Part shown: positions 1-64,000 of the stretch, piece by piece
Layout of the letters: each line of letters starts with the position of its first letter
Position numbering within the stretch: the stretch's first letter is position 1
Origin: Blastocatellia bacterium
GTDB taxonomy: Bacteria; Acidobacteriota; Blastocatellia; UBA7656
Direction: 5' to 3'
Length of the DNA: 64,000 nt
Assembly (NCBI GenBank): GCA_035455165.1
Contig: DATIFP010000196.1
Span: 24,237-88,236 of the forward strand
Notes under the pieces: generated by a model
The model's input: only the letters and a program-made list of their open reading frames with translations
What the model was told of the DNA's origin: nothing
Databases searched by the model: none
Position numbers and translations under genes: made by a program

Positions 1-1
1 G

Positions 2-1651
2 ACCGATCCTTACACGCCGCTGTTTAGAGCGTATGAGGAGGACAAAGTCCAGGTCCGTATTCTGGTGGGCGCGCACGAAGAAGGCCACAACTTCAGCGTG
101 CACGGCGTCAGGTGGCTGTTCGAGCCTTCCAGCGCCAATTCCGGATGGCGCAACAGCCAGATGATGGGCATCAGCGAGCACTTCGAGTTCGTGGTGCCAA
201 GAGTCACAGTGGTCGATAGCGGCAAGGCGTTTGCTGACTTCCTGTATAAGCCGGGTTCCTCGGTCGACGATCTGTGGAACGGCATGTGGGGGATCCTTCG
301 AAGTTATCAGGGAAAGCGAACCGATTTGCTGACGCTGCCGAATAACCCCAACGGCAAGGCTCCAAACATAACCAACGCGAGCAGCTTCAACGGGGTCTGT
401 CCCACAACTGCTCCCGTTAGAAGCTCCGACGTCAGTGCCGTATTGGCGCGGGACGTGCTCCCTCAAGGGAAGCTGATCTACAATCCTCGCACTAATCTCG
501 GGTCCGTCAACCCGCCCGGACCGATCAACGATCCAACGGCGATCCTGTTCGTTAGGACAGACGACCTGGATTACAACGGCAACCTCAAACCCGGAGTTGC
601 GGTCGAGCCGCTCGTGCTTCGGGCTAACGCCGGCGACTGCATCAAGGTTACGCTGCGCAACAAACTGTCGTTTACGATGCCTGACCTCGACGGCTTCAAC
701 ACGCTGCCGATGATCGTAGACAACTTCAACGCAAACCAGATCACACCCGGAAGGCGAGTGGGACTGCATCCGCAACTGTTGACCTACAGCATCACCGAGG
801 ACGACGGGGCGGATGTGGGATTCAACCCAATACAAACCGCCAACGTGGGAGAGGTCGTGACCTATCAGTGGTACGCCGGAGACGTGAAACTGTCCGGAAG
901 CACGCTGATTGCCACTCCGATCGAGTTTGGCGCTACGAACCTGATCTCGTCAGACCCGATCAAGCATAGCAACAAGGGGGCGATTGCGGCGGAAATCATC
1001 GAGCCGCAAGGCTCGACGTGGACTTGGGACTCAGGGCCCAGGCGAGCTTCAGCTACAATTGACCCGCCGGGCTCGGGTAACGCATTCAGGGAGTTCGTCC
1101 TGTTTGCGCAGAACGACGTCAACTTCAGATTCGGCGATGGATCGCCCATACCGATCATCGCGGAAGAAGAGGATCCCGAAGACGGTTCGGGCAAGGCGTT
1201 CAACTATCGCACCGAGCCGATGTGGGCCCGGTTGGGCTACGCGCCCGATACCCCGCTGACGATAACTCGCACGTTCGACTTCACCAACGCGCTTTCGAAC
1301 ATTCAGGTCGGAGGTGATCCGGTCACCCCGATCTTCACCGCGTCGGATGGAGACCGCGTGCGCTTCCGAGTGTTGATGCCCGGTGGGCATGGACGCAACA
1401 ACATATTCGTGGTCCACGGCCATGCGTGGCAGGAGGAGCCGTTTGCCAGCAGCTCTACGGTGATCGGTTCCAATCCGCGCTCTGAAGTCAAGGGAGCCGA
1501 GATGGGCGTTGGTCCTTCGTTCCACTTCAATGCTGTTCCGTTGAATGGAGCTGGCGGGAAGTTCGGGGTCCCAGGCGATTACCTGTACCGAACTTTCCAG
1601 TCATTCCAATTTGACGGAGGTATGTGGGGTATCTTCCGAGTCACGCCATAA
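2..1651 (+). CDS. 5'-truncated paralog (C-terminal ~550 aa) of the giant multicopper-oxidase-like protein; the gene begins upstream of the window
   Basis: Reading frame is open from nt 2. The translation (DPYTPLFRAYEEDKVQVRILVGAHEEGHNFSVHG...) aligns at roughly 55-60% identity to residues ~1180-1733 of the 7523..12724 product. Shared blocks include AHEEGHNF, NSQMMGISEHFEF, LRANAGDC, KHSNKGA and GGHGRNN..HGH. Stop at 1649-1651. Confidence 0.8.
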   Translation, partial: TDPYTPLFRAYEEDKVQVRILVGAHEEGHNFSVHGVRWLFEPSSANSGWRNSQMMGISEHFEFVVPRVTVVDSGKAFADFLYKPGSSVDDLWNGMWGILRSYQGKRTDLLTLPNNPNGKAPNITNASSFNGVCPTTAPVRSSDVSAVLARDVLPQGKLIYNPRTNLGSVNPPGPINDPTAILFVRTDDLDYNGNLKPGVAVEPLVLRANAGDCIKVTLRNKLSFTMPDLDGFNTLPMIVDNFNANQITPGRRVGLHPQLLTYSITEDDGADVGFNPIQTANVGEVVTYQWYAGDVKLSGSTLIATPIEFGATNLISSDPIKHSNKGAIAAEIIEPQGSTWTWDSGPRRASATIDPPGSGNAFREFVLFAQNDVNFRFGDGSPIPIIAEEEDPEDGSGKAFNYRTEPMWARLGYAPDTPLTITRTFDFTNALSNIQVGGDPVTPIFTASDGDRVRFRVLMPGGHGRNNIFVVHGHAWQEEPFASSSTVIGSNPRSEVKGAEMGVGPSFHFNAVPLNGAGGKFGVPGDYLYRTFQSFQFDGGMWGIFRVTP

Positions 1652-1666
1652 CTTGTTCACCTGGGC

Positions 1667-1698
1667 GGAATGCAGCTTGCCCTGGCAGGCTGCATTCC
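1667..1698 (+). terminator. GC-rich hairpin (10-bp perfect stem GGAATGCAGC/GCTGCATTCC, 12-nt loop) 16 nt after the stop of the truncated oxidase paralog; no clear U-tract
   Basis: Inverted repeat read directly from the sequence. Confidence 0.4.
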
Positions 1699-1933
1699 AA
1701 ATTCGATGGTTGTTCGTTTCTCGGCGCCCGCTGCGAGCTTTGAGACCTTGCGCGAACCTTGAACAGGTTCGCGAACCCCGGCAAGGAGCTTGAAGGCGCG
1801 CAGCGGGCGCGCAACAGATCAACCCTGGAGTTGACGATGACGGCGCTCGACGAAGGGCCTGCTCGAAGCCGGATGCCTTCCGCCCGCGCTGATTCACCTT
1901 TCCGCACGCACCCACCCGCTCGTCCGATTTCGT

Positions 1934-1962
1934 AAGCCTCTCCTTGACAATACAAAAATCGG
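1934..1962 (+). promoter_or_regulatory. Candidate sigma70-type promoter (TTGACA, 17-nt spacer, TAGATT) upstream of the sensor kinase gene
   Basis: Exact -35 hexamer at 1934-1939; the -10-like hexamer at 1957-1962 matches 4/6; about 145 nt upstream of the 2107 start. Confidence 0.3.
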
Positions 1963-2106
1963 GAGATAGATTACGCGCTGACAGCACTGCGTACGCTTTA
2001 TCTCCTAAAGTGTGGAACAAAAATCTCCTCCCAGGCGGTGGTGTCGCACGGTTGCCGGTAGCGACGGGAGGGTACCCTCGGTTAATTGCCCCTGAGCCGG
2101 AGGATC

Positions 2107-3558
2107 ATGAAAAAGATCGGCAGCTTCAAGCTCATCATCTTTTTCACAGCGCTCACCGTAGTCCTGACGTGGCTGGTGATTTTTGGTTACGAGAGCTATC
2201 TGCGCGGGCCCTTCTATTCGTGGGTCGAAGCACGATATCCCGGCGACAAGCCGCTTCAAGAAACGATCGAACAACGAGTCGAACATTTCTGGATATCGAC
2301 GATGGTCGATGTGATAGTCGTGACGCTGCTGCTCGGCCTGGTCAATCGCCAGCAAAGAAAGGTGAGAGAAAGCGAGAAGCGTTACCGGGCGCTGTTCGAG
2401 CACGCCGGGGACGGAATCGGCGTGGTGACCGCGCTCGATCACTTGCTCGTCGATGCAAACAAGAAGTTCGGGGACATTCTCGATCTCAACCACCAGGCGA
2501 TCGTCGGCAAGCACATCTCCGAAATAATAGACGTGGTTGGGGACGGCCCGGAACATCGCCTGCTTTCGAAGCTATGCGATAAGGGCGCCGACGAAGCCGG
2601 CGAGTGGTCGGATGAAGAGGAGCTCGATATTCGCACCGGGGCGGGTTCTCAAGTGACGGTTGCCGCATCGTGCAGCAAGCTGTCGACAGGTAAACAGCGG
2701 TTTTTCATACTCATCATCCGGGACGTAACCGAGCGCAAGCGGCTCCATCGAGAGAGGCAGGAGATAGAACGCCAGCTCTTCCAGCAGTCGAAGCTGGCGT
2801 CGCTCGGCGAGCTGTCCGCGGGCGTGGCTCACGAGATAAATAACCCGCTCAATTGCATTGTGAATTTCGCCCAGCTGCTAAGAGACGACGGCGTGGCTCG
2901 CAACGAAATGGAACGGCGCATGGTCGACGGGATAATTGAGGAAGGCGATCGAATAGCCAGCATCGTACGAAACCTGTTGACCTTCGCTCGCCAGGATTCT
3001 AATAAGCCGACCGCCGTGTCGGTCATACGCGTCATCGGGGACTCAGTCTCATTGTTCGGCAGCCAACTCGAACGGGATGGGATAACGCTCGAGCTGGAAT
3101 CAGATCCTGAAATCTATCCGGTGCGCGCCGATGCGACGAGGCTTCGCCAGGTGGTGGTCAACATGATCAGCAACGCGCATTACGCCCTGAAGGGGAAGGC
3201 GCCCGGAGAAAGGTTGTTTCGCATAACGGCGCGCAACGCGGGGCGCGCGGGTGAACGGGTCGTTCGCATGGAGTTCTACGACAACGGCCCGGGCGTTCCA
3301 AGCAAGAACGTAGACAAGATTTTCGATCCTTTCTTTACTACTCGGCGAGACAGCGGTGGAACCGGCCTGGGGCTTAGCCTGAGCTTTGGCATCATACGAG
3401 ATTACGGCGGACAGATATGGGTCGAGAGTGAAGAAGGCAGATACACGCGATTCATTGTAGAGCTGCCGGCTGAAGTCTCTCGGGAGGCGGAGTATGCCGA
3501 AAGTCTTGCTGGTGGACGACGAGCCGAACATACGCTGGACGATGGCGGAGCTGCTTAA
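2107..3558 (+). CDS. Membrane-anchored PAS sensor histidine kinase
   Basis: GGAGGA Shine-Dalgarno sequence just before ATG 2107 (the ORF tool start at 2086 is less likely). N-terminal transmembrane segments, then a PAS-like segment. H-box LGELSAGVAHEINNPLN. HATPase_c motifs (DNGPGVP, GGTGLGLS). Confidence 0.85.
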   Translation: MKKIGSFKLIIFFTALTVVLTWLVIFGYESYLRGPFYSWVEARYPGDKPLQETIEQRVEHFWISTMVDVIVVTLLLGLVNRQQRKVRESEKRYRALFEHAGDGIGVVTALDHLLVDANKKFGDILDLNHQAIVGKHISEIIDVVGDGPEHRLLSKLCDKGADEAGEWSDEEELDIRTGAGSQVTVAASCSKLSTGKQRFFILIIRDVTERKRLHRERQEIERQLFQQSKLASLGELSAGVAHEINNPLNCIVNFAQLLRDDGVARNEMERRMVDGIIEEGDRIASIVRNLLTFARQDSNKPTAVSVIRVIGDSVSLFGSQLERDGITLELESDPEIYPVRADATRLRQVVVNMISNAHYALKGKAPGERLFRITARNAGRAGERVVRMEFYDNGPGVPSKNVDKIFDPFFTTRRDSGGTGLGLSLSFGIIRDYGGQIWVESEEGRYTRFIVELPAEVSREAEYAESLAGGRRAEHTLDDGGAA

Positions 3559-5053
3559 GCGCGAAGGCTTCGAAGCGCTCACCGCGTCGGATTTCGAGAG
3601 CGCCATTTCGGTTGTCGAGAACAACGCTATCGATGCAGCCCTCGTAGATATCGTTCTGCCATCGAAAAGCGGGGTCGAGATTCTGAAGGCCCTTCAAGAA
3701 CGCGAACCCTATGTGCCCGTCATAATGGTGACGGGCGAGCCTAACATTTCTCAGATGCCAGAGATCGTGCGGGCAGGCGCGTACGACTTCCTTGCCAAGC
3801 CCGTGGTTAAGGATGTTCTGATCGCTGCTGTCTCGAGGGCGGTCGCGCACAAGCAGCTCCTGGACGAGAAGCGCCGGTTGGAGGAACAAATCAAACGGCA
3901 TGCCGAGGAACTCGAGCTGACCGTGGCAGAGCGAACGCACGAACTCGCCGAGGCTCACAATTTTCTCAACACCGTGCTCGACAGTTCGACCGAACACGCC
4001 ATCATCGCCGTAGATGCTCGAGGCTTGATTATGCTGTTCAACCGCGGCGCCGAGAATATGCTCGGATACAGCGTCCGCGAGGCATTGGGAAGTGATCCGC
4101 GAAAACTGGTGGGAAGCGAAGCATATCGAGGCGGATCGCCGTTTGGTCGTTGGGCAAGACAAGTCCGGGGCGAAGGGCGCCACAAGGCGGAAGTAGTACT
4201 CCGGCGAGCGAACGAAGAGAGATTCACCGCCTCGGTCACCGTAACACCGATCCAGGAGCAAGGTGGGCCATTGCTCGGGTACCTGTGCGTGGTGAAGGAC
4301 CTGACCGAGGAGCGACACAACGAGGAGCGTCTCCGCCAATTGAGCGCCCGGCTTGCTCACCATGAGAAGATTGCGGCGCTTGGCCGCATGGCTGCGCAGC
4401 TCGCTCACGAGATAAAGAACCCTCTGGCCGGGCTGAAACTCTACTCGCGGCACCTAAAAAACAAGATCGCGGGCAAGATCCCTCCAGCGGAAGAAAGCCT
4501 GGTCGACAAGATTAACGATGGCATAGATCAGCTTTCGGAGACTGCCGAACAGGTTCTCAGTTTCGCGCGCCCGATCACGTTGACGCCCCGTCCTGTCGAT
4601 CTCAACAGCGTCATCACCGCTTCGCTGGAGTTGGTCGAGCCGCAGCTGAGCGCCAGGAGAATCAAGGTTGAGTTGAACCTGAAGCAGCCAGGAGCCCGAG
4701 GGACAATCGACGAAGCCGCCATGCGCTCGACTTTGATAAACCTCCTGCTCAACTCGATCCAGGCGATGAGCGAGGGCGGGGAGCTCAGAGTATCAACCGA
4801 CGCGGGCGATCAGGAGCTTCGCGTGGAGATAGCCGATACAGGCTCCGGGATGACTGACGAGGAGGTGAAACACATATTCGAGCCGTTCTATACCACCAAG
4901 AGCCAGGGGTTAGGCCTCGGGCTCTTCTTTGCGGCTACGGTAATCGAACAGCACAGCGGATCAGTCGATGTGAAGAGCCAACCCGGAAAGGGCACTAAGA
5001 TTACTATAAAGCTGCCGATGGGGAGGGGAAAGGCCGATGGGGTCAGCGGGTAG
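3494..5053 (+). CDS. Hybrid two-component protein: N-terminal receiver, PAS, HisKA and HATPase_c
   Basis: Begins MPKVLLVDDEP, a classic receiver start, and overlaps the preceding kinase gene by 65 nt in another frame. PAS (AIIAVDARGLIMLFNRGAENMLGY). H-box AAQLAHEIKNPLAG. ATP-lid (DTGSGM, GLGLGL). Confidence 0.85.
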   Translation: MPKVLLVDDEPNIRWTMAELLKREGFEALTASDFESAISVVENNAIDAALVDIVLPSKSGVEILKALQEREPYVPVIMVTGEPNISQMPEIVRAGAYDFLAKPVVKDVLIAAVSRAVAHKQLLDEKRRLEEQIKRHAEELELTVAERTHELAEAHNFLNTVLDSSTEHAIIAVDARGLIMLFNRGAENMLGYSVREALGSDPRKLVGSEAYRGGSPFGRWARQVRGEGRHKAEVVLRRANEERFTASVTVTPIQEQGGPLLGYLCVVKDLTEERHNEERLRQLSARLAHHEKIAALGRMAAQLAHEIKNPLAGLKLYSRHLKNKIAGKIPPAEESLVDKINDGIDQLSETAEQVLSFARPITLTPRPVDLNSVITASLELVEPQLSARRIKVELNLKQPGARGTIDEAAMRSTLINLLLNSIQAMSEGGELRVSTDAGDQELRVEIADTGSGMTDEEVKHIFEPFYTTKSQGLGLGLFFAATVIEQHSGSVDVKSQPGKGTKITIKLPMGRGKADGVSG

Positions 5054-6452
5054 AATTCTGGTGGTCGATGATGAGAGCAGCGTCACCGACGCACTCGCAC
5101 TGATACTCGGCGATCGAGGCTACGAGATCCAGACCGCCGGTGCGGTTGCAGAAGCGGTCGAGTTGCTTGCGCGCCGCCCTGTCGACCTGGTCTTAACCGA
5201 CCTCAGGTTGAGCGATTCGACCGGACTCGAGCTCCTGACTCGCATAAAGCAAAACACGCCAGAAACCGAAGTCATACTGATGACCGCCCACGGCTCGCTC
5301 GACGTGACCATCGATGCCATCAAGAAGGGCGCGTACTATTATCTCGAAAAGCCATTCACCCCCGACCAGGTTCTAATGCTGGTCGAGCGAGCCATTGAAC
5401 TCGCAAGCGTCAAGCGTGAAAACCGAGCGCTAAAGCGCACGGAAGAAGCGAGAGCCTTCGGGATGGTGGGGCGGACGCCGAAGATGCTGGAGATCTATGA
5501 GACAATCCGCGCGACCGCGCCGTCCGAAGCATCGGTTCTGATCGAGGGCGAGAGCGGGACCGGCAAGGAGTTGATCGCCTCCGCCTTTCATTCGCATAGC
5601 AACCGCGCCCGCGCGCCGTTCGTGCGAATCAACTGTGCCGCCATCCCGCGCGATCTGATCGAATCGGAGCTGTTCGGTTACAAGAAAGGCGCCTTTACGG
5701 GAGCCGATCGCGACAAACGCGGACTGATCGAAGCGGCGTCGGGGGGAACACTGCTGCTGGACGAAGTCGCCGAGATGCCCGCGCATCTTCAAACCAAATT
5801 GCTCCGCGTGCTCCAGGACCGACGGGTTCGGCGTGTGGGTGATGAACAGGAGATTGGGATCGACTTCAGGCTTGTGGCGGCCACCAACCGCAGCACCGCG
5901 GAGGCCATGAAGCAGGGGGTTCTGCGCGAAGACCTCTACTTTCGAATCAGCACCATCAAGATAACCGTGCCGCCGCTCCGTGAGCGGTTGGACGACCTGC
6001 CCCTGCTTGCCGAAGAGATCTTGCAAAGATATGCGGGCAAGTACGGCAAAGTCATTCGCGGCGTATCGCAAGCCGCCTACTCGCTGCTTTCGCGCTATGA
6101 CTGGCCCGGCAACGTCCGTGAGCTCGAGAGCGTCATCGAACGGGCTGTTCTGTTTTGCCCGGACGCACAACTCGGCCCCGAGCATCTCCCCGATCACCTT
6201 AGGAGCGCGCGAGAGGGGAGCTTTCGATGTGAGATACCTCCCTATCTGACTCTGGAAGAGATCGAGCGGGAGGCCATCGAGCAGACGCTCGAGCGCACCG
6301 GGGGCAACGTCAAGAAAACCGCTCAGATCCTCAACATGCACCGCCCTACCCTTTACCGGAAACTTAGACGATTCGGGCTCAAGCGCGGCGTTTCAGGGGA
6401 AGATGAGACAATATCGATTGGAATAGGATCTTCGACTCAGACTCCGAGCTAG
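5037..6452 (+). CDS. Sigma54-dependent transcriptional response regulator (NtrC family)
   Basis: Receiver (ILVVDDE...DLRLSD). AAA+ sigma54-interaction domain (GESGTGKE Walker A, ESELFGY, GAFTGA-like KGAFTGA). C-terminal Fis-type HTH (KTAQILNMHRPTLYRKLRRFGL). 17-nt overlap with the upstream gene. Confidence 0.9.
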   Translation: MGSAGRILVVDDESSVTDALALILGDRGYEIQTAGAVAEAVELLARRPVDLVLTDLRLSDSTGLELLTRIKQNTPETEVILMTAHGSLDVTIDAIKKGAYYYLEKPFTPDQVLMLVERAIELASVKRENRALKRTEEARAFGMVGRTPKMLEIYETIRATAPSEASVLIEGESGTGKELIASAFHSHSNRARAPFVRINCAAIPRDLIESELFGYKKGAFTGADRDKRGLIEAASGGTLLLDEVAEMPAHLQTKLLRVLQDRRVRRVGDEQEIGIDFRLVAATNRSTAEAMKQGVLREDLYFRISTIKITVPPLRERLDDLPLLAEEILQRYAGKYGKVIRGVSQAAYSLLSRYDWPGNVRELESVIERAVLFCPDAQLGPEHLPDHLRSAREGSFRCEIPPYLTLEEIEREAIEQTLERTGGNVKKTAQILNMHRPTLYRKLRRFGLKRGVSGEDETISIGIGSSTQTPS

Positions 6453-6666
6453 ATGGGTCCAGCCCAGCCAATCCAGGCCAGCCCTGAGCCATCGTCGACA
6501 GTCTCGATAACATGCGCTCGAGGCGCGGCCGTGGATTGCATTTTGCATCACAAACTGCGGTATTAAATCCCGTTGAGCCGAGAATCCTGCCCCTCGTATT
6601 GGTTCCGTCAGTCGGCTGTGCGCGTGGTTTCTGGCTGCGATAGAAAGACGTTGCAGAGGGAGCCTG

Positions 6667-7038
6667 ATGTCCGTGGGAATGACAGTCCTGGTAGTTGATG
6701 ACGAGCCCAGTGTTCGCGATGCCCTCGAGTTGATCTTGAGCGACAGCGGCTATTTCGTTCTTGCCTCGATGAGTGGGCGGGACGCGCTCGGCAAAGCGCA
6801 CAGGCAAAGGATCGACGTCGCGATCGTCGACGTCGAACTGCCAGATATGTCTGGGCTCGATGTTCTTCGTCATCTCCGGGAAAAAGACCCAGGCCTTCAA
6901 GTCATTGTTATTACGGCGAACCCCACTCCCGCGATAGTCCAAGAAGCGAGAAAGCGAGGCGCGGCTGATTGTCTGCATAAGCCCTTTCACCCCGCGGACA
7001 TTGTCGATGCGATCCAAAGTGCTTTGGCGAGACCGTAG
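6667..7038 (+). CDS. Stand-alone CheY-like receiver domain protein
   Basis: 123 aa, VLVVDDEPSVRDALE...DVAIVDVELPDMSG...KPF; no output domain. Confidence 0.8.
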   Translation: MSVGMTVLVVDDEPSVRDALELILSDSGYFVLASMSGRDALGKAHRQRIDVAIVDVELPDMSGLDVLRHLREKDPGLQVIVITANPTPAIVQEARKRGAADCLHKPFHPADIVDAIQSALARP

Positions 7039-7354
7039 GCGCCTGAGCCCCAGCACCTGGTCATCAATAATAGAGGTCACACTATGGTTTATGTTGAATC
7101 ATACAGACGAACTGTTGATTCACAATAGAACACGGTCGGTATGCGCCCGGAAGAATGCGGTGTCGCTAACAGAGTACGAATCAGGGCTTTCTGGTTTCTT
7201 TGTGACAGTCGGCACATCGTTTGCTCGTTGGGGTGCAGCGGCTCGGCGCCTTAATCCGAAGCGGCCGATGCGCGCTAGGGTTTGCTCTAGTCTGTGATCC
7301 ATAGCCCCGAAATCCACCTTTGAATTCCGGGCCCTGTAGTTAGCCGTTCTGATG

Positions 7355-7370
7355 GCTCACGCTGAGCAGG
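7355..7370 (+). promoter_or_regulatory. Candidate sigma54 -24/-12 element (TGGCTC-N7-GAGCA) about 150 nt upstream of the giant oxidase gene
   Basis: GG at 7356-7357 and GC at 7368-7369 have the canonical 12-bp spacing; the -24 box matches TGGCAC 5/6, the -12 box is a weak match (GAGC vs TTGC). An NtrC-type activator is encoded immediately upstream. Confidence 0.25.
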
Positions 7371-7522
7371 CCAAATACATTCGAGTCCAATCATAGCCTG
7401 GAGGCTGGCGGGCTTCTGCTGGATGCGTCACCGCCGGCCTAGGGATCAGTCAACACAGCATTCGCTTCGGCGCTCATGGCCCTGGGTGCACAGGAGTAGT
7501 TTACCCATTCGAGGGGAGGGGA

Positions 7523-10500
7523 ATGATTATGAGTCGCAAAAATCGCTTGTTGCGGTTTGTGATGGGCGGCCTAGTCGCCCTGGCATTTCTCGCCATTCCT
7601 GATCCAGCCAATGCGCAATTCCAAATACCGGCGGATGGCGCAGGAGGCGGTGGAACCGCGCCGGGTTGCAATCGAACCGTTAATGCCAATGTCGTTGCGT
7701 TGGATCAGGTATTTTTCTGGAATCGTCTCGGAGCGGTGCAGCCGCAAGGGATGATCTTCGCTCTCGAGCGAGACGTCGTCGCGTCCGACCCGGCCAAGCC
7801 GATCGGCGCGGGCAACGTCAAACTCAGAGAAGACAAACGCCCGCGACCGATAGTGCTTCGGATGAACGTGGGCGATTGCCTGCGAATCAACTTCAAAAAC
7901 CTGTTGAATCCGGTTCCGGTCGATCAGGAACAAACGGTCACTCGTGTGGCTTCCATTCGGGCGAACGGGTTGCAACTGGTAACCAGCATCGCCGATGACG
8001 GCTCGAACGTTGGAAGAAACGCCAGCAGCCTGGTTCCTCCCGGTGGGGGCGCCGTTTACACGTTCTACGCAGAGCGCGAAGGCGGCTACATGCTGTACAG
8101 CATGGGTTCGACGACCGGCGGCGAAGGGGATGGCGGACAACTCAACGCCGGGCTCTTTGGCGCAGTCACCGTACAACCCACCGGCGCTGAGTGGTACAGA
8201 AGCCAGGTTACGCAAAATGACCTGGAGCTCGCCACCAAAACCAAAACACCGGACGGCCACCCGGTGGTGGACTACAACGCGGTCTATCCGAAGGACCATC
8301 CGCGAGCCGGGCTCCCCATTTTGAAGATGACGCGTGAGGGGTTTGCCGGGCCCGAGATCGTACATACTGATCTCAACGCTATCATCACTGGACCAGGCGC
8401 GGACGGTTTCAACGGGTGGTACAAAGACACCCCGGTGAATCCGAACCGCAACCGTCCCTATCGTGAATTCACCATCATCTACCACGACGAGATCGGGGCG
8501 GTCCAAGCTTTCCCGCAGTTCGAAAGCCAGCCACCTCCAAATGAGAACCCGCTCAAGTTCACGCTTCATAGCGTGAGAGATGCTTTTGCGATCAACTACG
8601 GCACCGGAGGAATCGGCGCCGAAATCCTTGCGAATCGCCTGGGCGTTGGGCCGATGGCGAATTGCGTCGAGTGCAAGTACGAAGAGTTCTTCCTCACGTC
8701 ATGGGCGGTGGGCGACCCGGCGATGGTCGTGGATAAGCCGGCCAACGCCCCATGCACGATCGAAGACATAAGGAAGGCGAACATGGGTTGCGGCCCGGCC
8801 CCGGGGTTCAAGGCCACCAAGGCTTTCTACCCGGATGATCCATCCAACGTGCATCACAGCTACATAAACGATCACGTGAAGATGAGGATCCTGCACGGCG
8901 GGTCGAAGGAACATCACATTCATCACCTGCACGCGCATCAGTGGGTGCACACGCCCGACAACGACGACTCCGCGTATCTCGACAGTCAAGCGATCGGGCC
9001 GGGCGCCGCTTTCACGTTAGAGATCACCTACAACGGCACCGGCAATCGCAACAAGGTTGTCGGCGATTCGATCTTCCACTGCCACTTCTATCCGCACTTC
9101 GCGATGGGGATGTGGGAGTTGTGGCGCGCTCACGATGTATTCGAGTCGGGAACCGTGCTCGACGAGAAGGGCCGGCCCGCGCCTGGCTCGCGCGCGCTGC
9201 CCGACGCCGAGATTCTGGCAGGCACGCCGATTCCCGCACTGGTTCCGGTCCCGACGATGCCGATGGCTCCGCTTCCGGAAGTCAAGGTGTCGATTGTTAA
9301 CGGACAGGTGCAAATCGAGCAGGGGAAATTCGGACCGCTGCCGGGCAACCCGGGATACCCGTTCTTCATTCCCGCGGTCGCCGGACATCGTCCCCCCACT
9401 GCACCGCTGGACGTAGTGGATGACGGCGGACTACCGCGTCACGTGATCCTCGATGGAAAGTTCACCGAGGTTCACACCCGGCTCGACTTCAGCAAGGTCC
9501 TCGATCTTGCCATCGCAGAGGCGCGACCGGAAGCTGGAACGCCCGTGGAGAAGGAAGCCATGAGGTTTCACGGCATCCGCTTCCACCCGACCTGCCTTCC
9601 AAACGGCATTTGCGATCAGGCAATCGATCCTACCCAGATAGGCGCGAATATCAAATTCGTCACCAACGGGCTGCCCAGAAAGACCGACGCCAACCCGCTT
9701 GGAGCACAACCGGGCGCGCCTTACGCGGATCCCTGCGTTGACGACAATGGGAAGGCCGTGGGCGTCGCGCGCATGTACAAGGCGGCCGGCATTCAGATAG
9801 ACGCGAAGCTGAACAAGGCAGGCTGGCACTTCCCGCAGCAGCGAATCCTTGCGCTGTGGGGTGACGTCAAAGCCCTGGGTGGCCTCCCCGGCCAGCCACA
9901 GCCGACGTCGCCATCCAAGCCGCCTGAGCCGTTCTTCTTCCGCGCCAACACCAACGACTGCATAACGTTCTACCATACCAACCTGATGCCCAGCGTCTAC
10001 GCGCTGGACGACTACCAGGTCAGAACGCCGACCGACATCATCGGACAGCATATTCACCTCGTGAAGTTCGATGTGACTTCTTCGGACGGCTCCGGGAATG
10101 GTTGGAACTATGAAGACGGCACATTCAGTCCCGACGAGGTGATCGAGCGAATCGATGCGATCAACCTGGGCGGCGGATTGATAGTTCCTCCAGTCGTAGG
10201 CGACGGTCCGACACTCCTCGTAAAACTGGAACCGAAGCCGCATCCGTTCTTCGGCACGCTCGGCGCGCGGACGACGACTCAGCGCTGGTATGCCGACGAC
10301 ACCTTGAACAATGCGGGCGTCGATCGGACGCTGCGCACCGTATTCACACACGACCACTTCGGCCCTTCGACTCACCAACAGGTGGGTTTGTATGCCGGTC
10401 TGGTAATCGAACCGACTGGTTCGAAGTGGCGCGATCCGGAGACCGGTCAAATCCTCGGCGGGCAAGGCGTACCGCCTCCGAGGTTTGATGGAGGCCCGAC

Positions 10501-12724
10501 CAGTTGGCGAGTAGACGTTCTGACAGCGAACTCCGCGGACAGCTACCGCGAGTTCATGCTCGAGTTCGCCGACTTCCAGCACGCCTATCTGGCAGGCAGG
10601 GGCGGCGGCCGAGAGAACCCGCATCCCGATCCGCCCGGCGCAATAAATCCGCCGGCCAAGGAAGAAGCCCCTCTGCCTATCGTGATACAGAAAGCCGCCT
10701 TCTGCTTTGGCGGCGACCCGGCGCCATGCCCCGAAGCGATCTCGGCGGCTGACGTCGGCACGATGGTGGTCAACTATCGCAACGAGCCGGTCCCGCTGCG
10801 CATCCGCAATCCGATAACCGGCTTGCAGGTGGACGGAGAAGCGGGCGACCTGTCGCACGTATTCCGGTCGGATGTTCTTCGTAAGGATCCGGCGATGAAC
10901 GTGCAGCCCAACTTCTACTTCCCGTTGACGAAAGATGTACAACCGGGCGACCCGTATACGCCACTGCTGAGAGTCAATGAGAACGACCGGGTTCAGATCC
11001 GGATCCTCGTCGGCGCACACGAAGAAGGGCACAACTTCACGGTGCATGGAATCAAGTGGCTGTTTGAGCCTTCATTCGTGAATTCGGGTTATCGCAATTC
11101 ACAGATGATGGGGATAAGCGAACACTTCGAATTCATTGTCCCGACGATGCCCAAGAAGTTGACCGATAAGACGGCCGATTACCTCTACCGGCCGGGCGCG
11201 TCGACAGACGGTACGTGGAACGGTTTGTGGGGACTGGCCCGAGCCTACAAAGGCACAAGGGCTGACATGCTGGCCCTGCCATCCAATCCGAACGGCCGCG
11301 CTCCGGCGCTCTCGAATCAGGGTGACTTCTCGGGGGTCTGCTTGAAGACGCAGATACCCAAGACTTTTGGCGTCACCGCTGTTCTGGCGCGAGATGTCTT
11401 GCCCGCCGGCACACTTGTCTACAACAGGCGCGCGACGACGGTGAAGAATCCGAACACAGGCGAGACGCACAAGGGCCCGCTACACGACCCGACTGCGATT
11501 CTGTACGTGAGATCGACGGACATCGATGCGACGACCGGCAAGCTGAGGGCGGGCGTTCCAATCGAGCCGTTGATCCTCCGCGCCAATGCCGGCGATTGCA
11601 TCAACCTCACGTTGACCAACAAGCTGCCTTCGGTGTTGCCGGATCTTGCCGGCTGGAACTTCGTGCCAATGATTGTCGAGAAGTTCAATACCAATCAGGT
11701 CAGGCCTTCGAACAACGTGGGACTGCATCCGCAATTGGTGTTCTACGATGTGCTCGACAGCGACGGCTTTAATGTCGGCTTCAACGGCGTTCAAACGGTC
11801 GCTCCCGGATTCAGCCGCACGTATCAGTGGTACGCGGGTGACCTGGTGATCGCATCGGGGATAGGCAGTCTGAAACCGTTCGAGTTTGGCGGGACCAACT
11901 TGATGTCGTCAGACACCATCAAGCACAGCAACAAGGGTGCCTTCGGTGCTCTGATAATCGAGCCGCTAAACACGAAGTGGACTGAGGACAAGGGCTCGCG
12001 AGCCAGAGCGACCGTGACTGACTCGCTTGGCACGGTTCTCTTCCGCGACTTCGTGCTTATGCACCAGACCGACCTCAACCTGAGGTTCGGTGAAGGCTCG
12101 ACGATCGGCAACGGGTCGCCGGTGCCGAACCTGAGAGGAGGCGACGATGCCGAAGACTCGGCGCAGAAAGGGTTCAACTATCGAACCGAACCGCTCTGGT
12201 TCCGAATGGGCATTGCCCCTGACACTCCTTTGAGCAAGGGAGAAGCAATAGCCGAGTTTGGGCCGGGCGGAGTCTCCACTCGCGACATCGACTTCAGCAA
12301 CGTGTTGTCGAATTCGCAGGTGGGTCCCTGCATTGGCATCGACTGCAGTGAACCGGTAACGCCGATATTCACCGCAACGGCGGGAACACCCGTTCGTTTC
12401 CACCTGCTGAACGCCGGCGGCCACGGTCGCAACAACGTCTTCGCGCTGCACGGTCACGTTTGGCCGCAAGAGCCGTTCACTGCGAGCTCGACGGTCATCG
12501 GCCAAAACGTGCAGTCGGAGTGGTCAGGTGCTCAGATGGGAGTCGGAGCAGGCTTCCACTTCGTGGCGATCCCGAGGAATGGCGCAGGAGGAAAGTTCAG
12601 GATCACAGGCGACTACCTGTACCGGACCTTCCAATCGTTGCAGTTCGACGGCGGACTCTGGGGAATCTTCAGAGTCGCTTCGTCTGCCACCACTGATCCG
12701 GCCCTCCTGGATCCTCAACAATAA
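7523..12724 (+). CDS. Giant secreted multicopper-oxidase-like protein (1733 aa) with multiple cupredoxin-like domains
   Basis: Signal peptide (MIMSRKNRLLRFVMGGLVALAFLAIPDPANA). Cupredoxin strand signatures (LRMNVGDCLRINFKNLL; LRANAGDCINLTLTNKL). MCO copper-ligand motifs HHIHHLHAHQW (HxHLHxH type) and HCHFYPHFAMGMWELW (HCHxxxHxxxGM type). A second His-rich set: HIHLVKFDV, FTHDHFGPSTHQQVGLYAG, HGHVWPQ. Size class matches MofA/MnxG-type Mn-oxidising MCOs; that comparison is inference. Confidence 0.75.
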   Translation: MIMSRKNRLLRFVMGGLVALAFLAIPDPANAQFQIPADGAGGGGTAPGCNRTVNANVVALDQVFFWNRLGAVQPQGMIFALERDVVASDPAKPIGAGNVKLREDKRPRPIVLRMNVGDCLRINFKNLLNPVPVDQEQTVTRVASIRANGLQLVTSIADDGSNVGRNASSLVPPGGGAVYTFYAEREGGYMLYSMGSTTGGEGDGGQLNAGLFGAVTVQPTGAEWYRSQVTQNDLELATKTKTPDGHPVVDYNAVYPKDHPRAGLPILKMTREGFAGPEIVHTDLNAIITGPGADGFNGWYKDTPVNPNRNRPYREFTIIYHDEIGAVQAFPQFESQPPPNENPLKFTLHSVRDAFAINYGTGGIGAEILANRLGVGPMANCVECKYEEFFLTSWAVGDPAMVVDKPANAPCTIEDIRKANMGCGPAPGFKATKAFYPDDPSNVHHSYINDHVKMRILHGGSKEHHIHHLHAHQWVHTPDNDDSAYLDSQAIGPGAAFTLEITYNGTGNRNKVVGDSIFHCHFYPHFAMGMWELWRAHDVFESGTVLDEKGRPAPGSRALPDAEILAGTPIPALVPVPTMPMAPLPEVKVSIVNGQVQIEQGKFGPLPGNPGYPFFIPAVAGHRPPTAPLDVVDDGGLPRHVILDGKFTEVHTRLDFSKVLDLAIAEARPEAGTPVEKEAMRFHGIRFHPTCLPNGICDQAIDPTQIGANIKFVTNGLPRKTDANPLGAQPGAPYADPCVDDNGKAVGVARMYKAAGIQIDAKLNKAGWHFPQQRILALWGDVKALGGLPGQPQPTSPSKPPEPFFFRANTNDCITFYHTNLMPSVYALDDYQVRTPTDIIGQHIHLVKFDVTSSDGSGNGWNYEDGTFSPDEVIERIDAINLGGGLIVPPVVGDGPTLLVKLEPKPHPFFGTLGARTTTQRWYADDTLNNAGVDRTLRTVFTHDHFGPSTHQQVGLYAGLVIEPTGSKWRDPETGQILGGQGVPPPRFDGGPTSWRVDVLTANSADSYREFMLEFADFQHAYLAGRGGGRENPHPDPPGAINPPAKEEAPLPIVIQKAAFCFGGDPAPCPEAISAADVGTMVVNYRNEPVPLRIRNPITGLQVDGEAGDLSHVFRSDVLRKDPAMNVQPNFYFPLTKDVQPGDPYTPLLRVNENDRVQIRILVGAHEEGHNFTVHGIKWLFEPSFVNSGYRNSQMMGISEHFEFIVPTMPKKLTDKTADYLYRPGASTDGTWNGLWGLARAYKGTRADMLALPSNPNGRAPALSNQGDFSGVCLKTQIPKTFGVTAVLARDVLPAGTLVYNRRATTVKNPNTGETHKGPLHDPTAILYVRSTDIDATTGKLRAGVPIEPLILRANAGDCINLTLTNKLPSVLPDLAGWNFVPMIVEKFNTNQVRPSNNVGLHPQLVFYDVLDSDGFNVGFNGVQTVAPGFSRTYQWYAGDLVIASGIGSLKPFEFGGTNLMSSDTIKHSNKGAFGALIIEPLNTKWTEDKGSRARATVTDSLGTVLFRDFVLMHQTDLNLRFGEGSTIGNGSPVPNLRGGDDAEDSAQKGFNYRTEPLWFRMGIAPDTPLSKGEAIAEFGPGGVSTRDIDFSNVLSNSQVGPCIGIDCSEPVTPIFTATAGTPVRFHLLNAGGHGRNNVFALHGHVWPQEPFTASSTVIGQNVQSEWSGAQMGVGAGFHFVAIPRNGAGGKFRITGDYLYRTFQSLQFDGGLWGIFRVASSATTDPALLDPQQ

Positions 12725-12735
12725 CTGTTCGCTTC

Positions 12736-12772
12736 CTGGAGCGCGGCCTGGCTTGATCAGGCCGCGCTCCAG
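12736..12772 (+). terminator. Strong GC-rich hairpin (15-bp perfect stem CTGGAGCGCGGCCTG/CAGGCCGCGCTCCAG, 7-nt loop) 12 nt after the oxidase stop
   Basis: Perfect inverted repeat read from the sequence; no U-tract, as is common in high-GC genomes. Confidence 0.5.
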
Positions 12773-12839
12773 CCTTCGCCCTGCGAGGAGCAGCCCGGTG
12801 CTCACCTGATGAACCTTGATGAATGCGAGATGAAATATC

Positions 12840-13079
12840 ATGAACAGCTCTGACAATCCTCGCCCGGCCTTCGAGACGACCGACCTCAATCTGGCAAGCT
12901 TCCTGCGATCGCGCAGCTTCGAGATTGCAGACATCAAACGCCAGAACTCCAAAACGATTTTTGCCTTCGATGATTCGCCGGCTCTACGCCAGGCGATCCT
13001 CGATTTTGCGAACGACGGAACGGTCGCAGTCCGGTCGTTTTGCAACACGGTCAGGGATTTGAAGGCCATCACGCGGTAG
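12840..13079 (+). CDS. Small hypothetical protein (79 aa), no recognised function
   Basis: Intact ORF between the oxidase terminator hairpin and the beta-propeller gene; no signal peptide; weak RBS. Confidence 0.4.
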   Translation: MNSSDNPRPAFETTDLNLASFLRSRSFEIADIKRQNSKTIFAFDDSPALRQAILDFANDGTVAVRSFCNTVRDLKAITR

Positions 13080-13109
13080 GCGAGCTCTATTGACGGAAAG
13101 GGAGAGATC

Positions 13110-15170
13110 ATGAAGACAGCCACCAGCAAAACGAAAAGACCCAGGGGTCCAAAGACGAGTGTCTTGTCAAATAGCGGCCGGCTCGGACTTGCTACGGCCT
13201 TGTTGCTGACCGTCGCCATTATCGCTGCGGCGGGAGTCCCCCAGTCGAAGTCGATCGCGACCGACCAGACGAAACCCGGCTCGGATGAAAAACCGGCATC
13301 TGCGTCTTCTTCCAGTCGCGAGCCGCAACGGATAGTGCACGAAGGCCTCGTCATTGATTTCAGCGTCGAACCTGTTTCCGCGCGAGGCGGAAAAGCGACT
13401 GCTCTGATCGAAGGCGATGATGCAACGGTTCGGTTCAAGATGACCGATTCCCGGACTGGAACGCCGTTGACCAATCTGCACCCCTCCGCCTGGATGGATC
13501 GCCGGGCGGCGGGAAAGACAACCGAAGGGAAAGATTGCCGTCAGAAGATACAGTCGTTCCTGCAATCGAGCCTCAGCTCCCGCCCCGATATGGACTTGAA
13601 CATCTACTACATCCTTACACTCAATCAGGAGGCCAACATATCGGTCATCGACCCATTGCTGGGCTACGGCAGCAGCAAGCTGCTCACGCTTGTGTTCCTG
13701 AAGAGCCCCGGCGAGGACTGGGTCATGAGCCGCGACAAGAAGTGGCTGTTCGTCACTATGCCGTTGGTGAACCAGCTTGCCGTTGTCGATACCTCAAACT
13801 GGAAAGTGCTTACCAACATAGATGCCGGCCCGAAGCCCTCGAAGATCGCGTTGCAGCCTGACGACAAGTATTTGTGGGTTGGAAACGACGCGGCCGATGG
13901 GGAGAGCGGCGTCACGGCGATTGATTCCAGCCAGTTGAAGGTCGCGGCGCATATAAAGACTGGAGCGGGTCATCACGAAATTGCATTTGCAGGCGATAGC
14001 CGCTACGCCTACGTGACCAACAAGCTGGACGGCACGCTTTCGGTGATCGATGTACAAAAGCTCTCGAGGGCCAAAGACATAAAGACCGGCCCGCTTCCGG
14101 TGTCCCTGGCGTTCTCAGCTCTCAGCAATGCGATTTACGTTGCCGGCGAAGAAGACGGCACGATCGCGGTGATCGGCGGTGAGATCCCCGACATCCTGGC
14201 TCGAATCAAAACCAAACCGGGCGTGAGGTCGATTCGCTTTGCTCCGGATGGACGCTATGGGTTCGTTGTGAACGGCAAAGACAGCAACGTTCACGTGTTC
14301 GACGCGTCCAGTAATCGGCTTCTGCACGCGATCGACGTCGGCAAGAATCCGGACAAGATAAGCTTCACGCGCGGCTACGCCTACGTTAGAGCGCTGGGCA
14401 GCGATCAGGTCAACATGATCCGGCTTGAAGCAATTGGCAAACCGGGCGAAGTCCCGGTGATAGAGTTCCCCGCCGGTCAGTTGGCTCCCGAGAAATCGTC
14501 GAGCAGATCGCTGGCCGATCCCATCGTCGCAACCCCGGAAGGAGAATCAGTTCTTGTCGCGAATCCCGCGGACAAGATGATCTATTACTACGCCGAGGGG
14601 ATGGCCGCGCCGATGGGCAGCTTCCAGAATTATCGCCGGGAGCCGCGCGCGGTGATGGTCTGGGACCAGAGCCTTCGCGAGACTTCGCCAGGCGTCTACT
14701 CGACTAACGTCAAGCTTGTCGGCTCCGGGGACTACGATGTTGCCTTTCTCCTGGATACTCCGCGTGTGTCCCATTGCTTTGACCTGAGCGTGGCGCCAAA
14801 TCTCGCGTTGAAAAAAGAACCGGAGGTCCCGATTTACGTTGAGCCGCTGATCACCGATTCGAAGATCAAAGTCGGTGAAACCATCAAGCTGCAGTTCCTG
14901 GTTGTGGATTCGAAAAGCAGGCTTCCCAAAGATGGCCTGAAGGACTTAGGCGTGCTTGTGTTTCTGGCTCCTGGCCAGTCGCAAAACCGCCTGTGGGCGC
15001 AATCGATCGGGGACGGCAAATACGAGGTTTCTTTTAAGCCAGCGCAAGCCGGACCGTATTACGTGTTTGTCCATTGTCCCTCGTTGAGAGTCGGCTACAA
15101 TCAGACCATTCACTTCATCCTGCAGGCCGTCGAAGCAAAACCCGCGACTCCTGCAACCCCTTCAAAATAG
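13110..15170 (+). CDS. YVTN-family beta-propeller repeat protein with N-terminal signal/anchor and a C-terminal Ig-like beta-sandwich region
   Basis: Repeated propeller blade motifs (YAYVTNKLDGTLSVIDV, IYVAGEEDGTIAVIGG, YGFVVNGKDSNVHVFD, YAYVRALGSDQVNMI). N-terminal hydrophobic segment LGLATALLLTVAIIAAAG. Confidence 0.7.
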   Translation: MKTATSKTKRPRGPKTSVLSNSGRLGLATALLLTVAIIAAAGVPQSKSIATDQTKPGSDEKPASASSSSREPQRIVHEGLVIDFSVEPVSARGGKATALIEGDDATVRFKMTDSRTGTPLTNLHPSAWMDRRAAGKTTEGKDCRQKIQSFLQSSLSSRPDMDLNIYYILTLNQEANISVIDPLLGYGSSKLLTLVFLKSPGEDWVMSRDKKWLFVTMPLVNQLAVVDTSNWKVLTNIDAGPKPSKIALQPDDKYLWVGNDAADGESGVTAIDSSQLKVAAHIKTGAGHHEIAFAGDSRYAYVTNKLDGTLSVIDVQKLSRAKDIKTGPLPVSLAFSALSNAIYVAGEEDGTIAVIGGEIPDILARIKTKPGVRSIRFAPDGRYGFVVNGKDSNVHVFDASSNRLLHAIDVGKNPDKISFTRGYAYVRALGSDQVNMIRLEAIGKPGEVPVIEFPAGQLAPEKSSSRSLADPIVATPEGESVLVANPADKMIYYYAEGMAAPMGSFQNYRREPRAVMVWDQSLRETSPGVYSTNVKLVGSGDYDVAFLLDTPRVSHCFDLSVAPNLALKKEPEVPIYVEPLITDSKIKVGETIKLQFLVVDSKSRLPKDGLKDLGVLVFLAPGQSQNRLWAQSIGDGKYEVSFKPAQAGPYYVFVHCPSLRVGYNQTIHFILQAVEAKPATPATPSK

Positions 15171-15207
15171 GAGAGCTGAACTGTCCGAGCAAAACTGAGG
15201 TGATGAG

Positions 15208-15858
15208 ATGAATATGACAGATGAAACAAAACGTCGATTAGCGGGGCCCGCGTGGACCCGCACTGTGTGGACTGCGCTTGTGGTTGCGGCGAGCGTCGGG
15301 TTCTTGACATGGCCCATAGCGGCGCAATCAAAGAGCCCGGCTCCGGACGACAAGGATTCTCCGGCGCGAAACTATTTCACAGACGTTCAGTTGATCAATC
15401 AGGACGGCAAGCCTATGCGGTTCTACAGCGACTTGCTCAAGGACAAAGTGGTCATCATCAATACGTTCTTCACCACCTGCACAAGCGTCTGTCCTCCGAT
15501 GAGCAGGAACCTGGAACGAGTTCAAAGCTGGCTGGGAGACCGGCTCGGCAAGGACGTTCACATAATCTCGATCAGCGTTGACCCCGCAGTCGACACTCCG
15601 CCGCGGCTCAAAGACTACGCCCAAAAATACAAAGCGCGGCCGGGCTGGTTCTTTGTCGCCGGCAAGAAAGAGAATGCCGAATTCGCATTGCGAAAGATCG
15701 GACAATTTGTCGAATCGAAAGACGACCACTCGACGGTGATCATCATCGGGAATCTGCATACCGGGCTCTGGAAGAAAGCAATGGGTATGGCGAAGGCCGA
15801 AGACCTGATCAAGGTCGTGGAGAGCGTGGTCGATGATAAGCCGGGAGAGGTGAAATGA
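15208..15858 (+). CDS. Sco1/SenC-family copper chaperone (thioredoxin fold, CxxxCP)
   Basis: Signal/anchor, FFTTCTSVCPPM (CxxxCP copper site), conserved His in DHSTVIIIG, ISISVDPAVDTP. Confidence 0.85.
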   Translation: MNMTDETKRRLAGPAWTRTVWTALVVAASVGFLTWPIAAQSKSPAPDDKDSPARNYFTDVQLINQDGKPMRFYSDLLKDKVVIINTFFTTCTSVCPPMSRNLERVQSWLGDRLGKDVHIISISVDPAVDTPPRLKDYAQKYKARPGWFFVAGKKENAEFALRKIGQFVESKDDHSTVIIIGNLHTGLWKKAMGMAKAEDLIKVVESVVDDKPGEVK

Positions 15859-17474
15859 AAGCGAACCCAGCCGCGGTGATGAATATCAAACGCATTGCAT
15901 TCGTGGTTGCCTTGATGCTGATGCTCTTGTTTATCGGCAGCGCCGCCGCCAGCGGACCCGGACCGGGTCAACTGACTGAGCAGGAGAAACGGGGGAAGTT
16001 CATTTACCTGCGCGGCGCCAGCCCTTCGGGTAGGGAGATAACCTGCTATCTGGGAGACGGGACGATGGAGGTGCCGGCAGCGGCGATGCTGTGCGCAAAC
16101 TGTCACGGGTTTGACGGCCGGGGAAATCCGGAAGGCGGGGTGGTGCCCTCGGACATAACCTGGGAGGCGCTCTCCAAGTCTTATGGAGTCACTCACGCGA
16201 GCGGACGAAAGCATCCTCCCTACACGGACCGCGCGCTTGGGATCGCGGTGGCCAAAGGCATAGACCCGGCGGGGAACAAGCTGCCCAACACGATGCCGAG
16301 ATACTGGATGTCGCCGGAAGATCTCGCCGATCTGGTCGCTTATGTGAAACGTCTCGGACAGGATCGCGACCCGGGGTTGACGGAGACGAGCATCCGAGTC
16401 GGGACGATCGTGGCCGGACCGGGCCCGATGTCGGAAATGGGCCACGCGGTGGAAGCGGCCCTGGGAGCTTATTTCGAGGAGGTCAACGCCCAGGGTGGAA
16501 TCTACAATCGCATGATCGAGCTGCGCGTCGCCAAGTCACCGGCTGACCCGCGAGCAGCCAAATCAAATGCCGAGCGGTTCATCGACACCGAGCAGGTGTT
16601 CGCAATGGCGGGCGCGTTCATCGCGGGAGCGGACAAGGAAATAGCTTCGCTTGTCGAAGAAAAAGAAGTAGTGCTGGTAGGGCCGTCGACTCTCTATCCG
16701 GAGATTGGCTTTCCCCTGAACCGACACACTTTCTATCTGTTCTCGGGCTTGAAAGATCAAGCCGGTGCGCTGGTCAACTTCATCGGAGACAAACTTCAAA
16801 AGCAGACCCCGCGGCTCGCGATTGTCGCTCTCGATAGCGCCGACGCCGCGGGCCTCACGGAAGCGATTGAGAAACACGCCAAAAGACGCGGCTACAACGC
16901 AATCACCAGGCTCAGCTATTCGCGCAAGCAGTTTGATCCGGGCCAACTCGTCAAGAAGCTGAGCGACGCGGGCGCGGATGCGGTTTTCCTCTCAGGTTGG
17001 GGCGGAGAAGAGCTGGCGCTTATGAAAGAGGCGGCGAGGATGAACTTTACACCGTACTTTTTGATTCCCGGGTCGCTTGCCAGTAAGGAACTCCTGGATG
17101 CCCCGCCGATCCTCAAAGAAAGGATCTTTTTGGCTTTTCCGACTCTGCCAACAGACCAGACGCCGGAGGGCGTGCGCGAGTTTCTCACGATGGCAGAAAA
17201 GCACAACCTTCCGCAAAAGCAGCTTGCCGCTCAGCTCTCGGCATACTGCGCGGCGAAGATTCTCGTTGAGGCCTTGAAGCTGACGGGCAGGGAGCTGAGC
17301 CGCGAGAAGCTCATCAGGACGCTGGAGGGTCTTTACAACTTCGATACCGGATTGAGCCCCCGAATCTCTTACGGCCCGAATCGCCGAATCGGCGCGTTCG
17401 GAGCCTACATTGTAATGATCGATCCGGAGAAAAAGCAGTTCATTCCTGCGGGCGGCTGGATTACGCCCGAGTAG
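15855..17474 (+). CDS. Fusion protein: N-terminal mono-haem cytochrome c domain plus type-I periplasmic substrate-binding (LivK/PBP1-like) domain
   Basis: Signal peptide; CANCHG haem-binding CxxCH in the first ~150 aa; the remainder resembles branched-chain-amino-acid-type periplasmic binding proteins (VGTIVAGPGPMSEMGHAVEAALGAYFEEVNAQGGIYNRMIEL...). Start overlaps the Sco stop (ATGA). Confidence 0.7.
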   Translation: MKANPAAVMNIKRIAFVVALMLMLLFIGSAAASGPGPGQLTEQEKRGKFIYLRGASPSGREITCYLGDGTMEVPAAAMLCANCHGFDGRGNPEGGVVPSDITWEALSKSYGVTHASGRKHPPYTDRALGIAVAKGIDPAGNKLPNTMPRYWMSPEDLADLVAYVKRLGQDRDPGLTETSIRVGTIVAGPGPMSEMGHAVEAALGAYFEEVNAQGGIYNRMIELRVAKSPADPRAAKSNAERFIDTEQVFAMAGAFIAGADKEIASLVEEKEVVLVGPSTLYPEIGFPLNRHTFYLFSGLKDQAGALVNFIGDKLQKQTPRLAIVALDSADAAGLTEAIEKHAKRRGYNAITRLSYSRKQFDPGQLVKKLSDAGADAVFLSGWGGEELALMKEAARMNFTPYFLIPGSLASKELLDAPPILKERIFLAFPTLPTDQTPEGVREFLTMAEKHNLPQKQLAAQLSAYCAAKILVEALKLTGRELSREKLIRTLEGLYNFDTGLSPRISYGPNRRIGAFGAYIVMIDPEKKQFIPAGGWITPE

Positions 17475-17515
17475 ATGATGCAATGCCGAACCGGAAATTC
17501 CAGAGGAGGAGACCA

Positions 17516-19108
17516 ATGAAACCCAGATTCTTTGTCCTTATCATAGCGATGATGATCGGCGCGTCTGTGACGACGGCCCAGTCCAGCTCGCCCGCAAGCC
17601 CCAGCCAACAGGCGCAAACCGGGCCCACGAAACAGGCTGCGTCGGAGCAGGTTCCGAAGCCGGCCGAAAAGAAAGTCGAAGACTGCGGCTGCGAGGCGGC
17701 CAACACCCCGATCGATGTCGCGGCGATCGTCAACGGCGTGAAGATCACCACGAAGGAAATCGATGACCAGGTGAACGATGAGAAGTCCGGTTTGCAAAAG
17801 CAGGTCGTGGACGCTCGCCGCCGAGAGCTTAACCTGCAGATCAACTCACGGCTCCTCGAGGCTGAAGCCACGAGAAGAGGCACGACAGCCGCAAACGTGC
17901 TCGAGCAGGAGATCATTGCCGCGGTCAAAGATCCGACCGACGCGGAAACCCAGGCCTTCTATGACGAGAACAAGAGCCGCATACCCGGGCCGTTCAGGGA
18001 CTTCAAGCAGCAGATAGTTGAATACATCAAAGCCCAGCGCCAGGAAGGTGCCGCGAAGAAGTTCGCCGATAAGCTCAGGTCAGCGGCCGACGTAAAGATC
18101 CTCGTACAGACCGTCACCGCTCCGCAGAGCGAGTCCGATCGCGCGAAGGTGCTGGCTACCGTTAACGGCGCAGCGATCACCTCCGGAGACGTGGAAAATG
18201 CGTTGAAGCCATTGATCTACGACGTGCAGCTCCGGGTATATGGATTGAGAAAGGCTGAGCTGGCTCTCAGGATCAACGATCTCTTGCTGGAGCAGGAAGC
18301 CCAGAAGAGGAAGATTACGCCGAAGGCGCTCGTTGACGCAGAGTTGACGCCAAATGTGAAGAAAGTCAGCGAAGCGGAGGCAAAGAAGTTCTTCGAGGAC
18401 AACAAGGATCAGATAGAGGGTGAATATGAGCAGTTGAAGGACCAGATCGTCGATCACCTTCAGAAGAAGGAACAACGCAGGGCGGAGGTCGTATTCGCCG
18501 ACCGGCTCAGGCAAGGCGCAAAGATCGAGATGAACCTGAAGGAACCTGAATCTCCGGTTTTTCAGATCGCGACCGACGATCAGCCCTCGAGAGGAAAAGC
18601 CGACGCGCCGGTCACAATTGTCGAGTTCACTGATTTCGAATGCTCGACGTGCCAACAGTCTCAACCGGTCCTGGAAAAGCTCGCTCAGGATTTTCCCGCC
18701 AAGGTGAGACTGGTGGTCAGGGACTACCCGCTCGAGAAACACAAGAACGCATTCAAGGCAGCGGAAGCCGCAGAAGCGGCGCGAGAGCAGGGGAAGTACT
18801 GGGACTATTCGGCGGTCTTGTTTGAGAATCAAAAGGAGTTGGGAGTCGAGAAGCTGAAGGAATATGCGAGCAAAGTGGGACTTGATCGCAAAAAGTTCGA
18901 CGCCGAGTTGGATGCCGGCAAGTATGCCGCGAAAGTGCAGCGCGATATGCAGGATGGAATGCGAGCAGGCGTGAGCGGAACGCCCACAATCTTCATCAAT
19001 GGACGCCGTGTCTCGGACAGGACTTATGAAGCATTGAGGGCAGCCGTCGAAGAGGCCTTGAAAACGCCTGGAAGCCAATCAGAGCGACGCGACGCCGATC
19101 GGCGCTGA
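17516..19108 (+). CDS. Secreted SurA-N-like chaperone repeats fused to a DsbA-family thiol:disulfide oxidoreductase domain (CSTC)
   Basis: GGAGGAG Shine-Dalgarno before ATG 17516. Signal peptide. CGCE motif (AEKKVEDCGCEAANTP). Two repeats of A-VNG--IT--D-type chaperone segments. Thioredoxin CxxC (VTIVEFTDFECSTCQQSQPVLEKL). Confidence 0.75.
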   Translation: MKPRFFVLIIAMMIGASVTTAQSSSPASPSQQAQTGPTKQAASEQVPKPAEKKVEDCGCEAANTPIDVAAIVNGVKITTKEIDDQVNDEKSGLQKQVVDARRRELNLQINSRLLEAEATRRGTTAANVLEQEIIAAVKDPTDAETQAFYDENKSRIPGPFRDFKQQIVEYIKAQRQEGAAKKFADKLRSAADVKILVQTVTAPQSESDRAKVLATVNGAAITSGDVENALKPLIYDVQLRVYGLRKAELALRINDLLLEQEAQKRKITPKALVDAELTPNVKKVSEAEAKKFFEDNKDQIEGEYEQLKDQIVDHLQKKEQRRAEVVFADRLRQGAKIEMNLKEPESPVFQIATDDQPSRGKADAPVTIVEFTDFECSTCQQSQPVLEKLAQDFPAKVRLVVRDYPLEKHKNAFKAAEAAEAAREQGKYWDYSAVLFENQKELGVEKLKEYASKVGLDRKKFDAELDAGKYAAKVQRDMQDGMRAGVSGTPTIFINGRRVSDRTYEALRAAVEEALKTPGSQSERRDADRR

Positions 19109-19142
19109 CCTGAGATGCCTGCGGGGATACCTGCAAGCAGAT

Positions 19143-19180
19143 GCGAGGGGCCCAACCGGGGCCACGGGTAAGCCCCTCGC
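19143..19180 (+). terminator. Hairpin (9-bp stem GCGAGGGGC/GCCCCTCGC, 20-nt loop) between the first DsbA-like gene and the HMBD-Sco gene
   Basis: Inverted repeat read from the sequence; possible partial terminator/attenuator inside the module. Confidence 0.3.
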
Positions 19181-19252
19181 GACTTAAAGCGCGTTCTCGT
19201 GCATCAACGAACCAGCCGAACTGACGAGCGGCAGAGAGAGGCGGTGCAAAGT

Positions 19253-20005
19253 ATGAAACACATAATCGCAATTACACTGATCGTTTGCGGAATCCTGGCG
19301 GCCGGCGCTGGGCCGGGTTCCGTGAATGTCGCGTTGGCCCGGCAATCCAAGAAAAAGCAGAAAGCCGCCGGCTACTACTGTGTGATGGATCCCGAGGTCA
19401 AAGCCTCGAAGCCCGGCACCTGTCCCAAGTGCGGAATGGATCTGAGGGCGATTGAGAAAGACGGCGACGCAGCCTCACCGGATACCGAGTTGTCGAAACC
19501 TAATGAAGCCGATTCTGGTTCGCCCGTGAAGCTGCAAATCCCGGACGTGAGCGTGTACGATCAGGACGGCCAGAAGTTGAAGTTTGTCACCGATCTGGTA
19601 AGAGGCAAAACGGTAGCGATAAATTTCATCTTTACAACCTGTACGACGATCTGTCCCCCGTTGGCGGCAACGTTTCGCAGAGTCCAGCAGGAGATGGGAG
19701 ATCGTGTTGGCCACGACGTGAGACTGATCTCGATAAGCGTTGATCCTGTCGTCGACACACCCGAGAGATTGAAGCAGTTTGGCGCCAAGTTCAAAGCAGC
19801 TCCCGGATGGACCTTCGTCACCGGGAGCAAGTTTGAGATCAACTCTCTATTGAAAGCGCTCGGCGCGGCGGTGGTGGACAAGAACGATCACACGCCGATG
19901 GTACTTGTGGGCAATGACGCGGCGGGCTACTGGACCCGCACCTATGGGCTCGCCCCGGCCTCGGTTCTCGTAAGAGTCATAACCGATGCGGCGAGTAAGA
20001 ACTGA
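19253..20005 (+). CDS. Sco1/SenC-family copper chaperone with N-terminal heavy-metal-binding (YHS/HMBD-type) domain
   Basis: YYCVMDPEVKASKPGTCPKCGMDL matches the YxCPMHPE...PGxCPxCGMxL metal-binding domain of CusB/CopA N-termini. Sco domain IFTTCTTICPPL, ISISVDPVVDTP, DHTPMVLVG. Start chosen at MKHIIA (signal peptide). Confidence 0.8.
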   Translation: MKHIIAITLIVCGILAAGAGPGSVNVALARQSKKKQKAAGYYCVMDPEVKASKPGTCPKCGMDLRAIEKDGDAASPDTELSKPNEADSGSPVKLQIPDVSVYDQDGQKLKFVTDLVRGKTVAINFIFTTCTTICPPLAATFRRVQQEMGDRVGHDVRLISISVDPVVDTPERLKQFGAKFKAAPGWTFVTGSKFEINSLLKALGAAVVDKNDHTPMVLVGNDAAGYWTRTYGLAPASVLVRVITDAASKN

Positions 20006-20204
20006 GCATGCGACGATAGATCTCCGCCATACTGGGACGACTCGGGGAACAAGCCGGCAACCCTCATAATTCGCGAACACCAGGGCCGATTTGACGGTCG
20101 AATCACGATCATGAGTCAATGTTCGGGTAGCCAGGGTCGAACTATGACGATGCTTCGACCTGCCGGCGTCGTTCAACACATGTTGATTCATGATTGGAGG
20201 TCCG

Positions 20205-21764
20205 ATGAAAAGGGTTTCACTGTTGATGGCGGTTGGAGCGATGATCGCTTCTCTTGCGCAACCAGGCAAGGCGTTTTTGAATGTCTCGCAGGATCGGTCC
20301 GCCGCGCCCGTCGCGAAGCAGTCCGCGGCGGCAACGCCCTCAAAATCCGCCGAGAAAAAAGCCGAAGACTGCGGTTGTGAAGTCAAGCCTCCGCCCGACG
20401 TGCTTGCGATTGTCAACGGGGTCAAGATCGCGATCAAGGACGTCGAGGAACCTCTGCAAGAGCGCATCAGGGCGCTTCAGGATCAAGTGATTGAAGCGCG
20501 AAAGCGCCAGCTTGAACTCGAGATCAATTCCAGCCTCCTTGACGCGGAAGCCCGTCGTCTTGGCATCACTACGGAAAAGCTTCTGGATCGTGAAGTAACG
20601 CAAAAGTCCAAAGAGCCGACCGAAGCAGAAGCGCGATCCTTCTACGATTTGAACAAGAGTCAGATTCAAGGCGAGTTCAAGGACGTAAAGGACCAGGTTA
20701 TCGGTTACCTGCGAGGGCTGCGTCAGCGGGAGATTGCGAAGCGGTATGCCGACCGACTTCGGACCGGCGCGCGCGTCAAAGTGCTTGTGCCGTCGGCCAC
20801 TCCTCCGGAAACTGATGCCGACCGTGCGCGTGTATTCGCGATCGTAAACGCCAAGCGCATAACGTCCGGGGATGTCGAGGATTCGCTCAAAGCGATAGTT
20901 GCCAGCGTGCAGGAACAGATCTACAGCCTCCGCAAAGACGAGTTGGACGCGAAAATCAATAACACGTTGCTCGACCAGGAGGCGCAGAAGAAGGGGGTCA
21001 CTGCGCCGGCCCTGTACCAGACCGAGATAGCACCTCGAATGAAGCCCGTGACCGATGAAGAGGCGCGCAAGTTTTACGATGAGAACAAGAGCCGTATGAC
21101 CGGGACCTTCGAGCAGCGGCAGGCGCAGATCATCGAGTACTTGCAGAACTCCAGGAGAACCGCTGCTGAGAAAGCCTTCGCGGAAGACCTGCGAAAAGGA
21201 GCGACTCTTCAAGTGTTCCTCAAGCCGCCCGATCCGCCTGTGTTCAACATACCAATCGACGATCGTCCGTGGCGAGGCGGAGCCTCCGCCCCGGTCACGA
21301 TTGTAGAATTCACCGACTACGAGTGTCCGAGCTGTGGCGCGACACAACCGGTGCTGGAGGAAATCGTCAAGGAATTCGGCGACAAAGTAAAACTGGTCGC
21401 GCGGAATTACCCCCTCGACCAGCATAAGCATGCCTTCAAAGCCGCGGAGGCTGCGGAGTCAGCGCGAGAGCAAGGCAAGTACTGGGAGTATGTCGCGATA
21501 CTGTTCAAGAATCAGAACGCTCTCGAGGTTGAGAAGCTCAAGGAATATGCCGATCAATTGGGACTCGACCGCGGAAGGTTCGATGCCGCGCTCGACTCAG
21601 GGAAGTTCGCCGACAAGGTAAGACGAGACCTCAGCGAAGGCGACAAAGTGGGAGTTGACTCGACCCCGACGGTGTTCATCAACGGGAGGAGGGCGCGTGA
21701 CAGGAGCCGCGAAGCCTTGAAAGCGGCCATAGAAGCCGCTCTTAAGGAGGGCGTCAAGAAATAG
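20205..21764 (+). CDS. Paralog of 17516..19108: SurA-N-like repeats fused to DsbA-family domain (CPSC)
   Basis: GGAGG before ATG 20205; CGCE motif (AEKKAEDCGCEVKPPP); VTIVEFTDYECPSCGATQPVLEEI; same architecture and ~50% identity to the first copy. Confidence 0.75.
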   Translation: MKRVSLLMAVGAMIASLAQPGKAFLNVSQDRSAAPVAKQSAAATPSKSAEKKAEDCGCEVKPPPDVLAIVNGVKIAIKDVEEPLQERIRALQDQVIEARKRQLELEINSSLLDAEARRLGITTEKLLDREVTQKSKEPTEAEARSFYDLNKSQIQGEFKDVKDQVIGYLRGLRQREIAKRYADRLRTGARVKVLVPSATPPETDADRARVFAIVNAKRITSGDVEDSLKAIVASVQEQIYSLRKDELDAKINNTLLDQEAQKKGVTAPALYQTEIAPRMKPVTDEEARKFYDENKSRMTGTFEQRQAQIIEYLQNSRRTAAEKAFAEDLRKGATLQVFLKPPDPPVFNIPIDDRPWRGGASAPVTIVEFTDYECPSCGATQPVLEEIVKEFGDKVKLVARNYPLDQHKHAFKAAEAAESAREQGKYWEYVAILFKNQNALEVEKLKEYADQLGLDRGRFDAALDSGKFADKVRRDLSEGDKVGVDSTPTVFINGRRARDRSREALKAAIEAALKEGVKK

Positions 21765-21786
21765 CGGTTCCGGTTCGGGAACCCTG

Positions 21787-23775
21787 TTAGCTTTGAGGCG
21801 ACGGCATCTGGAGCCGCGCGCGGAGGTCCTGAACGTCCTTGCTTACTTTGGACGCGTCGGGCGCGTCAGGCTGAAGCTGCAGGTATATAGATAGCTGGTC
21901 AATCGCTTCCTTGAGCTGTCCCTTCGCTTTGTAGGCATACGCGAGAAACTTGTGCGCGTCAACGATCACCGAACTCTCGGCGAGCGCCGCATTCAAGAAA
22001 CTAATCCCCTCGTCGTACTTTCCCTTCTTCACCAAAACTCCCCCCATGTGAAACTTCAGCATGGGGTTCTGCGGACTGAGACGCATCGCACGATCATAGC
22101 AGGCGATCGCGCGGTCATAGTTCTTGAGACCGGTGTCGAATGTGTGGATAGTGCCGAGTGCGTCCCACAACACCGGCGATGAGTCCTGGAGCTTCAGCCC
22201 TGTATCGCAAACTTCGAGGGCGCGATCCAGAATGTCGCGGTCGGGGACGGACCCGGTTGCGAGCTGTTGAGAGTATATCAGCACATAACACGAAGCGAGG
22301 TTCGCCAGGACGAGGGGGTTGTCCGGGTTTATTTTCAGGTACAGCTCCAGTTGTTCAGCCGCCTTGGGGTAGTCGGTCAAATCGATAAGCTTGTGGCCGA
22401 GCACGAAGTGTGACATTGGCTGCTCAGGTGCTGTTTTCACCCCGTGATACCACACGCTCATATCATCCTTCCACGTCGCGTTCTGTGCGAGGGCTTTCCC
22501 CGCAAACAACAACACGAGCACGGTTGTCACCGCTGCTTGCGCCCGGACCCGGCTTGCGAACGGGAGCCACTGCTCAAACGGCACTTTTGCAATGGCCATG
22601 GCGACAAGCAGTGAGAACCCTATCGATGGAATGTAAAGGTAGCGCTCCTGAACCAGGAAGTTCTCGTCGAACGCCCCCAGATTCAGAACGGGAAGCAGGT
22701 TGATCGCGAACCAGAGAATGCCGAACCGAGCAACCGTGGATTTCCAGAGCGGCCGGAGCGCAACCGCCAAACCGATAAGACCGACAAGCGGTACGATGAA
22801 ACGCACGTTCAGCGCGGTCCTCACCATCGGCGTCAGATGAAAGAGCGAAAGCTCGACGGGCCAGACCAGCAGCCCGATGTATTTCCAGATGACGAGCGGA
22901 ATGGTCTGCACTATCCACCGAGTCGGATATGTCCTGAATTCGGCGTTGTTGAGCGCAAAGCCAAGCGAATAATATCGTGCGGCGAAATAAAGTATTGCCA
23001 CTGCGAGAAAACAAGACCCAAAGACGATACCGCTCTTGAGCCGGTCACCCAGGCGCTTTTCCTGATTAACTACGAATAGCTCGTATGAGCCGATGAATAA
23101 TGAAAGAGCGACCGCGGGTTCCTTGACGAGCGTTGCAAGCAGAAACAGCAATAGCGAGAAGACAAGAAGCTTTGTCTTTTTTTCCTCTCGATAGCGCATG
23201 TACAGGAAAAGCGAGGGCAGCAGGAACACGGCGAGGAGGGGATCTGTGACGCCGCTTATCCACGCTACCGATTCGCTTCGGAGAGGATGGGCGGCGAAGA
23301 CGAACGCACCAATCGCGGACACACGAGCGTCCGCGGTGAATCGCCGCAGAACTTTGTAGACGAAGTAAGCCGCAAGAACGTGCAGCGCTACGTTGGCGAG
23401 GTGCCAGCCCGGGGCCCAGTTCCCAAACAACGCCCACATCGTCATCAGGTAGATCACAAACGCCGGCCGATAATACGGAGTGGACGGCTTGTCTTGCGTA
23501 TTCGGGTCCTGGTCCTGCTGAACTCGCCAATACCACGTTTCGGTGACGAGCGCTTTCGGTAGGTTGCCGAGATCACGAATAAACTTGTTGTCCAGTATTT
23601 GGGTAGTGTCGTCGTATGCAAATCCATTCCACAGCGTATTCGAGAACGCGAGAAACGTAACGCCCAGCACCAGCCACAGAATCCAATCCCTGGGCGTCCT
23701 GGCTTGATCGGCGTTGACTGAAGGGGTTGTGCGCGGCCTGTTCCGAAGGCTGCGTGATCGGCTTTTTTTGGCCAC
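21787..23775 (-). CDS. Multi-pass membrane protein with C-terminal TPR repeats (PMT/TMTC-like putative glycosyltransferase)
   Basis: About 400 aa hydrophobic N-terminal region followed by TPR-like repeats (AYAYKAKGQLKEAIDQL, AIACYDRAMRLSPQNP). Confidence 0.6.
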   Translation of the reverse strand: MAKKSRSRSLRNRPRTTPSVNADQARTPRDWILWLVLGVTFLAFSNTLWNGFAYDDTTQILDNKFIRDLGNLPKALVTETWYWRVQQDQDPNTQDKPSTPYYRPAFVIYLMTMWALFGNWAPGWHLANVALHVLAAYFVYKVLRRFTADARVSAIGAFVFAAHPLRSESVAWISGVTDPLLAVFLLPSLFLYMRYREEKKTKLLVFSLLLFLLATLVKEPAVALSLFIGSYELFVVNQEKRLGDRLKSGIVFGSCFLAVAILYFAARYYSLGFALNNAEFRTYPTRWIVQTIPLVIWKYIGLLVWPVELSLFHLTPMVRTALNVRFIVPLVGLIGLAVALRPLWKSTVARFGILWFAINLLPVLNLGAFDENFLVQERYLYIPSIGFSLLVAMAIAKVPFEQWLPFASRVRAQAAVTTVLVLLFAGKALAQNATWKDDMSVWYHGVKTAPEQPMSHFVLGHKLIDLTDYPKAAEQLELYLKINPDNPLVLANLASCYVLIYSQQLATGSVPDRDILDRALEVCDTGLKLQDSSPVLWDALGTIHTFDTGLKNYDRAIACYDRAMRLSPQNPMLKFHMGGVLVKKGKYDEGISFLNAALAESSVIVDAHKFLAYAYKAKGQLKEAIDQLSIYLQLQPDAPDASKVSKDVQDLRARLQMPSPQS

Positions 23776-23904
23776 TATCGAAGTCCTGCCTGCGACCCGT
23801 AATGGATTCGGTTATGAATTCAAGTAGGTCGGTGATCGACGACCAGCTCGGGAATTCGTGATCGAAATACTATCGGTCGGTTACATGCGATGTCAACGCG
23901 CCCG

Positions 23905-24837
23905 TCATGGACTTCCGTCGGGATTTCGGTCGGGTTTTCGGTCGGCTTCTTCTTTCGATTGTCCAAAGGCTTGAGAGAAGAACCCCCGGATACTGCGGGT
24001 CAGTCCGGCCGGCTCTTGCCCGCCGCGCACGACGAGCACCGGACACTCCGCGCGATTCACGATCTCGCGTGTTATGTTGCCCATGATGTAGCTCCGCAGA
24101 TTTCCACCCTCCGGTGACGATCCGGTGACGACCAGATCGTAGTCGCAGCGTCGTATCTCCTTGAACACTTCGCTGATGACCAACCCGTGACGCAAACGAA
24201 CGTCGGCTGTGACGCCCATTCCTTGAAGCGCCTCCTTCTCGCGGCGAAGGTTCTGTCCCAATCCGGAGCTCGAGTGCAAGAGCAGATTTACGTCCTCTTC
24301 CATCTTTATTAGATCCGAGTACACCGCGGGCGGCTCTGCCATCACGTGGAAGAGCGTGATGGAAGCGCCGGCCGCTTTGGCGATGGCCCCCGAGAATTCC
24401 ACTGCTCGATCGATATATTTCTCGCCACCGCTGCATATCAGTATTCTCTTGATGGTTTCGCGATTCCCGATCACCACCAGCACGGGCGGGGCAACCGCTT
24501 TTATTATCTTGTAGGCCTTCGCGGACATCAGGAAGGGACCGCGAGTGCCTTTGCGCAATGCCCCGATCACCACCAGGTCGTAGCTCGTCTCCTCTGTCCG
24601 CTTGACGATTTCCTCGATCGGCTCGCCGGCTTTCGTGATTACTTCGGCGCTGACGCCTCGGTCCCGGAGCAATTGTTGCGCGCGCCGTAGAGAGTCAAAC
24701 ACCGAGTCTTCTTCGCCAGGCTTTTCCGTGATTCCGAGGATGGTTGTGTCGGCCTCGCACTTCTCCGCGATGAGTCCTCCAAAACGCACCGCGTTCTCCG
24801 CCTGCGCAGAACCGTCTGTGCAAATCAATATCTTCAT
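23905..24837 (-). CDS. Tandem-domain universal stress protein (UspA family)
   Basis: Two Usp-like halves (MKILICTDGS... and RILICSGGEK...) with the ATP-binding G-rich motif GSRG-like. Confidence 0.8.
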   Translation of the reverse strand: MKILICTDGSAQAENAVRFGGLIAEKCEADTTILGITEKPGEEDSVFDSLRRAQQLLRDRGVSAEVITKAGEPIEEIVKRTEETSYDLVVIGALRKGTRGPFLMSAKAYKIIKAVAPPVLVVIGNRETIKRILICSGGEKYIDRAVEFSGAIAKAAGASITLFHVMAEPPAVYSDLIKMEEDVNLLLHSSSGLGQNLRREKEALQGMGVTADVRLRHGLVISEVFKEIRRCDYDLVVTGSSPEGGNLRSYIMGNITREIVNRAECPVLVVRGGQEPAGLTRSIRGFFSQAFGQSKEEADRKPDRNPDGSP

Positions 24838-24887
24838 GGGCGAATCAATCCTTCATTCGGGCGGTAGCTGACCGCCATTCACAGGTA

Positions 24888-25838
24888 TTACTTCACGTGA
24901 TGTCCCGAGAGCAGTCCGTAGATTACTATTGCAGCCCCGATCAGAGGCAGCGGCACGAACGCGAGTCTGATCTTGGGCCCGTGAAAATACTCGGTTGATG
25001 CAGCCCCGATCTGCGCGCCAATAGCGGCGCCGGTGTGCATTACAAGCGCGATCATAATATCTACGTTGCCCTTGATCGCGTGCGTCAGGGTCCCGTAGCT
25101 GGCGGAGATGACGACCTCAAACAGGTCCGTACCAACCGCCACGTGAGTTGGAACGCCGAGCAAATAGACCATTGAAGGCATCCTGATGTAGCCGGCTCCT
25201 CCGCCGAGAAACCCGCTGAAGATGCCGCCGACGAAGGCCACGAGCAGGATGGCCCACAAAGAGACCCGTTCAACACCGGACGCGCGCAGCTTGATCATCG
25301 GCGGAATATTGATTCGATGAACCTTCCGGGCGACGTGATCGAACGCCGATTCGTCTTCTTTAGCCTCTAACTTCTTGACGCCAATGCCGGACATTTCGGC
25401 CTCGCGTTTTCGGTCTCGCTGCATCTTTATAGTTTGCCAGCTCTCCCACGCAACGAACGCCGAGATGGAAATCAGCACTACTACGAACGTGATGCCGATG
25501 ACTCGATCGACGTTGGCTGCACCCAGGTGCTTCAGGCTTTCGATTCCTTGAGCGCCCACCTCGACGCCCACGATTGTCCCGATCACCATTATCGTGCCCA
25601 GCTTCAGGTCTACGTTTCCGAGCGCGCGATGTTTCTTTGCCGCCACGATAGACTTCCCGACGATGTGCGCAAGGTCCGTACCCACGACGAAGTTCATCGG
25701 AACGCCGACGGCAAAAAGGGCTGGCCCCGCCAGGAAGCTTCCTCCCACTCCGAAGAATCCTCCGAATATCCCGATGACAAATCCGGTGATCACCAGGTAG
25801 ATCGGATCGATATGAGTTTGCGAGATGAGAAAGTCCAT
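24888..25838 (-). CDS. TauE/SafE-family (DUF81) anion exporter membrane protein
   Basis: Repeated GGFFGVGGSFLAGPAL / GGIFSGFLGGGAGYIRMP motifs, 8 hydrophobic segments. Confidence 0.75.
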   Translation of the reverse strand: MDFLISQTHIDPIYLVITGFVIGIFGGFFGVGGSFLAGPALFAVGVPMNFVVGTDLAHIVGKSIVAAKKHRALGNVDLKLGTIMVIGTIVGVEVGAQGIESLKHLGAANVDRVIGITFVVVLISISAFVAWESWQTIKMQRDRKREAEMSGIGVKKLEAKEDESAFDHVARKVHRINIPPMIKLRASGVERVSLWAILLVAFVGGIFSGFLGGGAGYIRMPSMVYLLGVPTHVAVGTDLFEVVISASYGTLTHAIKGNVDIMIALVMHTGAAIGAQIGAASTEYFHGPKIRLAFVPLPLIGAAIVIYGLLSGHHVK

Positions 25839-25846
25839 TCGACTCC

Positions 25847-26092
25847 CTAGTCTGAACGAGATCGCACCAGTCGTAGCAAGAGGCTGGTAATGAATTCCAG
25901 CACGACTCCCTGCGTCACGATCAGCACCAGCGCGGTTAGTGCGTACCAGTTCTTATGGTGTTGATAGATCCGGTGCAGCCAGACGCCCAAAAGCCCAATG
26001 ACAAAAAAGACATATGCTACGACCAGCCCGGCGTAGACGAGCAGTTCGAAAAGAAATGTCCTCAAGGGGTGGGTCTTCTTTTTTCGTGCCAC
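25847..26092 (-). CDS. Small two-TM membrane protein immediately upstream of, and co-oriented with, the TauE gene
   Basis: 81 aa, two hydrophobic helices, 8-nt gap to the downstream gene. Confidence 0.45.
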   Translation of the reverse strand: MARKKKTHPLRTFLFELLVYAGLVVAYVFFVIGLLGVWLHRIYQHHKNWYALTALVLIVTQGVVLEFITSLLLRLVRSRSD

Positions 26093-26295
26093 CTTCCACC
26101 GAGTCCCTTTGATTTGACCACGAACCTCAAAGCGTCGCGCAATTGCTCATCATATAACGCCGAAGCGCGGTTAATGAAGCTGATCGAACAACACCAACCA
26201 TCCACCGAATCATCAAAGGGTGATGACGTCGCTAGCTTGTGAAGCCGCCTGGCTGGCCAGTAGAATCAAATCAGTTGCAACCGGAGGGAGAGTAA

Positions 26296-27156
26296 ATGCG
26301 ATTTAGAGCAGCTTGTGTGATGGTAATTTGCATTCTCGCAAGTTCATCAGTGATTTGTCATCAAGGGAATTCATCTCAGGGCGTGACGCCCGACATTGCC
26401 CAAGTCATTAAGCGCTTCGCTGAAGCCGAGACCCAGAACGGTATCGCCCGAAATAATTACACTTTCACGCAGGATTTCGACTTGGTGACGATCGGCGAGG
26501 CCGGCTCGATAACAGGACGATTCAGGCGGACGTCCGACATAGTCTTTGACGATCGGGGAAACAGATTTGAGAAGATCACTTTCTTCCCTCCCTCCACTCT
26601 CGTCTCACTTCAGATGACCGCCGAGGACATGCAAGATCTAGCCGGTGTGCAGCCGTTTGCACTAACAGACAGGGATCTTCCGAAATATCAAATCGACTAT
26701 GTCGGGAAGGAGAAGATTGACGAACTGAACACATATGTCTTCGACGTCAGGCCAAAATCGATGGCCAAGGGTGAAAGATATTTAGAAGGCCGGATATGGG
26801 TCGACGATCAGGATCTCCAGATTGTGAAGGTCAAGGGTCAGGCCGTTCCCGAAGTCGGCGATCAGAAATTTCCGCACTTTGAAAGCTACCGCGAGAACAT
26901 AGATGGCAAATTTTGGTTTCCTACCTATACCTACGCGGACGACGTGCTTGAGTTCAGGAAGGGACCGGCGGTCCATTTGCGAATGACTGTGCGCTATACA
27001 AACTACAAGAAGTTCACCGGGCGAATTCGACTTGTAGACGAAGGCGAGGCGGCCCCCGAGGAAGATGTAAGGAACCAGCAGAAGTCCAAGCCGGTGCCTC
27101 CGCCCGTGAAGCCGCCCGAGCAACCGAAGCCCGAATCAAAACCAAAACGCCCGTGA
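26296..27156 (+). CDS. Secreted LolA-like (outer-membrane lipoprotein-sorting protein fold) protein, paralog 1, with a Pro/Lys-rich C-terminal tail
   Basis: Signal peptide. Blocks shared by all three paralogs: YQIDYVGKEKIDELNTYVFDV, GRIWVDDQDLQIVKVKG, FPHFESYREN, WFP, VRYTNYKKF. Tail PVPPPVKPPEQPKPESKPKRP. Confidence 0.6.
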   Translation: MRFRAACVMVICILASSSVICHQGNSSQGVTPDIAQVIKRFAEAETQNGIARNNYTFTQDFDLVTIGEAGSITGRFRRTSDIVFDDRGNRFEKITFFPPSTLVSLQMTAEDMQDLAGVQPFALTDRDLPKYQIDYVGKEKIDELNTYVFDVRPKSMAKGERYLEGRIWVDDQDLQIVKVKGQAVPEVGDQKFPHFESYRENIDGKFWFPTYTYADDVLEFRKGPAVHLRMTVRYTNYKKFTGRIRLVDEGEAAPEEDVRNQQKSKPVPPPVKPPEQPKPESKPKRP

Positions 27157-27252
27157 TAGGGCGAGGCTTGCCTTGCTTGTCCACTGCCTGCGAACGTAAG
27201 CTTCAATTCCTTGAGTCGTGATTCGCAATCCGAGCGGCGGAGGCATATCGCG

Positions 27253-28011
27253 ATGAAGCCGACATTCTCGCAACGAATCGCATGCGCGTGTGTGTGTGCA
27301 GTTTCCATTGGTCTCTCGGTCGGCGGAAGCTCCCTCGGACAATCGGCGGTCGCCCCGGAAGAGGCCCTGAAACGCGCCGCGGCCAACGAGCAAAAGCTCA
27401 AAGCCGCCGAGCGCGACTTCTTTTATCGGCAAGATATTCTGGTTCAAACGTTCGGAGAAGCGAACAGCGTCAGCGCTCAGTTGCATCGAGTCTCGGAAAT
27501 GACCTACGACAGTGCCGGCAACCGAACTGAAAAGATCCTCGAGTATCCACCTTCGCCCCTCACCGTGCCGCTGGGCGTCCTTCAGCCGGATTTCAAGGCG
27601 CTGCTTGGGGTCGATCTGTTTTTCTTGATGCCGGATCTGGTGCCGAATTACACGATCAAGTTCGCTGGTCGTCAGAAGATCGACGACCTGAGCACCTATG
27701 TCTTTGATATCGAGCCGGCGGATCCAAAGAACTTTCCAAAGCGTGACAAGGGCGACCATCCGTTCAAGGGTAAGATCTGGATTGACGATCAGGACTTCGA
27801 GATGGTCAAGTTTGAAGGCCGGGCGGTTGTTGCAAAGGATGAAAGCTCGCGCTTCCCAAAGTTTGAGTGCTACCGCGAAAACGTCGAACGCAATCTGTGG
27901 CTTCCGAGCCTTGCTTACGCTCGCGATGTGCTCGACCTCAAACGCGTTGACCTTCCGATCAAGATTGAGATCAAGTATACAGGCTACAAGCGAATCAAAC
28001 CGGGGAGATAA
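27253..28011 (+). CDS. Secreted LolA-like protein, paralog 2
   Basis: GGAGG before ATG 27253; signal peptide; YTIKFAGRQKIDDLSTYVFDI, GKIWIDDQDFEMVKFEG, FPKFECYREN, IKYTGYKRI. Confidence 0.6.
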   Translation: MKPTFSQRIACACVCAVSIGLSVGGSSLGQSAVAPEEALKRAAANEQKLKAAERDFFYRQDILVQTFGEANSVSAQLHRVSEMTYDSAGNRTEKILEYPPSPLTVPLGVLQPDFKALLGVDLFFLMPDLVPNYTIKFAGRQKIDDLSTYVFDIEPADPKNFPKRDKGDHPFKGKIWIDDQDFEMVKFEGRAVVAKDESSRFPKFECYRENVERNLWLPSLAYARDVLDLKRVDLPIKIEIKYTGYKRIKPGR

Positions 28012-28014
28012 AGC

Positions 28015-28767
28015 TTGAAATACGGTGGGCAAACAAGTTGCCTGGTCGCGGTTACGCTGGCCCTCGCGGTGAGTTCGTCGTGTTTCTCCGTTTGTCGCGC
28101 GCAGGACCCCGGGAAACTATCGCCCCCCGAAATACTCGCGGCGGCCGCGGAGCGAGGCAAGCAGTTGCAGTTGGCGCTGCGCCAATACTCCTACTATGCT
28201 GAGCTGACCATCCAAACGATCAGTCAATCGGATACGATCACCGGCAAGTTCTATCGCTTCGCGTTGATCTCTTTTGACCGCGACGGCAATCGCAATGAGA
28301 AGGTGCTCGAGAACACGTCGACTCTTCCGAGAGACGTGTACATCGGTACGAATGCCGCCAACAATATGACTCGCGTATACCAGTTTATTGTCACGCCGGA
28401 AACGCTCACTCAGTATGAGCTGACATATGTCGGTCGCGAGCGCATCGATGAGCTGAACACTTATGTATTCGACGTGAAACCCAAGGTAAAAATGCCGGAC
28501 CCGGACAAGAGCGATGAGCGCTATCTGAGAGGCCGCGTTTGGATTGACGATCAGGATCTGTGCGTGGTCAAGATCGCGGGAGAAGCACTGCCCGAACAAG
28601 CCGCCCATCACACTCCGAAATTCGAAACCTACTTCCAGAATTACGACAAATATTGGTTTCCCGCAGCCACGTCGGCGGACGACAGCATACGCGTGGGGCG
28701 GCGCTTTACTCGTGTGGTCGTCAATGTTCGCTTCACTGGATACAAGAAAGCGAGCCCGCCAGGATGA
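28015..28767 (+). CDS. Secreted LolA-like protein, paralog 3 (TTG start)
   Basis: Starts 3 nt after the paralog 2 stop; YELTYVGRERIDELNTYVFDV, GRVWIDDQDLCVVKIAG, TPKFETYFQN, VRFTGYKKA. Confidence 0.55.
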   Translation: MKYGGQTSCLVAVTLALAVSSSCFSVCRAQDPGKLSPPEILAAAAERGKQLQLALRQYSYYAELTIQTISQSDTITGKFYRFALISFDRDGNRNEKVLENTSTLPRDVYIGTNAANNMTRVYQFIVTPETLTQYELTYVGRERIDELNTYVFDVKPKVKMPDPDKSDERYLRGRVWIDDQDLCVVKIAGEALPEQAAHHTPKFETYFQNYDKYWFPAATSADDSIRVGRRFTRVVVNVRFTGYKKASPPG

Positions 28768-30878
28768 CCGCCGGCCCAGCCGACAATCACCCCATTTCCA
28801 GGATTCGCGTACTGTGCGCTCTGACAGTATTTCTCGCCTCGATTGTTTTGTATGCATTGACCCTCGCTCCGACGGTGGTGTTTGTAGACAGCGGAGAGTT
28901 GATCGTGGCGGCGCGCTCGGTCGGGGTCGCGCACCCCCCGGGGTTCCCGCTCTACGTATTATTGGCCCATTTGGCGACGCTGGTTCCGATCGGCAACGTT
29001 GCGGAGAGAGTGAATTTCGCGTCGGCGCTATTTGGCGCGCTCGCCTGCGCGGCCCTGACGCTTGCGGTGATCGAAGTACTTACCACCCCACAGACGCCGA
29101 TTGACAAAGCGGGAAAGAAACTAGACCGCGGCAGAAAGCGAAGAAAGGCGAGCACCACAAATCAGGCGTCGAGCGACGTTCCTCAGAACACGCGATGGTT
29201 GATAGTCTCGTCGGTGACCACCGGCTTGTTATTCGCCTTCTCGCGAACGCTCTGGGCGTATGCAACGATCGCCGAAGTCTACACTCTGAACTCGCTGCTC
29301 ATCGCGACCGTCGTCCTGCTCATGTTTCTATGGCGTCGCGGCGTTCTCGAAGCGAAGCGATCGAGGCCTGATTCGTCTGGCCGTCGCGTCGCATCCGCGT
29401 CGCCGTCCGATCGTTACCTGTATGTGGCGGCATTCTTCTTTGGTCTCGCGCTCGGAGTGCACCATGTGACGGTTGGGTTGATGCTACCTGCGCTGGCGGT
29501 GCTGGCGCTCGCAACAGAGGGGATTGGGTTCTTCCGGAGCCGGCGGCTTCTTTATTCGGCGTTGTGTGCAATAGCGGGTCTGAGCATATACGCGTACCTG
29601 CCTCTGGCTGCTTCACAATCCCCGATCATGAACTGGGGCGATCCGCGAACCTTCGAGCAGTTCTGGTGGCACGTCTCCGGACGCCAGTACCAGGTATTCC
29701 TGGAGTGGTCGCTCAAAACGATGGCTTCTCAACTGGCCGGCTTCATCAAGCTCGTGGTTACTCAGTTTGGACCGTGGTGGTTTCCAGCGGCGCCAGGGCT
29801 CGCGATCGCGGGAGCCGTCGCGATATATCGCCGCGACAAATCGCTCTTTTGGTTTATTGTGCTTGTAGTCGCGGCCGATCTCGTCTATTGCCTTGGCTAC
29901 GAGATTGCCGAGGACAAGGACGCGTACTACCTGCCGTCGATAATCGCGGGGACAATGGCAGCGGGCTTTGGTGCGCAATGGTTCATCGCAAAAGTCATCG
30001 CCTGGAGACGACTCGAATCGAATCTCGGTCGCGACTTAGCTGTCTGTTTCATCGCCGTCGTATTGATTGCCGCCCTTGCCACGAATTTGCCCTTCAACAA
30101 CCGTCGCGGATATTTCATTGCGGCTGACTATCTCGACAACATCTATTCCTCGATTGAGCCGGGCGGAATGTTGTTGACGCGCGACTGGCAGGTCTACTCG
30201 CCGGCTCTGTACTTTCGAGAGGTTGAAGGCCGTCGCGAAGACGTGGTCGCAATCGATATCAACCAGCTTCGGCGGTCCTGGTACTTTGATTATCTCAAAC
30301 GCGCTTATCCATCCACCATCGAGCAGGCACGAGATAAGGTAGACGCTTTTTTGGAAGACCTGCGCCAATGGGAGCACGATCCGGATCTCTACCAGCGTGA
30401 CGTTGTGCTCAATAGGCGGATCAGTGCTCGATTTTACGATATGATTCTCGCGTTCGTGAGCAATCACCTGCGGTCGGCGCCGGTTTACGTCACCCTGGAT
30501 ATCGCCGCCAACCGCGATGGAGAAGATGCAGAGCTGACGAAGTCGCTTACCGGCTCCTATCAACTGGTCCCGCAGGGTCTGATCTTTCAGGCAACGCGAC
30601 AGCGCGAGTTCCAGCAGCCTACGGATCGGCCGCTAAATACGCGCGGGCTCGCCGGCGGGACGACCAGATTCGAGGACACCGACGTCGTGAAGCAGAAGGT
30701 ATTGCCGGCCTACGTGACAATGCTGTACAACCGGGGGCGTTATCTGGCGGCGAACGGCATGCACGAACAGGCGATCGTGGCTTTCAAAGAGGCGCTCGAG
30801 CTTCAGCCAGGATTCTCCCCGGCACAGCAGGGAATAAACGAGAGCGTGAATGCCAGGGGCAAAACAGGCCTCCGCTGA
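28764..30878 (+). CDS. DUF2723-type multi-pass membrane protein (putative PMT/ArnT-like glycosyltransferase) with C-terminal TPR
   Basis: ATGA start/stop overlap with paralog 3. N-terminus MTAGPADNHPISRIRVLCALTVFLASIVLYALTLAPTVVFVDSGEL...PPGFPLY. C-terminal TPR-like AYVTMLYNRGRYLAANGMHEQAIVAFKEALEL. Confidence 0.6.
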   Translation: MTAGPADNHPISRIRVLCALTVFLASIVLYALTLAPTVVFVDSGELIVAARSVGVAHPPGFPLYVLLAHLATLVPIGNVAERVNFASALFGALACAALTLAVIEVLTTPQTPIDKAGKKLDRGRKRRKASTTNQASSDVPQNTRWLIVSSVTTGLLFAFSRTLWAYATIAEVYTLNSLLIATVVLLMFLWRRGVLEAKRSRPDSSGRRVASASPSDRYLYVAAFFFGLALGVHHVTVGLMLPALAVLALATEGIGFFRSRRLLYSALCAIAGLSIYAYLPLAASQSPIMNWGDPRTFEQFWWHVSGRQYQVFLEWSLKTMASQLAGFIKLVVTQFGPWWFPAAPGLAIAGAVAIYRRDKSLFWFIVLVVAADLVYCLGYEIAEDKDAYYLPSIIAGTMAAGFGAQWFIAKVIAWRRLESNLGRDLAVCFIAVVLIAALATNLPFNNRRGYFIAADYLDNIYSSIEPGGMLLTRDWQVYSPALYFREVEGRREDVVAIDINQLRRSWYFDYLKRAYPSTIEQARDKVDAFLEDLRQWEHDPDLYQRDVVLNRRISARFYDMILAFVSNHLRSAPVYVTLDIAANRDGEDAELTKSLTGSYQLVPQGLIFQATRQREFQQPTDRPLNTRGLAGGTTRFEDTDVVKQKVLPAYVTMLYNRGRYLAANGMHEQAIVAFKEALELQPGFSPAQQGINESVNARGKTGLR

Positions 30879-30971
30879 TCCCCGTTGAGCCGACTCCTCT
30901 GAGTCCCAGGTCAACCGTCTTCTCAACCGACGCACATCGAGACTATAATCGACTTTCCAGGGAAATTGATT

Positions 30972-31340
30972 ATGGCCGCCACTGACGAGGACGACAGTCA
31001 TCCCGGGCGTTCGTTGAGCGCGGGAGAAATCTACATTGAGATGAAGCGCCGTCTCGATCGGGGCGCTCGCGCAGCGATGGCGACGGTTGTGAAAACTCGA
31101 GGATCGACGCCTCAGCAGGTCGGCGCCAAGATGGTGATATTCGACGACGGTTCGTTTATCGGGACGGTAGGCGGCGGTTGCGTCGAAGCCGACATCTGGG
31201 CCGAAGCCCGCGAAGTATTGAGCACGGGAAGGACTGACATCTATCATTTCAACTTGAACGACGAATACCAAGACGCCGAAGGCATGGTCTGCGGGGGTCA
31301 GATGGACGTGCTTATCGAGCGCTGGTCGTACGAAGAGTGA
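30972..31340 (+). CDS. Stand-alone XdhC/CoxI-family N-terminal domain protein (no Rossmann-type C-terminal domain)
   Basis: AAMATVVKTRGSTPQQVGAKMVIFDDGSFIGTVGGGCVEADIW matches the XdhC_CoxI N-domain pattern; the ORF stops after 123 aa and 130 nt of non-coding sequence follow. Confidence 0.6.
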   Translation: MAATDEDDSHPGRSLSAGEIYIEMKRRLDRGARAAMATVVKTRGSTPQQVGAKMVIFDDGSFIGTVGGGCVEADIWAEAREVLSTGRTDIYHFNLNDEYQDAEGMVCGGQMDVLIERWSYEE

Positions 31341-31472
31341 GACTGCCCCATCTCCTTACGAGCTGCTGTTCATCCGAAGAGACCAATCAACTTGTGCCGC
31401 CTCAGAGGCGAGCGGATCAAGTGCGACGTGTGGCGTCGATTCGGCTCGCGTGTACGGGGCTCTTGAACTCCT

Positions 31473-32873
31473 ATGCTAGACTCTTCTCGAATGTCCGATC
31501 AGCGCGTGTTAATTGTGGACGATGAGGAAGCCGCGCGGCAGGGCCTCAGCGAGGTTGTCGCGAGCTGGGGCTACGTGACCGAGACCGCTCCGGACGGGAG
31601 GGACGCAGTTGATCGGGTCGAGAGCTTCGCTCCCCTCGTTGTCATCACCGATGTAGTGATGCCCAATCTCGATGGTTTCAAGTTGCTTGCGCATCTCAGG
31701 GCTGAACACCCGGAGACCTCTGTGATCCTGCTGACCGGGCAAGGCTCGGTAGACGCCGCGATCCGTTCCGTCAAGGACGAAGGCGCTTTCTACTATTTCG
31801 AAAAGCCGATTGAGATGGGAAGGCTGCGTCTGGTCCTGCGAAAAGCCGCGGAATACAGCAGCGCGCGGCGCGAAAACGAGTTGCTTCGTCGCCAGCTTCG
31901 CCAGTACGGATGTTTCGGCGACATGGTGGGTGATTCGGAAGCGATGCGCGAGATTTATACGCTGGTCGAGCAGGTTGCGCCGAGCGCGGTGTCAGTGCTG
32001 GTCACCGGCGAGTCGGGCACAGGCAAGGAAATGGTCGCGCGGACGATCCATAAGCTCAGTCCGCGGGCGAGCCAGCCCTTCATTGCCATCAACTGTGCGG
32101 CGGTGCCTGAAACGCTCATGGAATCCGAGTTGTTTGGGCACGAGAAGGGAGCATTCACCGGCGCCGCCGACCGGCGCATTGGTTGCTTCGAGCTGGCCAA
32201 CAACGGAACGCTGCTGCTTGACGAGATTGCGGACATGCCATTCCTTCTTCAGGCGAAGCTCCTGCGAGTGCTCGAAGACAAAAAAGTACGCCGGCTCGGC
32301 TCAACCAAAGAGACGAACGTCGATGTCCGAGTCATCGCCGCTACGAACAGGGATCCGGTGAAGGCGGTGCAACAGGGTACACTGAGAGAAGACTTGCTGT
32401 ACCGTTTGAACGTAATTACAATCAAGCTTCCTCCGCTGCGCGATCACCGCGACGACATCCCGCTGCTGGTTCAGTACATGATCGACGAACTGAGCAAGCG
32501 GCACAACAAGTCGGCGCGGCTCATGTCGGCTGACGCAATCGAGGCTCTGCTTGGGTATCATTGGCCGGGCAACGTTCGCGAGCTGCGGAATGTAGTCGAA
32601 CGCGCGGTTGTGATTTGCGACGGGGAACAGATCGAAAAGCGCCATCTGCCTTTTCACATCACCGGCCAGGAACCCTCACCAACTGCCGACGCCGTGATGA
32701 TACCGATCGGCATGCCCCTCGAAGAAGTAGAACGGCGTGTGATACTCAGCACACTCGCTCGCACTGAATACAACAAGACGCGGACTGCTGAAACTTTGCA
32801 TATCAGCCTCAAGACGCTCCACAACAAGTTGAAGGCGTACAAAGAGGCGGGCCTGGAAAAAGACGAAGTATGA
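31473..32873 (+). CDS. Sigma54-dependent response regulator (NtrC family)
   Basis: Receiver (VLIVDDEE...DVVMPNLDG), [24 protein letters not shown]-terminal HTH ([19 protein letters not shown]). The true start may be the MSDQ codon at 31494. Confidence 0.9.
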
Positions 32874-32907
32874 GTGGAAACCTGCGTTTCAACTCGTTCT
32901 TATTGAC

Positions 32908-34872
32908 ATGGCGACGACAATAGCGGCAGGGGAACAGCCCAAACAAGCGGAAGAGCGTTCCGCGAAAGTACGAGTGCGATCGGGCAGTCCGCTTCGACTG
33001 AACCTCGGAGTGCGAGCTCGCCAGATTGCCATCATCACCCTCCTGATCGCATTGATAATTGTTGTCTATTCGGCAGTCAATATCGCCAATCTGACCGGCG
33101 TCATCATCGGCCGCGCAACCGAAGAGGCTCGCCAACTGTCGGCCCAAATCGATTACGCCGTCAGGCAAGAACTTGCGCACAACGCCGCAGTCGATCGCGT
33201 CGATGACTACACGGCTCTAGTGAGCGAGCACTCGGGTATCCGGGGGCTGATGGAGTCAACCATCGTCAGTTCGAACAATATCGCTTATGTGTATCTGGCG
33301 AACGTCAGCGGAGCGATTATCGGGGATTCCGAAGGACACCGCGAGCTGGCGGCCAATCGATACATGATCGGGGACGCTCGGAGCGAGCGCCCCGACCTTT
33401 ATCGGTTGGCGAACCAAAACGGATACGCTCAATTGTTGAGGGTCTTGCTCGGCGGTCCGATCTACGAGTATCGCGAGCACCTTCCGATTCCGCGCAAGGG
33501 GTCCATCGAGCCCGAAGGATCTTTTGCCGGTGAGCTGCACATCGGCGTTTCAGCCACAATCGTTCGGAAAGAGTTGCTGGGTTCAGTTGCGACGAATCTG
33601 ATTATCGGGTTGTTGGCATTGGTTGCAGCCGCGGTCGTTGCGGTCAGTTCCGCTAACCTGTTGCTGCGCCCCCTTCAAGCGATCTCAACCAGCATCGATC
33701 GATTGGGGCTTACGGATGAAGAGCCGCTTCTCACCGGCGACGATCTGCCGCGCGACGAAATGGTGACCGGCGTGACTGCCCGGCTCAGACAATTGGGGGA
33801 ACGGCTGGCTGGCGAGCGCAGCGAGCTCGAGCTCATGCGCGGGCGCCTTCGTCAGGTGGTGAGCCATCTCGAAGAACGCCTGCTCTTGATAAATCGAGAG
33901 GGGAGGGTAATTCTTGCAAGCCCGGACGCCGAGCAGATACTCGGAATCAACGGCGTCGATCTCACCGGACTCCCGATCGACGAGACGCTCGGCGCCGACC
34001 ATCCTCTGGTCGCAACGGTCGAACGCGCCTTCAGCCAGAGAAGATCGATCGCGCGAACAACCCTGCAGCTTCCCGGAGCGCCACGCCCGCGCCAGCTCCT
34101 GGCGTCGGTGCAGTACATCGAAGACGCGGGCGAGCCGGTGGGTGCTCTCGTCAGCATGCGCGACTACGAATCGTTTCAAAAGTTTGAGTCTCAGTGGGAT
34201 CTGTCCAAGAAGCTCGCGGACCTTGGTCGAATCACCTCAGGCATCGCGCACGAAGTTAAAAACCCTCTGAACGCTATGGTGATCCATCTGGAGATTCTTC
34301 GTTCGAAGCTCGAGACCGGAAAGCCGGATCACAAGCCGCAACTCGAGATACTGGACTCGGAGATCAAGCGACTCGATCGGGTCGTTCAGACCTTTCTAAC
34401 CTTCACCAGACCCGTCGAAGTGCACCTTCAGCCGATCGATTTGAATATTATCGTGAGCCAGGTGATCGCTCTGGCGTCCACCGAGGCCCAGGAGCGCGGG
34501 GTGAAGATCAACACTCAACTCGAGCCCGGACCCCTGGTCGTAAAAGGAGACTCCGACCTCCTGAAACAAACGCTGTTGAACATCATCATCAACGGTTGTC
34601 AGGCGATGCCCGAGGGAGGCCCGATGAAAGTCGCAACCTCGCGAGGCGACGACGGCTCGGCGCGGATAACAGTAACCGATCGCGGAATCGGCATCGCCGA
34701 TGAAGACCAAGCTCGTATCTTTAATCTCTACTACACGACGAAGAAGGGCGGAACAGGGATCGGGTTGGCCCAGGCGTTCCGCGCTGTCCAACTGCACGGT
34801 GGAGAGATCGCATTTCATAGCCAGGTAGGTGTCGGAACCGCCTTCGAGATAATCCTGCCCGCTGCGGCGTGA
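32908..34872 (+). CDS. Sensor histidine kinase (two TM segments, periplasmic sensor, PAS, HisKA, HATPase_c), NtrB/AtoS-like partner
   Basis: TM1 IAIITLLIALIIVVYSAV and TM2 LIIGLLALVAAAVVAV. H-box GIAHEVKNPLNAM. DRGIGI, GGTGIGL. Confidence 0.85.
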   Translation: MATTIAAGEQPKQAEERSAKVRVRSGSPLRLNLGVRARQIAIITLLIALIIVVYSAVNIANLTGVIIGRATEEARQLSAQIDYAVRQELAHNAAVDRVDDYTALVSEHSGIRGLMESTIVSSNNIAYVYLANVSGAIIGDSEGHRELAANRYMIGDARSERPDLYRLANQNGYAQLLRVLLGGPIYEYREHLPIPRKGSIEPEGSFAGELHIGVSATIVRKELLGSVATNLIIGLLALVAAAVVAVSSANLLLRPLQAISTSIDRLGLTDEEPLLTGDDLPRDEMVTGVTARLRQLGERLAGERSELELMRGRLRQVVSHLEERLLLINREGRVILASPDAEQILGINGVDLTGLPIDETLGADHPLVATVERAFSQRRSIARTTLQLPGAPRPRQLLASVQYIEDAGEPVGALVSMRDYESFQKFESQWDLSKKLADLGRITSGIAHEVKNPLNAMVIHLEILRSKLETGKPDHKPQLEILDSEIKRLDRVVQTFLTFTRPVEVHLQPIDLNIIVSQVIALASTEAQERGVKINTQLEPGPLVVKGDSDLLKQTLLNIIINGCQAMPEGGPMKVATSRGDDGSARITVTDRGIGIADEDQARIFNLYYTTKKGGTGIGLAQAFRAVQLHGGEIAFHSQVGVGTAFEIILPAAA

Positions 34873-35010
34873 AGCCGCCATCCTTCGCAACTCCGGCTTT
34901 TCGTTGAAGAAACGAAATTCATCTGTGCAGCGCACCCGAGGCCCTTTTCCGTCATCGGAATGTCTGGGGTTTATCGAATGGAGCAGAGGGGGCCGCGCGG
35001 GAGGACTTCG

Positions 35011-36288
35011 ATGTTCATGAAATTCCGCAGACGTGCAGCCGTCTCTGCTACAGTCTCCCTGATTCTGACCGCCACCTTCGTCGGAGCGCAAAGCGAAGGG
35101 GACATCCTAAAGATAACTCGCCCTCATAGCGGCGAAAAACGGTACACCCGCAGCACTTCCTTGGCCCAACTGAGTCGCGAGGCGGTGTTCGACAGGATGC
35201 ACGCGGCAACCACGCCCATTCCCCAATTGAAGAGTCGACGCAACCAGCGCATCGAGGCCGCGCGCGCGAGTGCCTTCGGTCGAACGCGCGGATCGGCCTC
35301 CGCGCCGACGCTCCTGAGTTTCGGCACCGGCGGAGGTGATATCAGCGAAATCGAGCCCAACGATCAAGTCGCCCAGGGCGTGTCCTTGCCGGTGAATCTT
35401 TTTGGCGAGATCCGGTTTGACGGCGACGTTGATTTCTTTGCTTTTCAGGCCCTGGCGGGTCAGCAAATCACTATCGAACCAATCGCCGCCAGACTCCCTG
35501 CTTCGCAGCTTGTCGCGGACATCGCGCTGTTCGATTCTACGGGGAAGCTGATCGAGGCCAAGACCGGCGACGAGAACACCGATCCGTTGATCCGCTTTGT
35601 GTCTCCGATAGATCAAGCGCTGTCAGTTGGTATCTCGGATGCTGACGATCTGGGCGGCCGCAGATTCGACTACATCCTGAATATCACGCGTGGCGTCGAT
35701 GTCGACGAACAGGAACCAAACGACCAAAACGCGCAGAGCGTGAACGAACTTCCAGCTACGATATTTGGCGACATCACCGGACGCGACGACGTCGACTTCT
35801 ACAGCTTTACAGCGCTTGCCGGCCAGACACTGATCGTGGATGTCGATGCCGAGGTGCTGGGTTCACGATTGGACGCCGAGATAAACGTGAGCGACCCCGA
35901 GACTGGAGTCGAGTTCTTCTATAGCGATCAAAACGACGGCGACGATCCGCGATTCAATATCGTATTGCCCTACACCGGCCGCTATGTGGTTGGCATAGGC
36001 GCGTTCAATAACAACTCGAGCGGGTTCTACCGGATCAACGCGTCGCTCGTTTCGTCCGCGGGCGCCCCCATTATCACTTCGGTTACGCGGCTGTCGAAGA
36101 AGTTCATCGAAATCAGCGGCGCGGGATTCACCGAGCGATCTGTCGTGGAAGTGAACAGCTTAGCGCGTCGAACCAACTTGACGAGCGAAGGAAAACTGCA
36201 GGCTAAGATAAAGTCTCGGACTGGAGACGTCGTCACGGTTTCCAATTCGCCCGATGACCGCAGGTCGAATCCCTTGCTGGTACAGTAG
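35011..36288 (+). CDS. Secreted protein with two pre-peptidase C-terminal (PPC)-type domains
   Basis: GGGAGGA before ATG 35011; signal peptide; two repeats of EPND--AQ-V--LP---FG-I----DVDF--F-ALAGQ. Confidence 0.6.
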   Translation: MFMKFRRRAAVSATVSLILTATFVGAQSEGDILKITRPHSGEKRYTRSTSLAQLSREAVFDRMHAATTPIPQLKSRRNQRIEAARASAFGRTRGSASAPTLLSFGTGGGDISEIEPNDQVAQGVSLPVNLFGEIRFDGDVDFFAFQALAGQQITIEPIAARLPASQLVADIALFDSTGKLIEAKTGDENTDPLIRFVSPIDQALSVGISDADDLGGRRFDYILNITRGVDVDEQEPNDQNAQSVNELPATIFGDITGRDDVDFYSFTALAGQTLIVDVDAEVLGSRLDAEINVSDPETGVEFFYSDQNDGDDPRFNIVLPYTGRYVVGIGAFNNNSSGFYRINASLVSSAGAPIITSVTRLSKKFIEISGAGFTERSVVEVNSLARRTNLTSEGKLQAKIKSRTGDVVTVSNSPDDRRSNPLLVQ

Positions 36289-36545
36289 CCCGCACGACCT
36301 TGACCCTGAAGGCAGCCTGTAAGTCTTGAAGCCGCGCATCTTGACACAAGTAGCGGCCCATGGTTGAATGCGACCGATCCGTATAGACAATCGGCTGACC
36401 TCGTTTTGAATAGCAGAATCCCGATCTTTCGATCTACACCTGTGAGCGTGTGAGTTTGCGCCGGCCGCAGACGTGCGCTTCGTCGTGTGGAACGAGATGC
36501 AGGTCATCGGTTCTGGCTGATTTTGTCAAGTGAAAGGTAAGAAGG

Positions 36546-38330
36546 ATGACCCTGTTGCGCAGGAATTCGCATTGGCTCGGCCTGTTTCTCGCATTCATTT
36601 GCCTTAATACGCTGCCGGCGGCGGCGACAACAGTCGTGATGCTCCCGGATACCGACCTGATTGTGAGCTCTCGGCTGATAGTCACAGGACAAGTTGTCTC
36701 GGTAGTCAGCGCGTGGGACGATCGGGGCTCAATGGCGTGGACTTACGTGGAGGTTCTCACTGATAGAGTTCTTAAGGGCGAGTCTGAGACAACGATTGTG
36801 CTGAAACAGATGGGAGGCACGGTCGGCGAATCAGGAATATACATACCAGGGCAGCCCCGATTTGCTCCGGGCGAGCGAGTGCTTCTATACTTGAACTCAG
36901 CCAAAGATGGGAGCCTTCACTCCGCTCATGCTTTTGTCGGCAAGTTTTCGATAGTGAGAGACTCGGCAGGGCGCGAGTTCGTTGAACGCTCGATTGATTC
37001 CCGCGACGTTCAGTTTCTCCTTCAGGCGAACGACTCCGAAATTACAAATCGAGCGCCGTTAGACTCTTACCTTGAGACGATTCGCGAGACCTTGAGGCGT
37101 GAAGCGAATCGCGCGGCAGAGATCGACGGGAGTCGGGCTGGAGAGCCTGTGACCGCGGTACCCGCGGAGTACGCGCGCAAGAAGCAGCAGTCTCGTGGAT
37201 ATGCGCCCGAGTTTGTGCTGTTCGGCGGCGGAGTGCGGTGGATGGAAGCCGATTCAGGGCAGGCGATTTCGTACAACCTGAATACCAACGCGTCGCCGGT
37301 GGCGGGAGGCGGCTCGGCGGAGGTTACGCGTGCAATGAGCGCCTGGTCCGGTAGCGGGGCAGGCATCCGGCTTCTGATCGCGAATCAAACTGGAAACTGC
37401 GGCATCGTGTTTGACAATTCAAACACCATCTCGTTTGGCGATTGTATGAATCAATTGGATCCACCTGTTGGCTGTGCCGGCGTCGCTGCGCTGACGGCGT
37501 TCAGTTGGACCCGCGAATTTAAAGTTATTGGCGGCACGACTTTCAGCCGCCTGATCGAAACAGACACAATCTTCAACAAAGGAATGGAGTGCTTCCTTGG
37601 AAATTCAGCGAATCTGGCTGAGGTGGCGTGCCACGAGCTGGGACATTCGATAGGTCTCGATCATTCGACGGACGCGTCCGCAATCATGTGGTATCAGGCT
37701 CACGGGCGCGGACGTGATGCCACGCTCGCCGCGGATGACCGGGCGGGAGCGCTGGCGATTTATCCCACGACTGGCGGTGGAGGAGGACCCGGGCCGGCAC
37801 CCGGGGCACCGGTGATCATCACCAGCTTGAGCGCGAGCGATGGGGTCCGAGATCGCCAATACAGCTCTACTTTAACTGCAAGCGGAGGGATACCACCCTA
37901 CCGCTGGAGCTTGATCTCGGGCACGTTACCGCCGGCGTTGAGTCTTTCCACGAACGGCACGATCGCGGGCATTCCCACGGCAGCGGGTTCGTATACGTTT
38001 GCGGTTCAAGTGTTCGATTCTGGGAGTCCCGTTCAATCGGACGCCAAATGGTTGTCGATCAAGATTCGCGAGTCTGGTGGCTCGTCGGGCGCGCCGTCGA
38101 TCACTCGAGTGAAACTCAAGGGATCAAGAAAGCTCAGAATCTTCGGCCTGAACTTCCGTGCGAATTCTCTAATCGTCATCAACGGGTTGGTGTACCAGCC
38201 CACCAGCTACGAACAAGGCGGATCTGAGGATAACCTTTTTCTCAAGAAGAGGCTCCAGCTCGGCCCAGAAGGAACGAACATAGTGGTGGTCAGCAACACC
38301 GACAACAGTTCCGCACCATTCTTCTTTTAG
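36546..38330 (+). CDS. Secreted zinc metalloprotease of the matrixin/M10-like type with C-terminal putative-Ig/cadherin-like domain
   Basis: Signal peptide. HELGHSIGLDHSTDASAIMW (HExxHxxGxxH plus Met-turn). C-terminal region PPYRWSLISGTLPPALSLSTNGTIAGIPTAAGSYTFAVQVFD, typical of the dystroglycan-type putative Ig domain. Confidence 0.75.
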   Translation: MTLLRRNSHWLGLFLAFICLNTLPAAATTVVMLPDTDLIVSSRLIVTGQVVSVVSAWDDRGSMAWTYVEVLTDRVLKGESETTIVLKQMGGTVGESGIYIPGQPRFAPGERVLLYLNSAKDGSLHSAHAFVGKFSIVRDSAGREFVERSIDSRDVQFLLQANDSEITNRAPLDSYLETIRETLRREANRAAEIDGSRAGEPVTAVPAEYARKKQQSRGYAPEFVLFGGGVRWMEADSGQAISYNLNTNASPVAGGGSAEVTRAMSAWSGSGAGIRLLIANQTGNCGIVFDNSNTISFGDCMNQLDPPVGCAGVAALTAFSWTREFKVIGGTTFSRLIETDTIFNKGMECFLGNSANLAEVACHELGHSIGLDHSTDASAIMWYQAHGRGRDATLAADDRAGALAIYPTTGGGGGPGPAPGAPVIITSLSASDGVRDRQYSSTLTASGGIPPYRWSLISGTLPPALSLSTNGTIAGIPTAAGSYTFAVQVFDSGSPVQSDAKWLSIKIRESGGSSGAPSITRVKLKGSRKLRIFGLNFRANSLIVINGLVYQPTSYEQGGSEDNLFLKKRLQLGPEGTNIVVVSNTDNSSAPFFF

Positions 38331-38431
38331 TTCGGGCGAAGGCCTTCATCAGCGCGTGCATTACTCGAAGCGCAAACGCGGTCGAATGGTGGAAATCCCC
38401 AGCGGCATCTGCTAATCTCTTTGCCTCATAA

Positions 38432-38504
38432 CGGGCGCTTAGCTCAGTCGGTAGAGCACTGTGTTCACACCGCAGGGGTCACTGGTTCGAGTCCAGTAGC
38501 GCCC
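38432..38504 (+). tRNA. tRNA-Val (anticodon CAC)
   Basis: Cloverleaf folded by hand: acceptor GGGCGCT/AGCGCCC, D-arm GCTC-AGTCGGTA-GAGC, anticodon stem CTGTG/CGCAG with loop TTCACAC, T-arm ACTGG-TTCGAGT-CCAGT, discriminator A, CCA not encoded. Confidence 0.85.
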
Positions 38505-38553
38505 ACTGTTTTTGGCCCGCCTTCATTAGGGTTGTGGCAAGAGTCAAATCGTT

Positions 38554-38919
38554 ATGATGAGACGTCCTACAAAGGTCATCAGCAGAATCGCGAACTCGGT
38601 TCGCATCATCAAAATAACCGGCCGTCTTGATCCCGGCGACGGTCCCGATCCCTTGTTCGAGATGGTTCAGCGGTTTGTCGAAGAGGATGAGGTGGGCTTC
38701 TTGCTCGATCTTCGAAGTGTCACCTACATCAGCAGCACGGGCGTTGGCAGTCTCATCAAGTGTTATCGGTCGGTGCTCAAAAAGAAGGGTCAGGTGAAAC
38801 TGCTTTCCCCGTCCCAGTCGGTGAGGAACATTCTGGCAATCTCGAAGCTTGACGGGGTGTTTGAGATTTTCTCCGACGAGGGGGAAGCGCTGGCCAGCTT
38901 TAAGGGGAAGAAGGAGTGA
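38554..38919 (+). CDS. STAS-domain protein (anti-sigma-factor antagonist, SpoIIAA-like)
   Basis: 121 aa, ITGRLD...GFLLDLRSVTYISSTGVGSLI...KLLSPSQSVRNILAISKLDGVFEIF. Confidence 0.7.
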   Translation: MMRRPTKVISRIANSVRIIKITGRLDPGDGPDPLFEMVQRFVEEDEVGFLLDLRSVTYISSTGVGSLIKCYRSVLKKKGQVKLLSPSQSVRNILAISKLDGVFEIFSDEGEALASFKGKKE

Positions 38920-38926
38920 AGAGCCT

Positions 38927-39139
38927 TTATGAAGGCTTCTTGCCTTTAGGAGGCGGTTCCTTTGGTTTTTCGGTCTTTCCCTTATCCTTTACTACCGGCG
39001 GTCCGGGTGGGTCCTTCTTCTTTCCGTCCCTATCCCTATCTCTCTTTTGAGCGAACACCACCGAAGTGCCTTCGGGTGTTGTCCCGACGGCGACAACGCC
39101 AAAAAGCGCGATCGTGATCATGAGTAAACACTTCTTCAT
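38927..39139 (-). CDS. Small secreted Lys/Pro-rich basic protein
   Basis: Signal peptide MKKCLLMITIALFGVVAVG followed by a low-complexity KD/PP-rich tail. Confidence 0.45.
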   Translation of the reverse strand: MKKCLLMITIALFGVVAVGTTPEGTSVVFAQKRDRDRDGKKKDPPGPPVVKDKGKTEKPKEPPPKGKKPS

Positions 39140-39165
39140 GAGCTTGAACTCGATTTACGTGGCTG

Positions 39166-39375
39166 TTATGGCTTCCGGTTGCGATCCTCTGTGCGCGGCC
39201 GTTGAGACCGGTTGCCATTTCCGGGTTGCTGCCTCTTGTCCACCACGACGACTGTTACCTTCTGCTTCCGCTCCTTGTCATCAACCGGGCCCGCGGTTGG
39301 CTGAGCAACCGCTCCAGCGCTCAGCGTCGACACTAGAATACCACCAATAATACCTGCCCAGAACACCTTTTTCAT
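39166..39375 (-). CDS. Small secreted basic protein (tandem to the 38927..39139 gene)
   Basis: Signal peptide MKKVFWAGIIGGILVSTLSAGAVA then a charged tail. Confidence 0.45.
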   Translation of the reverse strand: MKKVFWAGIIGGILVSTLSAGAVAQPTAGPVDDKERKQKVTVVVVDKRQQPGNGNRSQRPRTEDRNRKP

Positions 39376-39626
39376 TTAGCCTCCGGTGAGGCAAGTCCGC
39401 ATTCGACCTAATAACCGGGGCAATCGCTATTCCACGCCTGTTGCCTCCGCAAACTAACTAATCGCTTAGTTTGCGGTTTACGCGGCGGTTCGCCTGCCAT
39501 CACGAGTCAACCTTTCAGTTCAAATGCATACCTTTTAGTGCAACGGTAGGATGCCCGGTTTGACCGGGGAAGTTGTTAGGGGCCGGCGTGAGATTGATAT
39601 TTAGAAGTGATATCGACTCCGGAGTC

Positions 39627-39911
39627 TTATTTCTTCCGCTTGTTCACGGCCTCTTTTAGCTGTTTGCCGGCGCTGAATCTGACCGATTTGGTGGCCGGTA
39701 TCCTGATTCGCTCGGCGGTGTAGGGGTTATGACCTCTCCGTGCCCGACGGTGCGAAACTGCAAAGGTGCCGAAACCGACCAGTGTCACCTTGTTGTTTTT
39801 GCGCAGGCTGTCAGTGATCGACTCTTTGACCGCGTTGATTGCCCGCTCTGCTTCCGCCTTGCTGATCGAGGCCCCCTTCGCCACTTTCTCGATCAAATCA
39901 CCCTGGTTCAT
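39627..39911 (-). CDS. hup: HU-family nucleoid-associated DNA-binding protein
   Basis: MNQGDLIEKVAKGASISKAEAERAINAVKESITDSLRKNNKVTLVGFGTFAVSHRRARRGHNPYTAERIRIPATKSVRFSAGKQLKEAV; start taken at MNQ rather than the upstream in-frame ATG. Confidence 0.9.
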   Translation of the reverse strand: MNQGDLIEKVAKGASISKAEAERAINAVKESITDSLRKNNKVTLVGFGTFAVSHRRARRGHNPYTAERIRIPATKSVRFSAGKQLKEAVNKRKK

Positions 39912-40091
39912 TGTGCCTCCCAAATATCGTAGGTTATCTAATGAGCTAACCCAATATGTGGTAGCCCGTTGCGCGCGTTTATAACACTGGCGCTATACGC
40001 TGTCAACGACTTTCTTTGCTCGGCGGCCCTGGAATCGGTTCTGGTGGCCTGATTCAGGGCGGAGGGCTCCCTTGACGACCTCAATCGATCC

Positions 40092-41057
40092 TCACGAGAT
40101 GTGTAGGATTACCTTCATAGTGTTAGGGTCAGCAGCTTTCTCGAACGCGAGCAAGGCCCTGTCCAGAGGCAACCGCTCGGAGATCAACTGACCGGGATCC
40201 AGTCGGCTGCTTGTCAAAAAATCGATCGCCTGGCGCAGTCGCCCACACCGCGAGCCGATCAGCCTTAGCTCGTTCACAACGATCGCCGACGTGTCCAACG
40301 GCGTCGAGTCGTGATGGGTCGATTTCAACACCACGGTGCCTCTCGGCCGCACCAGCTTCAGCGCCGTGCCTAAGCCCACCGGCGAACCGCTCGCCTCTAT
40401 CGCAACGTCAAAAGAGCCGAGATATTTGGAGCCGAGCGAAGGGGAGTCAGCCAAAACGGATTTGGCGCCGAGCGTCTGAGCGAGCACAAGTTTCTTTTCA
40501 TGCTTGCCGACGACCGCAAGGTCGCATCCCGTCTGTGTCATCACGAGGACGATCAACTGCGCAAGCTTGCCGTCCCCCACGATAACGACTCTCGACGAGG
40601 GAAGGATATCGATCTGCTCAAGAATGTTGAATGCCGCGGCTAGTGGTTCGGCGAACACCGCCGCTTCGTCGTTCAGGGAATCCGGCACGTTTACCAGGTT
40701 GTGCACGGGAAGGGAAAGGTACTCGGCAAAAGCTCCATCGCGACCCTTGATCCCGAGCACAGTCCGAGTCGCGCAGTGTCTCGGATCGCCCTTCGTGCAG
40801 AGTATGCACTCGCCGCATCCCGCGTTGATCTCTCCAACAACCCGCTGTCCGACTATCGACTCGCCGGGCGACTCAACCACGCGCCCCACAAACTCGTGGC
40901 CGAGCGTCCCGCGGAATCCGCCATACCCCCTGACGATTTCGAGGTCCGTGTTGCAGATGCCCGCGCAGATCACTTGAACGAGCGCTTCGCCTTCGCGCCG
41001 GGGCACATCCGCGTCGTGCACGAGCTTGAGACCGTCATCAAAACGAAGCGCCTTCAC
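40092..41057 (-). CDS. Zinc-dependent medium-chain alcohol/threonine/sorbitol dehydrogenase family oxidoreductase
   Basis: GICNTDLEIVRG, GHEFVGRV, structural-zinc Cys cluster GCGECILCTKGDPRHC, Rossmann VVIVGDGKLAQL. Confidence 0.8.
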   Translation of the reverse strand: MKALRFDDGLKLVHDADVPRREGEALVQVICAGICNTDLEIVRGYGGFRGTLGHEFVGRVVESPGESIVGQRVVGEINAGCGECILCTKGDPRHCATRTVLGIKGRDGAFAEYLSLPVHNLVNVPDSLNDEAAVFAEPLAAAFNILEQIDILPSSRVVIVGDGKLAQLIVLVMTQTGCDLAVVGKHEKKLVLAQTLGAKSVLADSPSLGSKYLGSFDVAIEASGSPVGLGTALKLVRPRGTVVLKSTHHDSTPLDTSAIVVNELRLIGSRCGRLRQAIDFLTSSRLDPGQLISERLPLDRALLAFEKAADPNTMKVILHIS

Positions 41058-41063
41058 GATCGA

Positions 41064-43190
41064 TCACCGGGCAAAAACAAATGAGTTCGAGACAATCCCA
41101 CTGCCGGCCGGGCTTTCAACGCGGACAACGAAGCTTCCACGTTTCACCAGTTTCTTAAAGAGCTTCTTCTTCGACGCATAAAATACCGTGCCTTTTCCAT
41201 CAGGTGGAGGAGGGTCCAAAAAGAACACCTTGGGAAGCGGTATATCCTCGCCGTCCTTTTGTGCAGTGACTGCGGTATTCTGCGTGACAAATCCGGCCCC
41301 GTCTATCTTGAGCGCATCGCCGAACGGAACGCTGGTGAACTCAATGTGAGTTATCGTCGGATACCCGACGCGGATCTTCAGCTGACCTCCGTTTCCTTTG
41401 CCGCTCACTTCGATCAAATACTTCGTTCCGCGCTGAGCGGGGAAGGTCAGCAGCGACTTATTGGTCGCGTTGGCAGGGTCGCCGACGTCGTCGTTACACG
41501 CAACCGGCGTAAGAGCCCCGCAATCTCCAGTATGGACGGTGATGATCGTGTCGTAGTCGCTGAGAGTGGTCTCGATCCCGTATACGGCGTCCGCGGCGGC
41601 GGTCAATGAATACCAGATGCTGTTTGTATCTCGAGCCCCGGTGCACGATACGGGATCGCCGGGCGATGATGTCGCCGATCTCGTGTCAATCGTGTCCTGG
41701 AAAGGCAAAGCAGCAATCGCGCGCGGGCTCGAGCAGTCGTCGGCAAGTGAAACGGGTGGGGGCGGCGACGACCCGAAATCGAGCTGGCCATAGAATATCT
41801 GCTGTGTGCCGCGACGAGTATCGGTCCACAAGACATGCGCCTTGCCCCGCACGGCTGCGACGCCAATATAGTCGCCGATGCCGATCGCGATGGAATTCTT
41901 GCCGGCCACATCTGACTGGACGCGTGGATCAGAAGACGCGGAACTGATCCTCGAGTTCTCGGCGAAGCTCAGGCCGCCATCCGTTGAACGTGCGACGTAG
42001 GTGTTCATCAGAATAGAGCCCACGTTGTCACGCCGGTCATAGAACGCCACCGCGACGGCGCCGGTCGATGCATCGACGCTCAACCACGGGAGGAATTGAT
42101 CCACTCCGCTGCCACCGGTGTTTACTCTGACCGGAGAGCTGACATCTGGAAGCGAACCGGGCCTCGGAGTGATTCTGACCAGGAAGATATCTGTGTCGAT
42201 ATGGTTCGTAGTCTCGGCCCAGGCAACGAAGACGCGGCCTCGATTGGGCCCTCCGCTTCGATCTACGTCGATCGTGGGATAACTGTTTTGTCGCGTCAAG
42301 CCATCGATGAAGAAGGGTGCATTGGGTCCGTCGAGCGAGCCAATGTAGTTGTGCACCGTCATATCAATCGACGCGAGGCCGGGCAAGAACGTATCGCCTC
42401 CATCCGTCGAGGCGTTGAACAGTAAAAGGCGGGCCGGCATCCCCACCCAGGCTGCATAGAATTCACCGTTTGGTCCTGTCGCGAGCGACGGTCCGCGCAT
42501 ATCTCCCAGATGTCCGATGGCTTTTGAGAGAGAAAAGCCTGCGTCCCCGGGTCTGCGGCGCGCGAACCTGATTCCAGCAGTGTTCTGTCCGATATCGTCC
42601 ATTACAGTGCTTGTCCAAACCGCATATACGGTGTTCTTGAACGGGCTCGACACAGACGTATCAACGGTGATGTTGGGCTTGCTGGCACGAGTGGGGTTTG
42701 TAAGATTGCCGATGTCGACCACGACCGGTACGGGATCTTTGAATGTTCGGCCTCCGTCCGTTGATTTGAAGACATATACACCGGTATCGAAGCTCGAATT
42801 GTCGAGCATTATGACGCCGAGATAAAAATTACCCTCGAGGTCTGAAGCGACTGACGGGTCAGATGCGCGGCTCCAGGTTTTTTGCGGAGTGTCGAGTGTC
42901 AATAGCCCGGTCCCCCACGTCTGTCCTCCGTCGGAAGAGTAGTAATAAGCTACAAGGCTGTTCCCTTGCACCGGGCCCGCTCCGCCCTGAATCACTTTGG
43001 ACGCACCGACGATTGTCTGATCGTTCTGCTGGCTGACCGCAATCGAAGCAGCATCACGTGGATCCGGATCGCCGACCGGGCTCGCGGTTATTTCGAGCGC
43101 CGCGGACGGGCTTCCGGCATTGATCGGCCAGAACGTACCAGCGAGAGCTCCGGTCATCGCCAGCCCAAGTACAAGTTTCAGCTTCGACAT
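41064..43190 (-). CDS. Secreted BNR/Asp-box repeat (sialidase-like beta-propeller) protein with C-terminal beta-sandwich domains
   Basis: Asp-boxes SSDGGQTW, STDGGRTF, STDGGDTF, STDGGLSF. Signal peptide from MSKLKLVLGLAMTGALAG; start set at 43190 (the ORF tool start at 43298 is probably too long). Confidence 0.7.
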   Translation of the reverse strand: MSKLKLVLGLAMTGALAGTFWPINAGSPSAALEITASPVGDPDPRDAASIAVSQQNDQTIVGASKVIQGGAGPVQGNSLVAYYYSSDGGQTWGTGLLTLDTPQKTWSRASDPSVASDLEGNFYLGVIMLDNSSFDTGVYVFKSTDGGRTFKDPVPVVVDIGNLTNPTRASKPNITVDTSVSSPFKNTVYAVWTSTVMDDIGQNTAGIRFARRRPGDAGFSLSKAIGHLGDMRGPSLATGPNGEFYAAWVGMPARLLLFNASTDGGDTFLPGLASIDMTVHNYIGSLDGPNAPFFIDGLTRQNSYPTIDVDRSGGPNRGRVFVAWAETTNHIDTDIFLVRITPRPGSLPDVSSPVRVNTGGSGVDQFLPWLSVDASTGAVAVAFYDRRDNVGSILMNTYVARSTDGGLSFAENSRISSASSDPRVQSDVAGKNSIAIGIGDYIGVAAVRGKAHVLWTDTRRGTQQIFYGQLDFGSSPPPPVSLADDCSSPRAIAALPFQDTIDTRSATSSPGDPVSCTGARDTNSIWYSLTAAADAVYGIETTLSDYDTIITVHTGDCGALTPVACNDDVGDPANATNKSLLTFPAQRGTKYLIEVSGKGNGGQLKIRVGYPTITHIEFTSVPFGDALKIDGAGFVTQNTAVTAQKDGEDIPLPKVFFLDPPPPDGKGTVFYASKKKLFKKLVKRGSFVVRVESPAGSGIVSNSFVFAR

Positions 43191-43333
43191 CAAGAACCTC
43201 AATAACGAGAGAGTGACATCAAGGGAGAGAGCGAACACGAAGGATTCTTCCATACTGAATTCAGAGGGCGCAAGCAACGAAGCCGGCAAACTTTTCAAAG
43301 GAGTATCGCGCAGCTATACTGGCTCAACTCAAT

Positions 43334-44773
43334 TTGGAAGGCGAGCACTTGGAAAGAAAGCACTATCACCTGATTGGGATCTGCGGAACGGCGATGGCTT
43401 CGCTTGCAGGGATGCTCGTTCAGCAAGGACATCAAGTCACCGGTTCGGACGAGAACGTGTACCCGCCGATGTCAACAGAGCTCCAGCGGTTGGGGATTCC
43501 CGTGTCCGAAGGATACGGCTCCCAGAACATACCGGCGCGACCAGACGTCGTGGTCATTGGCAATGCGATAACACGGGGTAACCCCGAGCTTGAATATATC
43601 CTCAACGAAAAGATGCACTACACCTCGATGGCTGCAGTCGTCGAGGAGAACTTCATACGCGGGCGGCATTCGGTTGTCGTAGCGGGAACGCACGGCAAAA
43701 CTACGACCACTTCGCTGATCGCCTGGGCGATGGAGTGCGCGGGAGCTAATCCGTCGTTTCTGATCGGCGGTGTGGCGGAGAACTTCAACTCCTCATTTCG
43801 CGTGACCGATAGCCCTTATTTCGTGATCGAAGGCGACGAGTATGACACCGCCTACTTCGACAAGGGCCCCAAGTTCATGCACTACCTGCCCGACACGGTG
43901 ATCCTCAACAATATCGAATTCGACCACGCGGACATCTATCGCGATATCGACGCGGTCAAATTCGCGTTTAGCCGGCTGATCAATCTCATACCCGGCAGCG
44001 GCCAATTAGTCGCAGGGTGGGATTCCGAGCTGGTGAGGGAACTGGCCCCGCGGGCACTGTGCCACGTCGATTCATTCGGAATCGACCAGAATGCTTCCTG
44101 GCGCGCTGAGGACATCAGCCTCACAAGCGGGAGCACTGATTTCACCGTGCGGGTCGAGGGTCGTGAGTTTGGCAGATACAGCACCCCCCTGGCCGGTTTG
44201 TTTAACGTACGCAATTGCCTTGGCGTAATTGTCGCGTGCGAGCGACTGGGATTCGATCGCGCCGCTGTGAGCCAGTCGCTCGCGGCCTTCAAGAGCGTAA
44301 AGCGGCGGCTTGAAGTGCGCGGGCAGGTTCGAGGAGTCACCGTGATTGACGATTTCGCGCACCACCCAACCGCGGTGCGCGAGACTCTCCAGGCTGCGCG
44401 CGCAAAATATCCGGGAAATCGGATCGTCGCGATCTTCGAACCGCGCTCTTACACTGCGCAGATCAAACTCTTTCAACAGGCTTTCGAAGATGCGCTCGCA
44501 GAGGCCGACGAGATAATAATCGCGGGCCTGTTTCACCCCGAGCGCTACACCGCCGAAACCGCAATCTCACCGAACGAGATGGTGGACCATTGGCGCGCCC
44601 GCGGTCGTGAGGCGCACTACATCCCCACTGCGACTGAGATTGTCAGCGATCTCACCCCGCGACTGCGGGGCGGCGAAATAGTAGTGATAATGTCTAACGG
44701 TTCGTTCGACGGGATCCACGCCAAACTCTTGAATGCGCTTCAAGATTCCGAAGCAAGTGCTGCTGAAGGCTGA
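43334..44773 (+). CDS. mpl: UDP-N-acetylmuramate:L-alanyl-gamma-D-glutamyl-meso-DAP ligase (Mpl; MurC paralog for murein peptide recycling)
   Basis: HYHLIGICGTAMASLAGML..GHQVTGSD, GTHGKTTTTSLIAW, Mur ligase C-domain. TTG start as given by the ORF track; exact start uncertain. Confidence 0.75.
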   Translation: MEGEHLERKHYHLIGICGTAMASLAGMLVQQGHQVTGSDENVYPPMSTELQRLGIPVSEGYGSQNIPARPDVVVIGNAITRGNPELEYILNEKMHYTSMAAVVEENFIRGRHSVVVAGTHGKTTTTSLIAWAMECAGANPSFLIGGVAENFNSSFRVTDSPYFVIEGDEYDTAYFDKGPKFMHYLPDTVILNNIEFDHADIYRDIDAVKFAFSRLINLIPGSGQLVAGWDSELVRELAPRALCHVDSFGIDQNASWRAEDISLTSGSTDFTVRVEGREFGRYSTPLAGLFNVRNCLGVIVACERLGFDRAAVSQSLAAFKSVKRRLEVRGQVRGVTVIDDFAHHPTAVRETLQAARAKYPGNRIVAIFEPRSYTAQIKLFQQAFEDALAEADEIIIAGLFHPERYTAETAISPNEMVDHWRARGREAHYIPTATEIVSDLTPRLRGGEIVVIMSNGSFDGIHAKLLNALQDSEASAAEG

Positions 44774-44779
44774 GGGCGG

Positions 44780-45223
44780 CTACTCGCCGCCGGGGCTGTC
44801 GGCGACAACGGACAGTCGTCCCTTTGGTTCTATGCGCCCGCGCAAGACATTCTTGACGGGGCCCGGCAGGAAAAACTCGGCAATCTTCGCGATGCTGTCC
44901 ACCAGTTCCTTGATGTCGTATCGACCCTTCCAATGATCGAGCACCACTCTTCGGTCGGCGCGGTTCAGAAGTCTCAGTATGGAAATCGCAAGCAAGTAGG
45001 AGTCGTCAACCTGCCCTATGAATGGAATGAAGTCGGGGATGATATCGATCGGGACAACCACGTACATGATGATGCCGGCCAGAATGGCCTTGTCGGCCTG
45101 GGAAACGCGTTCGTCCCGGAGCAAGCCTATAAGGAGTCCCAGCAGATGCGGGATGAACAACAACAATTCTCGCATCTTTCTTCTCATCTTACGTGCCTCT
45201 GACATCCGACCTCCGGACCACAT
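44780..45223 (-). CDS. DUF1232 (YkvA-like) membrane protein
   Basis: PIDIIPDFIPFIGQVDD signature. Confidence 0.7.
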   Translation of the reverse strand: MWSGGRMSEARKMRRKMRELLLFIPHLLGLLIGLLRDERVSQADKAILAGIIMYVVVPIDIIPDFIPFIGQVDDSYLLAISILRLLNRADRRVVLDHWKGRYDIKELVDSIAKIAEFFLPGPVKNVLRGRIEPKGRLSVVADSPGGE

Positions 45224-45385
45224 TCAGAACTTGATTTGTATTCTAGAGGCATCGCGTGGCGGGCGTCAATTTTTTGAAGCGCGGGCGATGCGCGAAGCGC
45301 CGCGAGGTTAACCGAAAGTAAAAACTGCGCGGCAACCGCAATAGCGATTGCTCGCGCAGGATCTGAAGCCCTATTAACCCGATCG

Positions 45386-46171
45386 CTAGAACTCGCAGTT
45401 GTCTGGATTCGCGGACTGGTCCCGGAGCAGCGCGGCTCGTTGTAGCTCAACTCGTCTCACCGACTCTATTGCGGCTCTTACCTTGCACTCGGCTGCTTTG
45501 CTGGAAGCCGCGGGGGACTTTATCTGGATGAGCACTCTCAGACTTTGAGGGATCTCCAGGGTTTTGAACCTTCGTTTCGACTCAACGCGCCGAAGGCGAA
45601 ATTGGCTTTCAATTGAGCTCAACCACTCCTTCTGCACCGCAGCTTGCTTGAGCGAGTCCAGGCCTTGGAGAGAATCCGCGCCTGCCTTGAAGGCAGCCTC
45701 GATCGCCCCGGCGTGAATCGCGAGTGCACCGGAATCGATAACCGCTAAACTTCGCTCGATTGCCCGGCGCTCGGTGGCCTTTGGACAAGCGCGTCGCGCG
45801 ATGCTCGTTCTTTGGGGGTGACCGTCATTCGCCGCTGGCAAAATCGCGGGGGCGGGGATCGCCTCGCGGGCGCAGGCGGTCTCGATGCGGTCCTGTGCAT
45901 CGTCAGCCGCGTTCGACGGCTCGCCTTCCGGGCATTTAACAGCGGCTAGTTCAGATTGGGCTCCTCGCTGGTAGCCTCCACCAAACGCTTCCGTTATCTG
46001 GCCCCAAACATCCATTGCGGCGGCCAGCCTCGGGCTGAGCGTTAACGGAACGCCCGCGAACCGAAGCGAAACTGGAACCACTGCGAGGCCCAAGCAAAGG
46101 AAAAACGCGGTGCCCAGGTGTGCTGTTTTGCTTGTCCGTTGCATCACTATCTCTCCCACCGCCTCGATCAA
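45386..46171 (-). CDS. Hypothetical secreted protein
   Basis: Intact ORF with a signal-like segment (MQRTSKTAHLGTAFFLCLGLAVVPVSL); no recognisable domain. Confidence 0.4.
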   Translation of the reverse strand: MIEAVGEIVMQRTSKTAHLGTAFFLCLGLAVVPVSLRFAGVPLTLSPRLAAAMDVWGQITEAFGGGYQRGAQSELAAVKCPEGEPSNAADDAQDRIETACAREAIPAPAILPAANDGHPQRTSIARRACPKATERRAIERSLAVIDSGALAIHAGAIEAAFKAGADSLQGLDSLKQAAVQKEWLSSIESQFRLRRVESKRRFKTLEIPQSLRVLIQIKSPAASSKAAECKVRAAIESVRRVELQRAALLRDQSANPDNCEF

Positions 46172-46357
46172 TGCTTCCGATCTTTGGAGGTCTCAAACGG
46201 CCAAAAGCATTGAAGGTTCAACTTTTTCTCCGCTGGTCTTTCTTTCGTCGCAGCGGTAAGTGGCGCTGGGAATGAAAAGGTTGCAGTGATTTTTCTTCGG
46301 AAATAGATCAGCAGGGCTGGAGGCCGCCGTGGGTTCCCTATGGGCTTGTGTGAGGCG

Positions 46358-47395
46358 CTAGAACAGACTGGCTTGATCCGGCTGCCCGCCCGCCCTTTTG
46401 AAGTCGAGACCCAGGTGCTCGTGCGCAAGGCGGGTCGCGATCCGCCCACGCGGAGTGCGGTTCAGAAAGCCTATCTGCAACAGATACGGCTCGTAGATTT
46501 CTTCAATTGCATCCTTTTCTTCGCTAATGGCGGCGGAGAGGGTTCCGAGACCCACCGGTCCGCCGTCGAATTTTTCTATGATTGTCAGCAATAACTTCCG
46601 ATCAACTTCGTCCAGGCCGTAAGTATCGACCTCCATTCGATTCAACGCGCTTGCGGCGACGTCGTCAGTTACGCGCCCATCGTGCAGCACTTCGGCGATG
46701 TCGCGGACGCGGCGCAGCAAGCGGTTTGCAATTCGCGGCGTCCCTCGTGAACGCTTGGCTATCTCGTGCGCGCCACTGGTTTCAACTGTTATGCCGAGGA
46801 TGTCGGCCGAGCGGTTCACGATCACTTCCAGGTCCGAAATGGGATAGAAGTCCAGATGAAGCGGAATTCCGAAGCGTCCGCGAAGCGGCGCGCTGATCAG
46901 ACCCGCTCGAGTCGTTGCGCCGACCAGCGTGAACTTCGGAAGCTCCAGCTTTATCGACCGAGCCGATGGCCCCTGCCCGATGATGATGTCAAGCTGATAG
47001 TCCTCCATTGCCGGATAGAGGACTTCTTCGATAGTCGGGTTGAGCCGATGGATCTCGTCGATGAACAGCACGTCGCCTTCCGCGAGATTCGTGAGCAGAG
47101 CCGCGAGATCGCCCGCCTTTTCGATGACCGGTCCGGCCGTCGATTTTATGTCGCTGCCCATCTCGTTTGCGATTATGTGCGCGAGAGTGGTCTTGCCTAG
47201 ACCCGGCGGCCCGTAGAGCAACACATGATCAAGCGCCTGGCCGCGTTTGCGCGCGGCTTGGATGAAGATCGACAGATTCTCCTTGGCTCTTTGTTGCCCG
47301 ATGTATTCTCGCAGCCACTTGGGTCTGAGGCTCAACTCGAACTGCTTCTCATCGTCGCCGTCGGTGCCCGCTGAAATGATTCGGTTTTCCACCAT
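46358..47395 (-). CDS. ruvB: Holliday junction branch migration ATPase RuvB
   Basis: [47 protein letters not shown], sensor 2/winged-helix C-terminus. Confidence 0.95.
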
Positions 47396-47510
47396 TTATC
47401 GGAGACTCCCTAACGCGTCTTCTGATCGCGCAGTTTATCATAAGCTGCGGCTCGCCCGGAAAGCGTTACAAATGCGAATGCTCGCCGTATAATTTTCGCA
47501 AACGAAGCCG

Positions 47511-48128
47511 ATGACAAAACAGCCGGAAGAGGGAACGATCTGGGAATGGCGCGCATTCGGGCGGGTTGACGACGACCTCGCTGCCAAGGTTCGCGATCAT
47601 CCCCCAAGGCTTGGAATAATCGATCTTCGCGGCGAAGATGTTTACCTGATCTCGCCCACCAGCGATCAGAACGTCAAGCTGCGACGATACTCCAGCGGCT
47701 GGGTGCTCAAGTTCAAGCTGTTGTTTGAGACGCGGCCCGGCGCCTTTGCGCTCTACAACGAGAGCGCCGAGTTTACGTACCAGTTCCCGGTCCCGCTCGC
47801 GACGCTTCAAGACGCCGCGCGGCTGCTCGAGGTCAACCTGCCCGATCTGGAGCTTTCGCCGAACCTGACCGATGTTGAATTCGTCGGCGCGCTCGCGCGA
47901 TCTTCGCCCGCGGTGAAGGATACAAAAGTCACGAAGCGGCGATCGCAATATCAGTTCGGCGGAGGATGGCTCGAGCTCGCTGACGTCGAATTCACGTCGC
48001 GCAGCGTGCAATCGATATCGATTCACTCCCCTGATCTCGAAGTCGTCAGAGGAATACTCGACCGTCTGAAGCCCGGCGATCAATTGGAAGCAATGAACTA
48101 CATTGAGGCGTGCCGACGCTGGGGATAG
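47511..48128 (+). CDS. Hypothetical protein (possibly CYTH-like; weak)
   Basis: 205-aa intact ORF; no firm motif match. Confidence 0.4.
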   Translation: MTKQPEEGTIWEWRAFGRVDDDLAAKVRDHPPRLGIIDLRGEDVYLISPTSDQNVKLRRYSSGWVLKFKLLFETRPGAFALYNESAEFTYQFPVPLATLQDAARLLEVNLPDLELSPNLTDVEFVGALARSSPAVKDTKVTKRRSQYQFGGGWLELADVEFTSRSVQSISIHSPDLEVVRGILDRLKPGDQLEAMNYIEACRRWG

Positions 48129-48144
48129 TAGAGTGGCGAGCGCA

Positions 48145-50163
48145 TCATTTCAACCGGGCGCCGTTTGGAACGTCCTCGGTGAATGTCGCGAGCACAGGGC
48201 GGCCATCCTCTCCAACCGACGCGGCAAGCAACATCCCGTTGGACTCGAGTCCGCGCAGCTTGCGGGGGGCCAGGTTCGCGACGATGATAATCTTTCGTCC
48301 GACAACATCCTCGGGCGAATAGTATTGGGCGATGCCCGCCAGTATTTGTCTCGGTTGGGCTTCGCCCAGATCGACGACCAGCCTCAAAAGCTTATCGGCT
48401 TTTGGAACCTTCTCCGCTTCCAACACAGTCGCGGCGCGAAGCTCGATCTTAACGAAATCATCGATGGTGATGATCTGAGCGTCAGGCGCGCCTTGGATCG
48501 AAGGCGTTGTCTTCGGGGCCGCCGCTTCTGTACCGGGTTGCCCGGTGCGGTCGACTGACCTGGCCTGCTCACTGACAGGCGGGCTGGTTTCGTTCTCGAT
48601 CTCCGCCATTATTCTTTCCTTTTCAAGCTTTGGAAACGCCGGACTGACGCGATCGATCTTCGACACGTCGAGCGCCTCGCCCCATTTTGTTTCATTCGGA
48701 TTTACTCGAAGCGGATCGCCCGACAAGCCCATCTGTCCCCATATTTCGCGCGAGGTCGCGGGCATCACCGGAGCAACCAGCAAGATGATATGGCGCAGGG
48801 CTTCATAAGCAGTCGCGAGCACGTCTTCGAGCCTCGGCCGGGCCTCGGGGTCCTTCGCCAGCCTCCAGGGCTGGTTGTCAGTGATGAACTTGTCAACTCG
48901 CGCGATTCCCGCCCACGCTGCTTCAAGCGCGCGCGAGAGATTGAGCTCGCTGAATTCCGCGTCAAATCGTCGCTTTGCTTCATCGATTCGGCGTTCGACA
49001 TCCGCGGCATCATCCGACCGTTCACGCCCCGGTCGCGGAGGACGGCCCTCGAAGTAATTGCGCACCATCGTCAGCGTCCGGCTCGCGAAATTGCCAAGCC
49101 CGTCCGCGAGATCGGAGTTGACTCGATCTATCAATCCTTCGTAGGTTACTTCGCCGTCTTGCCCGAACGCGACTTCCCTCAGCAGGAAATATCTGATTTG
49201 ATCGGGCGCAAAGTGACGCTTTAGGATGCCGAGGTCGATCGCGTTCCCAAGGCTTTTTCCCATCTTCTGACCGCCGCGCAACAGCATCCCGTGAGCGTAA
49301 ACCATTCGCGGCAGTTCGATGCCCGCGGCCATCAGGAACGCCGGCCAATACACCGCGTGAAACCGCAGGATGTCCTTTCCGACAAGATGAAGCGCCGGCC
49401 AGTAGCGATCGAACTTCTCGTGATCGTCCGAGCCCCACCCAAGAGCGGTGATGTAGTTCGACAACGCCTCAAACCAAACGTAGATCGTGTGACTCGGGTC
49501 GCCGGGAACCGGAATGCCCCACTTCACCGAGACGCGACTGACGGATAGATCCGTGAGGCCGCCCGACACGAACGAGATCACTTCATTGCGTCGCACATCC
49601 GGCTGCACGAACTCGGGATGCTTTTCGTAGTGTTCGAGCAGCGGCTGCTGAAAGGCGGAGAGGCGGAAGAAGTAGCTTTCTTCACCAAGCCACTCGAGCG
49701 GCCGTTCGTGTGTCGGGCAGCTCGGCCGCTCGACCGAGTCCGGTCGGGCATCGACGTCTTTGAACTCGTTGCAGTTTCCGCAATACCAACCCTCATATCT
49801 CGATTCATAGATGTGACCGCGCTCGTCGAGTATCCGCCAAAGCTTCGCGACCGCGGCCTCGTGCAGGGGATCGGTGGTGCGAATCCATTGGTCGTATTCG
49901 ATACCAAGGGGCGCAAACGCGGTCTTGAATTCATCGACGATTTCATCGACGTGTGTTTTGACCTCAAGTCCGCGAGCCGCAGCCGCGCGTTCGATGTTTA
50001 TGCCGTGTTCGTCGGTGCCGGTTAGGAAGTAGGAATCGATTCCACGCTGTCGGTGAAACCGAGTAAGAATATCGCACACGATGGTTGGATACGCATGCCC
50101 AATGTGCGGCTTCGCGTTTACGTAGTAGATCGGTGTTGTGACGTAGAAGGTTTTTACTCCCAT
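48145..50163 (-). CDS. metG: Methionine--tRNA ligase with C-terminal tRNA-binding (EMAP-like) domain
   Basis: TTPIYYVNAKPHIGHAYPTIVCDIL (HIGH), zinc knuckle CGNC...CPTHE, KMGKS (KMSKS), C-terminal LRLVVDLGEAQPRQILAGIAQYY tRNA-binding domain. Confidence 0.95.
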   Translation of the reverse strand: MGVKTFYVTTPIYYVNAKPHIGHAYPTIVCDILTRFHRQRGIDSYFLTGTDEHGINIERAAAARGLEVKTHVDEIVDEFKTAFAPLGIEYDQWIRTTDPLHEAAVAKLWRILDERGHIYESRYEGWYCGNCNEFKDVDARPDSVERPSCPTHERPLEWLGEESYFFRLSAFQQPLLEHYEKHPEFVQPDVRRNEVISFVSGGLTDLSVSRVSVKWGIPVPGDPSHTIYVWFEALSNYITALGWGSDDHEKFDRYWPALHLVGKDILRFHAVYWPAFLMAAGIELPRMVYAHGMLLRGGQKMGKSLGNAIDLGILKRHFAPDQIRYFLLREVAFGQDGEVTYEGLIDRVNSDLADGLGNFASRTLTMVRNYFEGRPPRPGRERSDDAADVERRIDEAKRRFDAEFSELNLSRALEAAWAGIARVDKFITDNQPWRLAKDPEARPRLEDVLATAYEALRHIILLVAPVMPATSREIWGQMGLSGDPLRVNPNETKWGEALDVSKIDRVSPAFPKLEKERIMAEIENETSPPVSEQARSVDRTGQPGTEAAAPKTTPSIQGAPDAQIITIDDFVKIELRAATVLEAEKVPKADKLLRLVVDLGEAQPRQILAGIAQYYSPEDVVGRKIIIVANLAPRKLRGLESNGMLLAASVGEDGRPVLATFTEDVPNGARLK

Positions 50164-50244
50164 GTTGTTTGTTGGTGAAACGTGATACGTGATTCGAGAT
50201 CGGAATGAGTGGGCTCTTCCGAATCACGTATCACGTATCTTCCG

Positions 50245-50865
50245 TCATCGATCGTGATTAAGGATGAGCGACATAGCTTCCGCCCGCGTGCGCTGATCCT
50301 TCAAGAACCCGCCGCGCAGCGCGCTGGTGACCGCCCTGGCGCCGGGCTTCTTGATCCCGCGCATCTCAATGCACATATGCTCGGCCTCGATGACCACCAT
50401 CACGCCGGTCGGCTTGAGCATCTCGTCGAGAAGGTCCGCGATCTCCGTTGCCAGGCGCTCCTGAATCTGAGGCTTTCGAGCCATCAAGTCAGCCACTCGC
50501 GCGAGCTTCGACAGCCCGACGATCCGCCCCTCCCTCGGGATATATGCGATATGCGCGACCCCGACAAACGGCAGCAGATGATGCTCGCAAATCGAGTAGA
50601 TGGGGATGTCTTTTACGATGACCATCTCATCGTGCGTCTCGGCCGGGATAACGTGGAGGAATTGTCGCGGATCGCTGTGCAGTCCCGCGCATATCTCCTC
50701 GTACATGAGCGCGACCCGGCGCGGCGTTTCATCGATTCCCGGGCGGTCGGCGTCTTCGCCGATCCCTTCGAGAATCAGACGCACGCCCGCCTCGATCTTC
50801 GCCGAATCGAATGGTCTGCGGTTCGCTGCGGCGTCAGACTCGATGCTTTTCTTTGAGTTCGCCAT
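50245..50865 (-). CDS. folE: GTP cyclohydrolase I
   Basis: [43 protein letters not shown]. Confidence 0.9.
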
Positions 50866-52093
50866 ACTCCTGACTCGTTTCCGCGCGGGCGTTCATCTTG
50901 TTTCGATACTCGGCGCTCGCCGCTGCTTGCACTTCAAGAAGTGGAACGCCCGCCTCAATTGCCAGACGCGCGCAATCTTCGTACTCAGGTTGAAAGTGTA
51001 GCGTGCGGTCGCCGTCACGCGCCACCTTGATGCGCACTCGCCCGTAGTTCGTCTCGACCATCTCGCTGGTCCTTTCGAGCACGCGCCGTTTCGCCTCGTA
51101 ATATCGAGCCCCAAGCGTCGTAGTCTCCGCCAGCAGCATCGCCAGAAGCGGCTCAAGTGCCTGGTGCTTGCACAACACTGTCAGCAGGGCTCCCGGCCTG
51201 TCCTTCTTCATCTGAGCCGGAACCACGAATACGTCCAGCGCGCCGAGCGCGAAAGCGCGCTCCATAACAAATCCGTAAGCCTGCGGGTTCATGTCATCGA
51301 TGTTCGTCTCCACCACGACCACAGTCTCATCAGGCCTGGGATAGACTTCGGTCTGTGCTTGTGCGCCTTCGTCGATCAATTCTCCCAACACAAGCCTCAA
51401 CGCGTTCGGGAACCCTTTAGGATCGCGCGAGCCGGCCCCGTATCCGACTTGATCGATTTTCAGCGGCGGCATCGCCCCAAAGCCCTCGCAAAGCGTCGCG
51501 ACGATTGCGGCTCCTGTCGGCGTGACGAACTCGCCTTCAAGCTCGCCCGCATAGAGCGGCACACCCTGCAGAAGCTCGACCGTAGCCGGCGCCGGGATCG
51601 GCAATCGTCCGTGCTCAGTCTCGACCAGGCCGCCCCCGACTCGAAGCGCCGAGCACAGGAACCGTTCGACGCCGAGCAACTCGAATCCGATCATCGCGCC
51701 CGCGATGTCCACGATCGAATCGACCGCGCCGACCTCATGAAAATGAACCTCATCCGGAGATGTCCCGTGAACTCGCGCCTCCGCGTCAGCGAGCCGCTCG
51801 AATGCTGTAATCGACCGCGACCTGGTGGTTTCGGATAAACTCGATTTCTGGATGATCGATCGAATATCGGCAAGCGATCTTTCCGGTTGGTCTTGTTGTT
51901 CCACATCAACATTGAACTTCACTGCCGAGATCCCACTTCGGTGAACGCGCCGGCTCCTGATCTGGCAGCCCTTCAATCCGAGCGACGACAGTTGCTGCCT
52001 GAGCGTTTCAAGATCGACGCCCAGATCGAGCAGAGCGCCGGCGATCATATCGCCGCTCACCCCCGCGAAGCAGTCGAAGTAAACAATGCGCAT
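50834..52093 (-). CDS. larC: LarC-family (DUF111) nickel-pincer cofactor nickel-insertion protein
   Basis: [26 protein letters not shown], the typical LarC N-terminus; 32-nt overlap with folE. Confidence 0.8.
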
Positions 52094-52201
52094 AGGTAAA
52101 CGCTCCTCAAGAGCGCCGAGGCCCTAGCGAGCTTTGCGGATCTTGGCGTCTTTGCGCGAAACACGATTTGGTTCTCGCAAAGCTCGCAAAGCTCGCCAAG
52201 G

Positions 52202-53008
52202 TCACCCTCGCTGCTTCAAGAACTGCGGCAGCACCTCACCAGCCTTGCCGAGGATAGTAAAATCCGCCATGAAGGAGATATCCGTCATCTCAGGATTCAC
52301 TTCAATCACACGAGCCCCTCTGCGTTTCGCCGTTATTGGAAGCCCCGCGGCCGGAAATACGACCGCCGAAGTCCCGATCACGAAGAAGAGGTCCGCACTC
52401 GCGGCCGCCTCTTCGGCGCGTTCAAAGACTCCTTCAGGAAGCATCTCCCCAAACAGCACGACGTCGGGTCTGGCGGGTCCGCCGCAAGCGAGACACCGCG
52501 GGGGATTCTCCTCAATAGGGCACTCACGAGCTTCGAAAGTGCTCGCGCAGCGCAGGCAACGCGCCCGCCAAATGTTGCCGTGCAGCTCGAGCACGTTCAT
52601 GCTCCCCGCCGCCCGATGCAGATCATCGATGTTTTGAGTCACCAGTGTAAAGTGTTCGAACCTGCGTTCCCAATCCGCGAGCGCGAAATGGCCAGGATTA
52701 GGTTCGATGCTGGCGAGCATTCCTCTTCGATAATCGAACCACTCCCACACGAGTTTCGGATCAGCAGCCATGACTTCCGCCGAAGACAACTCCGTTATGT
52801 GTTTTCCGCGCCATGTCCATATCTCAGTGCCGCCCCCGCCCCGAAAAGTAGGCACGCCGCTCTCGGCGGACACGCCGGCTCCGGTGAGCACGGCCACGCT
52901 CCTCGCGCGATCGAATATCGATTGCAGCTCGTCGGTGACTTGAGTGAGTACGGTCGACAATTTGACACCTCGGCGAAACGGAGATGCTATAAACCGGCGT
53001 CCGTGCAA
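52202..53008 (-). CDS. cobB: NAD-dependent protein deacylase (Sir2/CobB family)
   Basis: LTGAGVSAESGVPTFRG, zinc ribbon CLRC...CLAC, GTSAVVFPAAG. Confidence 0.9.
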   Translation of the reverse strand: MHGRRFIASPFRRGVKLSTVLTQVTDELQSIFDRARSVAVLTGAGVSAESGVPTFRGGGGTEIWTWRGKHITELSSAEVMAADPKLVWEWFDYRRGMLASIEPNPGHFALADWERRFEHFTLVTQNIDDLHRAAGSMNVLELHGNIWRARCLRCASTFEARECPIEENPPRCLACGGPARPDVVLFGEMLPEGVFERAEEAAASADLFFVIGTSAVVFPAAGLPITAKRRGARVIEVNPEMTDISFMADFTILGKAGEVLPQFLKQRG

Positions 53009-53285
53009 GTCAAGCGCTCTGATTATTGCGTATTGATGTCCTAATGCCGGGGCGGTTACGTGTATCTGTCCAAAATCGAATACATTGCTGGTGCTCTAGT
53101 TTCATTTGGCGTTAAGACAATCTCACCGCGGAGACGCCGAGCACGCCGAGGCGGCGCAGAGAAGGGCTTTTTCTCCGCGTGATCTCAGCGTTCTCTGCGT
53201 CTTTGCGGTGATGACTGATTGATGTACCTTAAACGGGCGTGCGAGGCCGCTCTAAACCTGCTCAGCTCTGGGAGGAATGAATTGA

Positions 53286-53858
53286 ATGGCGCTAATCGCA
53301 GCCAACGAACTAAAGCGCAAAATGCTGATCGATTTCGACGGGCAGCCCTATGTAGTCCTCGACGTTTTCTTTGCGTCGCCGACGGCAAGGGGCGCGGCGA
53401 CGATGGTACGCACCAGGTTGCGTCATCTGTTGACAAGTGCGGTCCTGGAAAAGAGCTTCCGTTCGAGCGAGAAGTTTGGAGAACCGGATGTCGAGCTGGC
53501 GCCCGCTTCATTTCTTTATAGTGACGGGGACGGTTTTCATTTCATGGATGAGAAGAGTTACGAGCAATTCTCGTTTTCAGTCGAGGAGGTCGGCACTGAT
53601 GCCGGTTATCTCAAAGAGGGTGTATCTCTGGAGGTGTTGAGATACAACGGGGCTCCCGTGTCGCTCCAACTCCCGCAGTATGTCGAGCTAGCGGTTGTCT
53701 CTTCGGAGTTAGGTCTACGAGGCGACACGGCAGCGGGGGGAGCAACCAAGCAGGCGACGTTGGAGACGGGCCTCGTCGTGCGAGTGCCGCTTTTCATCAA
53801 GGAAGGCGAAGTCGTCCGCGTCAACACTCAGACTGGCGAGGTGGCTGGCCGGGCTTAG
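53286..53858 (+). CDS. efp: Translation elongation factor P
   Basis: 190 aa, ELKRKMLIDFDGQPYVVLDV, three OB-like domains typical of EF-P. Confidence 0.9.
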   Translation: MALIAANELKRKMLIDFDGQPYVVLDVFFASPTARGAATMVRTRLRHLLTSAVLEKSFRSSEKFGEPDVELAPASFLYSDGDGFHFMDEKSYEQFSFSVEEVGTDAGYLKEGVSLEVLRYNGAPVSLQLPQYVELAVVSSELGLRGDTAAGGATKQATLETGLVVRVPLFIKEGEVVRVNTQTGEVAGRA

Positions 53859-54101
53859 TTTAAGTAGAAAGTGAAGAATGCTGATGACGCCCGCTCAATT
53901 GCAAAGAGCTGGCAACCGAGACACGAGGCCAAGAAGGGTCAGTCTTTGTGCAGCTTAGTGATTTGGTGTCCTTGTGGCAAGAAAATATCCCGCCACCACC
54001 TGCTATCGGGTAACCTTCCAAATCAACGTACGTGGCTGATAATATTCCTGACTTCAAGAAACTGAATTGTTCTCCGTGTGGCGAGAAGAGGCGACTAGCC
54101 G

Positions 54102-56084
54102 ATGACCGTTCAGGAAACAATGCGAGAGCGCGTGAGGGCGGCGATCAACCGGTTGTTCGATATCGATCTGCCCGAGATTCCAGTTGAAGTTCCACCCAGG
54201 ACCGAGCTCGGCGACCTGGCGTTTCCTGTTGCATTCGAGCTCGCCAAGAGACTCAAGGCGGCGACCGGGCAGAAACAGAACCCCAGGGACATCGCGACAA
54301 AATTAGCGGAGGAGATGCGCGCGACGGAAGGTGTATCGCGAGTCGATGTCGCTGGCGCGGGGTACTTGAATCTCTATCTGAAACGCGCCGAGTTTGTCCT
54401 GAGATCGCTTGGTGAGCCGGGAAAGGGTGAGCCTCAAGTTGGCGGGAAGATTATCGTCGAACATACCGCGGTCAATCCCAATAAGGCGGCTCATATCGGG
54501 CACTTGAGAAATGCCGTGCTGGGAGACACCACGGTCCGGATGCTCCGCGAGGCAGGCGAGACAGTCGAAATCCAGAACTACATTGACAACACCGGAGTTC
54601 AGGTTGCTGACGTCGTTGTCGGGTTCAAATACCTCGAGCAGCTGACACTCGATCAGATCAAAGCTCTTGGAGACAAGTTCGATTATTACTGCTGGGATCT
54701 GTACGCGCGAGTCGGAGGGTTCTACGAAGAAGACACCGCAAGACTATCGCTCAGGACCGACACGCTTCACGCGATCGAGTCGGGCGAGGGCGAAACCTAC
54801 GAGATGGCCGATTACATCTCGACGAGAATTCTACACTGTCACTTGAATACAATGGCGCGCGTTGCGATCGAGTACGACTTGTTGCCTCGAGAGTCGGATG
54901 TGCTGCACATGAATCTATGGAGGCGGACGTTTGAGTTACTCAAACAACGAGGAGCGATCGAGTACGCCACTGAAGGCAAGCTCGCGGGCTGCTGGGTGAT
55001 GCGCTCGGCGGATGAGGCAGACGAGGGTGAGCAGACCGAGCACGAGCTGGACAAGGTCATCGTGAGGTCTAACGGGACGGTGACGTATACGGGCAAGGAC
55101 ATCAGCTTTCATTTGTGGAAGCTCGGGCAGCTGGATCTGGATTTCTATTACAAGAAGTTTCACACCTACGCGGACGGGCAAATAGCATGGATCACCTCTT
55201 CTGAGCCGGACGAGAATGATCCTGCTCATCCTCAATTCGGAAACGGCGCCGCTTATTTCAACGTGATAGACATCGGCCAGTCTTATCCCCAGCACTACGT
55301 CAAGCTCGGGGTGATGGCGGTCGATAACGATGAGCGAGTTCAGCGAAGCGCGCACGTGGGGTACGAGAAAGTCGTGTTGACGACCGCGACGGCCGAACAG
55401 CTCGGGCAGCAGGTGACCGACGAAGATCGCAAGCGCGGCGTCGTCAGCATGTCCGGCCGCAAGGGTCTCGGGGTGAAGACCGATGACTTCATCGATCAGC
55501 TCGAAGCGAATGCGCTGGCTGAAGTCGCGAACCGGCATCCGGAATTGGACGAGCAGGAACAGCTCGAGGTCGCGCATAAAATCGCCGTTGGAGCCCTTCG
55601 GTATTTCCTGCTCAAGTTCACGCGCAATTCGATAATCTCATTCGACTTCAAGGAAGCACTGGCGTTTGACGGCGAGACCGGGCCTTATGTGCAGTACTCC
55701 GTAGTGCGCGCGAATTCTATTTTTCGAAAGCTCACGGACGCGGGCATCGCTACGAGCGCCGACGACGTTCGAAATGTATCGCGCGATCGGCTCGGCGAAT
55801 TGCTGAGCGGCGAAGCAGGCGATGATCTGTGGTCGATTCTCTATCTGGCGGAGAGACTGGCGGACGTTGTGCGTGGCGCGGTTGCGGCTCTCGAGCCCGC
55901 AGTGATCGCCAAGTGGACTTTCCAGCTCGCGCAGCGGTACAACATCTTTTATCACAACTATCACATCCTGTCGGAACAGGACCCCGAGCGCAGAGCGTTG
56001 CTGGTCGCGATCACAACGGTTGTGCGAAGGCAATTGATTCGCGCGCTGGATGTGCTGGGTATCGAGGCCCCCGAGAGGATGTGA
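54102..56084 (+). CDS. argS: Arginine--tRNA ligase
   Basis: N-terminal additional domain (ELGDLAFPVAFELAKRLK), class-I HIGH region NPNKAAHIGHLRNAVLGD, C-terminal DALR-type anticodon-binding domain. Confidence 0.75.
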   Translation: MTVQETMRERVRAAINRLFDIDLPEIPVEVPPRTELGDLAFPVAFELAKRLKAATGQKQNPRDIATKLAEEMRATEGVSRVDVAGAGYLNLYLKRAEFVLRSLGEPGKGEPQVGGKIIVEHTAVNPNKAAHIGHLRNAVLGDTTVRMLREAGETVEIQNYIDNTGVQVADVVVGFKYLEQLTLDQIKALGDKFDYYCWDLYARVGGFYEEDTARLSLRTDTLHAIESGEGETYEMADYISTRILHCHLNTMARVAIEYDLLPRESDVLHMNLWRRTFELLKQRGAIEYATEGKLAGCWVMRSADEADEGEQTEHELDKVIVRSNGTVTYTGKDISFHLWKLGQLDLDFYYKKFHTYADGQIAWITSSEPDENDPAHPQFGNGAAYFNVIDIGQSYPQHYVKLGVMAVDNDERVQRSAHVGYEKVVLTTATAEQLGQQVTDEDRKRGVVSMSGRKGLGVKTDDFIDQLEANALAEVANRHPELDEQEQLEVAHKIAVGALRYFLLKFTRNSIISFDFKEALAFDGETGPYVQYSVVRANSIFRKLTDAGIATSADDVRNVSRDRLGELLSGEAGDDLWSILYLAERLADVVRGAVAALEPAVIAKWTFQLAQRYNIFYHNYHILSEQDPERRALLVAITTVVRRQLIRALDVLGIEAPERM

Positions 56085-56123
56085 CAACTGGGAAATTAGC
56101 CGCAGCGGCCAAATGGAGAACTG

Positions 56124-57149
56124 ATGCTCATCGTAATGAAACCTGAAGCCACCGAAGCTCAGGTGGAAGAAGTGCTCGACGTCATCCGAAGTCTTGGGTT
56201 CAAGCCGCATCCGATGCCCGGCGCCACTCGCACCGCAATCGGCGTGACTGGCAATCAGGGCGCCATCGATCCAGCTCACTTCGAGATGCTCGCCGGAGTG
56301 GCCGAAGCGATAAGGGTCTCGAAGCCCTACAAGCTGGTCAGCCGCGACCTGAAGCACGATGACACCGTTGTCCGCGTCGGAGAGACTGAAGTAGGCGGCC
56401 TCGACCCCGTGATCATTGCGGGACCGTGCGCGGTTGAGTCTTACGAACAAACGATGGCGATTGCGGAACTCGTCGCCTCGACTGGAGTCAAGCTGTTTCG
56501 CGGCGGCGCGTTCAAGCCTCGAACTTCTCCATATTCATTTCAAGGTCTCGGCGAAGAAGGTTTGAAGATACTCCGAGATGTGCGCGACCGATTCGGTCTT
56601 CGCATAGTGACTGAGGTTCTGGACACAGAGACCGCCGATCTGGTCGAAGGGTATGCGGACGTGATCCAGATCGGCGCACGCAACATGCAGAACTTCTCAT
56701 TGCTGCGGCGAGTGGGGCAGGCGCAAAAGCCGGTGATGCTCAAGCGAGGCATGTCGGCTACGCTCGACGAGCTGTTGCTGGCGGCTGAGTACATAATGGC
56801 TGAGGGCAACTACAACGTGATCCTGTGCGAGCGGGGCGTGCGGACGTTTGCCGATCACACGCGCAATACGCTGGACTTATCCATCGTCCCGGCGGTACAG
56901 CATCGCTCTCATCTTCCGATCATCGTGGATCCTTCTCACGGAACCGGCAAACGTGAAAAAGTGATTCCGCTTGCTCGCGCGGCCGTAGCTGTGGGAGCTG
57001 ACGGAATTATGGTCGAGGTTCACGATCATCCCGAACACGCGTTGTCAGACGGCCCACAGGCCTTGTTGCCTGATATGTTCAGGCAGCTGGTCACCGAGGT
57101 CAACGCAATTCACAAGGTGATCGCCGAAGCGAACGCCAGCCTCGTGTGA
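56124..57149 (+). CDS. aroF: 3-deoxy-7-phosphoheptulonate (DAHP) synthase, class I-beta, with N-terminal regulatory domain
   Basis: N-terminal ACT/ferredoxin-like regulatory domain ([28 protein letters not shown]); catalytic core [21 protein letters not shown]. Confidence 0.85.
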
Positions 57150-57154
57150 GGTCC

Positions 57155-57321
57155 TTGGGAGCGCACGCGGCTCGCGTGGCCTGATTTCGCTTCTGTTGGA
57201 TCCAGAGCACGCGGGCCGCGTGAATTCCCGGTGGGGATGCGGCGACGCGATGCGCCCTGGGAGCGCACGCGGCTCGCGTGGCCTGATTTCGCTTCTGTTG
57301 GATCCAGAGCACGCGGGCCGC
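57155..57321. repeat. Perfect 66-bp segment present twice in direct orientation (101-bp period), each copy containing two GC-rich palindromes
   Basis: GGGAGCGCACGCGGCTCGCGTGGCCTGATTTCGCTTCTGTTGGATCCAGAGCACGCGGGCCGCGTG occurs exactly at 57155-57220 and 57256-57321; flanking 35 nt are also similar. Lies between the DAHP synthase stop and the next gene. Confidence 0.85.
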
Positions 57322-57360
57322 GTGCGGTCCCAGGCAGGATAGCGACGCGATTGCCCGGGT

Positions 57361-59007
57361 ATGATGGTTAAGCCGTCAACTATACTGGAAGACGATGGAG
57401 CTCGCCTGAAGCGCCGAGTCATTCGCAGGCGCACAATCCCTCTCAACGTAAGCCCTGCTCTTGCTGTCGTCGCGGTGGCGGCGACGCTCTCCATAGCATC
57501 GTTTGTCTTCTTCTTCGCAAACGGAATGACCAACGTCTACGGCGATGGAGTCGCTCACGTCAATATTGCGCGGAAGGTGGTTGACTCGCCGGACGACTCG
57601 CTCTGGCAGCGGTACATGCAGATAGGTTCGCCGTGGCTTCCGGTTCAAACGGTGTTGATGTTGCCGCTGGTGACTAACGAATGGATGTGGCGAACCGGAG
57701 CCGCAGGCAGCGTGATATCGATGCTGTCGTTCGTTATCGCGGCTCTTTCGCTGTATCAGCTTGCGAAGGGCTTATACAGGAATGAGGGCGGCTCGTTGGA
57801 AGAAGCTTTGCCGCTCCTGTCAGTCGCGATCTTTGCGACCAATCCGAGCGTGCTGTACCTGCAGTCCACCCCAATGACCGAGCTTGTTTTCATGGCCGCT
57901 CTGGTTACCGCTGTCTACTGGCTTCAGCGCTGGATCGAAGAGCAGAGCCCAAAACGGCTTGCGGCAGCTGCGTTAGCGACCGCGGTTGCGACTCTGGCCC
58001 GCTACGAGGCATGGCCGGTCGCGGCGCTTTCGATCTTGATTGTGGCTGTTGCTTCGAGCGGCGATCGCATAGCGCGAATCAAACAACTAACGATCTACTC
58101 CGCGCTGGTTGCGATTGGTCCGATGTATTGGCTGTGGCACAACTGGGCGATCTACGGAGACGCGTTCGAATTCCTGACCGGTCCAAACTCGGCGCGCGGA
58201 ATCTATCTCCAAAATCGAGCGAGCCTCGGCTGGTCGAAGATCTTCGTTGGTAACGCCGCGCTGGACACATTGACCATTGCGACCGCTACCGCGGTGTGCG
58301 TCGGGCCCTTCGTTTTGTTTATCGGAGCAGCGGGCTTCGTCAGGTGGCTTGTTGGCGAACGCAAAACACTGATCAACAGCTCGCCTGCGCTGTTGCTGCT
58401 TGTGCCTTTCTTCTTTCACGTCCTGAGCTTGTACCGTGGTGAGATCCAAGTATTTCCCTTGAGCGCTTTTGGTTTGCACAACGTCCGATACGGCTTGCCG
58501 CATATGTTTGGAGTCGCGCTGTGGGCGCCCGCGGCAGTCTTATTCTTCAAGCCCCCGGCGCGTCGTTGGGCGGTGGCCGCCGCATTCGCGGTCGTCTTCC
58601 TGCAATACGGTTACCTGGCATCGGAGGGGCCTTCGCAGCTTGCGGTCTATCAAGAGGGTTATCGGAACGGGGTCAACGCGCGGCCCGCGCGCGATCGGGC
58701 GAAAGTGTCCGAGTACCTGCGAAGCAACCCGCCGAGCCGGTTGGTCCTGATGAATACCGGGGCGCTTGGGCCGCTCGTGTCGCAGGGCGGATTGCGGTTC
58801 TCAAACTTGATCCACGAAGGCTCTGCGCGATGGCATCAGCTCAATAATGGGATTCCGGGAGACGTGTCGATGGTGATCGTTCAGGAGGGGGATCCGCTCG
58901 ACCTGCGACTGAATCGCGAGCCGGCGCTTGCCCGCGATTTGGCGCGGGAGTTTCAAGAAGAGCTGTCGGTCGGGGGCATCAAATTGTTTGAGCGCACAGC
59001 GAACTGA
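57361..59007 (+). CDS. Multi-pass membrane protein, putative ArnT/PMT-like (GT39/GT83-like) glycosyltransferase
   Basis: About 12 predicted hydrophobic helices; N-terminal periplasmic-loop motif DGVAHVNIARKVVDSPDD resembles PMT/ArnT family loop 1. Confidence 0.5.
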   Translation: MMVKPSTILEDDGARLKRRVIRRRTIPLNVSPALAVVAVAATLSIASFVFFFANGMTNVYGDGVAHVNIARKVVDSPDDSLWQRYMQIGSPWLPVQTVLMLPLVTNEWMWRTGAAGSVISMLSFVIAALSLYQLAKGLYRNEGGSLEEALPLLSVAIFATNPSVLYLQSTPMTELVFMAALVTAVYWLQRWIEEQSPKRLAAAALATAVATLARYEAWPVAALSILIVAVASSGDRIARIKQLTIYSALVAIGPMYWLWHNWAIYGDAFEFLTGPNSARGIYLQNRASLGWSKIFVGNAALDTLTIATATAVCVGPFVLFIGAAGFVRWLVGERKTLINSSPALLLLVPFFFHVLSLYRGEIQVFPLSAFGLHNVRYGLPHMFGVALWAPAAVLFFKPPARRWAVAAAFAVVFLQYGYLASEGPSQLAVYQEGYRNGVNARPARDRAKVSEYLRSNPPSRLVLMNTGALGPLVSQGGLRFSNLIHEGSARWHQLNNGIPGDVSMVIVQEGDPLDLRLNREPALARDLAREFQEELSVGGIKLFERTAN

Positions 59008-59068
59008 GAATATCGAGGTTACAAGTTACAAAATGCGGATTGACGTGCGACTTGAGAATTGCTGCTCA

Positions 59069-60814
59069 TCACTTCGCGTCGATGTTGGTGTAGCTTCTGT
59101 GCGCAAGAGTGCGCACGCGATTGCGGCCGGCGGCTTTCGCCAGGTACATCGCGCGGTCAGCCATTTCCACCAGCTCCTCCTTGCTCTTAGCGCCCGACGG
59201 GTAAGTCGCTACGCCGAAGCTGGCGGTAATCTGTCCAACTCCCTTCACCGGAGCCGAAGCAATTGATCCTCGCAGTCTCTCGGCCGCATCCATTGCGCCT
59301 TCGCGATCGCACTGTGGGAGTATCAGGACAAATTCCTCGCCGCCGTAGCGGGCACAAATGTCGACGTCGCGCACCCCTGACTTCATAAGTGCGGCGACGT
59401 GGCGCAAGGCTGCGTCCCCGGCGCGGTGCCCGTGCGAGTCGTTTATGCGCTTCAGATGATCGAGATCCAGCAGAATCAGCGAAACTGAATCGTCGTTGCG
59501 ATCTGCGAGCCTGGTCTCGCGGTCGAGCCGGTCTTGAAAGTACCTGTGGTTGTAGAGTCCGGTAAGCGCGTCGGTCATCGCCTGAGTCTGCACCTGACGA
59601 AACAGCCGGGCGTGACTTATTGCGACTGAGAGTTGATCGGAAACAGTCTTCACCATCAGGATCTCTTCATCTTCCCAGTTGCGATAAGGGGTATCGTCCT
59701 CAACCATCATCACGCCGATAACGGAGTCGCGATAAGAAATGGGCACCTCCAGCGGGCGTGGGGTCGACCATCGCTCCTCCGTCTCTTCGGAGGTCGTCGT
59801 TGCGCCTAAATCAGCCTGGCCCGGATCTGCGGCCGGTGACGCCGTCGCGCTGGCGTCTGCGGTCGCGAGAATATCGCAATGCGCAGCCTGCGAACGCCCA
59901 TTCCGGTTATCGTACGGTGAGTCTTCCGGCCGCTCGTAGATACTCATGCCCTCGGGGATAGACTTGCCTTCTTGCCAGAGCACGAGCGCCGCTCGTCGCG
60001 CATTGAGCGCGCTGCCGACCTCCTCCACCGCAGACTGAAGGATGTTTTCAAGCTCAAGCGTGCTCGAGATCGCCGAGCTTATGCGATTGGTTGCCATCTC
60101 GAGTTCGTTCTGACGCTGCATAACCACCGTCAGTTTTGTCGTGAAGGTGAGCGCGAGCTTCAGCGACGAACTGCGGGGCGTGCACACGCTCAACAGGGAT
60201 TCCAATCTCGCCCGCTCTTCCGGTCTCTGAACGCTGAGGCGGGAGATCAAGTATTCGATGCCAGTAAACACGACGTTGGGGTCGAAGGTCCACACCATCT
60301 CATACACGGTCCCCTGATTATTCCTCTCGTCGGTTAGAACACAGGAAGCCAGCAGCCCGCAGAAGCGGGGCTCGAGCACCAATATAAACGGGCCTGTTTC
60401 GATGGCGTGGTAGTCGCTCTCCTCAAGGCTTGTCAGTTTGAAGGAGTTCTTTGGCTCGAAGGTTCGTGATTCACATTCGGAGTTACATGAGAATTGGTAC
60501 ATGCGGCGCGAAACGGCCGCGAGCTTATCCAATCGCAGGCTTTCGCGCAGCGGGTCTCCGGTCAGACAGCCTCCCTCCATAACAAGCGCCGAAAGCTTGT
60601 TTTCCGTGACAACGTCTTCGAAGGACCGCACCAGACGCAGCACAGTCTGTTGGTTACAGCGAACAGGCACAAATTCTTCACGGTGCTGGTCGGTTAGCAC
60701 GTAGTAGAGCGAATTCATCAAGGCGGATTTCTCAGGGGAATGTGCTACGGGGTATGGGGACCGACGATTCGTTTCAATTCTAACTTGAGTGTCCTCGGAG
60801 TCAATTCTTTTCAT
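59069..60814 (-). CDS. GGDEF diguanylate cyclase with N-terminal GAF-like sensor domain(s)
   Basis: DALTGLYNHRYF, LLDLDHLKRINDSHGHRAGDAALR, RYGGEEFVLIL (GGEEF). Confidence 0.85.
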   Translation of the reverse strand: MKRIDSEDTQVRIETNRRSPYPVAHSPEKSALMNSLYYVLTDQHREEFVPVRCNQQTVLRLVRSFEDVVTENKLSALVMEGGCLTGDPLRESLRLDKLAAVSRRMYQFSCNSECESRTFEPKNSFKLTSLEESDYHAIETGPFILVLEPRFCGLLASCVLTDERNNQGTVYEMVWTFDPNVVFTGIEYLISRLSVQRPEERARLESLLSVCTPRSSSLKLALTFTTKLTVVMQRQNELEMATNRISSAISSTLELENILQSAVEEVGSALNARRAALVLWQEGKSIPEGMSIYERPEDSPYDNRNGRSQAAHCDILATADASATASPAADPGQADLGATTTSEETEERWSTPRPLEVPISYRDSVIGVMMVEDDTPYRNWEDEEILMVKTVSDQLSVAISHARLFRQVQTQAMTDALTGLYNHRYFQDRLDRETRLADRNDDSVSLILLDLDHLKRINDSHGHRAGDAALRHVAALMKSGVRDVDICARYGGEEFVLILPQCDREGAMDAAERLRGSIASAPVKGVGQITASFGVATYPSGAKSKEELVEMADRAMYLAKAAGRNRVRTLAHRSYTNIDAK

Positions 60815-61125
60815 CGGCGCGTGGTGTTCGGATTCTGCGCTGTTGGTGGCTTGCCGTTCTGCGCCCGGACGCAGCGAAGCTGTGTTGCTTCACGCCGAGT
60901 GACCGGGATGTAAAAATTTCACACGGCATTGGAAACTCCTACAAAACCCCTTGAGTTCGCTGGCTGACTAGACAATCGAACTGCGCGTTTTATGAGAATG
61001 CAGGGTCTCATTCGCCGTTCGGAATGGCACGGGGTTCGCTCTGTAGCAAATAGTGACGCGCCAGGCATTCGACGAGGTTCTAATCTCACATCGGCGCAGG
61101 ATTAAACCCGAGGAGGGAGGAAACG

Positions 61126-61887
61126 ATGTACAAACTACTTTGCGTCGCAGTCTTGATGGCGCTAGCTGTTGCATTCGAATCCGGTTGCGCTACCAAGAAG
61201 TACGTACGCAACCGAGTAGCGGAGCGTGTCGCTCCCCTAGAGAATCGCACGGGTGAGTTGGAAGAAACCTCGCGGCGAAACACTCAACAAATCGGCGAGC
61301 TGAGGTCGGGTATCGATGATGTCCGGATGCGGGCGGATAGGGCTCAGGGTACCGCAAACAACGCGGCGTCTTCTGCCGAGCAGGCCAACACCCGCGTAAC
61401 AACTGTGGAGCGCAACGTGGAAGACCTGCGCGCGAACCTGGACAAGTACACCATCAAGACGACGTCAATGGTCTTCTTCAAGCCGGGAAGCGCGACGCTC
61501 ACACCGGAGGCGATGGCTCAGCTCGATCAGTTTGCTTCTCAGATCACCGACCGGCGGGGATTTGTGCTTGAGATAGTCGGGTATGGCGATTCAGCCAGGG
61601 CGACCAATTACAATCAGAGCCTGGCGCAGTTACGAGCCGAAGCAGTTCAACGCTACCTAGCCGACAAGGACAATGTCCCTCTGATGCGAATGTTCGCAGT
61701 CGGGTTCGGGGCTGCCAGGCCTTCAATTGAGAGCGTCTCCAACACGAGTAATTCAGGGGCGACTTCCGGCGGGAACGGCACATCAATGTTGCCGCGCAAG
61801 GTGGAGATCCGGCTGCTGACCAATGCAGCTGTGGAAAGCTCGCCGGCAAGGCCCGGCACCACAAGCGCAGTTTCTCAAAACCCATAG
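61126..61887 (+). CDS. OmpA-family (OmpA/MotB C-terminal domain) lipoprotein with coiled-coil N-terminal region
   Basis: Lipobox-like LAVAFESGC; OmpA-like domain LEIVGYGDSARATNYNQSLAQLRAEAVQRYL...VEIRLL. Confidence 0.75.
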   Translation: MYKLLCVAVLMALAVAFESGCATKKYVRNRVAERVAPLENRTGELEETSRRNTQQIGELRSGIDDVRMRADRAQGTANNAASSAEQANTRVTTVERNVEDLRANLDKYTIKTTSMVFFKPGSATLTPEAMAQLDQFASQITDRRGFVLEIVGYGDSARATNYNQSLAQLRAEAVQRYLADKDNVPLMRMFAVGFGAARPSIESVSNTSNSGATSGGNGTSMLPRKVEIRLLTNAAVESSPARPGTTSAVSQNP

Positions 61888-62081
61888 TCACGGTTGTCGA
61901 GCCACTGTGATCATGGCAGGACTGGGGGCGGTCGTAGTCAACGTCCGCCCCCGGTTTGGATTCGCGGGCAGCCCGGAATTATCCCCTCCTTCCTTACACA
62001 AATCAATTCATTAACATACTTTAAGTGTTATAATCGCGGAGCAACCGGATTTAGGGCCCTCGCATCACAGGGTGTGAGGTC

Positions 62082-62675
62082 ATGGCCTATATCGCACACA
62101 CGCTGACAATGACCGTGACCGGTGAACGACTTCAACCAGCGTCGGACCTGGAGCTGGCCAGGGCGGCAGCCGCTGGTGATTCGGTGGCGTTTGAAAAGTT
62201 GTATGAGCAGCACCACAGGCGGGTCTACTCGCTCTGCTGGCGAATGCTCGGGAATACCACGCACGCGGAAGATCTCACTCAGGAAGTCTTCCTGCAGGTC
62301 TATAAGAAGATCGGGAGTTTTCGCGGGGATTCGGCCTTCACGACCTGGCTTCATCGCTTGACTGTAAATCAGGTGCTGATGCACTTTCGAAAGCGAGGCG
62401 TCAAGCTGGAGCACACGAGTGAAGAAGGCGACTTTACCAATATCGTCGAAACACCTCTGCAAAGCACGCGAAGAATCTCGATGGTCGACAGGCTTGCGCT
62501 TGAAAAGGCAATATCGCAATTGCCCCCGGGCTACAGAACGGTGTTTGTGCTGCACGATGTCGAGGGATATGAGCACGAAGAGATATCCGGTTTGTTGGAG
62601 GTGAGCATCGGCACTTCCAAGTCGCAGTTGCACAAGGCGCGAATGCGGCTTCGCGAGCTGTTGACAAAGAGGTGA
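62082..62675 (+). CDS. ECF (sigma-70 family group IV) sigma factor
   Basis: Region 2 ([52 protein letters not shown]) and region 4 ([34 protein letters not shown]). Confidence 0.85.
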
Positions 62676-63373
62676 GTGAAGTCGTCAGGTTAGAACAAAT
62701 GGTCTGCAAGGATTGTCAGGAATTACTATCCGAATACATAGACGGCGCGCTCGAGTTGGGTGAGCAGGTTGGGATCGAGCGTCACCTCGCCGATTGCGAG
62801 CCCTGCCGGGCGGTGCGAGATGACTTGCTGCAAATAGTTCATTTTAGCCAGCAGCTTCCGTTGCATTCGCCCTCCGTTTCTCTGTGGCAGCGAATCGATT
62901 CCGATCTCGCGCAGGTGCGGCCACGTATCTGGGCCCGGCCGCTGAGGTGGTGGACCAGAATCAGGACGTCCAGCTTCAATCTGTCCGTGCCGCAGATGGT
63001 CGCGGCCGCCGCGGCGCTTGTGATCGTTGTATCGATCGGCGTGATCGTTTCGCGCCATGAGAGTCCCCCGCTTAATGCGCTCGTCGATGGTTCGCAGCTC
63101 CAGCCAAACCAGGTGACTCCGCTTTCGAACACGGATCTGCAGCAGTTGGAAAAGCAGATCAGCCAACTGAGCGAATCCGTCGAGCAGCGTAAAGGCTCTT
63201 GGGACCCTGAGCTCCGAACTGCATTCGAGCGAAACCTGTTCTATGTGGACCAATCGCTGATGGAGTGCCGCCATCAATTGAACGACAACCCGGCTGACGG
63301 TGTGTCCCAGGAATTGATGCTCAACGCCTACCGGGAGAAGGTCCGCCTCCTCGCGGGCTTTGAAAAGTTCTAA
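62672..63373 (+). CDS. Zinc-finger (zf-HC2) anti-sigma factor, single-pass membrane
   Basis: ATGA overlap with the sigma gene; [35 protein letters not shown] (HxxxCxxC); [20 protein letters not shown]. Confidence 0.8.
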
Positions 63374-63417
63374 CCCTGAGCGGTAATCTCGTACGTCGAG
63401 GTCTGGTGTAGCGAGCT

Positions 63418-64000
63418 ATGGTCTACCGGAGCCATACGAGACAAAGAACCTTTACGTACCTGGCCCCGCCTCTCTTCTCTCTCATTTTCTATTTTGCACT
63501 TATCGCGGCCTCCGCCGACTCACCTGGCCGCTTCGAGCGGAGCTATTCGCCAAATCGCCCCGCCCACATCACTGTCTCCAACGTAAACGGCAAGATTCAC
63601 GTATCGGGCTGGGACCGGAAGTACATTCTCGCGAGAGCCACAACCGCGCCGTCCGTCAAGGTTGGCGACGAGGTCGTGGGTGACGACATCAAAATTTGGA
63701 CCAGGCCAAATATACGGCTGGGCCGGGCTGACTTCGAGATCTCTGTGCCGCCCGAGACTTCCGTGACAGTCAAGAATTACGTCGGCGACATCGAGATCCG
63801 CGGGGTCACCGGCCACGTGACCGTCACCTCGATCGACAGCGACGTTCACCTGTTCAAAATTACGAGCCCGGCTGTTGACGTAAGGGTAACCAGCGGCGAT
63901 GTATTCTTCGACGGCGAACTGAGCGAAGGCGGCTCGTACAGTCTTCAAACCATGAAGGGCGACCTAGACGTTACCTTGCCGGCAGCGACCCCGTTCAACC
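63418..64000 (+). CDS. DUF4097-type (putative beta-helical adhesin-like) protein, 3'-truncated by the window end
   Basis: Open frame from ATG 63418 to the window edge; repetitive V-V-T/S-S-GD-V pattern (VTVKNYVGDIEIRGVTGHVTVTSIDSDVHL...VDVRVTSGDVFF); the standard partner of ECF sigma/anti-sigma pairs. Confidence 0.6.
   Translation, partial: MVYRSHTRQRTFTYLAPPLFSLIFYFALIAASADSPGRFERSYSPNRPAHITVSNVNGKIHVSGWDRKYILARATTAPSVKVGDEVVGDDIKIWTRPNIRLGRADFEISVPPETSVTVKNYVGDIEIRGVTGHVTVTSIDSDVHLFKITSPAVDVRVTSGDVFFDGELSEGGSYSLQTMKGDLDVTLPAATPFN

Follow-up and report, generated by a model that had tools for sequence, protein, structure and literature searches.

Paralogous fusions of chaperone-like modules to a DsbA-like domain, found repeatedly at the end of a giant copper oxidase operon in Blastocatellia

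The analyzed stretch of a Blastocatellia contig (the window; 64 kb) carries two genes, fus1 and fus2, each of which encodes a fusion of chaperone-like modules with a DsbA-like domain (Table 1). Both lie among genes of one conserved operon, consisting of those for an MnxG-like multicopper oxidase (MCO), a small DUF5659 protein, a beta-propeller protein, HMBD-Sco, Sco, a cytochrome c-Peripla_BP_6 fusion (cyt c/PBP), and a fusion protein. Sco, fus1, HMBD-Sco, and fus2 all lie at the originally given coordinates, on the plus strand. The ATG starts of fus1 and fus2 are preferred over longer open reading frames (ORFs), since GGAGG-type ribosome-binding sites are located 5 to 6 nt upstream of both. 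A protein of a metagenome-assembled genome (MAG) of a Blastocatellia bacterium (P0001) is 100% identical to the fus2 product.

Table 1. Positions of genes and sequence elements at the oxidase locus (window coordinates)
Feature	Position	Strand	Description
MnxG-like MCO	7523..12724	+	1733 aa; NCBIfam MnxG, 1433 bits vs cut-off of 3100
DUF5659 small ORF	12840..13079	+	79 aa; conserved operon member
Beta-propeller protein	13110..15170	+	YVTN type, 686 aa; operon member
Sco	15208..15858	+	CTSVC motif
Cyt c/PBP	15855..17474	+	Cytochrome c (CANCH)-Peripla_BP_6 fusion; between Sco and fus1
fus1	17516..19108	+	Predicted exported CxC + 2x SurA-N-like module + DsbA-like oxidoreductase; operon-bound paralog; CGC, nt 17684-17692; CSTC, 18641-18652; Thr-Pro, residues 490-491
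Two-hairpin element	19116..19180	+	Conserved; hairpin 1, ~19117-19139; hairpin 2, 19143-19180 (noted earlier)
HMBD-Sco	19253..20005	+	Heavy-metal-binding domain (YYCVMDPEV...CPKCGM) + Sco with CTTIC, conserved His
fus2	20205..21764	+	CPSC paralog; ancestral position adjoining convergent TPR membrane protein; CGC, nt 20370-20378; repeats, 20385-20834 and 20835-21260; CPSC, 21324-21335
Membrane + TPR protein	21787..23775	-	Convergent; outside operon; synteny marker of ancestral fus2 position

The two fusion proteins are paralogs (51% identity across 518 aa in a pairwise comparison; E = 4e-178) and exhibit the same order of parts, namely, a signal peptide, a disordered linker of about 35 residues, the motif D-C-G-C-E, two SurA-N-like modules, and a DsbA domain of the BdbD/ScsC type. 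As originally predicted, both join chaperone modules to a DsbA domain with a DsbA-type CxxC site (i.e., CSTC in fus1 and CPSC in fus2). Pfam assigns them Thioredoxin_4 (~109 bits) and DSBA (58 to 65 bits). The AlphaFold2 (AF2) models are confident (pLDDT, 84 to 86), and Foldseek matched the catalytic domain to BdbD (3eu3; TM = 0.83; E = 3e-10), CcScsC (7rgv), StScsC (4gxz), and PmScsC (4xvw); a profile search of PDB sequences likewise returned BdbD (E = 2e-22), CcScsC 7rgv (1.7e-13), and 4gxz (3e-11). Residues C56, C58, C374, C377, and P488 are invariant among 74 sequences, and T487 is present in at least 90%; this Thr-Pro pair aligns to the TP of the ATPT of BdbD, which we take to be the cis-Pro loop. 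On the basis of these similarities, fus1 and fus2 are predicted to encode signal-peptide-bearing, DsbA-like thiol-disulfide oxidoreductases that are closest to BdbD and ScsC. BdbD of Bacillus subtilis, the best match in both sequence and structure, shares the CPSC site and the Thr-Pro loop but is a single-domain protein without chaperone modules or a CxC motif. It is membrane associated and has BdbC as its partner.

The SurA-N-like repeats of the original prediction held up as repeats, while their SurA-N identity is borderline in both sequence and fold. Within the chaperone region, two repeats follow each other in tandem (fus2 residues 61 to 210 versus 211 to 352; 39% identity; E = 1e-31). SurA_N_3 scored 27.0 and 22.1 bits in the window proteins, just below the cut-off of 27.2; among 20 family members, 18 gave matches to it at E ≤ 0.01 (best, 8.9e-9), and 14 matched the N-terminal part of Rotamase_2. 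The best PDB fold matches of the N-terminal region were SurA, LIC12922, and PEB4/Cj1289, all weak, and its Foldseek similarity to the SurA fold was not significant (best E = 0.078; TM ≤ 0.35). Each repeat resembles the SurA/PrsA/PEB4/PpiD core in its strand-hairpin start ("VAxVNG..I"), long helices, and closing strand; unlike those proteins, fus1 and fus2 lack a parvulin domain, or any PPIase domain, and carry two modules in tandem.

The EDCGCE motif is present in both fusion proteins, not immediately after the signal peptide as first described but at the edge of the disordered linker (AF2 pLDDT < 50 for residues 1 to 52). In some distant homologs, N-termini inspected by eye place the CGC 3 to 6 residues past the apparent signal-peptide cleavage site. 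The original prediction had been staked in advance on the conservation of the CGC in orthologs, and this was borne out, with C56 and C58 invariant in all 213 aligned close homologs. A CxC occurs in 118 of the 120 fus2 matches (both exceptions are truncated sequences) and, as CGC or CAC, in 92/92 new matches of the fus1 search; its cysteines are missing from a sister clade of the same taxa. Since distant CxC-bearing homologs (26 to 29% identity) are found in unrelated, non-copper gene contexts, a copper-binding role of the CxC cannot be taken as demonstrated. Vicinal Cys-x-Cys pairs in flexible or exposed segments are also found in CCS domain III, CsgC, the BslA tail, the Erv2p CGC tail, and the Mia40 CPC, none of which occurs in fusion with a DsbA domain or SurA-like module. 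Those of Erv2p and Mia40 act in disulfide relays. The CxC of the BslA tail is an inter-chain staple (10.1101/138099), and CxC pairs are redox active at PDI-like potentials (CsgC, -139 mV; CGC peptide, -167 mV; PMC3173608).

The idea of a duplicated cassette of Sco plus fusion gene survives in part: the fusion genes are paralogs, but the conserved unit is one operon, and the two cassettes are not symmetrical, because the cyt c/PBP gene sits between Sco and fus1. Nor do the Sco genes (45% protein identity) stem from the same duplication; both were already in the ancestral single-fusion operon, adjacent or even fused, as in locus L093, where they form one protein. The operon is found in Blastocatellia/Pyrinomonadaceae with the fusion gene last, and at least 13 genomes carry a single-fusion version; in intact operons, cyt c/PBP is always the immediate upstream neighbor of the fusion. 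Comparative genomics of these sequences shows that fus1 and fus2 arose by a duplication, specific to this lineage, of either the terminal gene or the tail of the operon. The duplicated tail was afterwards pruned in this lineage; in a relative (L006/7), fus2 is still preceded by the remnant of a second cyt c/PBP gene (matching residues 402 to 513 of the L093 protein; E = 1e-34). In a neighbor-joining tree lacking bootstrap support, the fus1 sequences form a monophyletic group that branches within the Blastocatellia portion of the CxC clade. Orthologs of fus1 (P0121-P0141; 64 to 90% identity) lie within the MCO operon in 5/5 independent loci seen with upstream sequence (L004, L005, L006/7, L008, and L009); HMBD-Sco comes after fus1 in all fus1 loci, and the DUF5659 ORF is present in L004, L006, L008, and L009. 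Genome comparisons show that fus1 (CSTC) became the fast-evolving, operon-bound copy and that fus2 (CPSC) retained both its ancestral sequence and its ancestral location.

Linkage to Sco/MCO genes is confined to the CxC-bearing clade. A Sco gene (within 6 kb, same strand) neighbors 19 of 36 CxC-clade genes versus 0 of 29 CxC-less relatives, a contrast that is essentially one phylogenetic split and that ignores kinship. Since fus2 orthologs and the distant CxC homologs also occur without copper genes nearby, the linkage to the operon may in part reflect inherited synteny. Alternatively, the family would be an ordinary periplasmic disulfide catalyst of Blastocatellia, with its operon place a matter of historical synteny and fus1 a redundant duplicate. 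Such an explanation would fit the many genomes in which fus2 orthologs adjoin ETF/ETF-QO or other unrelated genes, the very large family size (>2,300 matches), and the source annotations ("protein-disulfide isomerase" or "thioredoxin domain-containing protein"). We nevertheless consider it very improbable, given that fus1 stays within the operon where the operon lies elsewhere in the genome and fus2 is not adjacent (L004/L010, apparently one MAG with a common JBASRM accession prefix, and L009), that the active-site dipeptide of fus1 is both distinct and conserved (CSTC/CSSC/CPTC), that in L001 the equivalent position upstream of fus2 is taken by a different, unrelated cassette (677-aa MCO plus Sco), and that the CxC-less paralog family of the same taxa is never copper linked.

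The fusions belong to an uncharacterized acidobacterial family repeatedly located at the end of a giant copper oxidase operon, and they probably help this oxidase fold. Their likely client is the 1733-aa MnxG-like protein, which contains 17 Cys, including close pairs (381/384, 411/423, 691/697, 1061/1069, and 1603/1608), and one HCHxxxH motif; its signal peptide has no twin-arginine (RR) motif. On balance, we favor a disulfide foldase of the DsbC/ScsC kind, assembled from different parts, that serves Sec-exported Cys-rich cuproproteins and whose CxC is a second site for redox chemistry and possibly for Cu(I). The chaperone modules would hold unfolded cuproproteins arriving in the periplasm, above all the oxidase; the CxxC would form or reshuffle the disulfides of these clients, which are prone to mis-oxidation in such copper-rich surroundings; and the Sco pair would supply or handle copper. 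The CxC may be a second redox-active pair, serving as a relay within or between subunits or as a disulfide that staples an oligomer together, and it might bind Cu(I) as well. The proposed principle is that of DsbC/DsbG, dimers that combine isomerase and chaperone activities in a thioredoxin-fold CxxC domain and an N-terminal domain with a cleft for unfolded clients; their N-terminal domain is unrelated, however, and the fus1/fus2 catalytic domain has a DsbA-type helical insertion. ScsC shares the DsbA-like Thioredoxin_4 domain and a genetic link to copper, it too has an N-terminal extension through which the catalytic domain acquires a new quaternary or substrate-binding context, and its trimers are copper-linked, Cu(I)-binding disulfide isomerases (PMC5524982, PMC8900818). 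Its extension, however, is a 40- to 60-residue trimerization helix rather than two 145-residue chaperone modules, it lacks a CxC, and it belongs to a copper-stress rather than an oxidase biogenesis operon.

The CxC could instead be chiefly a Cu(I) site, loaded by the Sco/HMBD-Sco pair and donating copper to the oxidase, with the CxxC meanwhile closing client disulfides, so that copper insertion and disulfide formation would be coupled as by CCS on SOD1. The restriction of Sco/MCO linkage to the CxC-bearing clade and the acidic flanks and flexibility of the segment would suit this role, as would the CCS C-terminal CXC tail, which participates in relaying copper as well as in transferring disulfides (PMC6383938), and the active-site CxxC of CcScsC, whose cysteines bind Cu(I) with subpicomolar affinity (PMC8900818). 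We regard it as unlikely, because fus2 orthologs without a nearby copper gene conserve the CxC just as strictly, the distant homologs have it too, the operon already encodes three dedicated copper-binding modules (two Sco and one HMBD), and no conserved His or Met ligands surround the CxC.

The catalytic direction may be that of an oxidase, an isomerase, or a reductase. None of the scanned window ORFs encodes a DsbB, VKOR, DsbD, CcdA, or ScsB partner; DsbC/DsbG and ScsC differ here as well, in that no DsbD was found near fus1/fus2 and that ScsC works with ScsB/ScsD, neither of which is encoded here. The lack of a DsbD/CcdA-type electron donor in the operon or among these ORFs weighs against a reductase that would keep the Sco CxxxC and/or the oxidase Cys ligands reduced, enabling copper binding. 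The catalytic domain is, moreover, closest to BdbD, which is an oxidase, with the CPSC dipeptide taken from the query-BdbD alignment, and two 145-aa chaperone modules would be needless for reducing small folded Sco domains. The fusion does immediately adjoin Sco genes in both arrangements, Bradyrhizobium TlpA reduces ScoI and CoxB ahead of metallation (PMC6669012), and ScsC, though of DsbA fold, acts on the reducing/isomerizing side (PMC5524982); even so, we give such a reductase rather poor odds compared with the disulfide foldase.

The spacer between fus1 and HMBD-Sco contains the 9-bp-stem hairpin of the original prediction (hairpin 2), which is ~98% conserved across orthologous spacers and had no Rfam match. 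It is not a canonical terminator; it lacks a U-tract, and its conservation is far above that of a simple terminator. Its originally suggested role in attenuation is speculative. In the cutFOG MCO operon of Rhodobacter capsulatus, copper-responsive expression of the following gene is governed by the cutF-cutO stem-loop (PMC9973294). The hairpin here is clear of the HMBD-Sco Shine-Dalgarno sequence, which lies ~60 nt further on, and fus1 lacks a proline-rich stalling tail; the two elements are alike in being conserved intra-operon stem-loops just past a stop codon, and the upstream gene in each case encodes a Sec-exported, cysteine-motif protein within an MCO operon.

The two fusion proteins (fus1 and fus2; 51% identity across 518 residues) scored well above the Pfam cut-offs for Thioredoxin_4 (PF13462; 109.5 and 108.7 bits versus 23.2) and DSBA (PF01323; 64.7 and 58.0 bits versus 25.6). 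An AlphaFold2 model of the fusion (74 homologs; pLDDT, 84; pTM, 0.72) placed two SurA-N-like modules ahead of a DsbA-like domain on the C-terminal side, which was modeled as a thioredoxin fold with an inserted helical domain (pLDDT of >90 across the domain). Foldseek aligned this domain with BdbD (3eu3; TM, 0.83) and with 3gyk (TM, 0.84). BdbD was also the best match in a profile search (E = 2e-22), and further matches included a Silicibacter oxidoreductase and ScsC from Caulobacter, Salmonella, and Proteus. BdbD shares the CPSC site of fus2, and its CPSC and ATPT motifs align with the CxxC and Thr-Pro (cis-Pro loop) motifs of the fusions. By every sequence and structure criterion, the fusions belong to the DsbA-like family, and thiol-disulfide exchange is their predicted activity. 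Their signal peptides were assigned by inspection, and GGAGG-type ribosome-binding sites back the start codons that had been proposed for them. A protein 100% identical to fus2 is present in a Blastocatellia MAG. Coordinates of the genes and RNA elements are listed in the table.

Features of the oxidase operon and of the spacer element in the window and in related loci (L numbers are homolog-bearing loci from other genomes or contigs, with their own coordinates)
Feature	Position	Strand	Remarks
MnxG-like multicopper oxidase, 1733 aa	7523-12724	+	NCBIfam MnxG 1433.7 bits versus cut-off 3100
DUF5659 ORF, 79 aa	12840-13079	+	E 3.8e-14; between oxidase and propeller
YVTN beta-propeller	13110-15170	+	
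Sco	15208-15858	+	PF02630 match
Cytochrome c/Peripla_BP_6 fusion (cyt c/PBP)	15855-17474	+	
fus1	17516-19108	+	EDCGCE; CxxC = CSTC
HMBD-Sco (heavy-metal-binding domain + Sco)	19253-20005	+	PF02630 match
fus2	20205-21764	+	EDCGCE; CxxC = CPSC
Membrane + TPR gene, convergent, after fus2	21787-23775	-	
Two-hairpin element, fus1/HMBD-Sco spacer	19116-19180	+	Hairpin 1 ~19117-19139; hairpin 2 19143-19180
Same element, relatives	L004 11600-11672; L005 2885-2960; L008 8585-8658; L009 7770-7843		
Same element	L092 ~930-1000	-	

The region between the signal peptide and the catalytic domain contains a true internal repeat, as judged from two modules of ~145 aa with 39% identity to each other (E = 1e-31). 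In the AlphaFold2 model the modules are similar, each comprising a beta-hairpin, a 43-residue helix, three more helices, and a closing strand, while residues 1 to 52 are disordered and the CGC motif (residues 56 to 58) lies at the margin of the ordered part. The SurA_N_3 profile matched 18 of 20 family members at E ≤ 0.01 (best E, 8.9e-9), with the window proteins scoring below the Pfam cut-off (27.0 and 22.1 bits versus 27.2); the N-terminal part of Rotamase_2 matched 14 of the 20 (positions 1 to 61 of the 121-position profile only). The closest PDB folds to the N-terminal model (pLDDT, 86) were SurA, LIC12922, and PEB4/Cj1289, all weak matches (E ≥ 0.078), and an N-terminal profile had no significant match among PDB sequences. 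Placement of the repeats in the SurA-like N-terminal family is borderline, though consistent. A PPIase reading was rejected: a parvulin domain was missing by profile, and the AlphaFold2 model leaves no room for one, so the fusions are not PPIases. We also rejected a lipoprotein reading of the N-terminal cysteines; no lipobox precedes the CGC motif, which lies ~35 residues past an AxA-type cleavage site, and true lipobox relatives occur only in a single-repeat clade (clade C).

The fusions are not SurA, and they are not ScsC either. The trimeric forms of ScsC (PmScsC and CcScsC) have a short N-terminal trimerization helix, and StScsC is monomeric, whereas the N-terminal region of the fusions is formed by two 145-aa SurA-N-like modules. 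ScsC systems are encoded in an scsABCD operon with ScsB, while the neighbors of the fusions encode a multicopper oxidase, a DUF5659 protein, a propeller, two Sco proteins, and cyt c/PBP. None of the ORFs scanned in the 64-kb window encoded a redox partner (DsbB/VKOR/BdbC or DsbD/ScsB). In source annotations, proteins with a CxC motif, two SurA-N-like modules, and a DsbA domain are named only "thioredoxin domain-containing protein" or "protein-disulfide isomerase," and our literature search found nothing specific on a SurA-DsbA fusion architecture in Acidobacteria. This architecture is widespread in Acidobacteriota. Genome matches came from Blastocatellia, Pyrinomonadaceae, and Chloracidobacterium, with more distant ones in Vicinamibacteria, Binataceae, "Deltaproteobacteria," and Elusimicrobia MAGs.

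The EDCGCE motif that had been noticed in both proteins, together with a CxxC site in each, proved to be conserved in orthologs. D-C-G-C-[ED] was present in 118 of the 120 best fus2 matches (57 to 100% identity), the other two being N-terminally truncated, and the fus1 search added 92 sequences, every one of which contained CxC (CGC or CAC). C56, C58, and the catalytic C374 and C377 were invariant in both alignments (213 and 74 sequences); in the smaller one, P488 was invariant and T487 nearly so. A search of the whole library with the N-terminal 300 residues returned 375 representative clusters (E ≤ 1e-10). Full-length homologs of ~500 aa extended to as little as 26% identity; some of them kept CGC, CDC, or CEC, and many had lost it. 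The locus-derived proteins form three clades. Those of clade A bear CxC and share ≥48% identity with fus2. Clade B (loci L046 to L073) has the two-module architecture and taxa of clade A, and its only cysteines are the CxxC pair. Clade C (loci L071 to L089) comprises one-module lipoproteins of ~350 aa from other phyla with a CPF/YC active site. A same-strand Sco gene lay no more than 6 kb from 19 of 36 clade A genes (some of the loci were obtained through fus1), versus 0 of 20 in clade B and 0 of 9 in clade C (clade A versus clade B, Fisher's exact test, 2e-5, uncorrected for phylogeny).

Genomic context separates the two paralogs. The fus1 orthologs (P0121 to P0141; 64 to 90% identity; CSTC, CSSC, or CPTC) were located in one and the same operon type in every locus examined, in the order MnxG-like oxidase, (small ORF), DUF5659, propeller, Sco, cyt c/PBP, fus1, and HMBD-Sco. 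In the window and in L005, L006/7, and L008, fus2 and the TPR gene come after HMBD-Sco; in L009 an unrelated gene does. In L004 (12820 to 20537; one MAG), the operon leads directly into genes for multihaem cytochromes, a Rieske/cytochrome b pair, and additional c-type cytochromes; this gene order hints at an MnxG-like oxidase feeding a respiratory chain, i.e., energy-conserving metal oxidation. L004 and L010 apparently derive from one MAG, since they share the WGS accession prefix JBASRM; in that MAG the operon contains fus1, and fus2 stands by itself next to the TPR gene at a separate locus. Other fus2 orthologs follow ETF/ETF-QO genes and have no copper genes close by. The original observation holds, and the interpretation given with it finds partial support; linkage to the operon is shown for fus1. 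In L001 (3987 to 6685), the same slot upstream of a fus2 ortholog, between ETF-QO and the fusion, is filled by another cassette, in which a three-domain multicopper oxidase of a different kind (677 aa) is accompanied by a Sco gene of its own. The TPR gene is a conserved neighbor of fus2, and a second membrane + TPR protein in the window (28560 to 30878, +) matches TMEM260-like O-mannosyltransferases; more speculatively, the Ser/Thr/Pro-rich linker of the fusions might be a glycosylation target. Two sets of sigma-54-dependent two-component regulators lie on either side of the region (2086 to 6452 and 31473 to 34872), and the sequence ahead of the oxidase gene contained no convincing sigma-54 (-24/-12) promoter match.

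At least 13 other genomes carry a single-fusion operon (MnxG-like oxidase, propeller, HMBD-Sco, Sco, cyt c/PBP, and fusion). In a neighbor-joining tree (no bootstrap), fus1 formed one clade within the Blastocatellia part of clade A, next to the fus2 group. The HMBD-Sco/fus2 spacer of L006/7 (12509 to 12892) retains the last ~113 residues of a second cyt c/PBP gene as a relic, with 52% identity (E = 1e-34) to the ancestral-type gene of L093 (a 5.7-Mb contig) and 36% to the intact resident copy; in the 200-bp spacer of the window (20006 to 20204), such a relic was undetectable. The simplest history suggested by these sequences would begin with a block comprising HMBD-Sco, Sco, cyt c/PBP, and fusion that was duplicated in tandem; HMBD-Sco would then have been lost from copy 1 and Sco plus cyt c/PBP from copy 2, and copy 1, including fus1, would have diverged faster. 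Because of this block duplication, the tandem module of the original prediction is historically grounded, but the two Sco genes are older than the duplication and the functional unit today is one operon. The Sco proteins share 45% identity; they scored 62.2 and 65.6 bits against SCO1-SenC (PF02630; cut-off, 22.8), and their CTSVCPP and CTTICPP motifs and conserved His (DHS and DHT) agree with Sco/SenC membership. In L093 (7009 to 8313), a single 434-aa protein combines an HMBD with two SCO1-SenC domains, upstream of the fusion and then the convergent TPR gene; this gene fusion provides Rosetta-stone evidence that the two Sco proteins act jointly.

The presumed client, the giant oxidase, had no Pfam match at E ≤ 0.01 and did not reach the NCBIfam MnxG equivalog cut-off; it is a relative of MnxG. 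A literature search on MnxG in Acidobacteria found nothing specific. The protein contains 17 cysteines, five close pairs among them, and a single HCHxxxH. Its signal peptide has no twin-arginine motif and is read as Sec-type. Most studied multicopper oxidases are considered Tat substrates. The combination of a single HCHxxxH and a non-twin-arginine signal peptide is unusual among such enzymes. The DUF5659 ORF next to it has no signal peptide and is kept in the operons of relatives.

As the more likely reading, we propose that the fusion works like DsbC or ScsC: the chaperone modules would bind cysteine-rich cuproproteins in the unfolded state, and the CxxC site would form or correct client disulfides where copper would otherwise favor wrong ones. 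ScsC provides a precedent for copper-linked disulfide handling (PMC5524982, PMC8900818). For the CxC motif, we favor a role as a second redox-active pair; CxC motifs with PDI-like potentials have been described (CsgC, -139 mV; a CGC peptide, -167 mV; PMC3173608), and CxC motifs can also staple oligomers, e.g., in BslA (10.1101/138099). The main alternative is that CxC would act as a Cu(I) relay, by analogy with the CXC tail of CCS (PMC6383938). However, this role is weakened because CxC is also conserved where no copper genes adjoin; the contexts of the distant CxC-bearing homologs P0306 and P0277 contained none. Another alternative, modeled on TlpA (PMC6669012), is that the fusion might be a reductase acting on Sco. 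The family, with thousands of uncharacterized members in soil Acidobacteriota, would extend a theme known from DsbC/DsbG/ScsC, whereby an added N-terminal part turns a DsbA fold into an isomerase; here the new addition is tandem SurA-like modules and an extra CxC pair. With a pair of Sco proteins, a fused cytochrome c, and a DsbA joined to chaperone modules, the locus encodes a small, conserved set of proteins that is a candidate assembly line for the folding, disulfide bonding, and metallation of a ~1,700-residue cysteine-rich copper enzyme in the periplasm. It offers a testable connection between the fusion family and the assembly of giant copper oxidases, and a natural experiment, since a specialized paralog (CSTC) sits beside a generalist (CPSC).

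The 9-bp-stem hairpin predicted between fus1 and HMBD-Sco was present, and a second hairpin precedes it. The element occurred in 4 of 91 loci (L004, L005, L008, and L009) and one metagenome contig, invariably in the fus1/HMBD-Sco spacer, and was missing from L006/7; a regex search for diverged copies found none. Hairpin 2, including its 20-nt loop, showed 97.8% mean identity between loci, versus 73% and 67% in the flanking coding DNA. Hairpin 1 retained its stem with a loop of 4 to 13 nt; among six sequences it showed one compensatory pair, which was not significant (172 of 500 shuffles reached the observed value). A canonical intrinsic terminator was rejected, given that the stem is followed by GACUUAAAGCG with no U-tract and that a terminator scan did not report the hairpin. 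The restricted distribution and the uniqueness of the element in the window excluded a REP-like dispersed repeat, and no known RNA family was matched in Rfam at E ≤ 10. Because it is unique, lacks a U-tract, and has no Rfam match, the element appears to be more than a generic terminator, and we regard it as a candidate for a new cis-acting RNA or for a processing site.

An intra-operon stem-loop controls the cutFOG multicopper-oxidase operon (PMC9973294); unlike that stem-loop, the window element does not sequester the Shine-Dalgarno sequence of HMBD-Sco. We consider it improbable that the fusions form a new periplasmic "metallo-foldase" class, a three-module bacterial counterpart of CCS, with the spacer hairpin as a copper-responsive post-transcriptional switch. 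In such a scheme, Cu(I) would pass from the Sco/HMBD-Sco pair to CxC, the arms would hold the Sec-exported giant oxidase while CxxC would close its disulfides, and the switch would resemble the cutF-cutO stem-loop. A second intra-operon hairpin (12736 to 12772) begins 12 nt past the oxidase stop codon; it has a perfect 15-bp GC-rich stem (CTGGAGCGCGGCCTG / CAGGCCGCGCTCCAG), a 7-nt loop, and no T-run, and it possibly sets differential mRNA stability.
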